Source of the DNA: Bispira polyomma
Taxonomy: Eukaryota
DNA: 64,000 bases
Reading direction: 5' to 3'
NCBI GenBank assembly: GCA_965649765.1
Contig: OZ287754.1
Span: forward strand, 1,550,001-1,614,000
The translations under genes were made by a program, and so were the position numbers. Positions 1 through 64,000 of the stretch are shown piece after piece (positions within the stretch are counted from its first letter, which is position 1; every line of letters starts with the position of its first letter). The notes under the pieces are model-generated. The model had not been told where the DNA came from and ran no database searches. It saw only the letters and a list, made by a program, of their open reading frames with translations.

Positions 1-1164
1 GAAACAAACAGGATTTGAACCCACATTGGTGTTGGGCACTAGGCTACTGAAGCCCCTTGTCCCCCGGATTACATAAAAAAACTGCTAAAACCCTATTGCC
101 ATGGATTTTGGTGGTGGGATGATGTCAGATGGGCCCAGGGAAAACTCTATCCCATTGTTAGGGCAGTTCCGGGTAGATACATGGATCAAAAATGATTTTC
201 TTTCACTTTTGGTGGGGTAATTCGTGGAGATATGCACTCTACTAGTGGTGCCCTTTAGTTTTTGCCCATCCAAACAGCAAGGCAACTCTAGGATTTGATT
301 TTTTAATTATTTTTTTTTTTTGATGGAGAACAAAATAAAAAATTGTTTTTTAGTCATTGAAAAGATTCCTTCCAATTAAAACTCTTCTGTTGATTTTTTT
401 TTTGATTTTCTTTTTTGTTACAAAATTTGCATTTGATTGTTTTGTTTAGATGGACTTTTGCATGCATGGCAGCCCTTCTGTGAATGCTTTAAAATACCCA
501 AGATATTACAAATTCGTTCTTTATTATAATCTAAAACATTTTATACCATTTCAGTAGGTTTTATACCTCAAATGGTTGATTCTTTTTTAAACCCACTGGC
601 GATTCAGTGGTTTTGATGGTGGATACAGGATTCTTTTCACAATTTTGTCACTGTGGCCCACTCGGTTTTGAAGAGCGTATATGTCATTGTGAATTGTACA
701 ATAAAAAAAGGTATATATTTCCTTATTAGTCTTGGTCATGTGGTCCCTGACCTTATTCGCAGCACAGGTGTTTCGGAGAAATAAAAGATGATTTTTTGCT
801 CTGACTTGTTTCCAAAGTGGAAATTTTAGCTGGAAGGAAAATGTACTAATCTACAATTTTTGACAAGTTCATTGGAATTATTCTCACTGTTTTTTTTAAG
901 TTATGATGCCAATTTCGAATTTTTACTGAGATAGCTGAAATAATCAAAGTACAAACTCTCTGGTACAATAAATGGCAAATTTAGATATACAATTTTCATA
1001 CAATTTTATAGAATATTTGTATTTTTTAATGTTCACGAATTTAATGCCAGGAAATAATATGATAGGATTCTCCCAATATTTCAGGTAGTTTCAAATGAAA
1101 ATCTCCCCTGATACATTATATTAAACAAATAATTAAATAAACCAATATAAAAACAACAACAAAC

Positions 1165-1790
1165 AAACAACCAATAATCACAAAAATCACACAATCTTAG
1201 TGACGTAATTCTGGGTAATTCTGATGTCACAACCAGAGACACCCTCACAAAGACGCCTCTAGTAAATGTGTTCCATTCTGTATTCCCATCAGTTACTTCC
1301 ATCCAATTAAACCCTGTCCTTTCTCTTGATTAAACTCCAAGCCCATTCGCCAGATGCCTGGTCACGTGGTCTGGGTTTGTGCTGATTACAGACGGTTGGA
1401 AGGGGAGGGGGGGGGGGGGGAGGCGATCAGGAGGAGGGGGAGGGACTAGGAGAAATCTTAGGTGGAAGAATAATGTACTAATTTACAAAACAAAAACAAA
1501 CAACTAATAATCACAAAAACAAAATCCTAGTGACCTAATTCTGGGTAATTCTGATGTCACAACCAGAGACACCGTCACAAAGACGCCTCTAGTAAATGTG
1601 TTCCATTCTGTATTCCCATCAGTTACTTCCATCCAATTAAACCTTGTCCTTTCTCTTGATTAAACTCCAAGCCCCTTCTCCAGATTTCTGGTAGCGTGGT
1701 CTAGGTTTGTGCTGATTACAGACGGTTTGGGGGGTGGGGGGGGGGGGGGGGGAGGCGATCAGGAGAAGGGAGGGTTTAGGGACGAGGGGT
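1165..1790. repeat. About 330-bp-period tandem duplication, each copy ending in a poly-G tract
   Basis: ttctgggtaattctgatgtcacaaccagagacacc at 1209 and 1539. Confidence 0.95.
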
Positions 1791-2124
1791 GCATATGAAG
1801 TGGTGGGAGTTGTTTCCAAAGTAAAAATTTTAGTTGGAAGAATAATGTACTAATTTAGACTTTTTGATGACAAGTATATTGGAATGTATAATAAATATCA
1901 GGTGTAAAGCTGGAAAGAATACTGCACCTCAATCGGGTTTTGATCTGTGGATCTTCCGCTTACAAGGCCAATGGTTAACAGTTGAGCTAATGGGGATTCC
2001 CCGGATGTCCAAGTAATTTTGGCATGGTTATACCTATAAGAGGATATATTATACAGGTATTGTAGCGACATAAGGACTGATATAAAAGTCCACTTAGAAG
2101 AGTAAAAGAGGGTGGTTAGATGCA

Positions 2125-2310
2125 TTAGCTTCACAATCACTGGCCTCTCCCTAATGTGGCTTTAAATCCTATTCGTTCTGTCATGTCGGGAAAGATTGTC
2201 AGGTACTTGTCGTAGATCGGTATTTACTGTTGCTTCAGCACTGGTTTTATCCACCAATAAAAACTGGCCGTCATGATATGATGTAAGCTGTTGAAAGTGA
2301 CTTAAAAAAC
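2125..2310 (+). mobile_element. SINE copy (tRNA-like head, conserved core)
   Basis: Core tccaccaataaaaactggccgtcatgatatga..aagctgttgaaagtg recurs about 10 times in the window in both orientations; resembles mollusc Meta-type SINE cores as I recall them. Confidence 0.7.
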
Positions 2311-2846
2311 CACAAAATTTTGTAAAAGTATTAGTCATAAAGCACTCCAATATCAGATAGTTTTGGACAGTTAGGACAACAAAAACATATAGTATTTTGA
2401 AATTATTGAGTAGTGAAATACATGGGGACAAAGGCGTAACATTAAAATGTATACTTTTGATATAACCTTCATAAAGTGCAATACAAACCTTTCAAAATTG
2501 TTGCCCCTGTGTTCTGAAATATTCCCCCAGTTAAGCTTTATTCACCAGAAACACCTTCTGGGTTTAGGAGAAAAACTCTTCAAACTCACTTAGTTCCCTT
2601 GGTTTCCTCTCTGGCCACCCAGACAACTTTACTAACGGCCTGGCTGTGTGTTTTTTTTTGGACTTTTTGATAGAAAATTGATTCTGTTGTTAAACTTTGA
2701 AAGATGTCTCGCATCAATAAGGCACAATAAAAATACAATACCAATACAACATGTCAGCACTATATCAACCATAAACAAGGCATTGTAACTTTATTTTACC
2801 CAATAAGTTTTTCTTTATTTAGCATAATAAGCCCACATTGAATAGA

Positions 2847-2971
2847 ACTTGATATACATTGAGTACATTAGACTTGATCTGCATTGAGTACATTATACTT
2901 GATATACATTGAGTACATTAGACTTGATGCACATTGAGTACATTAGACTTGATATACATTGAGTACATTAG
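2847..2971. repeat. 25-bp x5 minisatellite
   Basis: acttgatatacattgagtacattag. Confidence 0.95.
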
Positions 2972-5900
2972 GCTGATAGTACCTTGACTTCTCAAGGGAA
3001 AGTAAGCTGTAAACTGTCAGATTAGTTCACCTTTGTTATTGGTACCCAATATGTCCCTCGTACCAGAACACACATATACCAGTATATACTGTCATACTGT
3101 CTAGTTATATATCTTGCTTCATTTAAAATTGATGTTCAATGTTTATTAACATATACTGTTATTGCTAGCAAGTGGTGGGACATTCATAGAATACACCAAG
3201 TTGTGCTATTAGTTTTGCATATTTTACCTAGTATTGTATTAATTGGAATTTAGATTTTAACATTTAGTTGGGTTTTACCTCGCTTTCAACAGCTTGGGTC
3301 ATATCATGATGGCCAGATTTTAAAGGTGGAAGAAGAACTCACTGCTGCAGTAATGTAAAACAACAGCTCCTGAATGTGACAATGTAGTCAAAAATCTAAC
3401 CCAGTGAAAATGTAAATATTGTTAACTATTTTCAAATTAGGTATGATGTATTCTATCTCTTCAAACTGAGTTCCCGCAATATACAGCCTCACATCCTTCC
3501 CTACGACTGTGGCTATGTTTTTTCGACTTTTCGATTGGTTAATTAATTCCGTTGGGGTGCTTTAGGAGATATTTCATACCAATGAGGAGAGTTAATATCA
3601 TACAATAATAGAAACTGCCGACAATATTTTCTGAAATAAAACCTTCCCACATTGTGCAAACACAAAAAATATAGAATTTATCTTTATTTAGCGCAAAACT
3701 CTTGTCTCCTCTATAGTATTTACATTAGAAAATCGCTTCCTTAGGGAACCTTTAAATATCAGATTTTCACAAGGATGTTTCTGTCTACACAAAATGATGC
3801 TCAAGCCCCAAATTGAGTTACTTTTGTCAGAGCTGGGTTATCTCTTAGATATTATACAATTAAGAAGAGTTATAAAATTAATACAACACCCTTAATTTAA
3901 GTGAGTATGTTTCAGCTGAGTAATAAAGTAACACTCCGAAATAATGTAAATTGTATATGTTTGTTTCTATATCCACAGCATAGCCATAAGCTGGTCTATG
4001 GTCTTATCTCTCATAAAACGACACATAATCAGGACATTGGTGTGTGATAGGGACTTTACTAGGACATACAGTTTGAAAGGACATACCGGCTTGATATATG
4101 GAAGAATAAAATCTGGGTATTGACATACTGACTGTACCAGGTTGGATTCAGAGCTGGTGCAGATTTGATGACTTTACAATAACACTGTTTGTGATTGTAA
4201 AAAATGAGGGTATAAGGTGAAGACATTGGGACATTGTTACCAATTGACCTCTACTCTAGTAGATGTGATTGTTTTTCGTCTCTAGCTAAAATATGGTACA
4301 CAAAATCTCCAAGAAAAGTTGCATTTATAAATAATCAAGCAGGTTAAAAAGGAAAACATACACAGAGATTTTTGTTAAAATTTATTTCCGTTGTAAAGAA
4401 ATCAGTTCGATTTATGTGAGCCCAATAAACTATTTACCTGTGCCCCATTCACATATCACCGGATGATAGTCACAACCAGAAGGCAGCCAAAGTAAGCAGA
4501 CCTTATGGTGACTTGTCTTTGCTCCTATTAAATCAGCTGTTTTATCTAGGTAATATAAATCAAACTTCTCCTGATACGTTTTTAAAGATGGAAACATACA
4601 GAAACGAATACTAGGATGAGACTTGACAATAGTAATATGGAAATACAAGGAAACATGAGGAAGACTAACAGGAGTGATACAAAAACACTCGGAAATAGTC
4701 AGAAACAGGAGGAAACAGGTGAAGACATGTGAGAATGAAATAGTTACAGTAGTGATTTGACAAAACTCAGAAATGTGCTGAAACATTTTGCCTCACATGG
4801 CCTATCGCAGAACGCTCTGGGTAACCTTGCAACAAGATGATTTCCATAATTTCCCATGAGAGAACGGCACATAACGAATAATAATTGATCTTTCGAAATA
4901 TTTATGGCATTAGATCATTGCAGGTTTTTGTTAAAACTTACTAAACTCAAATAAAAAATGATCATTGTACAAATTACTGACTCCAGTTTGACTTCTCATA
5001 AATTGTATAAACCATAAGATCAATACAAAATGAATCATGTGACGTCAATATGAAATACCATTAGAAAACCCAACATATAACTTGAAGACGTCAATATATC
5101 ATTGTAAGTTTAGCACATACAAAATTGTATAGCAGTAAACAGGTCCACATTTTGCATTTGAGTGCAGATTAAATGTAATGTGGATATTACCTTAAATAAT
5201 GTAACCCTAAAACGGACAGTTCTAAAATAAAGGTTGACATTTTTACGATAAAAATTTGATCTTTTCTCTTAGTATTAGTGTTAGGAATATATGCATGCTG
5301 TTTAGTAAGAGATACACCTCATGTCTAGACAGTACATTGTTTGGATATTAGATAGATACAGCCAACAAGCTTGACTAAGAACCAAGGTGCAGAATTTATG
5401 ATTTTACAATGACATTGTCTCCTTGAGGATAGCTGCAGGGGTGTGTGAGTTGAAGACATTGCAACAACCTACCAATCAACCTCCTACTGTAGGCAACAAT
5501 TGACACACAAAAGTGGAATTATATGGCAGAACAACCTGTTTTTTACAGTCAACATATGATCAAGTTTACCTTCCTGGGTAAATTTAAATGCAAAAAGAAA
5601 TCTTTGAAGTGACACATCTGTGAAAGTGGTGACAACAAAATCAGACAATGAATAGCAAGCCAATCTAATAGTTTGTAAATTAGGTATGGAGGGACATCTG
5701 TGCAGATACCCAGACTAAAAATTGCTCTATATATAGTTTGGAAGGTACTGTGACTTGTTTAAATAGGTCTCTGTCTATGGGGACCTTCACATAAAAGGTT
5801 TTGATGTTTTTATTTCACACAAGAGATACGTAATTCTTTATAATAAGTATTCAGATATGTTCAGAACATATCAAAAGTCAACAGTAAAATACAAGATTTT

Positions 5901-7349
5901 GTGGTCTTTAAATTTAAAGGAGCCAGTATTTTCAAATTTACGCCCAAATATTTGTGAAACTGATGCATACCAATTTTGAACCATTTTGGTTGGGGCTAGG
6001 TTATGGGCCAGAAAAAGAAGCAATTTTATTTGGGTACTAGGATGTTTACTGTGCATGTAGTAACCAGATACCTAGAGATGTACCAGAATGGTTACTGTAG
6101 TAATTGGATCATTTTGGTGCAATGAGTTACATTCATAGAATTGAGACAGTTTCCCTTTGAGAGCTGGTCTAGGTCTGTAGCTAGTCTGGGGTTCTCACCA
6201 TGCCGGTATGGAGAGACAGTAAGAGACATATTGAAAATTGCCATGGGGTGCAATGAATGCTATATATAGCGTCCCTTAAGTTTATCTTTCTTCCCAAACC
6301 TTCTACAGAGTTGGCCCTGCAAGGCCAACTTATTTGGTGGGGGTCAAAACTCAAGGCCGCCTGTTTCTATCTATTAAGACTATTTACGTATCACTACTGT
6401 AACTCTGCCACGACAGTAATTGGCTGTTTCCATCTATAAAACTTATCTGCACAAGTTTCAAGGGGTATATGTCGCCTACATAGAACAACCCTTTTAATAT
6501 GCAGAAATATTAGTTACAGACTTCCTCGTACCTTCAGGTACTGCCTACCATACTGCCAATATGAGAATGGGGACTAAAAGCCCACAGCCTTCCGATTGTG
6601 TACGCCTATGGCAGAGGGATGCACTCTACTGAGTGCTCTTGTTATCTAAAGTGATAAACCAAACCATCAAAAATGAGATCACTTAAAATGCACTCCATCT
6701 CCATTCCTTAGTTAATGTGACCCTGTATGTGACAGTTGTAATGATTGCAATTTGTTTGAATCAAAATATCATTTAAAATGGCCTTGTGTCAGTAATAGCG
6801 ATCTAATCTGGCCATAAGTAATTGTAGGACATAATCCAGACATTACATTGATACTATCTGTTCTAGTTCTTGGTTCTAGATAAATTCTGAAAATTAAAAT
6901 ATAAAAAAAGGTCCATTCACACAGACCGGATCCAGTTCACAAATAAAGCAGTGTAAGCATTCACACAGAAAATGCATCTGGATCTGGAGCCGACGATCCG
7001 GTCTGTATCAAATTAACACACATTTTGTTTCTAATTTTTGATGGATCCATATTCGGATCCAAGCACCTGCAAAGTACCTTCAAATTTCATATGATTGGGC
7101 CGGATTTTTTTACCAGTATGAACAGGAAACAGACAATATCTGTTTTCGGATAATTTTACGAATGCAGAGCTCAATCCGGATGCGGTCCAGTGTGTTTCTA
7201 CATTTAAAGTATAACTTTTTCCAGTGCCTGCTTCACAATCACTGGCCTCACACAAATTTGGGTTGGAATCCTGTTCATTAGGTGAAAGTAATACATTAAT
7301 AATACAGTGCGGCTGTCACTTCCATTTTATTCCCCTAACTGTGACAACT

Positions 7350-7560
7350 GTGGCCCAGTAGTTAAAAGTGCCTGCTTCACAATCAATGACCTTTCGTCAA
7401 TGTGGGTTTCAATCCAGTTCATCCCTTCATGTGGGAAAGTCTCTAAAGTACTTGCTGTAGGTCGGTGGTTTAAAGTGCAGATTCAACACTTTTTTTTCCA
7501 CCATTAAATCTGGCTGCCAAGATATGACCATAGCTAATGAATGGTACGTTAAAACTCACC
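7350..7560 (+). mobile_element. SINE copy
   Basis: gtggcccagtagttaaa head; ttccaccattaaatctggctg..gatatgacc core. Confidence 0.7.
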
Positions 7561-8394
7561 TAAATTCTAAAGGAACCAAATGGATCTCAGTACATACCTC
7601 TAACAAGGCACCACATTGCCAAAATTTGAATACAAATAAACCCAAATCCACCTCCAAATTCTATAGATTATGCCTTGGCCCATGGCCGTGTCCAACTACA
7701 TTTCATGTAAATCAGTTTATCAGTTTTGGGTGACAATATCAAGCCAACAGAAATCGGGCAAAAACATAACCTCATGCAAACCTCATGCAAACCTAGTTGC
7801 ATTTTATTAATGAGACTTTCTTTTGAGCTCTCTCACATTTCGAGTATTATTAATGTATTAAAGCTGGCAAAAACTAGTAGTTGACACTCAACTCATGTCA
7901 ATTAGATGCTGTTTTCATCATAACAGGGGGCTCAATTACTCACATTAGTATAGGTTTGGGGAGTCACACAGAGATTAACCTCTGTGTGACTGGGGCTTTA
8001 GATCATATCACCATGGCCAGATATAATAGTGGAAAAAACAATGCAGGAGTGCTGTAAACTTCTTCCTACAGCAAATACCTGAGAAATACCACTAGCTTCA
8101 GAACCTGAGAAACCTTAAATATCCAAACTTCTGTTAAATATCCAATCTTATGTTAAATATCCAAACTTCTGTAATCCAAACATACAATTTGACTGAACCC
8201 GTTATATATTTTCTCCATATCTAAAATATAAGTCCAATGTACACAGGTCAAAGGTTCACTTTGATAAAACTTTGGCAATTGTTGCTCTCACTGCGGAATA
8301 GTTCACCTCTCACTACATTAGAACAGCTTCATCCCTGCATCCAGTTTGAAGAGTTTTAAGTATCAAGTGAATTTAGCTCAACTGGGAGACCAGT

Positions 8395-8735
8395 CCATAA
8401 CATAGGGGCAGCAGTAGAGAAATCTCTTGATCCAGCTTTCTTGGTCGGTCTTACAGAGGAAACAGAAAGTCTCTTTCTTCCTTGAGGTGCCTGAAGGAAA
8501 GGCGAACAGCAAGGTATTAAGGCTGTTTAAAAATAACAGCTTTGAAAGTGGTGACAGGCATTATAAAAATTATTCGATAGTGAATGGAAAGCCAATGTAT
8601 TTTTTTGAGGTATGGAAGGAAACCAGTACGTATAACGATTTAATACAGATAGTTTAAATAGACCGCAATTTGCATATGTACGACTTTTGGCTTCTAGCAA
8701 AACGGAATTGCAGTAGTCTAGACGGCAGCTAAAAG
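8395..8735 (-). mobile_element. L2/CR1 LINE 3' fragment
   Basis: RLDYCNSVLL motif; homologous to 28020-28230. Confidence 0.7.
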
Positions 8736-9714
8736 TGGAGTTAGCCACAATATCCAGAAATATAATACACACAGCAAGTTGAAATTTTGTAACATGTACA
8801 AACAAAATATAACATAAAATTAATTTCATATTTCTGAAAAAGAGAACATTCTCTATCTCAAAAGATCCAATATATTTCCATCATTCTGATAGTCAGATGG
8901 TAAATATCGATTTGGCTGTTGGTTTCAATACTTTTATACCATAAATTAGGAGCATAATTTTTAATTGAGAATTTACTACATCTTGAGATTTCTGAAATGA
9001 AGTTTAAGTGACCACAGCTGACAAAGCTACTACCATTAATTTTTAATTTACCACAAACATGACATTAGGTTGTTTTTAATATATAAAGACTTATACACGG
9101 CTGAATTTTTCAATTTTGTTAAAATGCCCAAGTTGCTCCTGCCATCTCTAGAACTTCCTCTTTATCAGACAGTATTGTGTCATGACGTAATCAAGCTGTA
9201 GTACACACCTAGATGGTATTCAGCTCAGGATCATCAGATGTGTGCTTCCGTAATGGCAAGAAGATGGAAAAATAACTGATTCACTGATGGATTTAGAGGG
9301 AGCCTGTATATGTGAACACAGAAATAAGACATTTTTGGCTCTAAGAACAGTAATAGACTCAGGTGAGGGTTTTCAGGTCCTATCATTTTTATTATTATTG
9401 ATCAAACTATTTGGGGGGGGGGGGGGGGGGGGGGGGGCTTAATTTTTGTGTATTTTAAATTCTAAAGCATACTTGCATAAATGATAATGAGAATTCAAAT
9501 ATTATAATTACTGAAGCCAAAAAAACACATTTAAAAATGCTACTACAATATTACCACAAATAGATACAAAACAATTGAGATACTGTCACTAATTAGCTGT
9601 AGTTAATGTAACCTGGGAAACGGTTGTTGAGTTAAAACAGTGTTGAGTTAAAAATACCAACAGAAACTATAGCGTACATAAACATTATGAATGGGAACTG
9701 ATATTTAATTGAGA

Positions 9715-9912
9715 TTTACGTTGTGTTGAACAGCTTCAAGATGGCCAGATTTAATGGTGGAAACCATTGCTTGAGTACTGTAAACCACCGGCCTATGGCA
9801 AAGCACCTAAAACACTTTCCCACATGAAGCAAACAACAGGATTCAAACCAACATTAGAGTGAGGTCAGTGATTATGATGCAGATACATCTAACAACTAGG
9901 GCACCGGGGCCC
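9715..9912 (-). mobile_element. SINE copy
   Basis: Minus strand starts GGGCCCCGGTGCCCTAGTTGTTAGA (A-box-like); core atggccagatttaatggtggaa on plus strand. Confidence 0.75.
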
Positions 9913-10480
9913 TAAAGGGAACAAGTACTGTCAGTAGTATAGGATGCGTAAAACACCCCCCCATACACATGCTGATTAGGTGTTGTGACGTTGGTCGTCA
10001 TGATGATGTCATTATGGTTGCTATGGCGATGCGACAATTTGTTGCAGGGGTGTGCAACATTTGAATTTGTGACATTTTGTCACATGTGACTTGATATGTT
10101 CCCAGAATGAAAGATGTTTCTGTTTTAGCCGTAAATAATAAATTTGAGGTTTAGTAAGATCCACATAATATGTTTCAATGCTTAAAATACTGTCCTGAAA
10201 TGAATATATACAGTTAATAAACATAATGGTCCACATATATACAGGCAACATACATAATTCCAAGTCATTTGTGTACTGGAAACCTAATGAATAACTCCTA
10301 ATGCATAACTTCTGTAAGAAATATATAATGAAATATGTGGCTCCAATGATTATTTTGACTGTTGTGATTTTTGGGCTGTATTATTAATCTGACCTGCAAC
10401 CAGCACAACAGAGATATTGGTTTTTCACTACTGTTTATGTTTTGGTTATGCTCTGTCAAGTCCCACTATAAAGTAGAAAG

Positions 10481-10900
10481 AATGAACAAAATTTTGACTT
10501 CAATTTATTTTAATCCTGCCCATCCTGCTAGTTTTTCTGGGCCTCAAAAGCTGTATGAGGTTGCAGTAAAAAGAAGACCGGTCCATAACTCTAACAGATA
10601 AGAAATCATGGTTAAGTGGAGAAGACACTTATACATTGCACAAATCTGCAAGAAGGAATATTAAGAAAAACAAAATCCTTGATGGATACCAAAAAAATTG
10701 CCCAATACAATGATGATCATCATTTTGTTTTGTTAGCCATAGATAATTTTTCCCAGTATGTCTGGACAGTACCTTCGAAGAACAAATCTGGAGGTGAAGT
10801 TGTACATGCTTTCTCACTAGTCTTCACAAAAACAGAACACCAGATACTATACGGTCAGATAGGGGAACCTATTATCTAGTTTACAAAGTGCAACAATTAT
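10481..10900 (+). pseudogene. Polinton retroviral-like (rve) integrase, N-terminal fragment
   Basis: MNKILTSIYFNPAHPASFSGPQKLY and IAQYNDDHHFVLLAIDNFSQYVWTVPSKNKSGGEVVHAF; frameshifted and truncated. Confidence 0.88.
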
Positions 10901-11823
10901 TCAAAACTAATAGTAGAAAAAGTATATCTTACAAAAACAGGGATTCTTAACAGCTTTATTGGTTCCCATTTTAAGAACTGTTATTCCCCTATTTCTAAAA
11001 AATTGATTTCATTATGAAACGACGAATAAATATATTGAAAAGATCGATCTTCCCAAAGCTTTGTTGAGCAACAGGGCCTGTGTAAATCCAGTGGGAAGGG
11101 CAGCTACAGCCATGGTTAGATTGGAAACGGATATGGGTGACCTGTTAGAAAATACCAATTTGAAGCCATCAGAGAAAATGAAGTTTTACAATCAGTCAAT
11201 GATTTTACTCAAAATTTATGATCACCAACAAAATGATGGATTATTTCCCCTTGGTAAAAACTTTTAGAAGCTCTTGGTAAAGCAGAAGATCTAGAAAATC
11301 ATTACCCAAAAATAACACTGCCTACATCGTTATATTGGAATAAAAGAGGTGAAATTTTGCCATCAGACCTTATTTTGCTCAAAAGCTACAATATGCCAAT
11401 ATTCCAGCCATGTTGTTGGGAATTCGACATTAGTTCTAATCATCAGAGATGGAACCAGAAATGGAAACAAAAATGGAAGCAGAAATGGAACCAGAGTTGG
11501 AACCACGAGAATTACCAAAAATTATGAAGTAAAAATGGGATAGTGTATAAAAAGGCTCACACTTTTGACTGTGCATTCAGTTTGATGCGAACACTGCTGT
11601 GAACATTGCACCGTGAAGGACAACAGGAGAGTCTACAGTTCCCATACGAGATCAAGATGGCATACACAATATATACATCTGTACATCTATTGCGATCAAA
11701 CTTGTGGCAGTGGGAGATGCTAAAGTTCCTCTTCTTAGAATATTATACTTCCCTTACAAAAGACCCATCATTTCATCCAAAGTGTTCAAAGAGAGAGGAC
11801 CTCCCAGAAAAAGGAGAAGAAGA

Positions 11824-12254
11824 GATATATACTCCTAAACCATGCCTCTGATACACCCATTGTCTTGCGAGTGTGTCAATAGAGAGTTTGACTCAGACCA
11901 GCATTGAAGAGGGAAAATGGTCAAATATGGTCGTGTGACAGCAACAAAAGATATCAGTGATACCATTGAATTTAAAATAGCTTAGTCAGATTCTGAGTAA
12001 ATTAATCTAAAAAGAGTTTCATTCATATCAAAGCCAAAAGATACATACTCCTAAACCATGCCTCTGATACACCCATTGTCTTGCGATTGTGTCAACAGAG
12101 AGTTTGACTCAGACCAGCACTGAAAAGGGAAAATGGTCAAATATGGTCGTGTGAGAGCAACAAAAGACATCAGTGATACCATTGAATTTAAAATAGCTTA
12201 ATCAGATTCTGAGTACATTGATCTAAAACAGTTGCATTCATATCAAAGCCAAAA
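11824..12254 (+). repeat. 216-bp tandem duplication of the capsid gene 5' end
   Basis: ACTCCTAAACCATGCCTCTGATACACCC at 11831 and again at 12047. Confidence 0.95.
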
Positions 12255-12850
12255 TTGTAAACCAGCATGGCACCAATTTAGCTGACACAGCAGGAGTGGA
12301 TCCAGTGAAGTTTGGGCTGCACGCCTTATTCAGTCAGATAGATGTCAGGTTGAAAGACACTTTAGTGACCAACTCCAACAACACCTACCCTTACAAGGTC
12401 TATATAGAATCTTTGCTAATTGTTGGCCCAGCGAGTCAACTAACTGCATCAATATGGTACAAAGACACCAACAACATTTCCCTGGATGACACAAACAAGG
12501 GATACAAAAAAGAAAGAAACTAGCTAAACAAAGTCGCCTGATCGACATGATGGTAAAATTGCACTTGGACCTAATGTTTTAAAACCGTTACCTTCTGAAT
12601 CACATCCTAATGATGTTACATTTAACCAGAAGTAAGGATAAGTTATGTGTCGTTGGCCCAAACGATGTTGCTAACTTCAAGTTGAAATTAGAAAGTGTCA
12701 AAATGATGATCAGAAAAGTACAGATCAGCTCTTTCATCCAGGCTGCTCATACAAAAGACTCTAGAGCTGGGAACTGCTAAGTATCCAATCATCAGAGCAC
12801 AATGCAAGACCTTTACCATTGGAATAGGAACCAGACCTCTATTCTGGTAA
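11842..12850 (+). pseudogene. Polinton major capsid protein relic
   Basis: MPLIHPLSCECV..., TQTSIEEGKW, IEFKIA, EYIDL, LHALFSQIDVRL, NNTYPYKVYIESLL, SQLTASIWYKDT; stops, frameshifts, and a duplicated 5' part. Confidence 0.82.
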
Positions 12851-12859
12851 AAAATGAGA

Positions 12860-13140
12860 TGTGTATTTATCTGCAACACAGATTGTTCTCACAAAGAGGG
12901 AACCCATTGGATAGTACTTAGGAGAAATGAGATGCCATGTACTTTGACTCCGATTACCACCTCTCTTCAATTAGTTCATGTAGTTTTTCCATTTTCCAGC
13001 ATTTTGCGAAAAATTGTACTTACAAAACAGTTGCAAAGTTCATTTTCAATGGCCTGTTGACACTATTGTGCTGTATTTGTTCTGTACACCATTGCGTGAT
13101 ATACCATGGAAGAGATTGTCAACAGATTAGAATTCTGCAA
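12860..13140 (+). pseudogene. Polinton adenain-like cysteine protease relic
   Basis: FICNTDCSHKEGTHWIV, YFDS, KQLQSSFSMAC across frameshifts. Confidence 0.8.
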
Positions 13141-13233
13141 TAATGGACAAATTCAGAACTTGTATCTCTTAATTAATTAAAAATTAATAATTTAAAAAAA
13201 AAAATTTAAAGGGATTAATTTTTTGGGGGGTTT

Positions 13234-13432
13234 AGCTCCACATCTCCACACCTCCACATATGGTACCTCAACATGTGATACCTCCACATCTCCAAACATT
13301 CACATCTCTACATGTGGTACCTCCACATCTCCACATGTGGCACCTCCACACCTCTACATCGCCACATGTGATACCTCTACATCTCCACAGTTGGTACCTT
13401 CACATGTCCACATGTCCATATGTGGAACCTCA
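13234..13432. repeat. Degenerate minisatellite (ACCTCCACAT / ACATGTGG subunits) within the Polinton
   Basis: Repeated cctccacat and acatgtggtacc blocks. Confidence 0.9.
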
Positions 13433-14589
13433 ACCATCACTGATTATAAAAGTTCATGCATGTCATGACAAAGATCATTTCAAGTTTAGACATATATCTA
13501 ATTTTTTTCATACAAATATATATTTTATAAAATTTTAAAGCCCAGAATCTGTCTTTTTTAAATGATTTTTCATTAAATTTAATGCAGTAGTCTCGAGATA
13601 TTTTATATGTAACAAATCCACATTTTCTTCACAATATGGAACTTGTTAATTTTACAAAATGTAGAAGATTTTTAAACGACTGTAGTTCAGTGACTCTATA
13701 ACCCACAAAGAAATAACTTATATAAATAAAAAATTTAAGTTTCAAATACATTTTTTATACTGTTTAAATTCAAATTACAAATTTCCAAAATTCAAAAATT
13801 AAATTTCAGAATTTTTTCAAATACTATCTAATATAATATATACCAACGTCTAACCCTTGGTCTATGGTTTCCAAATTTTTTTACCAAATTCAAATCGGAC
13901 CAGTGTTGACTGAGATATCCCCAAATACAGTACATGTGTAGCTTGGTACATCAGTAATGCACTTCGGCAATTTTAGGGCTAACGTTTTATAGCCAACAAA
14001 ATCTTGACGCATCGCCACAGCAACCATAATTACGTCGCATATCTCTATAGCAACTATAGTGACGCCAACATCACCATGACGACGCCACACTCACATACAC
14101 ATGCGCATATGATGTCACATCACCTAATCAGCACCTATATGGGAGTGTTTTACACATCTTATACTACTACTGTCTTTGAAGTTCATATTTCAGCAGTTGC
14201 TATTGATCAGTTTGTTTTAAATGAAGTTTCTGGCCGTGGTCATGTACAGTTAAAACCCTGGCTTTCCATTATTGTAGCCATGGGTATTTGCATCTGAACA
14301 TGTCTGTGTCGGAAAGCTGGCAGTACAGACTTGTTGAAGGCCAGTGATTTAAAAGTCTAGAAATCTTGGACAAGTAGTCCTTTGTTCTATTTTTCTCCAA
14401 CCAAATAAACTGTCTGTGACGATATAATGCGGCAAGTGATATTAACCCCAAGATAAGATTAGTACCAGGAATGAGAAATGAATAGGTTACAGATAGCTGG
14501 AGTCACTCGGGTTCTGGGTGTAACATATGTTGTTGGTTGCCAGTCAAATACATTGGGATCAAAAAGGTTGAATCCAATATAAATCTCTC

Positions 14590-17500
14590 AGTGCACGGGC
14601 CACCTTAGATAGGAGCAAAGGTGATATGAGAATGATATTTAAAACACAGTTGTAAGGCACTTTGGGCATTTATTATATCATCTAAGATCCAATCTTAATA
14701 GGTTACAACATACAACATTTACTACTAATGTACATGAGGTGGTGAGCTTATATATTAAGGTCACCTTACATCTAGATTTTATCTTTAACAGTAATTGACT
14801 TAAGGCCACCATAACTTATTACAAAATGTTTTAGGTTTACTAAAACAAGTTAATTTAAGGTTACCTTAACTTGAATACTTCTTTTGATCTTTAATCAAGT
14901 TTACTTAAGGTCACCATAAATTAGTGATAAGTTTTTACTAAAGTAAACATGGTGACTTAAGGCCACCTTAGTTTAAATACTGACTTTTAATTTTAAAGTG
15001 AATTTCAGATGAGCTTAACCAAGCTTTATGGTAAGGTTACCTTATTGTAATCTTTGAAATGTAACGGTAAAGTTCTATTTTCTACTACTACTGATGGCTT
15101 ATACTATACATTATAAAATATGGTGTGGACATATAGTATTTACAATGCCCAAACGCCATACTGGATGTTAATGTGGTATTATTTGTTGTAGAGACTTAGC
15201 TACAGATGCCGAAGCATTAGGGGTGGATTGCAGGTATGCCCATACCACTGAGGATCTCCATCCCCCATGAGCCATTATGGACTGGAGCTCTACATTATTA
15301 TCAAACACCAGTGTCACTCCTGAGCGTCTGAATGAATGAAACGTGAATGACTGTGGGTTAAGAGATAAAGATACAATTATTTCCCTAAAAACCTGTCTAA
15401 CCTTATATGCTGTTAGAGGCACTAATTTACCTTGTACTTTGTACATAAATACTGGCGAATCCATTTTGTTTTTATTAATTCTGAACATACTTTTAAGAGC
15501 TGCTACAGGACATAACAGAGAACGTCCTAGCTCCGGTAACTGTACTGCATGGAAATGATTGTACTTTTGTAAAGTTTTTGCCCACCGAAGTACAACATGT
15601 GCCCCAGGGGGAACCCATACAAAATCCTCACACGTCAAGTGCCTCTGAGGATTGAAATTACTAGCACTGGTTGGAACCAGGTTTGAGAGCCAAAAGAAAC
15701 AGAAAACGGCAGTTAAAAATAATGCCTTATAGATATATGCATGTGGGAATGCAGAAACATGATGCAGGATAGCTGTGAGAATAGGGATGGTGATTATCCC
15801 ATTAAATGTAGGAGCATAGGGGTGGAAAGTGAGAGAGACTTGAAAAATAACTTTATTTGAGGGTGAACAAAACCACTCACAGGATAATCCCATAGATGAA
15901 AGTAATATTTAATTGCTAAGAGGTAATTTTGAATGGATGGTGGTTTTAGCCCCTTCTTGCTTTGTTCTTACAGTCATGGCACTTTCTAGGCTAGTGTTGG
16001 CAGCCTCAGAAAGGAAATTTTGAATGTGTGAACCTGAAATTGTAATTAAAAAGCAGTATTTAATACAAAGTCTCCCGGGGTCACTTCCCACCATGTCTTT
16101 TGTATTACTTGCTCATGGACTTTTACATTTTTGTACCCTGGAATGAACATACGTGACAGGTAGTTGGCTTGCACATTCTTAACTCCAGCTATATGCACCA
16201 CATCGGTTTTATGTTATACCGTGCTGTTTCCAGCCAAATTGATCTTCCGAAACCAGGATCATGAAACCGACAGGAGTTAAGCCCTGAAACCACTGCCCCA
16301 TTTTCACACCATAATTTGACAATTTTGGAAACATGTACCCCATACCCGTAAGGCAACTAGTATGTTCCAAATTTCAAAGTGGACTATTCCAAATGTTTTA
16401 GGTTTGTTATCGGGAAGGGACGCAGCATAAACATTATCAGCCCACATGGCTCCAATTCCCAAAAGGGATGCATTAACAAACAACTAAAATACCGGTCCGT
16501 CTCTTTTTAATGCATTTCAACCACCCAATTGAATCTTCCTAAAAATTCATTGAACCAACTTAGGTCGGCCCTGAAATCCCTGGTGAGGATTGAGGAAAAG
16601 CCGCACAGGTACGACACACCGATGCACATACAGCAGCTTTACCAAAATTGACTGTAAGTCTCTTCTTGTACAATGAGTTTTACAACGTCTGGAATTGTAA
16701 GCGTACCTTTTTAGGCATTAACTAGAATGCCCATACACACACATTCATGAGCCTGGGGAAATACTTTTTTGGGGTTTATGGGCAACCCTAAGCTTTTAAT
16801 TAACCGATAAAAGTGATCAAAGGAATCTCTTGCTTTTTCAACCATTTCCACGGTGACAATGTCGTCGATACAATTCCATATTTGGTATTGTTTGTTTTTC
16901 ATTAGTTGTCTAATTCTGTCTCTGACTCGTTCACACATGGCTGTGCCGTGTTTATACCCCATCATGACCGCCAAATCAATGTAGGTGTTATTTCTTCATT
17001 TTAGCCCTGTGTATTTATAATCGCTCGAGTCTATACGCAGGTTGCAAAACGCACTCGAAAGGTCCAGCTTATACAGTTTCGCAGTGGGGCCTATCTCGTT
17101 AATGCGACTGACTAACATGTCAACAGTGTGAGGGTAAGAATGAATTCTTGGCCATCATAAATGCCATCTGTAACTACACTATTTAGTGAGGTAGCATCAT
17201 GGGGCTATGAGAGGTCAACTTTGGGACGAGTCATGACTGGTGAACAGTGTAATTGCCTATAGGGTTTTTCTTGAAATGGACCCGCGATTGCTTTATGCAA
17301 CCACTCCGTAATGAAATATTTGTCAACACTTTATGGGAATTGCTCAGCACCATCATAATTTTTAACGTCACTGTTAAATATAAAGCCATCAGCCTTCATG
17401 TCTAAGGGGAAGCCGAATTCCAGATACTCAGGTAACAAAATATCCCCATCCCTTTCAAAACTTGCTGCTATGCTTCTATATTTAGTTCAGAGGGAACAGG

Positions 17501-18240
17501 CACGCATGCGCCTAAGTAATTAGGGCACCCCTTCCTAGTGACTGTATCATGCGCTACCATGGCCTGTTGTTCTAACGAATCAAATTGCAAAGTTCTTCTT
17601 GAGGCTGGGATTCCCCCCACAACATTATAAATGCAATTGAAACCAAATGTTTTACTTAACTTTCAGGAAACTTGTTTTTATTGTCATATGAGTGGTTTGA
17701 TATGGTAATTTCCACCAAGGCCAAATTGCCAATTAGGGGTTCACCCTGAATGATTGCTTTGTTTTTGACTCTGCGTGAGTGACCCTTTGTGGGTGTATCA
17801 CATTGATTAGAAGATTTTTGAGGGGGGAAAGCCCTCACACCTTTGTCTCTTTCAGAGACCAGTTCTTTTATCTCATCCCCCCCCTCCCCCCTGTACAGGG
17901 GGGGAGGACATGCCACTTCTACTATCAACACCTCGCTCTAACTCGCAAACACCCATTATGCAGTTTAGTTTTCCCACATTCAATGGTGCTATAAGTAGAC
18001 ATGGATTGCTAGTAACTTTTAGCAAGAACTCCGCTTTACACAAATTAGCATTGATCTTCCCGCCTTTACCTTTAAAAGGCTGGAAGGCCGCTGCCCCCAC
18101 TTTACATATTTCATTTATTATTTTAATATTTTTACCCTGCTTTTTACAAACACTGTGCTTGGCGAGCATGGGTTTTAACACATCACAACTTTTACGTTTT
18201 ATAAGACTATATGAAGCAGCACTCTCTCCAGTAAACACTT
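14590..18240 (-). mobile_element. Tyrosine-recombinase retrotransposon (DIRS/Ngaro-like) copy A, decayed
   Basis: RT relic (GYKHGTAMCERV, NCIDDI, LGLPINPKK), RNase H-like region, then tyrosine recombinase; boundaries approximate. Confidence 0.85.
15168..15893 (-). pseudogene. Tyrosine recombinase of element A
   Basis: FTFHSFRRSG and HGGWRSSVVWAY present; first catalytic Arg appears as W (FFWLSNL versus FLRISNL in copy C). Confidence 0.88.
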
Positions 18241-18509
18241 AATGATCCCAATTGTCAGAAAACATAGGGTCTCATACTAAGATTTTGTACCACAGAGCTT
18301 ATTGTAGAATAACCCATTACTGGAGAACACAGAGGGGTGACAGAAATACGTTATTTTATTTTCTTTAAGGTTACTCCTAGCACTGACACAAAGTGCTGCA
18401 TATCTTCTAAACAAAGATAGTCTTTTCACCTCAACCACAGACACACTGTATTATTTATTGATATGTGGTTCCATACAAAATGCTGAAGGCCTGCTCTGGA
18501 TATAGTTCT

Positions 18510-18652
18510 GGGCCCGTATTCACAAATGTTTTAGTCTTAACTCACTCTTAAGCATAACATGTGTGTCTCTGATATTTAAAAAGGCCAAAAACTAAACTAT
18601 TAAGTTTAAGACTAAGTTAAGACCAAAACCTTTTTGTGAATCTGATGCACCT
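18510..18652. mobile_element. Short MITE
   Basis: GGGCCCGTATTCACAAA...gtcttaact / agttaagac...TTTGTGAAT imperfect inverted ends. Confidence 0.55.
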
Positions 18653-19269
18653 GGTTTTTTCAGACAGTTTTTGTCAACCCAAGCAAAAGTACCACAGCTG
18701 GTTCTGTGTAATGCCTTCATTTATGAAACACATCCGTTGTCGCCAGACTGTTTTAGTAGATTTATGTCAATAACAAACTCAATCTACTCCAGCAGATAAC
18801 ATTTTACTGCTCTGAGAACCCCAATCTAAAAGTTAAATATAGAAGAAAAACTGCATTACTTTAGTCTTTTATTTCAAGATTTGTTGATTTTTATAGATTA
18901 TTAAATTATAATATTAAACTAGTATCTTTTCAGGTGTTTTTTTCTCCATTAGTTATATAATTGACGATTCTTCACAATCAAAATGGTGATAAACATTTTA
19001 ATATTGATTTTAGTTTAATCATTTGATTTAGTCTAATAATTGTGCTTTTGTTGTTTGTGTTTGTATGAAATCTCCTTGTTTGCATCTAACCATGTGACAA
19101 AATCAAATTAATTATACCAATACATATTTCATCAAAAGATAGTCAAAACCTCCCTAAAATCCACCAGTAAATATGCAATTTAGAATAGTCCAACAGAAGA
19201 AAGTGTTCATGATTAGAGTTCACTCATAACCAGGAAACGAAAGTTAAGGCGGAAAAGTGAGTTGATACA

Positions 19270-19500
19270 GATGTGTTTTGAGGGTTTTTTGGGAAAGCCT
19301 GTAAGCCTTGCCTCAGTATGAAGACTGACAGGGAGACTATTCCATTCAGCAGATGCTGCAACAATTGATTTTGAACGTGCTAGTTTTTTTGGTAAAATGT
19401 CACAGTTGGAGACAATCTTCTCTGGGAAGATTGTGGAGAGATAACATAACTGATAAAAAGGCTGCCTTAAAAATGAGAACATTTACTTTGAGTTTTAAAC
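19270..19500 (-). mobile_element. L2/CR1 LINE ORF2 C-terminus relic
   Basis: QPFYQLCYL...RSKSIVAASAEWNSLPVSL resembles the ORF2 terminal WNSLP motif. Confidence 0.55.
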
Positions 19501-21229
19501 AGAACTCAAACAGTAGCTGGTGCAGTTTTAAGTAAAGGAGTTCTGCATGAAAGGAGATTCACGTGACATGTAATTGTGCATAGACCTTTCGGTAGAGATA
19601 AGTTTGTTTATTTGCCCCTGTCCAATGCAGCTACAGGCAATCAATTACATACATTTGATGCTCAGAATATTTTCCACACCATTTCTTTTCTCCATCATCA
19701 AATTTTAAGTGTCATAAACATGAATTGTGTTTCCTAGTAGTAAAAAACATAATTCACTCGAATCTTATTATTACTGTTTTCATTTTACCTCTAAGCATGG
19801 CAAAGTAAAATTACTTTTCCAAATAGCAAAATAGTTCCAAATATACTTGATTTGTTCAGTTCATGAAAAACACTGTACATATATTGATAGCAGTGTTGTA
19901 TTGGATGCTCAGTGTATTATAAAACGGGATTTCTGTCATAAAAATCTTAAAATCTTCTGAAGGTAAAATGGTAGCAATTGCACAATTAAAACTAATTATT
20001 CATTTATTCATTTCACCTCTAAAACTAGTCATGGTAAAATGCCTTTTGCAAATAACCAAATTCCAAAATAGCTTCATTTTTGTTTTTCTAGATTAGACTC
20101 AAACTGACAGTATATTTCAGTTAATTGTGTATTCATCTCATGTAGACCAAAATGGATTTTGTAGTAACAGCTAAATGGACCACAAAAAGGATATTAATAG
20201 CTTCAGAAAGTGTTAGCATAGACAGTACTGTTCACTGGGGGAGATACACTCGAGGAAATTGTCTGAATAGTAATATCAAATGCAAATGGGTCATTACTCT
20301 GTCTCACATCGGTGTCAGAGGTGTCATTTATTTAAGATAATTGTGTCAGTATTTATCTTCACATTTTTGGAACTCAATTGTATACCTTATCTAACTATAT
20401 TTTTATACTGATCTATCAACCTTTAATATGTAATTCAAAGTGCTGATTAACATTTTCTCTTGACCACACAAATACAGCCAACCAGCACCAGTACCTGTCT
20501 TTCATCCTTTCACTGACGGTGACTATAGGAAGCATGTTATTTATCAATATCCACAAGGATATTTAGCCTGGCCACTTGAAAAAGGTTCTAATGCCAGAGA
20601 ACAGACATTAATTTGTGTTCCAAGCCACCAACTGCATGTATCTGCCTGTCTTTGGCATGCCGAGCTGATATCAAACAAATGTGTTCTTTGTTTATAAGTG
20701 AGTGACATCTAAGCTTTTGGCATATGTCACATTTGGTGGAATGAACTGTTACCAGCAGTGCAACCAATCTATTGCATATACAACTTGGAAATCACCACTT
20801 TCTCTTGGTTGTATGCTAATCTATATGATGACGATGTTAGCTACCCTCAATGTTATGAAATTTGCAAATAATTAGTATCATGTTGATTTCTCATAGTGTA
20901 GGTGTTGTTAAGTCAACATAGCTCAGTTGAAACAAAAAATTAGTTTCGCTAGCCTAGAATTTGTATAAGAATTAAATAACTTTGGCCTTAATACAGTTTT
21001 GTCACAAGACTGTCAAAACAAGTCTAAAAATAGTTTCAAGCAGCTCAGCCTGTCTACAGCTCAGCCATGTGGTGGGAATGTGGGTCCAAAATGTTGGGGT
21101 TCAAAATTGCTAAACTAGAAAGTAGTCAGTGTGAAGGTAGCAAGCAAAGGAGAAACATCTCTTTTTCCCCTCCAACCCATAATGTACCAAATTGATGAGT
21201 TGTATTAATAAACTATTATGGTGTCTTTT

Positions 21230-21342
21230 ATACGGAAGAGTATAAGGGCCAACCTTTTTTTTTTTTTTTTTTGGAATTGCCGAGATAATATCTCGATAAA
21301 TCGAGATAATTTAAAAAAAAAATTTGAATTGTCGAGATAATT
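21230..21342 (+). mobile_element. MITE left arm
   Basis: TACGGAAGAGTATAAGGGCCAACC-T(n)-GAATTGCCGAGATAATATCTCGATAAATCGAGATAAT; inverted match to 24775-24995. Confidence 0.75.
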
Positions 21343-21349
21343 AAGAAGA

Positions 21350-22027
21350 TTTAAGAAGACCACCAAACCAGTGACAGACAACCCTGTCATGGTAACTCAG
21401 TACAACCCAAATAACCCCAACATCAGGGAAATAATCAACAAAAACTGGAAATTCATCCAGAATACTGATGGCCTTGCCAATATCTTCACTAAACCTCCCA
21501 TAATAGGTTACAGGAGATTACCAAACCTCAGGGACCAATTATCAAGTTCTAAGATTTGCTACCCCCCAGTAAATAGTACAACTATTAAAACTATACCCAA
21601 AGTTTGTACAAGACTTGGAAAATGTACTTATTGTCCAAGTGGATTATATCAGCCACCACACTAATAAGCAGTTCAAATGCATATCTATTCCACCTAATCC
21701 CAGACTAACTTGTGAACTCAAGAATGTCATTTATGTAATCACATGCAAAAAATGTGGATTACAGTACATAGGGGAGACTAAAAGACCCCTTAGAAACAGA
21801 ATGTATGAACATAGAGCAAGTGTCACTAAACCTGGTCAGAATAAACTGACCCCAGTGTCCAGACATTACAGTACTAACATACTGTCAGTGACATGGAGTT
21901 TAGTGTACTGCAATGGCTAGGCCACACAGAAGACCCAAATCGTACACATAATCGCAAACGACAGGAAATGTACTATATTTGGGCCTTCCCTACTATTGCA
22001 CCAACAGGCATTAACCTACATGTTTAG
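21350..22027 (+). mobile_element. Penelope-like element, 5'-truncated: linker plus GIY-YIG endonuclease
   Basis: PIIGYRRLPNLRDQL, CTRLGKCTYC, LTCELKNVIYVITCKKCGLQYIGETKRPLRNRMYEHR, EMYYIWAFPTIAPTGIN; two frameshifts. Confidence 0.92.
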
Positions 22028-22134
22028 ATTACAGCCCTCTACTGTATTAGTTGATACCCCTAATACCCCCTACATATTTATCTATATATTGGGCTGACTC
22101 TAAACAAAGTGTCTTAAATACATATCTATGTCAG

Positions 22135-22230
22135 TAATGACGCCATACACACATCATAAACGACTTACGTCATATATTACGTCACTATAAGATCGTTACC
22201 ACCTTCCAAGGTGAACTGGAAACGTCATAA
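22135..22230 (+). promoter_or_regulatory. Putative promoter: CRE/ATF-like cluster plus TATA-like box
   Basis: TTACGTCA at 22165 and 22177, TGACG at about 22138, ACGTCA at about 22222, TATAA at 22186, all in CpG-poor DNA. Confidence 0.4.
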
Positions 22231-22326
22231 CATTACCAGGTGATTGTTTTTACCTAGTCAACCTAGGCTGATTTGAAAATTCATTACTTAGTTGGATTCA
22301 CAGAGTGAACACCTATCTTAAACAAA

Positions 22327-23268
22327 ATGAAGAACTGTACTTGGTTTTCCTGTGCTATTTGTCATAAGACATACTCTAGAAGAGCTAGTTTGAGGAGACA
22401 CACAAAAGTTGTACATTTACACCAGACATTTAAATGTAACCTGTGTGATAAAAAATTTAAAAGGAGTGACTATTTAATTAAGCACCAGAAAGCCCACCAT
22501 CAAATGGGTTGTGATGATTTCAGACAACTTCTGGATTGTGTAGACAATGAAATCAGCTCACCAGAGGAATTACCTAATTTTTCCCTGGATCAGTTCCTGG
22601 ATCACAGCCCAGATATTACTATACAGGCATCCCCATCAGGATATTCTCTGTCCTCAAGTCTTCTTGCACCTGGTTGCACTTATGAAGCTCCTACCTCCTA
22701 CCCACCTTTGGTAACCTCTGACACTATCAGCTGCCTTACCACAGTCAACATATGTACACAAACTGATGTAGTCTGTATCAAAAGGAATGCTACAGTTACT
22801 CATTCAGGCGTTAACACCCCCTTTGTGAGGACCCGGGAAGCCAGCTGCCAGACTGACAACCCCACCTGTGACAGTGCCACTAACACTGACATGATGATTC
22901 TGGAAGATAACAGAATAGCACTGAACAACAGCTGGGACACCACCCCCACCTCAGCACCTAGGACTCCAACCATTGACAGCTATTTCACCTCCTCATCAGG
23001 ATCTGATGGATCATTCATTGAGGCTTGCAACATACTGATCAGCTCCTCACCACCACTTACTCCGGACTCTGAGTCAGTGGCATCCCCACCATCTGTTACC
23101 ACCAATACCACCAAGGTACACCAGTCTGAGGACCCACTACAGTCCCCCCAGTTTGATTATCTCTCAGAATCCTTCCATGAAATTCTCATGAACTTATCCC
23201 CACCAGATGATATCATGGCCAGTATTAGCAACAGCAACTTTGACAGCCTCCTGGATATCAGTTATTAA
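22327..23268 (+). CDS. Intronless protein with two C2H2 zinc fingers and an S/T/P-rich acidic tail (313 aa)
   Basis: CAIC-x12-HTKVVH and CNLC-x12-HQKAH; longest ORF in the window; AAAATG start context; AATAAA right after the stop. Confidence 0.8.
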   Translation: MKNCTWFSCAICHKTYSRRASLRRHTKVVHLHQTFKCNLCDKKFKRSDYLIKHQKAHHQMGCDDFRQLLDCVDNEISSPEELPNFSLDQFLDHSPDITIQASPSGYSLSSSLLAPGCTYEAPTSYPPLVTSDTISCLTTVNICTQTDVVCIKRNATVTHSGVNTPFVRTREASCQTDNPTCDSATNTDMMILEDNRIALNNSWDTTPTSAPRTPTIDSYFTSSSGSDGSFIEACNILISSSPPLTPDSESVASPPSVTTNTTKVHQSEDPLQSPQFDYLSESFHEILMNLSPPDDIMASISNSNFDSLLDISY

Positions 23269-24317
23269 AATAAATAACTCACCAGGATATTCATTTATTT
23301 TCTTCATCCAGTGGTGTAAGTTTGTTTTATTTATATATATATATAATTTAAAAATATTCTTGCAATATCAACAAAATGACATTACTTTATAATATATTTG
23401 CTTTAATATTATTATCCGTTTTAATTATCAGAATTAGATAATTATCCGGGATAGAGAAATCTCTGATTTCTTCACATTTTAAGTTTTATAAACATTAATT
23501 ATAAACTAATTAAAAAATGCATTAAGTATTTTTATGTGTTTTTCTGGCCCCCTGATGTGTATCAACCCACACATTACTCACCTATAGTCCTAATTCTCAA
23601 TAGGTTTTTTTAAGATATGATTCAGTTTATCATTATTCACACCGTACAACCCATAATTGGTAAAAGTACATACAGTACATACACAAATTTTGAGTACATT
23701 TTTTTGATATATCTAGAATTATACCTTCTAGCTTGACCCACTTATCCACCAAAATAAGTGTAATCACATGTACCTAATAATGGATTCTTTTGCCTCCTTA
23801 TCCAAGTATAAGAAGGTGTGATCTCATGGTAAAATCTAACATAAAACCAGATTATAACTGCAACCCATGGGGCTACCATGTAATGCTCATCATGGATTTT
23901 CTGACCTGGCCACCACCCCCTGTCACTTGCACCCACATAGCTTTACCCACTAGATAGAGTATGGTATTATATCTGACTTAATTGATTTACCTGGACTGTG
24001 CTCACCAGCATCTGTTTACCATTTCAACACACCCAACCCACATAAGTCATTATGAGGGCTATACGTTTGAATGCAATATGAGTGTTGCCATGGAAACAGA
24101 CCTATTTTGTACATAACCATTAATCATCATGACACTCAAAAGGTCAACCCTTAAACAGAAAAAAAAATTTTTCTAGTTTTTTCCAATGAAATAAACCCTG
24201 CACCACCTGGCACCTACCGCACCGCCTAGCACCTTCTGCAGCTCTGCACCTATATGGGTGGTGCCCAACGGTGTAGGTTTTTGTACCTAATGGGCAAAAA
24301 TCCTAAATATCACATCA

Positions 24318-24374
24318 GCCTCTGAAGAGACCTTTGACCAATACCTCAAGTCGAAATATATACAACATAAGGGC
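24318..24374 (+). ncRNA. Hammerhead ribozyme-like motif (Penelope type I, possibly degenerate)
   Basis: gcct-CTGAAGA-GAC..ttga..tcaa..GTC-GAAA-TATATA...agggc: core boxes, stem II and a palindromic minimal stem III; stem I register imperfect. Confidence 0.55.
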
Positions 24375-24489
24375 AATTTGACTATTAACAAATTTCTCTC
24401 ACACCAAGTATTAACTCTGTTAAAATTGTAATTAATAGAAAAAATGACAAATACTGACCAATTTTGTTGAAATTGACTTTTGTTAAAAG

Positions 24490-24708
24490 CCTGATTACCT
24501 ACTTTTGACCCTATGACTGTTTGCTGATTAACTACTTTTGACCTCTATGACTGTTTGTGTCTAGCTCTAATTAACTACTTTTGACATCTATGACTGTTTG
24601 TGTCTTGCTCTAATTAACTACTTTTGACCCCATGACTGTTTGCTGATTAACTACTTTTGATCTCTGTGACTGTTTGCTGATTAATTTTGACCCGATGACT
24701 GTTTGTGC
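24490..24708. repeat. Minisatellite, about 6 copies of 30-45 bp
   Basis: attaactacttttgacc(t)ctatgactgtttg recurring. Confidence 0.9.
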
Positions 24709-24774
24709 CCTTTTCCATGTTAGCTGTTCAGTTGGCCACTCGCACACCTGCCTTCTCCATGGTAGACAATTAAT

Positions 24775-24995
24775 ATGGTGACAATTAAAAAAAAATCCTT
24801 TTAATTATCCCGATATATCGAGATATTATCTCGACAATTAAAAAAAAAAAAAAAAAAAAATTTCTAAATTATCTCGATTTATCGAGATATTATCTTGACA
24901 ATTCAAAAAAAAAAAAAAAAAAATAAAATTTCTAAATTATTTTGATTTATCAAGATATTATCTTGACAATTCAAAAAAAAAAAGGGTTGCCCTTT
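24775..24995 (-). mobile_element. MITE right arm (3 internal repeats)
   Basis: ATTATCTCGATTTATCGAGATATTATCTYGACAATT-A(n) x3, ending GGGTTGCCCTT. Confidence 0.75.
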
Positions 24996-26144
24996 TATGA
25001 ATGTATACATATCAATATACTATGTGCTAAAGTATGTTTTGTATTTTGAGGTGATATCACTTGAAGAGGATGTATGACATATGATGAAGTATAACACCTG
25101 GGGCTTATAGCACGGATCGTCCTGAGAGGCAAGGTTTGGTTGCTGTTGGACATGGCCTTGGCCTGTCCGATCACATTACTCATGGAAAGTTATATGCGTG
25201 TTTAAGCAGCTGCTTGCTTCTTCATGTTGTGCCAGGAGATTGTGCTGGATATATTCAGGGCTGGACGAGTTTCTGGTTGAACATACATGGTTATGGCTTG
25301 TTGTGGGATCGACTGGAACTTATTATCGTGAACAAGTGCCATAGACTGTTATCACATTCATAGTCTGGGTGTAGCATAGCTATACTCAGCAACATGAGTG
25401 AGAAATGATAACAAGGGAAGAACGGGACTGGGAACTAATTGTACATAGTTTAACAAGACTAATTTTAGACTAAAATGCTAGTTGAATGTTTTAACCTGTG
25501 TTAGGGTCAAATAAATTGCCCCAAAGTGTTATACATTGTTGTCTCAGTTGTTGTGAATATAGAAATACATCTAGCATACAAAGGGTCATGGTCATGCCAA
25601 AATCTTAGGTCGTTTGTAACCACGGGCTTTGAGCTTTGGACATCCTGATAACTGAATTTTGACTTGTAGACTGAGTAAATATTCAGCACCTAAAAAGCAG
25701 TAGATTACACGCTTAAACAAATCAAAGAGAAAAAGATCACAGGTTTTTCCCTGTTGAGTTTAGATCACTAAAAACACTTTCTGGGTTTAGGAGGAAACTT
25801 AACATCTATCTCCTCAATCTCTCTTACCCCTTAGTTACTTTTCTGTGGAGCACCACATTCTCTCTTGCAACCTTGCCTATACTTTTTGGACTTCTCGATT
25901 GGTTAATTAATAAATATTAAAAACCCCAATAAATTAAAATTCTAGATCGACAGCACCAACAACCTATGGCACCTAAATAGATACTTTTTTAGTTTTTTTG
26001 ACAATTTTTGTTAATACATACAAATTTCTTTCTGGGATCCACGCATAAAAACCATTCAAAGTGTGATGCTGTATTACAATTCATTAGCTATCATAAATAA
26101 TTATAAGCTGCACAAACACATAAAAAGTGAAATTCAAGTTGGAA

Positions 26145-26390
26145 GTGACTGCTAAAAAATCACTGGCTTCTCACCAATGTGGTTTAAAATCCTGTTCCTT
26201 GAATGTGGCTATCGCGAAATATGAGCTAAGCTGTAATAATCCATCAAAATATACTGATTCTGTTTGTACCTTCACGTGGGAAAGTATAACCTGTAGGTCA
26301 GTTGTATAAAATTATTCTACTGTAGTTTAATCCACTATTGAATCTTGCCATAATGATATGACCTAAGCTGTTGAAAGTGATGCAAACCCA
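26145..26390 (+). mobile_element. SINE copy
   Basis: aatcactggcttctcaccaatgtggtttaaaatcc ... gatatgacctaagctgttgaaagtg. Confidence 0.65.
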
Positions 26391-26656
26391 AACTACACAT
26401 TTCTGCCATTTTATTCAGTATTACAGTGATATCTGTACGCTCATTAATAAAACAACCATCTTTCATCCATTACATTTATGTCATGTAATATGGCTATAGA
26501 TCATCTGTTAGACAAGGACAGATGAGGAAGCTAATGACAACCAAACTGTCATTGCTGAAAGGTTACCAGAAACTGGGATCAGTGGCAAAACACTAAATGA
26601 CACATGGGTTCACCAAAAATAAAAGCAAATATTAAATAGTGATTCTGTGGACATTA

Positions 26657-26890
26657 GGGGGCTGTGGTGACCTACTGGTTTTAAGCATCTACTATAATAT
26701 CACTAGAGTCTCATCTGTGAGGACAGTGAATTTGAATCCCCACTGCTTCTTTCATGTGGAGAAAGTTAGCCCGGTGTACTTACTGTAGGTCAGTGGTTCA
26801 CACTGTACAACCACTATTGGGTTAATCCACCAATACATACATATGGCTGTCATGGTATGACCTCAATTATCCTGAAGGTGACGTCAAACT
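26657..26890 (+). mobile_element. SINE copy
   Basis: gggggctgtggtgacctactggtt head, tttgaatccc B-box-like, tccacc...tatgacct core. Confidence 0.7.
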
Positions 26891-27259
26891 GAATCTACAA
26901 GACTCCAAATGCCAATCCAAATCTAAATATGGCAGTAAAAGACCATGGTACATTGTAGTTTTACTTTTATGACATAGCCACGCAGAACGATTGCCTCTTC
27001 ATGTAGTTTGAAATTAGGAATTATTACTAAATTTTAAGTAAATGTTTGCCTTCAACTTGCCACCAATATTTATCCCTAATATGATTAATGATGTACATAT
27101 AAGACACAGACTTTTTGGAGCTTGTTCGAGAGGCCAACAATACAGTGAGCAAGTAATAACATTTGGTTTGACCACAATTCCACTTAGTGGGAGTCTATTG
27201 TTGTATTATTTCAACAGAGAATTTAAGAAAAATCAGAAAACGTTGATTTTTCAATTTAG

Positions 27260-27440
27260 TTGGGATTAACGTTGTTTTCCACAGCTTAGGTCATATCACA
27301 ATGGCCAGATTTAATGGTGGAAGAAACCAGTGCTAAAGCACTGTAAACCAGCAGCTTATAGCAAGTATCTGACTAATATGTTCATCATTGGTGAGAGTCC
27401 AGTGATCATAAAGCAGCCACTTCTCACCAATAGGCCACCT
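27260..27440 (-). mobile_element. SINE copy
   Basis: cagcttaggtcatatcacaatggccagatttaatggtggaa. Confidence 0.7.
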
Positions 27441-28019
27441 GACCCATGACTTTAAGTTCTGACACATATTCTCAATATTTTCCTGTGTTTTTGTTTGTTT
27501 TTCAGAAATGTACCATATAAAAGATAATGACACACATCCCAAATACAGAGAGTTCTGTTGCTTCAACTATGTGACCTATTAGATCATGGCAAACACTAGT
27601 CATTCACGAAATTACACCCCTTCCTCCTCTAAACCTGCTGGCCCAACCACTGAAGATGCATTGTCTTGTTGACGTCCTATACAGAGCTTTGTTCTAGATA
27701 GCCCATCAGTTTATTTTCTGAGCTGTTCAGAAAGATTTGGCCCATAGTAAGACACTATTACTCATACTACTTTGTCCTCAAATATTTAGTCAAACCAAAG
27801 AGCTGTAAAAGTGCTGACAGACTGTTGCTCACAGGATGTTCAAATGTAGTTGTGGCAGGTCGCAGTTACAATGTTGGCTACCTTTGCTGTATAATAACTT
27901 TGTCTGTGTTTCTTAGGGTGTTGGATTTTGATGGTGGTTTTTAATATCCTAATATGTGAGAAAGTTTAATGACCTGTGGCTTTTATAGATAAAACCTTGG
28001 ATGTTTTCCCCCAAAGAAC

Positions 28020-28230
28020 CAGCAGTAGAGAAAGTGCTTGATCCAGCCTTTTTGGTGGGTCTTACAGAGGAAAGAGAAAGCCTCTCTCCCCTCTTGACAT
28101 TGCTGAAGGAAAGGTGAGCAGCAAGGTATGATGGCTCTTGAAAAACAATGGCTTTAAAAGTTGCGAACAAATCCGACAATGAATAGAAAGCCAATATAAT
28201 TTTTTGAGGTATGGAGAGACAGCCGGATAC
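28020..28230 (-). mobile_element. L2/CR1 LINE 3' fragment
   Basis: SPYLKKLYWLSIHCRI, QEPSYLA; shares ttgatccagc...tcttacagagga with 8428-8630. Confidence 0.7.
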
Positions 28231-28799
28231 CCAGATGAAAAAAGAATCGACAACTAATATAAGATTTAGGGTGCATCTAAAACATTACAGTTAAACATAA
28301 ATGTCTATTGGGCTACAACCAATGTTGAGATACCTTCTGTTGGGCGCATTCGAATCAAGTGAGTAGACCAATAGAGACAAAAGGTTATTGATCCAAGAGT
28401 TCTTGTTGTAACTGTCAGGTGTGTGTCATGGAGGCAAACTCGAGTTCATACAGCAATGTTAAGGGCTGGCCCAGTGGTTAGAAGCACTTTCCTTGAAAAC
28501 TTGCACTGGAATATTATTTGATCTTTAGAACTGTGACTTTCTAAACCTAGCATTGCTTTATTTATGTGCTTTTATTTTGAATAGCGAAGTACATTGTGTT
28601 TCTTAATGAAATCAACTCCAAGCTAATATAGCAGCATTTAGAAAGGTCCAGACTGGCTTATCAGAAACTGACAAGATGGATGGGTCTGTTTGCTTTTGGG
28701 ACACTGAATCTACACTTAAAGTCATGCAAGGAAAGCACCTATTTGTTACTGTCTTAGTGGTAAAATTTGATGTTAACAAAAAACATTATTTTATTCACC

Positions 28800-31700
28800 A
28801 TAAGGTGGCTGTAGAGGCCCAATGGCTAAAAGTGCCACCAGTTCCTCGGTGTGTGGTCAGATCAGATAAATTGAACTAACAATACCTTTGAAGGCAATAG
28901 AAAAGAATGCAGTTAAATATTTTATTATGTAATATCTAAGACTAGCTATGTTTGTATACAGTCAAATAACAATGTGTAATTTAGGGTCATACGGTCACCT
29001 TAACTTAAGTGAGTTTACGAGTGTAAGTTTGAAATTTAAAATATAAATTAGAGTTTTAGATTAGAGTACCGATGTCCAGGTACCCTGCTTTTGAATATCT
29101 TGAATTTTTAAATTATTAGTCAATCACATAAAGGTAAAGAAGCTAATCAGATACACAGCTTTGAATATTGGCCCCATGTATGTGCTGTCACATTTTTGAA
29201 TGAGGGCATTAAGCAATGTATGAAAAACTGACTTCAGCTTGGTTTGCAACGCTATATGCATCAATAATGCTTTAATATAATAACTAATTCTCTGATCTGA
29301 GAAAGCTTGCACATTAATGTTCAGTAAAATACATTTTGCTTTAATAGCAGATATTTGATTTGCCTGTTGAGAGGCCGCATTGAAACTCAAAAGTTCTAAG
29401 CAAGCTAGTAATTACAAGACATTCAACTTGTGGGGGAGCCTGCCTAAAAAATTCTATCATAAGCCTTGTTTGTGGCAGCTAGTGAATGCAATTTAAAGCC
29501 TCTCAGTATTATTCCATCTGGACAGCAGATCAGATATCTTATTTTAAATACCTATAATATGTTTTACTACAACTTGTATATCAAATTTACTTGCTAACAT
29601 ATAAATGTTTCTAGTATAAGTAGCCAAGGTGGGGTCTCTGGTACGACTTGCCTGCTGAACACTGACCACAGCCTGGTTATCACACTAAACTAAAATACGC
29701 TGACCCTTCCATTTCTCAGCCCACAGTTTGAGAGCTACAAGAATGTTTACCATTTCTAAGTAAGCAATATTCATTTGTGTCATATTCCAAGGGATTTTTT
29801 GTGTCATATTCCAAGGGATACGCATACAATATCGTCAATATAATTGTGGATATTATGTCCTTTTGACTTTATTAAAAATGCACCGAATCTAAAATTCTCT
29901 GAAATATAGTTGAGCCATTCTGATAACCAAACAGCAACGATTTATCTTCAGAGTAAGATTTCCAATTTGGGTCTAGAAGGTCAATGTCACCAGGGTCGAT
30001 AGGTACGGTGTACAGAACTTTGCCCACAGGACCTTTGCCCACAAGGAACTTTGCCCACAATAATAATAAAATATTAAATAATAGCCATAAAAATAAGTTT
30101 TTATTATTTTATTGAATTTATTAAATAAAATGTGAACAGTATATAATATCTACATTATCAAAACAGTCGACAGCACTTTGTACAGACTTCAGAATCAGTC
30201 ATTACCATTATAACATCATTGTTTTTAGTTTAGTCTGATTGTGGTATCAACAAACTTCAGAAATTCTTCTTGTGTTTTCTAGCAAGGTGACGTAGTGTAA
30301 CTGGTGTAGCAAAAACCATCATCCTGTTATTTGCTTATTTTCCACTATCATGAATCAGAAATTCTTCCCCCTAAATTAAGTCCACTTTTCTTAAAGCTCA
30401 AGCTCATGGAGGGATGATGGATCCTCAGAAAGTGCACCTCTCTTCTGTTCGTGGATTACTTGTTTTAGGGACCTACCTCAACTACCTTGAATATATGACA
30501 ACCCTTTCCTAATTTTAAAACTTCACCAGTAAGACTGTCAATACATGGATAGCACAGTAAAAAATCTGTACTTGCTGAAAATTTACTGAAGCACCTTGGA
30601 GCCAATTTAGGTCCACAATCACAGATCTATGAACCAAATTTGGCTTGTGTTTGGTCATGAACGGAGAGGAGAGCAATACCAGTTTTGAATTGCAGGTGTG
30701 TTGCCACGGCCCAGCATCGCACCAAGTCGCATTCTTTCTTCGTGAAAGTGTTGACCTGTTCACAAAATTCATTTCCAAATTGATTATTTTCATCTGACAG
30801 TGTGAATTATACGACATACGTCCAGAGAAAATCCATATTTAATGAGGAGAGGCAATTGCCAATCCCAATATGACTTTTAAGTATTTCCCCCAATTATCTG
30901 GTTTGAGTTGAAAATACACATCAATTTGGTAACTGCTGTGGTTAAATCTACCATCCGCACACAGTATTTTGGGCATTTCTAATATGGCAAGTTTGTTTTG
31001 CCCCATACCTTTGTCTAGAATTTTGTTGCCTAAGCTGGATAGAGGTGTTAACCCATACGCAAAGTCGCTTTGTTCTTGCCATTATTTGTAACTGTCATTA
31101 GAAGCCACCTTTTGTAATAGCTCGCATTTATTCCACTTTTGTTTCAAAGCAAACAAGTATGTATCCAAGGTCTCAGCATAGTGATTGACACATTTAGTAC
31201 TAGTATTAGCCTGTCGAATGTTCCCTTTTGTTACACTATTGTTTACCTCAGCTGAGTAAGAACAAACGACCCTTTCAATTAATCCATTGTCCACGTTAGG
31301 CATTTGTGCTAACACAGAGAACGTATTGATCAACACTTTAAGGTTATTGTTACTTTAAGGTATTGTGGTGCTTCAGTAAATTTTCAGTAAGTACAGATTT
31401 TTTACTGTGCTATCCATGTATTGATAGTCTTACTGGTGAAGTTTTAAAATGAGGAAAGGGTTGTCATATATTCAAGGTAGACGTAAGCAGGGCGTTGAGG
31501 TAGGTCCCTAAAACAAGTAATCCACGAACAGAAGAGAGGTGCACTTCCTGAGGATCCATCATCCCTCCATGAAACGACCCTTTCAATTGATCCATTGTCC
31601 TCGTCAGGCATTTGTCCTAACACAGAGAACGTATTGTTCAACACTAAGTTATTGTTACTTTAAGGTATTGTTCGCATCTATTATGTGTTTTTTCACACCT

Positions 31701-32440
31701 TTTGCTTCCAAATTCCCTCCTTTTCGACTTGGGTTTTATTTCACAATAGGTGTCACATATTATGACATTCTTTGACCAGAAGTGACAGTCAACTTGCAAA
31801 CGTTTGAAATAATATTAATTTTGCTTTTCAAATTCGTTTGTATGACATTTTATTTTGGCTTTCTTTTCTATTGTCACCCATTGTCACCCCATTATTTGTA
31901 CATTTATTATTGTGTGCATACATAGAATCTCTACTACTACTTGTGCTTTTTAATACTTCACTATAACTAACATTTGGCTTTCTCGCCTTGAGATATTTAC
32001 ACATTTTTAACCCTACCGATTTGTCAAGCAAGTTGAAATCTTTAAAATCTGTCCTATAAACAGTTCTACCCAATACTTTTCTAGTCTCAGTACTCTTTTT
32101 CACTGCATTTTTGCAGCAGCCCCTCAGTTTTTTGATACTTTTTGGACACAAGTGCTGGTGGTGTGGCTACCCTTACACGTTTCACAGTTATGTTGTACAA
32201 TTGACCCCATATATTATGACTACTAGGGTACTTGCAGGTCCCTTCTTGAAAGAACCTGCAAGTTATGAAAGCCTTTTTGTAACTAAAATGCTGATCCATC
32301 CTCTCCATAACTTAGATGAGCCACTGAAGCTGCTGCAATATAGCTGTGGATACAGCAGCGCTTGGATGAACCAACGGGCCGGCATTGACCTCCTCTACCG
32401 AGACATCAGGTGTATTTATTTCCGTTGTTTGTAACTCGGA
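28800..32440 (-). mobile_element. Tyrosine-recombinase retrotransposon copy B, rearranged and partly deleted
   Basis: YR N-terminus (ISAIKAK...YMGPIFKAVYLISFF), RT pieces (FGYQNGSTIFQRILD; SPFMTKHKP...VIVDLNW), gag-like Cys/His motif (CRFFQEGTCKYPSSH); boundaries approximate. Confidence 0.78.
30404..31671. repeat. Inverted duplication (30404-30595 / 31367-31572) flanked by a direct duplication (31264-31366 / 31572-31671)
   Basis: Arms read directly as reverse complements; the direct repeats start AAACGACCCTTTCAATT. Confidence 0.93.
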
Positions 32441-32624
32441 TACAATGCTGCAAAATGAATAATGCCAAATAAATAACAAACACGAGAATTAATGTGATGA
32501 AAACTGCTTTATTATTCATTGAATTAGACATTCTAACATCAGGTAATAGGTTTTGCAGACGGGGTTTGGTAAGGAGAACAGCTGCACTTAGTTTTAGAAG
32601 GCCAGATAAAAACTCTAAATGAGC

Positions 32625-33050
32625 AATAGCAAAAATAAAAATTCTTGCAAATAAGGTTATTTAATAAAGTTCCATTTTTGTCTTTAAAAATATACAAACA
32701 AATCTGTGAAATTGAAATAGATAAAAACAACTGTAAAACATAAATAAAAGAAAATAAAAACACAACTCTTTGTCATCCAAAGCACACACGTTAAAAAAAA
32801 AGGTGGAAGAATTTGAAATGGGGACGGCTTATATACTCGCCTAGTCATCCCATAAAAGTGATTAACCTGGTACACCAAAACTAAGGCCAAGAACGCTTGG
32901 TGCTTTCGCCCACACTTCCGTATGTAATAAAGTTCAGTGATTTTCAACATTACATCTAATAGGAATAGCAAAAATAAAAATTCTTGCAAATAAGGTTATT
33001 CAATAAAGTTCCATTTTTGTCTTATACAAAAAATATACAAACAAATCTGT
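32625..33050. repeat. About 85-bp direct repeat pair upstream of YR element B
   Basis: aatagcaaaaataaaaattcttgcaaataaggttatt...tatacaaacaaatctgtg at about 32625 and 32963. Confidence 0.9.
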
Positions 33051-33646
33051 GGAATAATTTAACTCCCGCCCCCATAACGCACAACATCAGAATTATTTAA
33101 TCATTGCATATTTTTCCACATATAGCATCTTATGTTGTATTGACAAATGTGCTATTTTCCACGTGTCAAACATCGGACTTTCTGATCACCAACTCCACAG
33201 CAAAAATCACAAAACTAGGACCATTTCATATCATGTAAACCTCTTAAAACATCTATACACATGTTTTCAGCTGTAAGTCACATTCCACATTCTCCCCTTT
33301 TCTAACAGCACAGCAACAATGAATGGATTAAATGTTTAATTATAATACCACTGAAATATGGTAAATATGACATAACATTTATACAGAGATAAACATACAA
33401 TTTTGTTATAAGACAACATTATGTTTACTGACACATTATAATTTACTAGCCTGTAACAGGCACATGAGTATTCATAATATATTCAAATATGGCTAAACCA
33501 AGCTTCATCCTAGGAGAGTCAATAATCTAAATGAGACAATATATTACCAATTTCTTTTTTTTTATAAATCAACAATTTGGCATAAGTCTTAAACCATAAG
33601 TGTTAATATATAACTGATTCTGCTATTGTACTTTAGAAGATGCCTG

Positions 33647-33830
33647 GGGGCCACGGTGGCCTAGTGGTTAGCAAGCATTGCGCTTCATAATTACCGGTCT
33701 GTCACCTCTGGGACTGGCTGGCGTTGGTTTGATTCACTATGTGGGAAAGGTGGTAGTTCCTTACTCTGGGCCGCTGGTTTCAGTGCAGAACCTTGATCAA
33801 CTGTATGCAATGTTTCCTCCAACATTTCCA
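33647..33830 (+). mobile_element. SINE copy
   Basis: GGGGCCACGGTGGCCTAGTGGTTAG A box, ggtttgattc B-box-like, tgtgggaaag. Confidence 0.7.
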
Positions 33831-36800
33831 ACTACCCAATTCACTTATTTCATTTAGAAGATGCCTAGCATCAATAAAGCACGTTAAAAATGCATATTAA
33901 TGAGCTGCAAAGCTGGCCTGGCCAAGGGAAAAGGCATTCATGTAACCAAGCAATAACCTTTGAGTAGAAGTATCTTAAGTCTGTGACCAAGCATGGTAAT
34001 ATCCCATTCAAAGGGTTAAAAGAATGACGGTGGTGGCACCTAATTGCCACCCGCATTTGCAGGACTGATATATTACAAAACATTGAAACTTCCCAGGAAA
34101 GTGAGTCAATTTAGCTATACATTTAACAAATATACCAGCATAATACACCTGAGGCAAAAATAGTGCTTACGAGTAACCTGACCTACTTCTCATCAATCAA
34201 CAGGAGCTCATTTGTATACTTAGTATGTAACACATTTTCTGCACTAAAGTTCCAGACTAAAGGCCCAGTTACACAAACAGGAAAATACGATGGATCAGTC
34301 AGGAATAGCCACAATTTTAGCAAATGATGAGTGACCAATGAGGGGGATGGGGTAAAAATGGTTTTGTGATGTTGATCTTTCAAAAATGCTGCAACAATAC
34401 ATACTGTTTTGTGCAGTTGGAGGCATGGAACTGAGAATACCCTCACAGTACATTTGGGAATACCGTGATTTTTGCCTTGCCCTGGTAAATACAATACCAC
34501 TGATTTGTGAAGCGAGAACCTTAGTGTCTGACATGTAATCTAACCATACATCATCTGCAGACAAGGACAGATGACGGGGAAGCTAATAACAGAACTGGCT
34601 GTCACTAATAACAGGTTGCCAGACACTGTCAGGATTAGCTGGACTAATTGGCTACCAGTACAGGGTTTACTCGGTCACACATTGACAGTAAAATTAGCTG
34701 TACTAGAAGATAGCAGAAGATACTGTAACTTTGCATTTCTGCAACAGACGGAAAAAGATTGGAGAATACGATATTACAACAATAAAGCTATTGTGGTGGA
34801 ACAGAAATACTCAGAAAAACAGGCAGAAAAGGGCAAAAGCTGGAGAAAGAGTTATAGTAGTGAAACAGAATTACACAGAAATACCCAGAAGATGCCTCAC
34901 ATCAATAAGGCGCCTTAAAATGAAAAATACAATAGAAAATATAAATACTTATAATAATAATTTGTTACTTCTGTTCATGCTTAGTAAAGAAAACGAGGAT
35001 GTCCACAATACTAGGCGGGTCATAAAACTGAATGTGATATTTCAGCAATAAAAAAGCAGAACCTATTATCATAGACAAACCCTAGTTGATGTGTATGAAT
35101 AATAAAACATCAAGATATTGATTTGAAAAGTTTGTGTATTTTTTGTTAGCTGTAATGTCATAGTTATTACTGATTGATTTACTGTCACAACAGAATGATT
35201 GATTACAAACTGTTGTTTGAGAAGTAATTTTTTTGTGTATGTAATTAACTTGTTTGTCATAATTCAGGTGGTAAGAACCAATAGTTGAAAAAGGAGTAGT
35301 GTTGAAATGTTCATCATTTATACTGGATAAGTACGCCATAAATCAGCCACTAAAAGGAACATTTGACTTGTATTACACATAACAGCACCAAACCAACCAA
35401 GGTGATAAATACAATGGTATCGTTTGATCTTGGGAAATCTAATTGACATTTGGTATGTACACAAACATCAGTACATTGAACATCCTTGTACATGTAATTT
35501 GTAAGTTATTTAGACGACAAAAAAAGAATATTCCAAATTGGAGGAGATTGAAATATTTGGTCTACAGCATAATATTGAGACATTTAAGTGTACTTTTTGT
35601 AACACCCCTCATACAGGAATAAATATGTTCCATAACATTTGCGATTTGAGTGTCAATAAACTTGTCACAAAATTACACTTAAAGTGTATTCACCACTTAA
35701 AGTATATTTAAACTTTAGCCTCTGAGTAATATTGAGTTTTGTTGCTTTGGTTGGCGAAGAGAGCAGATGCAATTAGTTTTAGAAAGCAAACTAGATATCC
35801 CATAATGTGTATGTTCCAAGAAACTCATGGTCAAATGGAAACGTGTTAGTTTTAATTTAGCTTTCAGCACTGAATTAAAATATATAGTCAAATATTGTTT
35901 ATCCTTATTTCAGCCAGATTTATAGAGATCAGACCATTTGAGTTTAACTGTGTGTGGGTTTGGAGATTTGGAAAATATGGCAACTGTAATCTGTACCAGT
36001 AAAACCATTTCAAATAGACTTCATAATAGTAGTGAAACGTCTCTGCTTACTTTTTGAGGTATGTCCCATCTCTCTACTAAATGTAACATGAATTGTAATA
36101 AGGATTTAATATAATCCCTGTGGAGAACCAGCAAATACTGACAAAAAATATAATAGCCTTTGTGAAGGTAACATTTCTGATGAAATATTAGATAAACATA
36201 CTAATAAAGAATCAAATTGATCTCTGATACATGAAAGTAGCTAGTTATTAACAGCATAGCTAATTAAATGTCATTAAGAATCAATGGGAAAGTTCCCTTT
36301 TATTACACGGCAGGATGCAACTAAGTGCCAAATTGAAGAAGGATGGGTATTCAGGCAAATAGTTACTAATTATAGACCCTCTCCAATAACTAAGCCACAG
36401 TGGGGTGCTAGAAACGTATCTACCCAGTGTGTCAAAGAGGTGATAAATTCCCATCTACAGACGTCTTGTAGTAAGCTCTCACCTCCAGAGAAATCTATTG
36501 CTCCCGCAGAGTAGCCAACACAACAGAATGAACAATAACACAGTGAGGATAAAAAACAGGAAATTCAAAGACATCATTTGGTGCGGCAGATGACTTGATG
36601 CATCTGTTTGAGAATGTCTTCATGTGCAGGATATTTGTGTTACTATACACTGTCATTGGCACTGGGGTTGAAGGATGTGACATCAAACTCTGCCACCATC
36701 CTCGAGCTCCACTGGTCTCGGCAACTAAAGGAAAACAGTACAAAATAACAAGAATATAAGGCTAAGATAAGTGACTGAATATCTAATGAAATCGTTTTTT

Positions 36801-37779
36801 TTTCTATCAAGTGCATAGGGACCTGACGATGCCAATTCTAAATATTGTTGATATACCCCCTGCTACTAGATATACCAACTGTAGGCACTATTTATCTGGA
36901 TTTACTTGTGATTGTACCTGGGTTCTCAGTATTCTCAAAGAGTTATCTGACCTCTAATTCCTTCCCATCATATAGACTATATATCACAATTTGCTGAATA
37001 ATCACTTGACTTACTTCTTTCCAATCAATAAGCAGTATACATCACACATTTGCTAAGAAGTCACCAGACCTACTTCCCTCTAATAAATATACAGTATACA
37101 TCACACATTTCCCAGTTTATCTCATACAAATCCATTAACAAATGCTACAGGAAGTTGTATGATATATCCACTTTTGCTTACATTAATTTGGGATTTTTTT
37201 GTGTTGACACTTGACAAAATGCTGAATGAATTATTTAAATCGGACCAAAACTAGAAAGCTATTCCTTAAAAATATACAGAATTATAGAACACTACTCTAT
37301 CTTATCCAATACATTCGGCTAAGTGAGCGGACCACAAATCATCTGTAGACAATGGTAGATGGTGGAAGCTAATACCAGACTGGCTGTCAGTAATGACAGG
37401 TTCTCAGACACTGTCAGAAATATCTGGAATAATATGCTACCAGTATAGGCTTAGCTGCAATCAAAGTTGGATGTTACAGATAAGCATTGTCAAGGACAAT
37501 GAATTGTAGATTACTGTATGCTGTCATATTACCAATGGGTGCAATTTTAGCTTGTTATTTATCTGATATATCTCACAATTGATGGTTGCAATAAAGTTGA
37601 GATAAAAACATGTTTAGAGTATCAGAACCACTCAACAAATTGAATTGTACAAGTACAAAAACGGTTGACTTACACACAAACAAATGTCTGTGACAGAATA
37701 TAACATTGTCACCTGACCTGTTCCATGATAAAACTAGACCTAGCTAATTGGAGAACCGGTGCATATTTGTATCTACCAG

Positions 37780-40195
37780 AAAGACAAAGCACCCTAGGTG
37801 GCAGGCACCTTAGGTAGCAAGCACCCTAGCTAGCACCCAAGCTAGGAGCCTCAGTGCCTTACCCAGTGACTTTGATGAATGGACAACATAGGTAAGTAAA
37901 AAAGGCAGACGTGGGGATATTAGTTTATTGCTTTCTATGTTATTTCTAAGTTTATTTACATACTGATTTTTAGAGTCACCGTAGCACCAGAAAAGAATTT
38001 GAGTTTAAGGTGACCTTAGCCTGAGTACGCCCAGTTTAAGGTCATGAAATTTGAGTTTAAGGGTAGCCCTAATGTTAGCTAAAGTAGTTACCAAGGTATC
38101 ATTTCATTATAAACTTTTAGGTGTACCACAAGAGAGTTTACAAGATAGAAGTATTGAAAATTTTACTGGTTTTAAACTGTCTAATCAGAAAATAGAAATA
38201 TATAAGCTAAATACAAAACACATAAAGCAGTATTATGCACAGGAGACATTGTATTCTCTAAAAAACGGCAAAGATTATAAAAATATCTTACTATATCACC
38301 AAAAATTTGGATATATAACAGATGAAAAGTGGGAAAATATTTTCATTTTAGCTCATGTATTACCGCTAGAGAATAAAGTAAAAAAAATCAATACAAGATA
38401 TTATTTCGGTTTATTAGCACAAAGAAATTGCTTTATCAAATGAAAAAAAGGAGTGAACCAAATTGTTACATATGTAGGACAGATACCCATACTATTGAGC
38501 ATCTATTTTATGAATGTTCACAAGTTAAAACATACTGGTTAAATCTATTTGAAACTTGGGGAAAATTTTATAAAGAATATAACATATTTTTTAGTCTAAG
38601 AGATATAATTTTGGGAGACAATTTAAAAAATTTTTTACACCACAGAAAAGTTAACACTTTAATTCTACAAGCAAAATTTTATGTTTTCAAGTGCTATTTG
38701 AATGAAAAACAAATAAATTCAAATGAATTTTACATTTACCTAAAGAGATATATATCATACTTTAAACCTATGTTAGAAAATACAGGAGATAAGGAGGTCA
38801 TTCAAAAAATAGAAAACTGGCTCAAAAGAGTCAATATATAGTTTATATACAGCCGATAAAACCAAATTTTAATTTTTTATTATTTTTTTTTTTATTTTAG
38901 AATAATATCTTTATAAAATGTTTCCTATACCATGCGGTCAGTAATTATTTGATGAAATGATCAGCATATTGTGTTGTGTCTATTGTTTGTGTTTATTATT
39001 TGTTAAGTCTTGTGTATTACATGCAGAAATTAAAAAAAAATATAAAATTTTGAATGAGGTAGTTGAATATATACAAAGTATTCTGTAGTGTTGTTGTGTC
39101 TTTTGCTTTTGTGTAAAAAAAATATTTTTGTTTTCTTTTTTTTTTCAGTTATATCAACTTATATCAACACAAAATTAACAGTTTAATGTATTTATGTCAG
39201 AAAAATAAGATAGTATTGTTGGATATATATTTATTGCATATGAAATTTGAGTTCATACTGTGTATGAAATATATATGAAAGACAAATTAAATATTGTCAA
39301 AAAAGGGTGAATAAACAGGTTTATCTTTAACATTTAATAATATATTATGTGTGTAAAAATTTGTAAATAAGCCCAAAAACCCAATTAGGAAGTAGGAATT
39401 TGAGAGTAGTGTCTTGAAGGTAAGGGTCACTTGTTCTGAAGCATTCTGGTCCTGAACTATATAGTTCCACACATAGTCGGAGGTCCAAGTGCCGTGACTT
39501 TGAATGTCTTGAATTGGTACATTATTATTAAATGCTGGAGTGGCACCCAACCTGCGAAAGTTGTGGAAGGATATGGCAGACTGTTGCAGACCCAAACGGT
39601 GAGTATTAAGGTGAAGTTCTTTCTAGTTTGAGTATCAATCATAGAAAACCATTTCTGCTCTTTTTTGAATTGAAATAAAGGGGAGTTCTTATGACCTGGA
39701 GTAATACCTAACAGCACCCTAGTGGCCATCACTGGACACAAAGGGAAACCATTAAGACGAGGAATTTTGAGAACCTTTACTACATTTTTAGACTGTAAAG
39801 TCTTTGACTATTTAATTATTATGTGCAGACCAGGGGGGCAAACAACACATCCCCCCTGGCCAGCTGAAACAGAGGTGAGAATTGAGCGACAGCATGGGGA
39901 ATCAGGTTCGAGATTCTTAAAAACGAGAAAAAGGCTATTAGATAGAATGCTTTAAATAAACTAGTCCCATGTAGTCACAAATTTGAAATTTTTGATGCAA
40001 AAGGGGTATATCTATGATTGCTTTAATTTTGGCACTGAAGGGGCTATTCAATACAAGAGCTCTTTGGTAGTATTTAATTTGATTATCCATGAAGGCAGTA
40101 ATGTCTAACCCATATAGAGTCATTTTAGCTTTTATTGCAGACAGGTAATTTGCAATGGAAGTGATGGAGACATTATTAACTACTGAAACTTCAAG
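37780..40195 (-). mobile_element. Tyrosine-recombinase retrotransposon copy C (YR plus 3' end), interrupted by a LINE
   Basis: SIANYLSAIKAK, FLRISNL, FHNFRRLGAT, SHGTWTSDYVWNY; frameshifted; cut at about 40195 by another LINE. Confidence 0.85.
38125..39045 (+). mobile_element. L1/Tx1-like LINE 3' fragment (ORF2 C-terminal zinc knuckle plus 3' UTR)
   Basis: WENIF..., CYICRTDTHTIEHLFYECSQVKTYW, NTLILQAKFYVFKC; T-rich UTR ending in an A-run near 39032-39040. Confidence 0.82.
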
Positions 40196-40199
40196 AAAA

Positions 40200-41712
40200 G
40201 ACTTAGTCATAGCCCAAGAAAAAACTTAGTCATAGCCCAGGACCTGGATATTGCTGCCGTCTCCGAGACGTGGCTCAGCAGTAGGGCTACAACATCTTTT
40301 TTGTCGGATATAACTCCTCCGGGTTATAAATTTCTTCAGTTTCCCAGGTTGCACAAACGCGGAGGAGGAGTTGGCATTTTTGTAAAAAATACCCTTTCCT
40401 GTGCAATTCTAAAAAATTAGTCCTACTCATCTTTTGAACACATTTCATGCAAAATTCCTGGTTTTCTCTTGTTACAGACCACCCATCCCTTCTTTAACTA
40501 CCTTTACTCAAGAGTTTTTTCGAATTCCCAGAGATCCTTAACCTTCTCCCATTTAAAGCTATCATCCTTGGTGATTTCAACATCAAGGTCGACATAGAAA
40601 ATACTACAACAAAAGATTTCAACAACCTCCTCGACACTTTTGGGTTTTCACAGTTTATCTCCACTTCAATCCACATCCAAAATCACATACTCGATCTGGT
40701 AATTGCATGACCAAATTCAAATCTCATTAAAGAATCATGGGTAACCGATGGGATTTTGGATCACCCAGCAACCTTTGCCTATTTAAATTAACCAATACCT
40801 GCCTCACAAAAACCTCGTATCATAAAATTCAGAAACATCAGAAAAATCAATATGAACAAATTTAGAGATGACATCCTGGAAATAAATCTCATCAAGCATC
40901 CATGAACAAATGCTGATAGCCTTAGCTTACAACACAATCACTGCCTTTCTACTATCCTTGATAAACATGCGCCTTGGGTATCTAAAACCCTTCCTGCTAT
41001 TACAGTGGCCAAAAGACGCAAACGGCAACTTGAGCGTCAATGGCGATGCACAAAATCCTCATTGGACAGAAGTCATTACTGTATTGTCACAAATAATTGC
41101 AACAGGCTAATATCTGATGCCAAAAAGCAACATTACGACTCTATTATCAGTGAAAATCAGATAATCTCAAAGGTTATGGGCCTCCATAAACAAAATTCTA
41201 CATCGGACATCGGAGAAAGTTCTCACAAATCTCTGCCTTACTTTTTTAGCCAATAAATTCGGAAAATTTTTCATAGAAAAAATCAGCAACATTCGTAACG
41301 GTTTTTCAATGATATATCACTGCAGTCCCCCGACCCCAGGATATAAGGTTTCTAACCTGTTTCATTTCAGTACACTTCCTGCTCTGAAACTAAAATCTTC
41401 AACTATTAAATCTTGTGAATTAGAAACTAAAATCTTCAACTATTAAATCTTGTGAATTAGAAACTAAAATCTTCAACTATTAAATCTTGTGAATTAGATC
41501 CTATCGCAGCAGTTATTCTAAATCAATGTCTTGACATTCTAGTCACACCCATAACAAACATATTAAATTTTCCTCTCCGGGATGGAATTTTTCCCACCTA
41601 TTTCAAGACGGCAAATGTAATTCCCTTGATTAAAAAACAAGGGCTTGATAAAAACCAGCTCGAAAACTACAGACCGGTGTCTAACCTCAGCTTAGTCTCA
41701 AAAGTCATTGAG
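40200..41712 (+). mobile_element. L2/CR1-type LINE ORF2 fragment (AP endonuclease to RT start), truncated by the array
   Basis: DLDIAAVSETWL, RGGGVGIFVK, ILGDFNI, HILDLVI, DH, KSCELDPI, PLIKKQGLDKNQLENYRPVSNLSLVSKVIE; several stops and frameshifts. Confidence 0.93.
41386..41496 (+). repeat. Perfect 37-bp x3 tandem repeat
   Basis: GAAACTAAAATCTTCAACTATTAAATCTTGTGAATTA at 41386, 41423 and 41460. Confidence 0.97.
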
Positions 41713-42459
41713 ATATCAATATACTAATGATTTGGTCAGTCAATGTTTTGTTCCTTAACTTATTATCAAACATCAACTAGTGAACATCGTCAAGGCAGCT
41801 TTTAAGGCAATTAAATCTAGAGGTTTTATTTCTATTTGATCAATGAACACAAAGTTCTGTATCAGCATAGAAATTATACTTGATTGATTTGTGCTTCTTA
41901 ATGACACGACTGGGGGTGCTGTGTATAAGAAAAATAGAAGTGGACCCAAAACTGAGTCATGGGGTACAACAAACTCCAACTTAAGCATATCTGACAGAGT
42001 AGAACCTATTTTAACTGCTTGGTATTGATCTGAGAGATATGAAATAAGCCATTTTAAGACAGTGCCTTGGAAACCAAACCATGATGACAAACAGTCAAAA
42101 AGTACCCTGTAATCAATTGTATCTGAGGAAGCAAACAGATCAAGCAACATTAATGCCGTGGGTTCACCTCTGGATAAGGAAATGTGTATATCGTACTTTA
42201 CAGACTATAAAGCTGTTCTTGTGGAATGACCATGCTTGTAGGCTGATTGATTTGAATTTTTCAGTCCATTGGAATTTAGGTGCTCCGTCAGTTGTTCAGT
42301 GACAGCTCTTTCTATCAGCTTAGAGACGAAATCCAATCCAGACACTGGCCTATAGTTTTTGAGTTCTTCCTTTTGCAGTGATGGCTTTTTAATGAGAGGT
42401 GTCAATACCACCTTCTTAGGCACATCAAGGAAGGCACTGTCAACCAAACAAAAAGTTAT

Positions 42460-42531
42460 CTCCCTTTCCAGGAATCGAACCCGGGTCTCCCGCATGACAG
42501 GCGGGGATACTTACCACTATACTAACGAGGA
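42460..42531 (-). pseudogene. trnD-GTC: tRNA-Asp(GTC) copy 1, degenerate (C67A, G68A, C63T, C38T)
   Basis: 72-nt match to array consensus TCCTCGTTAGTATAGTGGTAAGTATCCCCGCCTGTCACGCGGGAGACCCGGGTTCGATTCCCGGACGGGGAG; two acceptor-stem mismatches. Confidence 0.85.
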
Positions 42532-43485
42532 GTGACAGTGAACACTTGAACTCTGCAGCTTAACATATTTACACTGGGAATAAATTGAGGCAAAATCTCA
42601 TCTTTTGAGTTCTTCGTCTGAAATTGTTTTGTTAATATCTCTTTCTGACACTGACTTACGAACTATTTGCTATAACCAAGGCTAATGTAACGACTGTAAA
42701 ACCTAAAGACACTAATAACATGATAAATTGGGGGTGGAATATCAATATACTAATGATTTGGTCAACCAATGTTCTGTTTGTTAACTTATTATCAAACATC
42801 AACTAGTGAACATCGTCAAGGTAGCTTTTAAGGCAATTAAATGTAGAGGTTTTATTTCTATTTGATCAATGAACACAAAGTTCTGTATCAGCATGGAAAT
42901 TATACTTGATTGATTTGTACTTCTTAATGACACGACTGGGGGTGCTGTGTATGAAAAAAATAGAAGTGGACCCAAAACTGAGTCATGGAGTACAGCAAAC
43001 TCTAACTTAAGCATATCTGACAGAGCAGAATCTATTCTAACTGCTTGGTATTGATCTGAGAGATATGAAATAAGCCATTTTAAGACAGTGCCTTGGAAAC
43101 CAAACCATGATGACAAACAGTCAAAAAGTACGCTGTAATCAGTTGTATCTGAGGAAGCAAACAGATCAAGCAACATTAATGCCGTGGGTTCACCTCTGGA
43201 TAAGGAAATGTGTATATCGTACTTTACAGACTATAAAGCTGTTCTTGTGGAATGACCATGCTTGTAGGCTGATTGATTTGAATTTTTCAGTCCATTGGAA
43301 TTTAAGTGCTCTGTTAGTTCTTCAGCGACAGCTCTTTCTATCAGCTTAGAGACGAAATTCAATCCAGACACTGGCCTATAGTTTTTGAGTTCTTCCTTTT
43401 GCAGTGATGGCTTTTTAATGAGAGGTGTCAATACCACCTTCTTAGGCACATCAGGGAAGGCACTGTCAACCAAACGAAAAGTTAT

Positions 43486-43557
43486 CTCCCCGTCCGGGAA
43501 TCGAACCCGGGTCTCCCGCGTGACAGGCGGGGATACTTACCACTATACTAACTAGGA
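43486..43557 (-). tRNA. trnD-GTC: tRNA-Asp(GTC) copy 2 (C5A acceptor mismatch; short 5' flank)
   Basis: Consensus except 5' TCCTAG; TTTT downstream. Confidence 0.8.
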
Positions 43558-44463
43558 ATTAATTGAGCCAAAATCTCATCTTTTGAGTTCTTCGTCTGAA
43601 ATTGTTTTGTTAATATCTCTTTCTGACACTGACTTACGAACTATTTGCTATAACCAAGGCTAATGTAACGACTGTAAAACCTAAAGACACTAATAACATG
43701 ATAAATTGGGGGTGGAATATCAATATACTAATGATTTGGTCAGCCAATGTTCTGTTTGTTAACTAATTATCAAACATCAACTAGTGAACATCTTCAAGGT
43801 AGCTTTTAAGGCAATTAAATGTAGAGGTTTTATTTCTATTTGATCAATGAACACAAAGTTCTGTATCAGCATAGAAATTATACTTGATTGATTTGTACTT
43901 CTTAATGACACGACTGGGGGTGCTGTGTATAAGAAAAATAGAAGTGGACCCAAAACTGAGTCATGGGGTACAGCAAACTCTAACTTAAGCATATCTGACA
44001 GAGCAGAATCTATTCTAACTGCTTGGTATTGATCTGAGAGATATGAAATAAGCCATTTTAAGACAGTGCCTTGGAAACCAAACCATGATGACAAACAGTC
44101 AAAAAGTACGCTGTAATCAGTTGTATCTGAGGAAGCAAACAGATCAAGCAACATTAATGTCGTGGGTTCACCTCTGGATAAGGAAATGTGTATATCGTAC
44201 TTTACAGACTATAAAGCTGTTCTTGTGGAATGACCATGCTTGTAGGCTGATTGATTTGAATTTTTCAGTCCATTGGAATTTAAGTGCTCTGTTAGTTCTT
44301 CAGCGACAGCTCTTTCTATCAGCTTAGAGACGAAATTCAATCCAGACACTGGCCTATAGTTTTTGAGTTCTTCCTTTTGCAGTGATGGCTTTTTAATGAG
44401 AGGTGTCAATACCACCTTCTTAGGCACATCAGGGAAGGCACTGTCAACCAAACGAAAAGTTAC

Positions 44464-44535
44464 CTCCCCATCCGCGAATCGAACCCGGGTCTCCCACGTG
44501 ACAGGCGGGGATACTTACCACTATACTAACGAGGA
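44464..44535 (-). pseudogene. trnD-GTC: tRNA-Asp(GTC) copy 3 (C62G T-stem mismatch, C67T, C40T)
   Basis: Three substitutions versus consensus, one breaking the T-stem/B box. Confidence 0.75.
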
Positions 44536-45489
44536 GTGATGGTGAATGCTTGAACTCTGCAGCTTAACATATTTACACTAGGAATTAATTGAGGCAAAAT
44601 CTCATCTTTTGAGTTCTTCGTCTGAAATTGTTTTGTTAATATCTCTTTCTGACACTGACTTACGAACTATTTGCTATAACCAAGGCTAATGTAACGACTG
44701 TAAAACCTAAAGACACTAATAACATGATAAATTGGGGGTGGAATATCAATATACTAATGATTTGGTCAGCCAATGTTCTGTTTGTTAACTTATTATCAAA
44801 CATCAACTAGTGAACATCGTCAAGGTAGCTTTTAAGGCAATTAAATCTAGAGGTTTTATTTCTATTTGATCAATGAACACAAAGTTCTGTATCAGCATAG
44901 AAATTATACTTGATTGATTTGTACTTCTTAATGACACGACTGGGGGTGCTGTGTATAAGAAAAATAGAAGTGGACCCAAAACTGAGTCATGGGGTACAGC
45001 AAACTCTAACTTAAGCATATCTGACAGAGCAGAATCTATTCTAACTGCTTGGTATTGATCTGAGAGATATGAAATAAGCCATTTTAAGACAGTGCCTTGG
45101 AAACCAAACCATGATGACAAACAGTCAAAAAGTACGCTATAATCAATTGTATCTGAGGAAGCAAACAGATCAAGCAACATTAATGCCGTGGGTTCACCTC
45201 TGGATAAGGAAATGTGTATATCGTACTTTACAGACTATAAAGCTGTTCTTGTGGAATGACCATGCTTGTAGGCTGATTGATTTGAATTTTTCAGTCCATT
45301 GGAATTTAAGTGCTCTGTTAGTTCTTCAGCAATAGCTCTTTCTATCAGCTTAGAGACGAAATTCAATCCAGACACTGGCCTATAGTTTTTGAGTTCTTCC
45401 TTTTGCAGTGATGGCTTTTTAATGAGAGGTGTCAATACCACCTTCTTAGGCACATCAGGGAAGGCACTGTCAACCAAACGAAAATTTAT

Positions 45490-45561
45490 CTCCCCATCCG
45501 GGAATCGAACCCGGGTCTCCCGCGTGACAGGCGGGGATACTTACCACTATACTAACGAGGA
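45490..45561 (-). tRNA. trnD-GTC: tRNA-Asp(GTC) copy 4 (C67T, G-U wobble)
   Basis: Cloverleaf intact, GTC anticodon, TTTT terminator. Confidence 0.9.
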
Positions 45562-46514
45562 GTGATGGTGAATGCTTGAACTCTGCAGCTTAACATATTT
45601 ACACTAGGAATTAATTGAGGCAAAATCTCATCTTTTGAGTTCTTCGTCTGAAATTGTTTTGTTAATATCTCTTTCTGACACTGACTTACGAACTATTTGC
45701 TATAACCAAGGCTAATGTAACGACTGTAAAACCTAAAGACACTAATAACATGATAAATTGAGGGGTAATATCAATATACTAATGATTTGGTCAACCAATG
45801 TTCTGTTCGTTAACTTATTATCAAACATCAACTAGTGAACATCGTCAAAGCAGCTTTAAAGGCAATTAAATGTAGAGGTTTTATTTCTATTTGATCAATG
45901 AACACAAAGTTCTGTATCAGCATAGAAATTATACTTGATTGATTTGTACTTCTTAATGACACGACTGGGGGTGCTGTGTATAAGAAAAATAGAAGTGGAC
46001 CCAAAACTGAGTCATGGGGTACAGCAAACTCTAACTTAAGCATATCTGACAGAGCAGAATCTATTCTAACTGCTTGGTATTGATCTGAGAGATATGAAAT
46101 AAGCCATTTTAAGACAGTGCCTTGGAAACCAAACCATGATGACAAACAGTCAAAAAGTAAACTATAATCAATTGTATCTGAGGAAGCAAACAGATCAAGC
46201 AACATTAATGCCGTGGGTTCACCTCTGGATTAGGAAATGTGTATATCGTACTTTACAGACTATAAAGCTGTTCTTGTGGAATGACCATGCTTGTAGGCTG
46301 ATTGATTTGAATTTTTCAGTCCATTGGAATTTAAGTGCTCTGTTAGTTCTTCAGCGACAGCTCTTTCTATCAGCTTAGAGACGAAATTCAATCCAGACAC
46401 TGGCCTATAGTTTTTGAGTTCTTCCTTTTGCAGTGATGGCTTTTTAATGAGAGGTGTCAATACCACCTTCTTAGGCACATCAGGGAAGGCACTGTCAACC
46501 AAACGAAAAGTTAT

Positions 46515-46586
46515 CTCCCCGTCCGGGAATCGAACCCAGGTCTCCCGCGTGACAGGCAGGGATACTTACCACTATACTAACGAGGA
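46515..46586 (-). tRNA. trnD-GTC: tRNA-Asp(GTC) copy 5 (C29T, C50T wobbles; short flank)
   Basis: Cloverleaf retained with two extra G-U pairs. Confidence 0.85.
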
Positions 46587-47491
46587 ATTAATTGAGGCAA
46601 AATCTCATCTTTTGAGTTCTTCGTCTGAAATTGTTTTGTTAATATCTCTTTCTGACACTGACTTACGAACTATTTGCTATAACCAAGGCTAATGTAACGA
46701 CTGTAAAACCTAAAGACACTAATAACATGATAAATTGAGGGGTAATATCAATATACTAATGATTTGGTCAACCAATGTTCTGTTCGTTAACTTATTATCA
46801 AACATCAACTAGTGAACATCGTCAAAGCAGCTTTAAAGGCAATTAAATGTAGAGGTTTTATTTCTATTTGATCAATGAACACAAAGTTCTGTATCAGCAT
46901 AGAAATTATACTTGATTGATTTGTACTTCTTAATGACACGACTGGGGGTGCTGTGTATAAGAAAAATAGAAGTGGATCCAAAACTGAGTCATGGGGTACA
47001 GCAAACTCTAACTTAAGCATATCTGACAGAGCAGAATCTATTCTAACTGCTTGGTATTGATCTGAGAGATATGAAATAAGCCATTTTAAGACAGTGCCTT
47101 GGAAACCAAACCATGATGACAAACAGTCAAAAAGTAAACTATAATCAATTGTATCTGAGGAAGCAAACAGATCAAGCAACATTAATGCCGTGGGTTCACC
47201 TCTGGATTAGGAAATGTGTATATCGTACTTTACAGACTATAAAGCTGTTCTTGTGGAATGACCATGCTTGTAGGCTGATTGATTTGAATTTTTCAGTCCA
47301 TTGGAATTTAAGTGCTCTGTTAGTTCTTCAGCGACAGCTCTTTCTATCAGCTTAGAGACGAAATTCAATCCAGACACTGGCCTATAGTTTTTGAGTTCTT
47401 CCTTTTGCAGTGATGGCTTTTTAATGAGAGGTGTCAATACCACCTTCTTAGGCACATCAGGGAAGGCACTGTCAACCAAACGAAAAGTTAT

Positions 47492-47563
47492 CTCCCCGTC
47501 CGGGAATCGAACCCAGGTCTCCCGCGTGACAGGCAGGGATACTTACCACTATACTAACGAGGA
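47492..47563 (-). tRNA. trnD-GTC: tRNA-Asp(GTC) copy 6 (same as copy 5)
   Basis: Same C29T and C50T variants; short flank. Confidence 0.85.
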
Positions 47564-48468
47564 ATTAATTGAGGCAGAATCTCATCTTTTGAGTTCTTCG
47601 TCTGAAATTGTTTTGTTAATATCTCTTTCTGACACTGACTTACGAACTATTTGCTATAACCAAGGCTAATGTAACGACTGTAAAACCTAAAGACACTAAT
47701 AACATGATAAATTGAGGGGTAATATCAATATACTAATGATTTGGTCAACCAATGTTCTGTTCGTTAACTTATTATCAAACATCAACTAGTGAACATCGTC
47801 AAAGCAGCTTTAAAGGCAATTAAATGTAGAGGTTTTATTTCTATTTGATCAATGAACACAAAGTTCTGTATCAGCATAGAAATTATACTTGATTGATTTG
47901 TACTTCTTAATGACACGACTGGGGGTGCTGTGTATAAGAAAAATAGAAGTGGACCCAAAACTGAGTCATGGGGTACAGCAAACTCTAACTTAAGCATATC
48001 TGACAGAGCAGAATCTATTCTAACTGCTTGGTATTGATCTGAGAGATATGAAATAAGCCATTTTAAGACAGTGCCTTGGAAACCAAACCATGATGACAAA
48101 CAGTCAAAAAGTAAACTATAATCAATTGTATCTGAGGAAGCAAACAGATCAAGCAACATTAATGCCGTGGGTTCACCTCTGGATTAGGAAATGTGTATAT
48201 CGTACTTTACAGACTATAAAGCTGTTCTTGTGGAATGACCATGCTTGTAGGCTGATTGATTTGAATTTTTCAGTCCATTGGAATTTAAGTGCTCTGTTAG
48301 TTCTTCAGCGATAGCTCTTTCTATCAGCTTAGAGACGAAATTCAATCCAGACACTGGCCTATAGTTTTTGAGTTCTTCCTTTTGCAGTGATGGCTTTTTA
48401 ATGAGAGGTGTCAATACCACCTTCTTAGGCACATCAGGGAAGGCACTGTCAACCAAACGAAAAGTTAT

Positions 48469-48540
48469 CTCCCCGTCCCGGAATCAAACCCGGGTCTCCC
48501 GCATGACAGGCGGGGATACTTACCACTATACTAACGAGGA
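48469..48540 (-). pseudogene. trnD-GTC: tRNA-Asp(GTC) copy 7 (C56T B-box, C63G, C38T)
   Basis: T-loop reads TTTGA instead of TTCGA; T-stem mismatch. Confidence 0.8.
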
Positions 48541-49493
48541 GTGATGGTGAATGCTTGAACTCTGCAGCTTAACATATTTACACTAGGAATTAATTGAGGC
48601 AAAATCTCATCTTTTGAGTTCTTCGTCTGAAATTGTTTTGTTAATATCTCTTTCTGACACTGACTTACGAACTATTTGCTATAACCAAGGCTAATGTAAC
48701 GACTGTAAAACCTAAAGACACTAATAACATGATAAATTGAGGGGTAATATCAATATACTAATGATTTGGTCAACCAATGTTCTGTTCGTTAACTTATTAT
48801 CAAACATCAACTAGTGAACATCGTCAAAGCAGCTTTAAAGGCAATTAAATGTAGAGGTTTTATTTCTATTTGATCAATGAACACAAAGTTCTGTATCAGC
48901 ATAGAAATTATACTTGATTGATTTGTACTTCTTAATGACACGACTGGGGGTGCTGTGTATAAGAAAAATAGAAGTGGACCCAAAACTGAGTCATGGGGTA
49001 CAGCAAACTCTAACTTAAGCATATCTGACAGAGCAGAATCTATTCTAACTGCTTGGTATTGATCTGAGAGATATGAAATAAGCCATTTTAAGACAGTGCC
49101 TTGGAAACCAAACCATGATGACAAACAGTCAAAAAGTACGCTGTAATCAGTTGTATCTGAGGAAGCAAACAGATCAAGCAACATTAATGCCGTGGGTTCA
49201 CCTCTGGATAAGGAAATGTGTATATCGTACTTTACAGACTATAAAGCTGTTCTTGTGGAATGACCATGCTTGTAGGCTGATTGATTTGAATTTTTCAGTC
49301 CATTGGAATTTAAGTGCTCTGTTAGTTCTTCAGCGACAGCTCTTTCTATCAGCTTAGAGAGGAAATTCAATCCAGACACTGGCCTATAGTTTTTGAGTTC
49401 TTCCTTTTGCAGTGATGGCTTTTTAATGAGAGGTGTCAATACCACCTTCTTAGGCACATCAGGGAAGGCACTGTCAACCAAACGAAAAGTTAT

Positions 49494-49565
49494 CTCCCCG
49501 TCCGGGAATCGAACCCAGGTCTCCCGCGTGACAGGCGGGGATACTTACCACTATACTAACGAGGA
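49494..49565 (-). tRNA. trnD-GTC: tRNA-Asp(GTC) copy 8 (C50T; short flank)
   Basis: Single wobble variant. Confidence 0.9.
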
Positions 49566-50470
49566 ATTAATTGAGCCAAAATCTCATCTTTTGAGTTCTT
49601 CGTCTGAAATTGTTTTGTTAATATCTCTTTCTGACACTGACTTACGAACTATTTGCTATAACCAAGGCTAATGTAACGACTGTAAAACCTAAAGACACTA
49701 ATAACATGATAAATTGAGGGGTAATATCAATATACTAATGATTTGGTCAACCAATGTTCTGTTCGTTAACTTATTATCAAACATCAACTAGTGAACATCG
49801 TCAAAGCAGCTTTAAAGGCAATTAAATGTAGAGGTTTTATTTCTATTTGATCAATGAACACAAAGTTCTGTATCAGCATAGAAATTATACTTGATTGATT
49901 TGTACTTCTTAATGACACGACTGGGGGTGCTGTGTATAAGAAAAATAGAAGTGGACCCAAAACTGAGTCATGGGGTACAGCAAACTCTAACTTAAGCATA
50001 TCTGACAGAGCAGAATCTATTCTAACTGCTTGGTATTGATCTGAGAGATATGAAATAAGCCATTTTAAGACAGTGCCTTGGAAACCAAACCATGATGACA
50101 AACAGTCAAAAAGTACGCTGTAATCAGTTGTATCTGAGGAAGCAAACAGATCAAGCAACATTAATGTCGTGGGTTCACCTCTGGATAAGGAAATGTGTAT
50201 ATCATACTTTACAGACTATAAAGCTGTTCTTGTGGAATGACCATGCTTGTAGGCTGATTGATTTGAATTTTTCAGTCCATTGGAATTTAAGTGCTCTGTT
50301 AGTTCTTCAGCGACAGCTCTTTCTATTAGCTTAGAGAGGAAATTCAATCCAGACACTGGCCTTTAGTTTTTGAGTTCTTCCTTTTGCAGTGATGGCTTTT
50401 TAATGAGAGGTGTCAATACCACCTTCTTAGGCACATCAGGGAAGGCACTGTCAACCAAATGAAAAGTTAT

Positions 50471-50542
50471 CTCCCCGTCCGGGAATCGAACCCGGGTCTC
50501 CCGCGTGACAGGCGGGGATACTTACCACTATACTAACGAGGA
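50471..50542 (-). tRNA. trnD-GTC: tRNA-Asp(GTC) copy 9, consensus (short flank)
   Basis: Full cloverleaf, A and B boxes, G73, TTTT 5 nt downstream. Confidence 0.97.
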
Positions 50543-51447
50543 ATTAATTGAGGCAAAATCTCATCTTTTGAGTTCTTCGTCTGAAATTGTTTTGTTAATA
50601 TCTCTTTCTGACACTGACTTACGAACTATTTGCTATAACCAAGGCTAATGTAACGACTGTAAAACCTAAAGCACTAATAACATGATAAATTGGGGGTGGA
50701 ATATCAATATACTAATGATTTGGTCAACCAATGTTCTGTTTGTTAACTTATTATCAAACATCAACTAGTGAACATCGTCAAGGTAGCTTTTAAGGTAATT
50801 AAATGTAGAGGTTTTATTTCTATTTGATCAATGAACACAAAGTTCTGTATCAGCATGGAAATTATACTTGATTGATTTGTACTTCTTAATGATACGACTG
50901 GGGGTGCTGTGTATGAATAAAATAGAAGTGGACCCAAAACTGAGTCATGGGGTACAGCAAACTCTAACTTAAGCATATCTGACAGAGCAGAACCTATTTT
51001 AACTGCTTGGTATTGATCTGAGAGATATGAAATAAGCCATTTTAAGACAGTGCCTTGGAAACCAAACCATGATGACAAACAGTCAAAAAGTACGTTGTAA
51101 TCAGTTGTATCTGAGGAAGCAAACAGATCAAGCAACATTAATGCCGTGGGTTCACCTCTGGATTAGGAAATGTGTATATCGTACTTTACAGACTATAAAA
51201 CTGTTCTTGTGGAATGACCATGCTTGTAGGCTGATTGATTTGAATTTTTCAGTCCATTGGAATTTAAGTGCTCTGTTAGTTCTTCAGCGATAGCTCTTTC
51301 TATCAGCTTAGAGACGAAATTCAATCCAGACACTGGCCTATAGTTTTTGAGTTCTTCCTTTTGCAGTGATGGCTTTTTAATGAGAGGTGTCAATACCACC
51401 TTCTTAGGCACATCAGGGAAGGCACTGTCAACCAAACGAAAAGTTAT

Positions 51448-51519
51448 CTCCCCGTCCGGGAATCGAACCCGGGTCTCCCGCGTGACAGGCGGGGATACTT
51501 ACCACTATACTAACGAGGA
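51448..51519 (-). tRNA. trnD-GTC: tRNA-Asp(GTC) copy 10, consensus (long flank)
   Basis: Full cloverleaf and terminator. Confidence 0.97.
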
Positions 51520-52472
51520 GTGATGGTGAATGCTTGAACTCTGCAGCTTAACATATTTACACTAGGAATTAATTGAGGCAAAATCTCATCTTTTGAGTTC
51601 TTCGTCTGAAATTGTTTTGTTAATATCTCTTTCTGACACTGACTTACGAACTATTTGCTATAACCAAGGCTAATGTAACGACTGTAAAACCTAAAGACAC
51701 TAATAACATGATAAATTGAGGGGTAATATCAATATACTAATGAATTGGCCAACCAATGTTCTGTTTGTTAACTTATTATCAAACATCAACTAGTGAACAT
51801 CGTCAAAGCAGCTTTAAAGGCAATTAAATGTAGAGATTTTATTTCTATTTGATCAATGAACACAAAGTTCTGTATCAGCATAGAAATTATACTTGATTGA
51901 TTTGTACTTCTTAATGACACGACTGGGGGTGCTGTGTATAAGAAAAATAGAAGTGGACCCAAAACTGAGTCATGGGGTACAGCAAACTCTAACTTAAGCA
52001 TATCTGACAGAGCAGAACCTATTTTAACTGCTTGGTATTGATCTGAGAGATATGAAATAAGCCATTTTAAGACAGTGCCTTGGAAACCAAACCATGATGA
52101 CAAACAGTCAAAAAGTACGTTGTAATCAGTTGTATCTGAGGAAGCAAACAGATCAAGCAACATTAATGCCGTGGGTTCACCTCTGGATAAGGAAATGTGT
52201 ATATCGTACTTTACAGACTATAAAGCTGTTCTTGTGGAATGACCATGCTTGTAGGCTGATTGATTTGAATTTTTCAGTCCATTGGAATTTAAGTGCTCTG
52301 TTAGTTCTTCAGCGACAGCTCTTTCTATCAGCTTAGAGAGGAAATTCAATCCAGACACTGGCCTATAGTTTTTGAGTTCTTCCTTTTGCAGTGATGGCTT
52401 TTTAATGAGAGGTGTCAATACCACCTTCTTAGGCACATCAGGGAAGGCACTGTCAACCAAACGAAAAGTTAC

Positions 52473-52544
52473 CTCCCCATCCGCGAATCGAACCCGGGTC
52501 TCCCGCGTGACAGGCGGGGATACTTACCACTATACTAACGAGGA
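52473..52544 (-). pseudogene. trnD-GTC: tRNA-Asp(GTC) copy 11 (C62G, C67T; haplotype of copy 3)
   Basis: T-stem mismatch shared with copy 3. Confidence 0.75.
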
Positions 52545-53499
52545 GTGATGGTGAATGCTTGAACTCTGCAGCTTAACATATTTACACTAGGAATTAATTG
52601 AGGCAAAATCTCATCTTTTGAGTTCTTCGTCTGAAATTGTTTTGTTAATATCTCTTTCTGACACTGACTTACGAACTATTTGCTATAACCAAGGCTAATG
52701 TAACGACTGTAAAACCTAAAAACACTAATAACATGATAAATTGAGGGGTGGAATATCAATATACTAATGATTTGGTCAGCCAATGTTCTGTTTGTTAACT
52801 TATTATCAAACATCAACTAGTGAACATCGTCAAGGTAGCTTTTAAGGCAATTAAATCTAGAGGTTTTATTTCTATTTGATCAATGAACACAAAGTTCTGT
52901 ATCAGCATAGAAATTATACTTGATTGATTTGTACTTCTTAATGACACGACTGGGGGTGCTGTGTATAAGAAAAATAGAAGTGGACCCAAAACTGAGTCAT
53001 GGGGTACAGCAAACTCTAACTTAAGCATATCTGACAGAGCAGAATCTATTCTAACTGCTTGGTATTGATCTGAGAGATATGAAATAAGCCATTTTAAGAC
53101 AGTGCCTTGGAAACCAAACCATGATGACAAACAGTCAAAAAGAACGTTGTAATCAGTTGTATCTGAGGAAGCAAACAGATGAAGCAACATTAATGCCGTG
53201 GGTTCACCTCTGGATAAGGAAATGTGTATATCGTACTTTACAGACTATAAAGCTGTTCTTGTGGAATGACCATGCTTGTAGGCTGATTGATTTGAATTTT
53301 TCAGTCCATTGGAATTTAAGTGCTCTGTTAGTTCTTCAGCGACAGCTCTTTCTATCAGCTTAGAGAGGAAATTCAATCCAGACACTGGCCTATAGTTTTT
53401 GAGTTCTTCCTTTTGCAGTGATGGCTTTTTAATGAGAGGTGTCAATACCACCTTCTTAGGCACATCAGGGAAGGCACTGTCAACCAAACGAAAAGTTAT

Positions 53500-53571
53500 C
53501 TCCACGTCCGGGAATCGAACCCGGGTCTCCCGCGTGACAGGCGGGGATACTTACCACTATACTAACGAGGA
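53500..53571 (-). tRNA. trnD-GTC: tRNA-Asp(GTC) copy 12 (G69T; short flank)
   Basis: U4-G69 changed to U-U, otherwise consensus. Confidence 0.85.
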
Positions 53572-54476
53572 ATTAATTGAGGCAAAATCTCATCTTTTGA
53601 GTTCTTCGTCTGAAATTGTTTTGTTAATATCTCTTTCTGACACTGACTTACGAACTATTTGCTATAACCAAGGCTAATGTAACGACTGTAAAACCTAAAG
53701 CACTAATAACATGATAAATTGGGGGTGGAATATCAATATACTAATGATTTGGTCAACCAATGTTCTGTTTGTTAACTTATTATCAAACATCAACTAGTGA
53801 ACATCGTCAAGGTAGCTTTTAAGGTAATTAAATGTAGAGGTTTTATTTCTATTTGATCAATGAACACAAAGTTCTGTATCAGCATGGAAATTATACTTGA
53901 TTGATTTGTACTTCTTAATGACACGACTGGGGGTGCTGTGTATGAAAAAAATAGAAGTGGACCCAAAACTGAGTCATGGGGTACAGCAAACTCTAACTTA
54001 AGCATATCTGACAGAGCAGAACCTATTTTAACTGCTTGGTATTGATCTGAGAGATATGAAATAAGCCATTTTAAGACAGTGCCTTGGAAACCAAACCATG
54101 ATGACAAACAGTCAAAAAGTACGTTGTAATCAGTTGTATCTGAGGAAGCAAACAGATCAAGCAACATTAATGCCGTGGGTTCACCTCTGGATAAGGAAAT
54201 GTGTATATCGTACTTTACAGACTATAAAGCTGTTCTTGTGGAATGACCATGCTTGTAGGCTGATTGATTTGAATTTTTCAGTCCATTGGAATTTAAGTGC
54301 TCTGTTAGTTCTTCAGCGACAGCTCTTTCTATCAGCTTAGAGAGGAAATTCAATCCAGACACTGGCCTATAGTTTTTGAGTTCTTCCTTTTGCAGTGATG
54401 GCTTTTTAATGAGAGGTGTCAATACCACCTTCTTAGGCACATCAGGGAAGGCACTGTCAACCAAACGAAAAGTTAT

Positions 54477-54548
54477 CTCCCCGTCCGGGAATTGAACCCG
54501 GGTCTCCCGCGTGACAGGCGGGGATACTTACCACTATACTAACGAGGA
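54477..54548 (-). tRNA. trnD-GTC: tRNA-Asp(GTC) copy 13 (G57A, tolerated)
   Basis: B box GTTCAATTC still fits GTTCRANNC. Confidence 0.93.
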
Positions 54549-55501
54549 GTGATGGTGAATGCTTGAACTCTGCAGCTTAACATATTTACACTAGGAATTA
54601 ATTGAGGCAAAATCTCATCTTTTGAGTTCTTCGTCTGAAATTGTTTTGTTAATATCTCTTTCTGACACTGACTTACGAACTATTTGCTATAACCAAGGCT
54701 AATGTAACGACTGTAAAACCTAAAGACACTAATAACATGATAAATTGAGGGGTAATATCAATATACTAATGATTTGGTCAACCAATGTTCTGTTCGTTAA
54801 CTTATTATCAAACATCAACTAGTGAACATCGTCAAAGCAGCTTTAAAGGCAATTAAATGTAGAGGTTTTATTTCTATTTGATCAATGAACACAAAGTTCT
54901 GTATCAGCATAGAAATTATACTTGATTGATTTGTACTTCTTAATGACACGACTGGGGGTGCTGTGTATAAGAAAAATAGAAGTGGACCCAAAACTGAGTC
55001 ATGGGGTACAGCAAACTCTAACTTAAGCATATCTGACAGAGCAGAATCTATTCTAACTGCTTGGTATTGATCTGAGAGATATGAAATAAGCCATTTTAAG
55101 ACAGTGCCTTGGAAACCAAACCATGATGACAAACAGTCAAAAAGTAAACTATAATCAATTGTATCTGAGGAAGCAAACAGATCAAGCAACATTAATGCCG
55201 TGGGTTCACCTCTGGATTAGGAAATGTGTATATCGTACTTTACAGACTATAAAGCTGTTCTTGTGGAATGACCATGCTTGTAGGCTGATTGATTTGAATT
55301 TTTCAGTCCATTGGAATTTAAGTGCTCTGTTAGTTCTTCAGCGATAGCTCTTTCTATCAGCTTAGAGACGAAATTCAATCCAGACACTGGCCTATAGTTT
55401 TTGAGTTCTTCCTTTTGCAGTGATGGCTTTTTAATGAGAGGTGTCAATACCACCTTCTTAGGCACATCAGGGAAGGCACTGTCAACCAAACGAAAAGTTA
55501 T

Positions 55502-55573
55502 CTCCCCGTCCGGGAATCGAACCCAGGTCTCCCGCGTGACAGGCGGGGATACTTACCACTATACTAACGAGGA
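55502..55573 (-). tRNA. trnD-GTC: tRNA-Asp(GTC) copy 14 (C50T; short flank)
   Basis: Single wobble variant. Confidence 0.9.
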
Positions 55574-56478
55574 ATTAATTGAGGCAAAATCTCATCTTTT
55601 GAGTTCTTCGTCTGAAATTGTTTTGTTAATATCTCTTTCTGACACTGACTTACGAACTATTTGCTATAATCAAGGCTAATGTAACGACTGTAAAACCTAA
55701 AGCACTAATAACATGATAAATTGGGGGTGGAATATCAATATACTAATGATTTGGTCAACCAATGTTCTGTTTGTTAACTTATTATCAAACATCAACTAGT
55801 GAACATCGTCAAGGTAGCTTTTAAGGTAATTAAATGTAGAGGTTTTATTTCTATTTGATCAATGAACACAAAGTTCTGTATCAGCATGGAAATTATACTT
55901 GATTGATTTGTACTTCTTAATGACACGACTGGGGGTGCTGTGTATGAAAAAAATAGAAGTGGACCCAAAACTGAGTCATGGGGTACAGCAAACTCTAACT
56001 TAAGCATATCTGACAGAGCAGAATCTATTCTAACTGCTTGGTATTGATCTGAGAGATATGAAATAAGCCATTTTAAGACAGTGCCTTGGAAACCAAACCA
56101 TGATGACAAACAGTCAAAAAGTAAACTATAATCAATTGTATCTGAGGAAGCAAACAGATCAAGCAACATTAATGCCGTGGGTTCACCTCTGGATTAGGAA
56201 ATGTGTATATCGTACTTTACAGACTATAAAGCTGTTCTTGTGGAATGACCATGCTTGTAGGCTGATTGATTTGAATTTTTCAGTCCATTGGAATTTAAGT
56301 GCTCTGTTAGTTCTTCAGCGATAGCTCTTTCTATCAGCTTAGAGACGAAATTCAATCCAGACACTGGCCTATAGTTTTTGAGTTCTTCCTTTTGCAGTGA
56401 TGGCTTTTTAATGAGAGGTGTCAATACCACCTTCTTAGGCACATCAGGGAAGGCACTGTCAACCAAACGAAAAGTTAT

Positions 56479-56550
56479 CTCCCCGTCCGGGAATCGAACC
56501 CAGGTCTCCCGCGTGACAGGCGGGGATACTTACCACTATACTAACGAGGA
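56479..56550 (-). tRNA. trnD-GTC: tRNA-Asp(GTC) copy 15 (C50T; short flank)
   Basis: Single wobble variant. Confidence 0.9.
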
Positions 56551-57455
56551 ATTAATTGAGGCAAAATCTCATCTTTTGAGTTCTTCATCTGAAATTGTTT
56601 TGTTAATATCTCTTTCTGACACTGACTTACGAACTATTTGCTATAACCAAGGCTAATGTAACGACTGTAAAACCTAAAGCACTAATAACATGATAAATTG
56701 GGGGTGGAATATCAATATACTAATGATTTGGTCAACCAATGTTCTGTTTGTTAACTTATTATCAAACATCAACTAGTGAACATCGTCAAGGTAGCTTTTA
56801 AGGTAATTAAATGTAGAGGTTTTATTTCTATTTGATCAATGAACACAAAGTTCTGTATCAGCATAGAAATTATACTTGATTGATTTGTACTTCTTAATGA
56901 CACGACTGGGGGTGCTGTGTATAAGAAAAATAGAAGTGGACCCAAAACTGAGTCATGGGGTACAGCAAACTCTAACTTAAGCATATCTGACAGAGCAGAA
57001 TCTATTCTAACTGCTTGGTATTGATCTGAGAGATATGAAATAAGCCATTTTAAGACAGTGCCTTGGAAACCAAACCATGATGACAAACAGTCAAAAAGAA
57101 CGTTGTAATCAGTTGTATCTGAGGAAGCAAACAGATGAAGCAACATTAATGCCGTGGGTTCACCTCTGGATAAGGAAATGTGTATATCGTACTTTACAGA
57201 CTATAAAGCTGTTCTTGTGGAATGACCATGCTTGTAGGCTGATTGATTTGAATTTTTCAGTCCATTGGAATTTAAGTGCTCTGTTAGTTCTTCAGCGACA
57301 GCTCTTTCTATCAGCTTAGAGAGGAAATTCAATCCAGACACTGGCCTATAGTTTTTGAGTTCTTCCTTTTGCAGTGATGGCTTTTTAATGAGAGGTGTCA
57401 ATACCACCTTCTTAGGCACATCAGGGAAGGCACTGTCAACCAAACAAAAAGTTAT

Positions 57456-57527
57456 CTCCCCGTCCGGGAATCGAACCCGGGTCTCCCGCGTGACAGGCGG
57501 GGATACTTACCACTATACTAACGAGGA
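57456..57527 (-). tRNA. trnD-GTC: tRNA-Asp(GTC) copy 16, consensus (long flank, T5 terminator)
   Basis: Full cloverleaf; TTTTT downstream. Confidence 0.97.
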
Positions 57528-58480
57528 GTGATGGTGAATGCTTGAACTCTGCAGCTTAACATATTTACACTAGGAATTAATTGAGGCAAAATCTCATCTT
57601 TTGAGTTCTTCGTCTGAAATTGTTTTGTTAATATCTCTTTCTGACACTGACTTACGAACTATTTGCTATAACCAAGGCTAATGTAACGACTGTAAAACCT
57701 AAAGCACTAATAACATGATAAATTGGGGGTGGAATATCAATATACTAATGATTTGGTCAACCAATGTTCTGTTTGTTAACTTATTATCAAACATCAACTA
57801 GTGAACATCGTCAAGGTAGCTTTTAAGGTAATTAAATGTAGAGGTTTTATTTCTATTTGATCAATGAACACAAAGTTCTGTATCAGCATGGAAATTATAC
57901 TTGATTGATTTGTACTTCTTAATGACACGACTGGGGGTGCTGTGTATGAGAAAAATAGAAGTGGACCCTAAACTGAGTCATGGGGTACAGCAAACTCTAA
58001 CTTAAGCATATCTGACAGAGCAGAACCTATTTTAACTGCTTGGTATTGATCTGAGAGATATGAAATAAGCCATTTTAAGACAGTGCCTTGGAAACCAAAC
58101 CATGATGACAAACAGTCAAAAAGTACGCTGTAATCAATTGTATCTGAGGAAGCAAACAGATCAAGCAACATTAATGCTGTGGGTTCACCTCTGGATAAGG
58201 AAATGTGTATATCATACTTTACAGACTATAAAGCTGTTCTTGTGGAATGACCATGCTTGTAGGCTGATTGATTTGAATTTTTCAGTCCATTGGAATTTAA
58301 GTGCTCTGTTAGTTCTTCAGCGACAGCTCTTTCTATCAGCTTAGAGACGAAATTCAATCCAGACACTGGCCTATAGTTTTTGAGTTCTTCCTTTTGCAGT
58401 GATGGCTTTTTAATGAGAGGTGTCAATACCACCTTCTTAGGCACATCAGGGAAGGCACTGTCAACAAAACGACAAATTAT

Positions 58481-58552
58481 CTACATGTCCAGGAATCGAA
58501 CCCGGGTCTCCCGCGTGACAGGCGGGGATACTTACCACTATACTAACGAGGA
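58481..58552 (-). pseudogene. trnD-GTC: tRNA-Asp(GTC) copy 17, acceptor stem disrupted
   Basis: 3' strand ACATGTAG instead of ACGGGGAG; also C63T. Confidence 0.85.
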
Positions 58553-59506
58553 GTGATGGTGAATGCTTGAACTCTGCAGCTTAACATATTTACACTAGGA
58601 ATTAATTGAGGCAAAATCTCATCTTTTGAGTTCTTCGTCTGAAATTGTTTTGTTAATATCTCTTTCTGACACTGACTTACGAACTATTTGCTATAATCAA
58701 GGCTAATGTAACGACTGTAAAACCTAAAGACACTAATAACATGATAAATTGGGGGTGGAATATCAATATACTAATGATTTGGTCGGCCAATGTTCTGTTC
58801 GTTAACTTATTATCAAACATCAACTAGTGAACATCGTCAAAGCAGCTTTTAAGGCAATTAAATGTAGAGGTTTTATTTCTATTTGATCAATGAACACAAA
58901 GTTCTGTATCAGCATGGAAATTATACTTGATTGATTTGTACTTCTTAATGACACGACTGGGGGTGCTGTGTATGAGAAAAATAGAAGTGGACCCAAAACT
59001 GAGTCATGGGGTACAGCAAACTCTAACTTAAGCATATCTGAAAGAGCAGAACCTATTTTAACTGCTTGGTATTGATCTGAGAGATATGAAATAAGCCATT
59101 TTAAGACAGTGCCTTGGAAACCAAACCATGATGACAAACAGTCAAAAAGTACGCTGTAATCAATTGTATCTGAGGAAGCAAACAGATCAAGCAACATTAA
59201 TGCCGTGGGTTCACCTCTGGATAAGGAAATGTGTATATCGTACTTTACAGACTATAAAGCTGTTCTTGTGGAATGACCATGCTTGTAGGCTGATTGATTT
59301 GAATTTTTCAGTCCATTGGAATTTAAGTGCTCTGTTAGTTCTTCAGCGACAGCTCTTTCTATCAGCTTAGAGACGAAATTCAATCCAGACACTGGCCTAT
59401 AGTTTTTGAGTTCTTCCTTTTGCAGTGATGGCTTTTTAATGAGAGGTGTCAATACCACCTTCTTAGGCACATCAGGGAAGGCACTGTCAACCAAACGAAA
59501 AGTTAT

Positions 59507-59578
59507 CTCCCCGTCCGGGAATCAAACCCGGGTCTCCCGCGTGACAGGCGGGGATACTTACCACTATACTAACGAGGA
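59507..59578 (-). pseudogene. trnD-GTC: tRNA-Asp(GTC) copy 18 (C56T B-box)
   Basis: Invariant C56 lost, otherwise consensus. Confidence 0.75.
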
Positions 59579-60531
59579 GTGATGGTGAATGCTTGAACTC
59601 TGCAGCTTAACATATTTACACTAGGAATTAATTGAGGCAAAATCTCATCTTTTGAGTTCTTCGTCTGAAATTGTTTTGTTAATATCTCTTTCTGACACTG
59701 ACTTACGAACTATTTGCTATAACCAAGGCTAATGCAACGACTGTAAAACCTAAAGACACTAATAACATGATAAATTGAGGGGTAATATCAATATACTAAT
59801 GATTTGGTCAACCAATGTTCTGTTCGTTAACTTATTATCAAACATCAACTAGTGAACATCGTCAAAGCAGCTTTAAAGGCAATTAAATGTAGGGGTTTTA
59901 TTTCTATTTGATCAATGAACACAAAGTTCTGTATCAGCATAGAAATTATACTTGATTGATTTGTACTTCTTAATGACACGACTGGGGGTGCTGTGTATAA
60001 GAAAAATAGAAGTGGACCCAAAACTGAGTCATGGGGTACAGCAAACTCTAACTTAAGCATATCTGACAGAGCAGAATCTATTCTAACTGCTTGGTATTGA
60101 TCTGAGAGATATGAAATAAGCCATTTTAAGACAGTGCCTTGGAAACCGAACCATGATGACAAACAGTCAAAAAGAACGTTGTAATCAGTTGTATCTGAGG
60201 AAGCAAACAGATGAAGCAACATTAATGCCGTGGGTTCACCTCTGGATAAGGAAATGTGTATATCGTACTTTACAGACTATAAAGCTGTTCTTGTGGAATG
60301 ACCATGCTTGTAGGCTGATTGATTTGAATTTTTCAGTCCATTGGAATTTAAGTGCTCTGTTAGTTCTTCAGCGACAGCTCTTTCTATCAGCTTAGAGAGG
60401 AAATTCAATCCAGACACTGGCCTATAGTTTTTGAGTTCTTCCTTTTGCAGTGATGGCTTTTTAATGAGAGGTGTCAATACCACCTTCTTAGGCACATCAG
60501 GGAAGGCACTGTCAACAAAACGACAAATTAT

Positions 60532-60603
60532 CTACATGTCCAGGAATCGAACCCGGGTCTCCCGCGTGACAGGCGGGGATACTTACCACTATACTAACAA
60601 GGA
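60532..60603 (-). pseudogene. trnD-GTC: tRNA-Asp(GTC) copy 19, acceptor stem disrupted
   Basis: ACATGTAG haplotype plus C63T and C5T. Confidence 0.85.
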
Positions 60604-61089
60604 GTGATGGTGAATGCTTGAACTCTGCAGCTTAACATATTTACACTAGGAATTAATTGAGGCAAAATCTCATCTTTTGAGTTCTTCGTCTGAAATTGTT
60701 TTGTTAATATCTCTTTCTGACACTGACTTACGAACTATTTGCTATAACCAAGGCTAATGTAACGACTGTAAAACCTAAAGACACTAATAACATGATAAAT
60801 TGAGGGGTAATATCAATATACTAATGATTTGGTCAACCAATGTTCTGTTCGTTAACTTATTATCAAACATCAACTAGTGAACATCGTCAAAGCAGCTTTT
60901 AAGGTAATTAAATGTAGAGGTTTTATTTCTATTTGATCAATGAACACAAAGTTCTGTATCAGCATGGAAATTATACTTGATTGATTTGTACTTCTTAATG
61001 ACACGACTGGGGGGCTTTTTAATGAGAGGTGTCAATACCACCTTCTTAGGCACATCAGGGAAGGCACTGTCAACCAAACGAAAAGTTAT

Positions 61090-61161
61090 CTCCCCGTCCG
61101 GGAATCGAACCCGGGTCTCCCGCGTGACAGGCGGGGATACTTACCACTATACTAACGAGGA
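61090..61161 (-). tRNA. trnD-GTC: tRNA-Asp(GTC) copy 20, consensus (in the internally deleted unit)
   Basis: Full cloverleaf and terminator. Confidence 0.97.
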
Positions 61162-62115
61162 GTGATGGTGAATGCTTGAACTCTGCAGCTTAACATATTT
61201 ACACTAGGAATTAATTGAGGCAAAATCTCATCTTTTGAGTTCTTCGTCTGAAATTGTTTTGTTAATATCTCTTTCTGACACTGACTTACGAACTATTTGC
61301 TATAATCAAGGCTAATGTAACGACTGTAAAACCTAAAGACACTAATAACATGATAAATTGGGGGTGGAATATCAATATACTAATGATTTGGTCGGCCAAT
61401 GTTCTGTTCGTTAACTTATTATCAAACATCAACTAGTGAACATCGTCAAAGCAGCTTTTAAGGCAATTAAATGTAGAGGTTTTATTTCTATTTGATCAAT
61501 GAACACAAAGTTCTGTATCAGCATGGAAATTATACTTGATTGATTTGTACTTCTTAATGACACGACTGGGGGTGCTGTGTATGAGAAAAATAGAAGTGGA
61601 CCCAAAACTGAGTCATGGGGTACAGCAAACTCTAACTTAAGCATATCTGACAGAGCAGAACCTATTTTAACTGCTTGGTATTGATCTGAGAGATATGAAA
61701 TAAGCCATTTTAAGACAGTGCCTTGGAAACCAAACCATGATGACAAACAGTCAAAAAGTACGCTGTAATCAATTGTATCTGAGGAAGCAAACAGATCAAG
61801 CAACATTAATGCCGTGGGTTCACCTCTGGATAAGGAAATGTGTATATCGTACTTTACAGACTATAAAGCTGTTCTTGTGGAATGACCATGCTTGTAGGCT
61901 GATTGATTTGAATTTTTCAGTCCATTGGAATTTAAGTGCTCTGTTAGTTCTTCAGCGACAGCTCTTTCAATCAGCTTAGAGACGAAATTCAATCCAGACA
62001 CTGGCCTATAGTTTTTGAGTTCTTCCTTTTGCAGTGATGGCTTTTTAATGAGAGGTGTCAATACCACCTTCTTAGGCACATCAGGGAAGGCACTGTCAAC
62101 CAAACGAAAAGTTAT

Positions 62116-62187
62116 CTCCCCGTCCGGGAATCAAACCCGGGTCTCCCGCGTGACAGGCGGGGATACTTACCACTATACTAACGAGGA
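62116..62187 (-). pseudogene. trnD-GTC: tRNA-Asp(GTC) copy 21 (C56T B-box)
   Basis: Same variant as copy 18. Confidence 0.75.
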
Positions 62188-63141
62188 GTGATGGTGAATG
62201 CTTGAACTCTGCAGCTTAACATATTTACACTAGGAATTAATTGAGGCAAAATCTCATCTTTTGAGTTCTTCGTCTGAAATTGTTTTGTTAATATCTCGTT
62301 CTGACACTGACTTACGAACTATTTGCTATAATCAAGGCTAATGTAACGACTGTAAAACCTAAAGACACTAATAACATGATAAATTGGGGGTGGAATATCA
62401 ATATACTAATGATTTGGTCGGCCAATGTTCTGTTCGTTAACTTATTATCAAACATCAACTAGTGAACATCGTCAAAGCAGCTTTTAAGGCAATTAAATGT
62501 AGAGGTTTTATTTCTATTTGATCAATGAACACAAAGTTCTGTATCAGCATGGAAATTATACTTGATTGATTTGTACTTCTTAATGACACGACTGGGGGTG
62601 CTGTGTATGAGAAAAATAGAAGTGGACCCAAAACTGAGTCATGGGGTACAGCAAACTCTAACTTAAGCATATCTGACAGAGCAGAACCTATTTTAACTGC
62701 TTGGTATTGATCTGAGAGATATGAAATAAGCCATTTTAAGACAGTGCCTTGGAAACCAAACCATGATGACAAACAGTCAAAAAGTACGCTGTAATCAGTT
62801 GTATCTGAGGAAGCAAACAGATCAAGCAACATTAATGCCGTGGGTTCACCTCTGGATAAGGAAATGTGTATATCGTACTTTACAGACTATAAAGCTGTTC
62901 TTGTGGAATGACCATGCTTGTAGGCTGATTGATTTGAATTTTTCAGTCCATTGGAATTTAAGTGCTCTGTTAGTTCTTCAGCGACAGCTCTTTCTATCAG
63001 CTTAGAGACGAAATTCAATCCCGACACTGGCCTATAGTTTTTGAGTTCTTCCTTTTGCAGTGATGGCTTTTTAATGAGAGGTGTCAATACCACCTTCTTA
63101 GGCACATCAGGGAAGGCACTGTCAACAAAATGACAAATTAT

Positions 63142-63213
63142 CTACATGTCAGGGAATCGAACCCAGGTCTCCCGCGTGACAGGCGGGGATACTTACCACT
63201 ATACTAACGAGGA
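63142..63213 (-). pseudogene. trnD-GTC: tRNA-Asp(GTC) copy 22, acceptor stem disrupted
   Basis: ACATGTAG haplotype plus G64T and C50T. Confidence 0.85.
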
Positions 63214-64000
63214 GTGATGTTGAATGCTTGAACTCTGCAGCTTAACATATTTACACTAGGAATTAATTGAGGCAAAATCTCATCTTTGAGTTCTTCGTCT
63301 GAAATTGTTTTGTTAATATCTCGTTCTGACACTGACTTACGAACTATTTGCTATAATCAAGGCTAATGTAACGACTGTAAAACCTAAAGACACTAATAAC
63401 ATGATAAATTGGGGGTGGAATATCAATATACTAATGATTTGGTCAGCCAATGTTCTGTTTGTTAACTTATTATCAAACATCAACTAGTGAACATCATCAA
63501 GGTAGCTTTTAAGGCAATTAAATGTAGAGGTTTTATTTCTATTTGATCAATGAACACAAAGTTCTGTATCAGCATAGAAATTATACTTGATTGATTTGTA
63601 CTTCTTAATGACACGACTGGGGGTGCTGTGTATAAGAAAAATAGAAGTGGACCCAAAACTGAGTCATGGGGTACAGCAAACTCTAACTTAAGCATATCTG
63701 ACAGAGCAGAATCTATTCTAACTGCTTGGTATTGATCTGAGAGATATGAAATAAGCCATTTTAAGACAGTGCCTTGGAAACCAAACCATGATGACAAACA
63801 GTCAAAAAGTACGCTATAATCAATTGTATCTGAAGAAGCAAACAGATCAAGCAACATTAATGCCGTGGGTTCACCTCTGGATAAGGAAATGTGTATATCG
63901 TACTTTACAGACTATAAAGCTGTTCTTGTGGAATGACCATGCTTGTAGGCTGATTGATTTGAATTTTTCAGTCCATTGGAATTTAAGTGCTCTGTTAGTT

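Follow-up and report, generated by a model that had tools for sequence, protein, structure and literature searches.

The window (the whole 64,000-nucleotide stretch of DNA that was analysed) was found to contain, at positions 21356-24422, a dead, 5′-truncated copy of a Neptune/Nematis-type Penelope-like element (PLE) lying inside a MITE. The copy belongs to a clade of about ten PLE families that stably encodes a third gene, for a two-finger C2H2 protein. Judging from sequence, the product of this gene is probably a trans-activator of the transcription of the element's own ORF1 and reverse transcriptase/endonuclease (RT/EN) genes. New in this analysis are a switch in a repeated DNA motif that is linked to a finger residue, TQT-type motifs in the tail of the protein, two insertion end sites that flank the finger gene, and genomic 5′ ends that lie at the hammerhead cut.

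A decayed PLE copy inside a MITE

The left arm of the host MITE (21230..21355, no strand assigned), with its terminal repeat and palindromic 64-68-bp subterminal units, was the insertion target and lies outside the element. Adjoining it on the plus strand is a 5′-truncated remnant of ORF2 (21356..22027), which retains the end of the RT thumb, the linker (CX5CX2C at 21605-21634, plus strand), and a GIY-YIG domain with a CCHH motif (PF01541, E 3.9e-6) that ends in a TAG stop at 22025-22027. Two deletions, of 11 and 4 nt, cause two frameshifts in this remnant, and a further 3-nt deletion is in frame. Downstream on the same strand, the accessory finger gene is an intact ATG ORF of 313 aa (22327..23268) encoding two C2H2 fingers (PF00096, E 8e-11); the AATAAA right after its stop (23269..23274, plus strand) may be a poly(A) signal and shows no clear conservation between families. 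The earlier note on this DNA had described a PLE with a twice-frameshifted GIY-YIG ORF ending at 22027, an intact 313-aa C2H2 ORF with AATAAA, and an insertion between two arms of one MITE, all of which were confirmed. Its hammerhead-like motif corresponds to a type I hammerhead (24318..24376, plus strand) with stem I GCCT, the core CTGAAGA at 24322, stem II, and GAAA; the core is there, but the ribozyme is broken, as a 12-nt deletion has left stem III without its 3′ arm and the motif without its cut triplet. The stretch from the hammerhead to end site 2 (24377..24422, plus strand), just ahead of where ORF1 of a next unit would start, forms the 3′ end of the copy.

The remainder of the MITE (24421..24997, no strand assigned), which comprises a 33/43-bp minisatellite region and the right arm, also lies outside the element. 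The minisatellite had been counted with the inserted block; it is present as described, yet it was found without a PLE in 9/9 other MITE copies examined and so was assigned, from 24421, to the MITE. The element ends at about 24422, with about 500 bp of the MITE interior replaced (judged against locus L268), and no target duplication was seen at the window insertion.

A conserved three-gene unit

The full unit measures 5.86 kb and runs hammerhead, ORF1, RT/GIY-YIG, CRE-rich region, two-finger C2H2 gene, hammerhead. This order is kept in about ten families, whose RTs are 55-77% identical. The proposal of the earlier note, a Penelope lineage that carries an additional gene resembling a transcription factor, is thereby supported, and the lineage is wider than could be seen from the window. 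Tandem units of 5.97, 5.43, and 5.64 kb were found, and direct and inverted pseudo-LTRs from tandem or partial-tandem copies are present. Three ORFs are conserved, namely ORF1 (259-270 aa), RT/EN, and the finger gene, rather than the single ORF that marks EN+ PLEs. An intact natural ORF2 of 801 aa (locus L044) matches RVT_1 and GIY-YIG above the cut-off, and 3259 relatives were found at E ≤ 1e-50. The CCHH motif with two cysteines between GIY and YIG, as defined for EN+ PLEs in the accessible part of PMC8557442, reads VIYVITCKKCGLQYIGET in the window and in L044. In families A, H, and I the RT-EN linker is CTRLGKCTYC, which fits the CX2-5CxxC of the Neptune and Nematis clades; the assignment to these clades is made from such features, the RT trees having been built with unnamed relatives. 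A 41%-identical PLE family has no finger gene, and a finger-less family in the same genome has a spacing of 0.37 kb from EN to hammerhead, versus a repeat region of ~2.3 kb here.

ORF1 matched no Pfam family; its model is helical (pLDDT 68), a fold search gave no match at E ≤ 0.001, and the ESM Atlas returned only leads under 0.9. Nothing supported a splice or a frame join that would link ORF1 to ORF2. As regards the retained spliceosomal intron in the 5′ region of EN+ PLEs, family A has GT/AG candidates upstream of the finger ATG and in the interval from ORF1 to ORF2, which are not conserved and join no frames.

Copies of the finger gene and selection

The finger gene is multicopy, with 24 of 38 matches (the window included) spanning 800 or more of the 981 nt with 91-100% identity, and two protein-level searches across families gave 127 and 161 matches. 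In three partly overlapping sets of sampled loci from other families, EN, RT, ORF1, or hammerhead sequences were found beside it at 19/20, 49/50, and 17/19 loci, and the four loci lacking such neighbours (L087, L172, L310, and L317) are broken or partial. Among polymorphisms common to copies, pN/pS was 0.28 in the finger gene (33 synonymous, 33 nonsynonymous; P 5e-7) versus 0.32 in RT/EN, and by this measure the finger gene is under purifying selection like the RT. Between families, protein identity is 33-57% and synonymous sites are saturated; the single close family pair gave a dN/dS of 0.20, and its dN of 0.09 in the fingers versus 0.15 overall indicates a stronger constraint on the fingers than on the tail.

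Private mutations decay the finger gene and RT/EN alike (pN/pS 0.63 and 0.71). The finger ORF is intact in 11/22 full-length copies, where decay at the rate of RT/EN would leave a fraction of 0.32 (P = 0.057), and since half of the full copies are intact, the intact frame in the window is unremarkable. Disabling mutations number 0.67 per kb in the finger gene versus 1.22 in RT/EN (P 0.016), which may be a weak hint of something extra, in a comparison that is confounded by copy picking and by an indel hot spot in RT/EN. It is the active lineage of the element that is under selection. The suggestion that the window copy was selected or domesticated, made because its finger gene is intact next to a frameshifted endonuclease, found no support; the copy is 5′-truncated and has a dead hammerhead. 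The RT tree and the finger-protein tree, the latter a quick tree, agree where resolved, with (A,B), (C,D), and the G group in both and H and I outside.

The protein consists of C2H2 fingers at residues 7-58, a disordered tail, and acidic/hydrophobic C-terminal helices. The fingers are tandem and canonical, with conserved base-contacting Arg/Lys/Asn (pLDDT 84-95 over residues 1-60), and N-termini such as MKNCTWF, MWFTC, MDYKARF, MDKAKYI, and MEDKTRQ directly precede finger 1 and bear no resemblance to the histone H3 tail. Relatives in the assemblies of other organisms were reached only by a full HMM scan, in which a profile without the fingers gave 30 matches (22 at E < 1e-10; the last one spurious). 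The ten of these that were looked up are ENA records; one cluster has 22 members on several long contigs, and one relative (P0122) has no match above 43% identity in the present genome. Word-indexed protein searches returned one generic finger protein, and the alignment without the fingers matched nothing in them; the ESM Atlas gave generic C2H2 clusters and a PDB search generic fingers only.

Finger residue and repeated motif change together

Just upstream of the hammerhead lies a repeat cluster, in the window GCACC/GGTGC (G-GTG-C; 24200..24275, no strand assigned), which would serve the finger protein as binding sites and also belong to the promoter of ORF1. Across the families the cluster reads G-GTG where position 3 of finger 1 is Ser, as in family A, and G-GAG where it is Asn, as in family C; family H has Tyr there. 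In 8/9 Ser3 rows of the comparison, 7-11 GGTG and no GGAG were counted in the 140 nt before the hammerhead, which 0/300 shuffles reached; a Ser row with 0 GGTG (L083) was set aside because its hammerhead match is not the element's. The Asn3 rows had 2-5 GGAG and 0-3 GGTG in 10/10, with P ≤ 0.03 in 4/10, while the enrichment was not significant alone in the other 6/10 or in the Tyr row. The finger-less outgroup family (L259 and L261) has 4 scattered GGTG/CACC in the same AC-rich interval. According to the C2H2 code (Arg/Lys-G and Asn-A; PMC12264921, as available), G-GAG is expected from finger 2 Arg(-1) plus finger 1 Arg6, Asn3, and Arg/Lys(-1); since Ser is a 'versatile' residue in this code (PMC12264921), G-GTG is compatible with it rather than predicted. 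Position 3 changed twice on the tree (Ser to Asn and Ser to Tyr), and with two changes only, any lineage-specific feature would co-vary with the residue. Overall, the finger protein likely binds the G-G-N-G site cluster just upstream of the hammerhead and, because its DNA-reading residue changes with the repeated motif, likely switches on the element's own promoter.

A smaller site cluster before ORF2 gave P values of 0.06-0.58, significant in no single family, and a site-plus-ACCTCAG module was found under a strict pattern in 5/8 families. Site sequences of this kind do not distinguish activation from repression. Upstream of the finger gene, a CRE-like cluster (TGACG/TTACGTCA; 22135..22230, plus strand) is its putative promoter, with 8 ACGT-core sites in family A versus 0.43 in shuffles and 4-8 sites in 10/10 across families. 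This had been taken for a CRE/TATA-like cluster; the CRE part stood, whereas the TATA box was rejected, as its sequence is not conserved (TATAAGATC in family A; TTACGATC, TTAAGATC, or AAACGATC elsewhere).

TQT-type motifs in the tail

Three TQT-type motifs lie in the disordered tail at residues 138-146, 170-177, and 178-187, and residues Q145, T146, G161, N163, T164, and Q175 are invariant in 16 sequences. The motifs are predicted to bind LC8 and to fill both of its grooves. A model of the complex scored 0.67 (best of 3 controls 0.05), with contacts at residues 138-146 and 178-187 and at least 81% contact agreement between runs; the model mark was reached by 51/78 solved and 2/108 mismatched pairs. 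The partner pLDDT is 51-53, the score may reflect likeness to solved LC8-peptide complexes, and this case is unlike those of the calibration. Many TQT peptides do not bind LC8, according to the accessible part of PMC6607443.

Insertion ends, stem-loops, and hammerhead

Two end sites, 2.35 kb apart, flank the finger gene. End site 1 lies 51-63 nt after the EN stop (23/31 ends; ~22078-22090 in the window) and end site 2 lies 49-57 nt behind the hammerhead cut (26/31 ends), with the same sites found in families B, C, G, H, and I. Of 21 head-to-head insertions, 16 combine one end at site 1 with one at site 2, and none uses the same site twice. Many copies stop 54 nt past the endonuclease stop and for this reason lack the finger gene. 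The earlier note had held that family copies without the gene would count against its reading; these short copies, at 96-99% identity, belong to the same family and were primed at the first end site; they do not form a separate finger-less lineage.

End site 1 is held by a conserved RNA stem-loop with an AC-rich 9-nt loop that spans the ORF2 stop (22021..22108, plus strand; fold z = -3.7 in the window). Single folds gave an outer stem and an inner hairpin in most, not all, families (z -0.8 to -4.5), and RNAalifold of the alignment gave a 5-pair stem only, with little covariation. Genomic 5′ ends fell at 0..+8 from the hammerhead cut in 6/30 cases in family A (4 insertions) and at -1..+4 in 8/55 cases across six further families (7 insertions; P 2e-9 under a uniform null). 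Besides the motif in the window, which does not fold completely, 10/10 hammerhead motifs tested do; the core and stem I are invariant, and stems II (3-6 bp) and III (4-9 bp) are kept with differing sequences in 10/10. An Rfam scan gave no hammerhead match, and the hammerhead was established from its core, its stems, and their variation across families.

Discussion

A finger gene selected by the element could instead repress or limit it, or the repeats could be RNA signals for ORF1/RT while the fingers act on host genes, which we consider unlikely but deserving of some weight. The sign of regulation is not given by sequence, the activity of ASCIZ drops as LC8 occupancy rises (PMC5963919, accessible part), and the link between residue and motif rests on two independent changes. 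Sites in families A and G are direct and then inverted copies that could pair as RNA, whereas those in C, H, I, and J lie mostly on one strand, like binding-site arrays, and in the Asn families the middle base obeys the C2H2 code. An acidic/hydrophobic disordered tail, which is more typical of activators, also points to an activator. Improbable in our estimate is a protein whose main task is to oppose the silencing of the element by the host, either by titrating LC8 or by diverting it, with fingers that only tether it to the element. The LC8-dependent transposon-silencing complex is part of a fly system, LC8 is abundant and, with six near-identical, intronless genes in this genome, hard to deplete, and the constraint is stronger on the fingers than on the tail. 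Nonetheless, no part of the tail is better conserved than the multivalent TQT-type motifs, and such a silencing complex is described in Drosophila (PMC7861614, accessible part).

That the element took up a transcription-factor gene of the host as a mere passenger, with the window copy domesticated by the host, is a reading to which we give hardly any credence and which is already largely refuted. It could draw on the intact ORF in the window, on the slightly lower disabling rate, and on PLEs moving host genes in trans (PMC3846280, in part). However, there are ~150 matches in many families and always at one position, selection on shared changes equals that on RT/EN with half of the copies intact, no intact stand-alone homologue was found among sampled loci, and the window copy is truncated, carries a dead hammerhead, and is 91-99% identical to dispersed copies. 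The single-copy, locus-specific conservation apart from the element that would mark a domesticated gene was not found in this genome.

Trans-activation of the element's own genes is the reading that we prefer. Host bZIP factors would act through the CRE cluster to turn on the finger gene, and LC8, via the TQT-type motifs, would dimerise or tune its product. The finger protein would then activate a promoter before the hammerhead and perhaps a smaller one before ORF2; the hammerhead would trim the RNA to a unit starting at ORF1; and RT would prime at both stem-loop sites on two target nicks to give head-to-head insertions. Read-through RNA from tandem arrays would take the promoter and the finger gene into new copies. 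The wider picture is of a non-LTR-type retrotransposon clade, a 'complex' Penelope parallel to the complex retroviruses, with a sequence-specific transcription factor of its own, finger and sites co-evolving into family-specific pairs of activator and promoter, and a hammerhead-cut RNA primed at two flanking stem-loops; on this our belief and our doubt are about evenly balanced.

Canonical EN+ Penelope elements are described as having one ORF and depending on host transcription. If our reading is true, PLEs are able to control their own expression via an inherited, selected transcription-factor gene. The natural variants at finger-1 position 3 (Ser, Asn, and Tyr versus GTG, GAG, and G[GA]G sites) make the claim directly testable. 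Furthermore, the 5′ ends at the cut provide genomic evidence on the question of template cleavage by the hammerhead in vivo, and the two fixed priming sites, one per side, on the origin of inverted terminal repeats.

Comparison with known systems

No PLE with a C2H2 or transcription-factor gene was found in the literature covered, which was mostly open-access and excluded Repbase/Dfam entries; the supplements of PMC8557442 may include such families. As far as the accessible parts of the reports go, Neptune/Nematis EN+ PLEs (PMC8557442) share the RT with C-terminal GIY-YIG and CCHH, the CX5CX2C linker, the terminal-repeat hammerhead, and tandem and inverted copies, and fish Neptune (PMC12602865) also has an unannotated ORF1 upstream; unlike them, the present element has a separate conserved two-finger gene, CRE-rich upstream, between endonuclease and hammerhead. 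In PAc, a Poseidon of Anolis that is primed internally at two adjacent sites (PMC11167929, accessible part), the genomic ends are likewise set by a pair of end sites that lie in AC-rich stem-loops or next to them. Those sites are tens of nucleotides apart (the 'tail'), whereas here they are 2.35 kb apart, flank a gene, and are used in head-to-head pairs; in that paper the main PAc template was found to be unprocessed RNA, with no reads at the hammerhead cut, whereas here genomic 5′ ends cluster there.

Terminons, Chlamys, and an Adineta Penelope (PMC6431247, PMC8557442, and PMC3846280) are also PLE relatives with extra coding sequence. In the accessible text, these cases are telomeric Athena-type, N-terminal-EN, or one-off captures, and the accessory functions named are nucleases, esterases, Rep, coiled-coil, zf-CCHC, and protease, unlike the predicted sequence-specific C2H2 factor inherited here with a canonical EN+ PLE. 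ASCIZ/ATMIN, as described in the available part of PMC5963919, resembles the finger protein as a C2H2 transcription factor with a long disordered tail and several LC8 motifs, but is a single-copy host gene, compared with the present protein through generic finger matches only. Finally, foamy virus Tas (PMC8670036, PMC4929722, and PMC13220597, in part), though an LTR retrovirus gene with which no homology is claimed, offers an analogy: it is a 3′-end gene with an internal promoter, and its product binds and activates the promoters of its own element, as the finger protein is predicted to do.

The window copy and its host MITE

An earlier note had read positions 21350-24775 of the window as a Penelope-like element (PLE) carrying an intact zinc-finger cargo gene. 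The extent was too wide: the element spans only 21356-24422, and the minisatellite placed behind it is MITE sequence, found in other MITE copies that lack the element. The rest of the description largely held, including the GIY-YIG endonuclease (EN) remnant with two frameshifts and its end at 22027, the CRE-like cluster, the 313-aa ORF with two C2H2 fingers (22327-23268), and the AATAAA at 23269. The hammerhead was confirmed in part, as its core is present at 24322 (plus strand) and the complete motif is not, 12 nt being gone (the stem III 3′ arm and the cut triplet); a complete fold was predicted for 10/10 motifs from other copies and families. Insertion of the window copy replaced about 500 bp of the MITE interior.

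The MITE (window 21230-21355 and 24421-24997; loci L037 and L267-L275 of the host assembly) is abundant, with 760 candidates, of which 40 were scored, and its subterminal units of 64-68 bp are palindromic, with a 33/43-bp minisatellite lying inside it. Elsewhere in the window, a tyrosine-recombinase ORF at 15168-17937 (minus strand; Phage_integrase E 1.2e-4, under the cut-off) with RT-like fragments upstream is probably a decayed DIRS/Ngaro-type retrotransposon. The region from about 43000 to 64000 has a GC of 0.37-0.39 and a skew steady over 20 kb and is possibly a long-period tandem array; TRF, at a period limit of 500, found no repeats there. In another locus, L043:1-2451 (minus strand), the ORFs resemble what we take to be a Polinton/Maverick-type DNA polymerase region plus a Cys/His-rich ORF.

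A PLE clade with its own finger gene

The finger ORF had 38 matches in the host assembly (an animal genome of 1.04 Gb), 24 of them near-full at 91-100%. The 5,864-bp unit of the window copy's family (family A) was derived from forty 10-kb loci, with the natural copy L036 as reference, and is ordered hammerhead, ORF1, ORF2, CRE-cluster region (about 300 nt), finger gene, about 1 kb, and hammerhead. ORF2 (801 aa) encodes reverse transcriptase (RT) and GIY-YIG joined by a CX5CX2C linker, a type described in part of PMC8557442 as a hallmark of the Neptune and Nematis clades; of the features tested for an EN+ PLE of this kind, the element has all except a single ORF. ORF1 (270 aa in family A, 259-270 aa over the clade; L101:5395-6204, minus strand, and homologues) is conserved, with long helices and basic patches; it had no Pfam family or fold match and is probably an RNA-binding or chaperone protein.

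Protein searches of the host assembly returned 127, 161, and 76 matches to other families' finger genes, and EN, RT, ORF1, or a hammerhead adjoined the gene in 19/20, 49/50, and 17/19 sampled loci (partly overlapping samples, the four exceptions being broken or partial loci). The finger gene is multicopy, and gene order is the same across families A-J, at 55-77% RT and about 30-55% finger-protein identity to family A, and whole units are visible in three tandem arrays. Finger-protein and RT trees, midpoint-rooted only and with long unnamed rows retained, were concordant where resolved. In a PLE family whose RT is 41% identical, EN and hammerhead lie 370 nt apart and the finger gene is absent from 8/8 loci, so the gene is confined to one clade. 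The ORF1 of that finger-less family (L258-L265) is long and overlaps ORF2; the family also has a GAAAC hammerhead and 450-650-bp direct repeats. Equal-scoring element copies at separate places (C2:44927154 and C2:44992198; C5:38180204, 38380266, and 38645225; C3:237169 and C15:235070) suggest that the assembly contains segmental duplications or includes some haplotypes twice.

Searching 1.84 billion proteins with a tail profile that left out the fingers gave 30 hits, 22 of them at E<1e-10; in several, the same pair of fingers precedes the tail. Ten relatives looked up were ENA records, one cluster having 22 members spread over several long contigs. P0122, a relative from outside the host assembly, had a best identity there no higher than 43%, and RT relatives from the same protein source interleave with the clade families at 75% identity or less; the clade is therefore present in other organisms, where it is known from protein sequences.

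Selection and decay

For changes common to several family A copies, pN/pS was 0.28 in the finger gene and 0.32 in RT/EN; for private changes it was 0.63 and 0.71. Between families, dN/dS was 0.20 for the closest pair, synonymous sites being saturated elsewhere. Full ORFs were intact in 11/22 finger genes and 3/17 RT/ENs, near expectation given the shorter gene (P 0.057), and the disabling rate was somewhat lower in the finger gene (P 0.016), a comparison confounded by sampling and a recurrent RT/EN indel. That indel, single-base changes in one short run at about ORF nt 2004-2010 in about ten copies, is either a hot spot or an inherited defect. The pN/pS values and intact-ORF counts thus indicate that selection acting on active elements maintains the finger gene, which decays once a copy has inserted. 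The domestication hinted at for the window copy finds no support, as this copy bears no mark of it. The proposed Penelope lineage with an accessory transcription-factor-like gene is borne out as a clade, and we are nearly certain that it is real, with a gene of its own under selection.

The finger protein and its candidate sites

AlphaFold ordered the fingers and left the tail mostly disordered. The N-termini of these proteins do not resemble that of histone H3. In each family, a cluster of short repeats lies in the 140 nt ahead of the hammerhead. Families with Ser at the base-contacting position 3 of finger 1 (A, B, I, and J) have 7-11 GGTG and zero GGAG in 8/9 rows, the remaining row (L083) being set aside as its hammerhead match is not the element's; Asn families (C, D, E/F, and G) have 2-5 GGAG and 0-3 GGTG in 10/10 rows (significant alone in 4); and in family H, with Tyr at this position, the sites are GG[GA]GC, short of significance alone. 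Finger 1 has Arg or Lys at position 6 and nearly always at -1, and finger 2 position -1 is Arg in most families and Gln in H; the C2H2 code, in the portion of PMC12264921 used here, reads these Arg/Lys residues as G-G-N-G and Asn as specifying A. The apparent co-variation of residue and motif is a strong lead rather than proof, because the residue changes only twice on the tree.

Two to four family-type sites recur 40-70 nt upstream of ORF2 in 7/8 families scored, none significant alone, and an ACCTCAG-like word follows the GGNG sites in the 110 nt before ORF2 (L101, L081, L213, L090, L219, L222, and L208). Arranged like those before the hammerhead, these sites may form a second finger-dependent promoter. 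The CRE cluster upstream of the finger gene is enriched in 10/10 families. Judging from sequence, the most likely role of the finger protein, favored with moderate confidence, would be trans-activation of the element's promoter.

Invariant tail columns over 16 sequences (QT, GxNT, and Q) match a pattern that part of PMC6607443 describes as the anchor of LC8 clients. A model with host LC8 scored 0.67 (best control, 0.05) against a mark passed by 51/78 solved and 2/108 mismatched pairs, and likeness to solved complexes may contribute to this score; residues 138-146 and 178-187 are predicted to occupy the two LC8 grooves. The host has six LC8 (dynein light chain) ORFs (L121-L126), nearly identical and each of one exon, on different contigs or arms.

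Ends of insertions

Insertions stop at two places. At the first, 23/31 outer ends fall at +51 to +63 past the EN stop, within a conserved stem-loop whose loop is rich in A and C; at the second, 26/31 fall at +49 to +57 past the hammerhead cut. Head-to-head insertions pair the two sites in 16/21 cases and never use one twice (0/21), the other 5/21 having an irregular end, and the same sites were found in five further families. As they flank the finger gene, many copies lack it. Both may act as priming sites. At the predicted hammerhead cut lie 6/30 5′ ends of family A (0 to +8) and 8/55 over six other families (-1 to +4; seen in B, G, and H), evidence that cut RNA may serve as template in vivo.

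Comparison with known systems

The literature searched yielded no PLE in which a C2H2 gene is inherited; Repbase entries and paper supplements may include such elements. Already known in PLEs, from the sections of these papers available to us, are accessory ORFs in Terminons and Chlamys elements (PMC6431247, PMC8557442), carriage of host genes by Adineta Penelope (PMC3846280), and an upstream ORF in fish Neptune (PMC12602865); the difference here is a C2H2 gene inherited within a clade. The priming proposed would extend that of PAc, whose two internal priming sites are adjacent in the account drawn on (PMC11167929), whereas here 2.35 kb, including the finger gene, separate them; the same account saw no use of cut RNA as template, to which the genomic 5′ ends here point. 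By analogy, and as far as the sources drawn on describe them, the finger protein would be similar in design to ASCIZ (PMC5963919) and closest in function to foamy virus Tas.

What the first reader, a model, noticed from the sequence alone, without database searches (positions are those of the whole stretch)
41713..64000. A tRNA-Asp gene array of more than 22 kb whose spacer is a dead LINE reverse transcriptase
Seen: 23 tandem units of about 1 kb. Each has roughly 0.9 kb of L2/CR1 ORF2 RT sequence and one 72-nt tRNA-Asp(GTC) on the same strand. All full-length units share the RT lesions (stop after HSTRT(A/V)L, frameshift before the catalytic motif, YADD reduced to YADT/HADT), so the LINE was dead before amplification. 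In contrast, four tRNA copies are consensus and about seven more carry only tolerated changes. The T-stem CCGGG/CCCGG is a compensated variant of the vertebrate CGGGG/CCCCG I recall, consistent with a real host tRNA. Known: tandem tRNA arrays and TE-derived satellites each exist; I do not know of a description of this combination. Inference: the tRNA is the selected cargo and the LINE remnant is a co-opted spacer. Possible roles, all untested: Asp-tRNA dosage (for example Asp-rich biomineral proteins), a TFIIIC insulator cluster, or a small-RNA source against LINEs.
Basis: partly seen in the sequence, partly recalled or inferred. Interest (0 to 1): 0.92.

Follow-up and report, generated by a model that had tools for sequence, protein, structure and literature searches.

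The report
tRNA-Asp array carrying dead LINE piece
A normal aspartate tRNA gene was copied head-to-tail 37 times together with a broken piece of a common retrotransposon; the array is real and some copies look active, but this kind of arrangement is already known (for example in humans) and nothing shows that the transposon piece was recruited for a job beyond lending a transcription stop signal.

Summary
Observation confirmed and extended. The window holds 22 tRNA-Asp(GTC) genes at about 1-kb spacing; the array continues to 37 copies (36.7 kb). Each unit is about 0.24 kb unique leader, the tRNA, and about 0.71 kb (not 0.9) of dead LINE reverse transcriptase that starts at the first base after the tRNA and supplies its T4/T5 Pol III terminator. 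A sister array lies 540 kb away: tRNA consensus 0/72 differences, spacer 76/912 (MK-like p=1e-6), and mutations pile up in the inner flanks, as at transcribed tRNA genes. But within the array the tRNA varies more than the spacer, 23 of 37 copies are damaged, ten perfect dispersed copies exist, and the genome has a third Asp array plus Thr, Ala and Ser/Leu arrays without RT spacers. The LINE family is abundant, so capture by chance is expected. Precedent: the human 1q23.3 tDNA VNTR unit holds tRNA-Asp and a partial LINE (PMC4041453). Verdict: ordinary birth-and-death tRNA array with a hitch-hiking LINE piece; co-option unsupported. The scan had only notes on this same stretch, none on other DNA. 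No read or RNA evidence could be obtained.

The parts
41713..64000 (-). Window part of array A: 22 tRNA-Asp genes in units of 977/1026 bp; the array runs on to genome position C7:1628441 (37 copies, 36.7 kb)
51448..51519 (-). Example consensus tRNA-Asp(GTC); the other consensus copies begin at 50471, 57456 and 61090; identical to ten dispersed genes
45490..56550 (-). Seven copies with tolerated changes only (low coordinates 45490, 46515, 47492, 49494, 54477, 55502, 56479), mostly C-to-U giving G-U pairs
42460..63213 (-). Eleven damaged copies (broken stem pairs, B-box C56 or identity base C38 changed): 42460, 43486, 44464, 48469, 52473, 53500, 58481, 59507, 60532, 62116, 63142
   Evidence: classes by my own rule set from tRNA structure
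51760..52472 (-). Example LINE piece: ORF2 residues about 552-785 (RT domain), begins at the first base after the tRNA; stop, frameshift and lost catalytic aspartate
51439..51442 (-). T4 run at +6 to +9 after the tRNA (T4 or T5 near every copy; the first run is broken in one haplotype of damaged copies), inside LINE codons: the likely Pol III terminator
   Evidence: four or more T as terminator PMC3141230
51520..51759 (-). Example leader of about 240 bp, found only in arrays A and B, not LINE-derived by four tests
51520..51568 (-). The 49 bp directly upstream of the tRNA, deleted in 13 of 37 copies (the 977-bp units)
60604..61089 (-). Spacer of the 558-bp unit, with an internal deletion of most of the LINE piece
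40142..41712 (+). A different decayed LINE (endonuclease to start of RT) that is cut off by the array's left edge; it does not resume at the right edge

Best explanation
An ordinary tandem tRNA gene array in birth-and-death turnover. Shown: a genuine tRNA-Asp gene with its own leader became joined at its 3' end to an already dead RT fragment of an abundant LINE family; a T run in the LINE codons sits where a Pol III terminator is needed; this 1-kb unit was amplified, gave two arrays 540 kb apart that were then homogenised separately; the tRNA consensus stayed unchanged while the spacer diverged about 8-9%. Inferred: unequal recombination drives the expansion; a minority of copies (about 14 of 37 in A) are transcribed and add to the Asp-tRNA pool, others decay through CpG deamination and transcription-associated mutation; weak purifying selection (helped perhaps by preferential re-amplification of active copies) keeps the consensus functional. 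The LINE piece is a passenger whose only evident use is the terminator.
For: tRNA consensus A vs B 0/72 differences against 76/912 in the spacer; with 47 vs 189 within-array alleles Fisher p=1.2e-6, non-CpG only p=0.008. Non-CpG alleles in the inner flanks (-20..-1, +1..+10) 15/58 vs 140/1646 in bulk spacer, p=1e-4, window permutation 4e-4, the pattern reported for active tRNA genes (PMC6130373). CpG sites in the tRNA change C>T at 14/16 but G>A at 6/16 sites, p=0.009; spacer 9/20 vs 7/20. Spacer differences fall evenly on codon positions, 15/11/14, pN/pS 0.62, p=0.17. LINE family abundant: 23026 candidates, dispersed copies 76-83% identical. Other tRNA arrays in this genome without RT homology. 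Precedents PMC4041453, PMC11067881.
Against: No RNA, ChIP or read evidence. Within arrays the tRNA is not protected: 23/37 (A) and 17/23 (B) copies are damaged, which also fits a silenced, methylated cluster. Allele counts are not fully independent events, and with strictly fixed non-CpG sites alone the test is weak (p=0.08). The junction falls exactly at the tRNA 3' end, which a random duplication would rarely do.
Confidence: 0.62

Rival explanations
1. A largely silent, methylated satellite: the unit amplifies neutrally, and the tRNA consensus stays put only because it is converted by, or re-seeded from, functional Asp genes, or because copies that bind Pol III factors recombine more often. 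No selection on array output.
For: All eight CpGs mutated, spacer CpG o/e 0.34; most copies damaged while ten dispersed genes are perfect; a third Asp array on C9 is dominated by a stem-breaking variant; clustered tDNAs are silenced by methylation in Arabidopsis (PMC7544208); tRNA genes are fork-pausing and damage sites in yeast (PMC5413955).
Against: Pure neutrality predicts about ten consensus differences in the tRNA between A and B, none is seen; inner-flank hypermutation points to transcription now or in the recent past; conversion over only 72 bp of homology is inefficient (own knowledge).
Confidence: 0.22
2. One reading: the LINE remnant is a co-opted spacer and the array is an adaptation (Asp dosage, TFIIIC insulator cluster, or small-RNA source against LINEs).
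For: The LINE does donate the T run behind the tRNA; the unit was amplified twice; read-through of a T4 terminator could yield LINE-sense RNA (inference).
Against: Spacer diverges freely and takes deletions of 11, 27, 49 and about 470 bp; it is about 20% diverged from its own family and sense-oriented, a poor anti-LINE guide; arrays for other amino acids exist without it; only 4 of at least 21 perfect Asp genes lie in array A.
Confidence: 0.08
3. Origin by an RNA route (concerns the founding junction only): a LINE RT switched template onto a tRNA, or a 5'-truncated LINE inserted right behind the gene, giving tRNA fused to LINE as in U6/L1 chimeras; later tandem amplification.
For: LINE protein homology begins at the first base after the discriminator; same strand; parent copies share the sequence from +12 on.
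Against: No CCA; a 240-bp genomic leader is kept; no LINE 3' end or target-site duplication found; the LINE 3' piece 510 bp past array B belongs to another subfamily. The last tRNA of B is followed by a T-rich non-LINE tail, so T-run microhomology with the LINE can explain the junction by DNA duplication.
Confidence: 0.2
4. Misassembly or collapsed/expanded repeat.
For: No read support obtained; only one study holds the sequence.
Against: Units differ by 2.1% on average with only two identical pairs among 35, form a nested tree, have clean unique flanks and no N; a diverged sister array exists; contigs of two samples hold about half of the sampled words.
Confidence: 0.03

Closest known systems
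Human 1q23.3 tDNA VNTR (Darrow and Chadwick 2014, PMC4041453)
   Same: Tandem units about 98% identical; each holds tRNA-Asp and a partial LINE (7.37% of the unit) plus an LTR fragment; between human and mouse the tRNAs are conserved and the spacer is not.
   Different: Human unit is 7.3 kb, GC-rich, five tRNAs and a conserved CTCF site; here 1 kb, one tRNA, LINE is about 70% of the unit and abuts the tRNA.
Single-tRNA tandem arrays of Hydractinia and Nematostella (PMC11067881); Entamoeba arrays (PMC2652664)
   Same: Evenly spaced tRNA copies with near-identical spacers of hundreds to thousands of bases, for many amino acids in one genome.
   Different: The passages read do not describe an RT-coding spacer; Entamoeba spacers hold short tandem repeats and nearly all tRNA genes are arrayed.
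5S rDNA arrays with TE fragments in the non-transcribed spacer (review PMC10946416)
   Same: Pol III gene array whose spacer carries amplified TE remnants, including LINE pieces in fish.
   Different: 5S rRNA rather than tRNA.
Clustered tDNAs of Arabidopsis (PMC7544208)
   Same: Extra tRNA copies in tandem clusters beside a dispersed set; CpG decay here hints at methylation.
   Different: Silencing is shown there; here it is untested and flank mutation suggests some activity.
tRNA-derived SINEs and U6/L1-type chimeric retrocopies (own knowledge)
   Same: Pol III gene 5', LINE sequence 3', same strand, sharp junction.
   Different: LINE part is internal RT, not the 3' tail; copies are tandem, not dispersed; tRNA is intact.

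Membership tests
Tandem tRNA gene array | Head-to-tail units each with a full tRNA gene | tested here: met
Tandem tRNA gene array | Gene equals the host's functional isoacceptor | tested here: met
   ten dispersed genes 100% identical
Tandem tRNA gene array | Gene conserved while spacer diverges between arrays | tested here: met
   0/72 vs 76/912
Tandem tRNA gene array | Pol III terminator behind the gene | tested here: met
   T4/T5 within 20 bases
Tandem tRNA gene array | Transcription by Pol III | not testable with these tools
   no RNA run listed; indirect sign only
Tandem tRNA gene array | Copy-number variation between individuals | not testable with these tools
APE-type non-LTR retrotransposon fragment | RT homology; full-length relatives with AP endonuclease plus RVT_1; dispersed family in the genome | tested here: met
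L2/CR1 clade | Grouping with reference L2 or CR1 elements in an RT tree | not tested
   no named references available; motifs fit from memory only
tRNA-derived SINE | LINE-derived 3' tail and dispersed copies | tested here: not met
   internal RT piece; leader and junction only in the two arrays
Small RNA-LINE chimeric retrocopy | Exact RNA 3' end fused to 5'-truncated LINE, same strand | tested here: met
Small RNA-LINE chimeric retrocopy | Mature end (CCA), LINE 3' end and target-site duplication | tested here: inconclusive
   no CCA, no matching 3' end found; 5' end of array B not readable
Neutral TE-derived satellite | All parts of the unit diverge alike between arrays | tested here: not met

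The most novel reading that the evidence does not exclude
A self-amplifying tRNA unit: a LINE-donated terminator at a precise junction made a compact Pol III cassette whose active copies are preferentially re-duplicated, so the consensus stays functional without selection for dosage, while read-through yields tRNA-LINE transcripts, a possible first step towards a SINE or a small-RNA source. The paired arrays would allow the two causes (selection, activity-biased amplification) to be separated.
Probability: 0.12. Interest if true: 0.55.

Novelty: new member of a known kind. Interest (0 to 1): 0.27.

Why it matters
Modestly. It is a clean natural experiment on how tRNA arrays turn over: two sister arrays, a neutral spacer datable against its parent LINE family, and a perfect dispersed gene set. 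It shows at single-locus level both faces reported for active tRNA genes (more mutation, no substitution), and a LINE lending a Pol III terminator. It does not reveal a new kind of element, and annotators should not count all 37 copies as functional genes.

Tried and rejected
(2) The LINE 3' piece downstream of array B as continuation of the unit's LINE: different motif, no shared parent loci. (3) Array inserted into the left-flank LINE: it does not resume on the right. (4) Coding constraint on the RT piece: none. (5) RT or other Pfam domains in Thr, Ala, Ser/Leu spacers: none found, a limited test. (8) No tRNA-less joined sequence was sent to any search tool; it was only aligned locally. (9) The organism was not identified, so the biomineral idea could not be examined.
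Full report
Observation. ARAGORN and Rfam agree on 22 tRNA-Asp(GTC) genes on the minus strand between 42460 and 63213. A unit aligned back to the window tiles it from 41713 to the end, in units of 977 or 1026 bp and one of 558 bp. The window is C7:1550001-1614000 of a 1.035-Gb assembly.

Anatomy of the unit. Reading 5' to 3': about 240 bp of leader, the 72-nt tRNA, then about 710 bp of LINE. The LINE piece hits Pfam RVT_1 and aligns to residues 552 to about 787 of 1030-residue proteins that carry AP endonuclease and RVT_1 domains. Protein homology starts at the first base after the discriminator, and the T4/T5 run at +6 to +10, the expected Pol III terminator (four or more T, PMC3141230), lies inside LINE codons. 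The stop, the frameshift and the loss of the second catalytic aspartate are shared by the units and by the sister array, so the LINE was dead before amplification. The parent family is dispersed at 76-83% DNA identity and aligns only to the LINE part of the spacer; related RT frames number in the thousands, some open for over 1000 codons. The leader occurs only in the two arrays and shows no significant LINE homology in any test. Thirteen copies lack the 49 bp directly upstream of the tRNA. The L2/CR1 label is plausible from memory but was not tested against named references.

Genomic context. Array B, same unit, lies at C7:2171634 to about 2199780; 23 tRNA copies were read, 5 consensus, 1 tolerated, 17 damaged or degenerate. 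A and B form separate clades. A third Asp array with about 965-bp spacing lies on C9 at 8.19-8.25 Mb, mostly with a stem-breaking variant, and does not match the A/B junction or leader. Tandem arrays of Thr, Ala and Ser/Leu genes lie on C3 and C11, without RT homology in their spacers. LINE pieces also sit beside array A, beside array B and inside the Thr cluster. Arrays of tRNA genes and LINE debris are both common here, so one unit capturing a LINE piece needs no special cause.

Selection test. Between A and B the tRNA consensus differs at 0 of 72 sites, the spacer at 76 of 912, including 12 of 33 CpG columns. Against within-array alleles (47 and 189) this gives Fisher p=1.2e-6; non-CpG only p=0.008; with strictly fixed non-CpG sites p=0.08. 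Within A, however, the tRNA is more variable than the spacer (non-CpG pi 0.026 vs 0.016; CpG 0.166 vs 0.069). The excess extends to the 20 bases upstream and 10 downstream (15/58 vs 140/1646, p=1e-4; permutation 4e-4), the windows in which active tRNA genes are hypermutable (PMC6130373). CpG changes in the tRNA favour C>T over G>A (14/16 vs 6/16 sites, p=0.009; none such in the spacer), which fits non-template-strand deamination or tolerance of G-U pairs; both imply function. The spacer shows no codon bias (15/11/14, pN/pS 0.62, p=0.17) and tolerates deletions. Allele counts are approximate stand-ins for events, so the p values are indicative.

Mechanism. Shown: dead LINE, precise junction, LINE-borne T run, two rounds of amplification (parent about 20% away, A vs B about 9%, within A 2.1%), constant tRNA consensus, many damaged copies. 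Inferred: unequal recombination expands and homogenises the arrays; a minority of copies is transcribed; the rest decay; weak selection or preferential re-amplification of active copies keeps the consensus. For the founding junction I favour DNA duplication through T-run microhomology, because the last tRNA of B is followed by a T-rich non-LINE tail, there is no CCA, and the genomic leader is kept; an RNA route remains open (0.2). The LINE 3' piece 510 bp past B is from another subfamily.

Comparison. The combination is described: each unit of the human 1q23.3 tDNA VNTR holds tRNA-Asp, a partial LINE and an LTR fragment, and only the tRNAs and a CTCF site are conserved in mouse (PMC4041453). 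Single-tRNA arrays with near-identical spacers occur in Hydractinia and Nematostella (PMC11067881) and Entamoeba (PMC2652664); TE pieces in 5S spacers are frequent (PMC10946416); clustered tDNAs can be silenced by methylation (PMC7544208). What is particular here is the compactness (LINE is 70% of the unit) and the LINE-donated terminator. It is not a SINE (internal RT piece, not dispersed) and not a purely neutral satellite.

Limits. No RNA run was listed; three contig sets from one study, two samples, hold about half of the sampled words. The organism was not identified.

Verdict. Real feature; new member of a known kind; interest 0.27.

Noticed in passing
G000 C7:2171634-2199780 (L015:6630 onward, L016, L017): Sister array B of the same unit, about 28 tRNA-Asp copies, spacer 86-91% identical to A, with alternating sub-types.
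   Followed up: yes
G000 C9:8194735-8254536 and beyond: Third tRNA-Asp array, about 965-bp spacing, at least 29 and perhaps over 70 copies, mostly with a G-to-A change in the anticodon stem; spacer not read.
   Followed up: partly
L018-L021 (C3:9.92-9.96 Mb), L022-L024 (C11:11.51-11.54 Mb), L025-L029 (C3:12.38-12.44 Mb): Tandem arrays of tRNA-Thr (TGT and CGT), tRNA-Ala (TGC) and tRNA-Ser/Leu; several Ser-type copies are called with a TGC (Ala) anticodon on an 82-nt body, possible anticodon-shift variants or pseudogenes.
   Followed up: partly
L021:933-2417: A fairly well preserved 5'-truncated LINE with a short tandem tail inserted at the edge of the Thr array.
   Followed up: partly
   Followed up: partly
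window 15168-15893 and 39287-39741: Tyrosine-recombinase-like frames (Phage_integrase, weak), probably DIRS/Ngaro-type retrotransposon remains.
   Followed up: no
window 38051-38841: Short frames with a zf-RVT hit, end of another non-LTR element.
   Followed up: no
L015:5100-5420: Tandem tail of about 40-bp units at the 3' end of the LINE piece downstream of array B.
   Followed up: no
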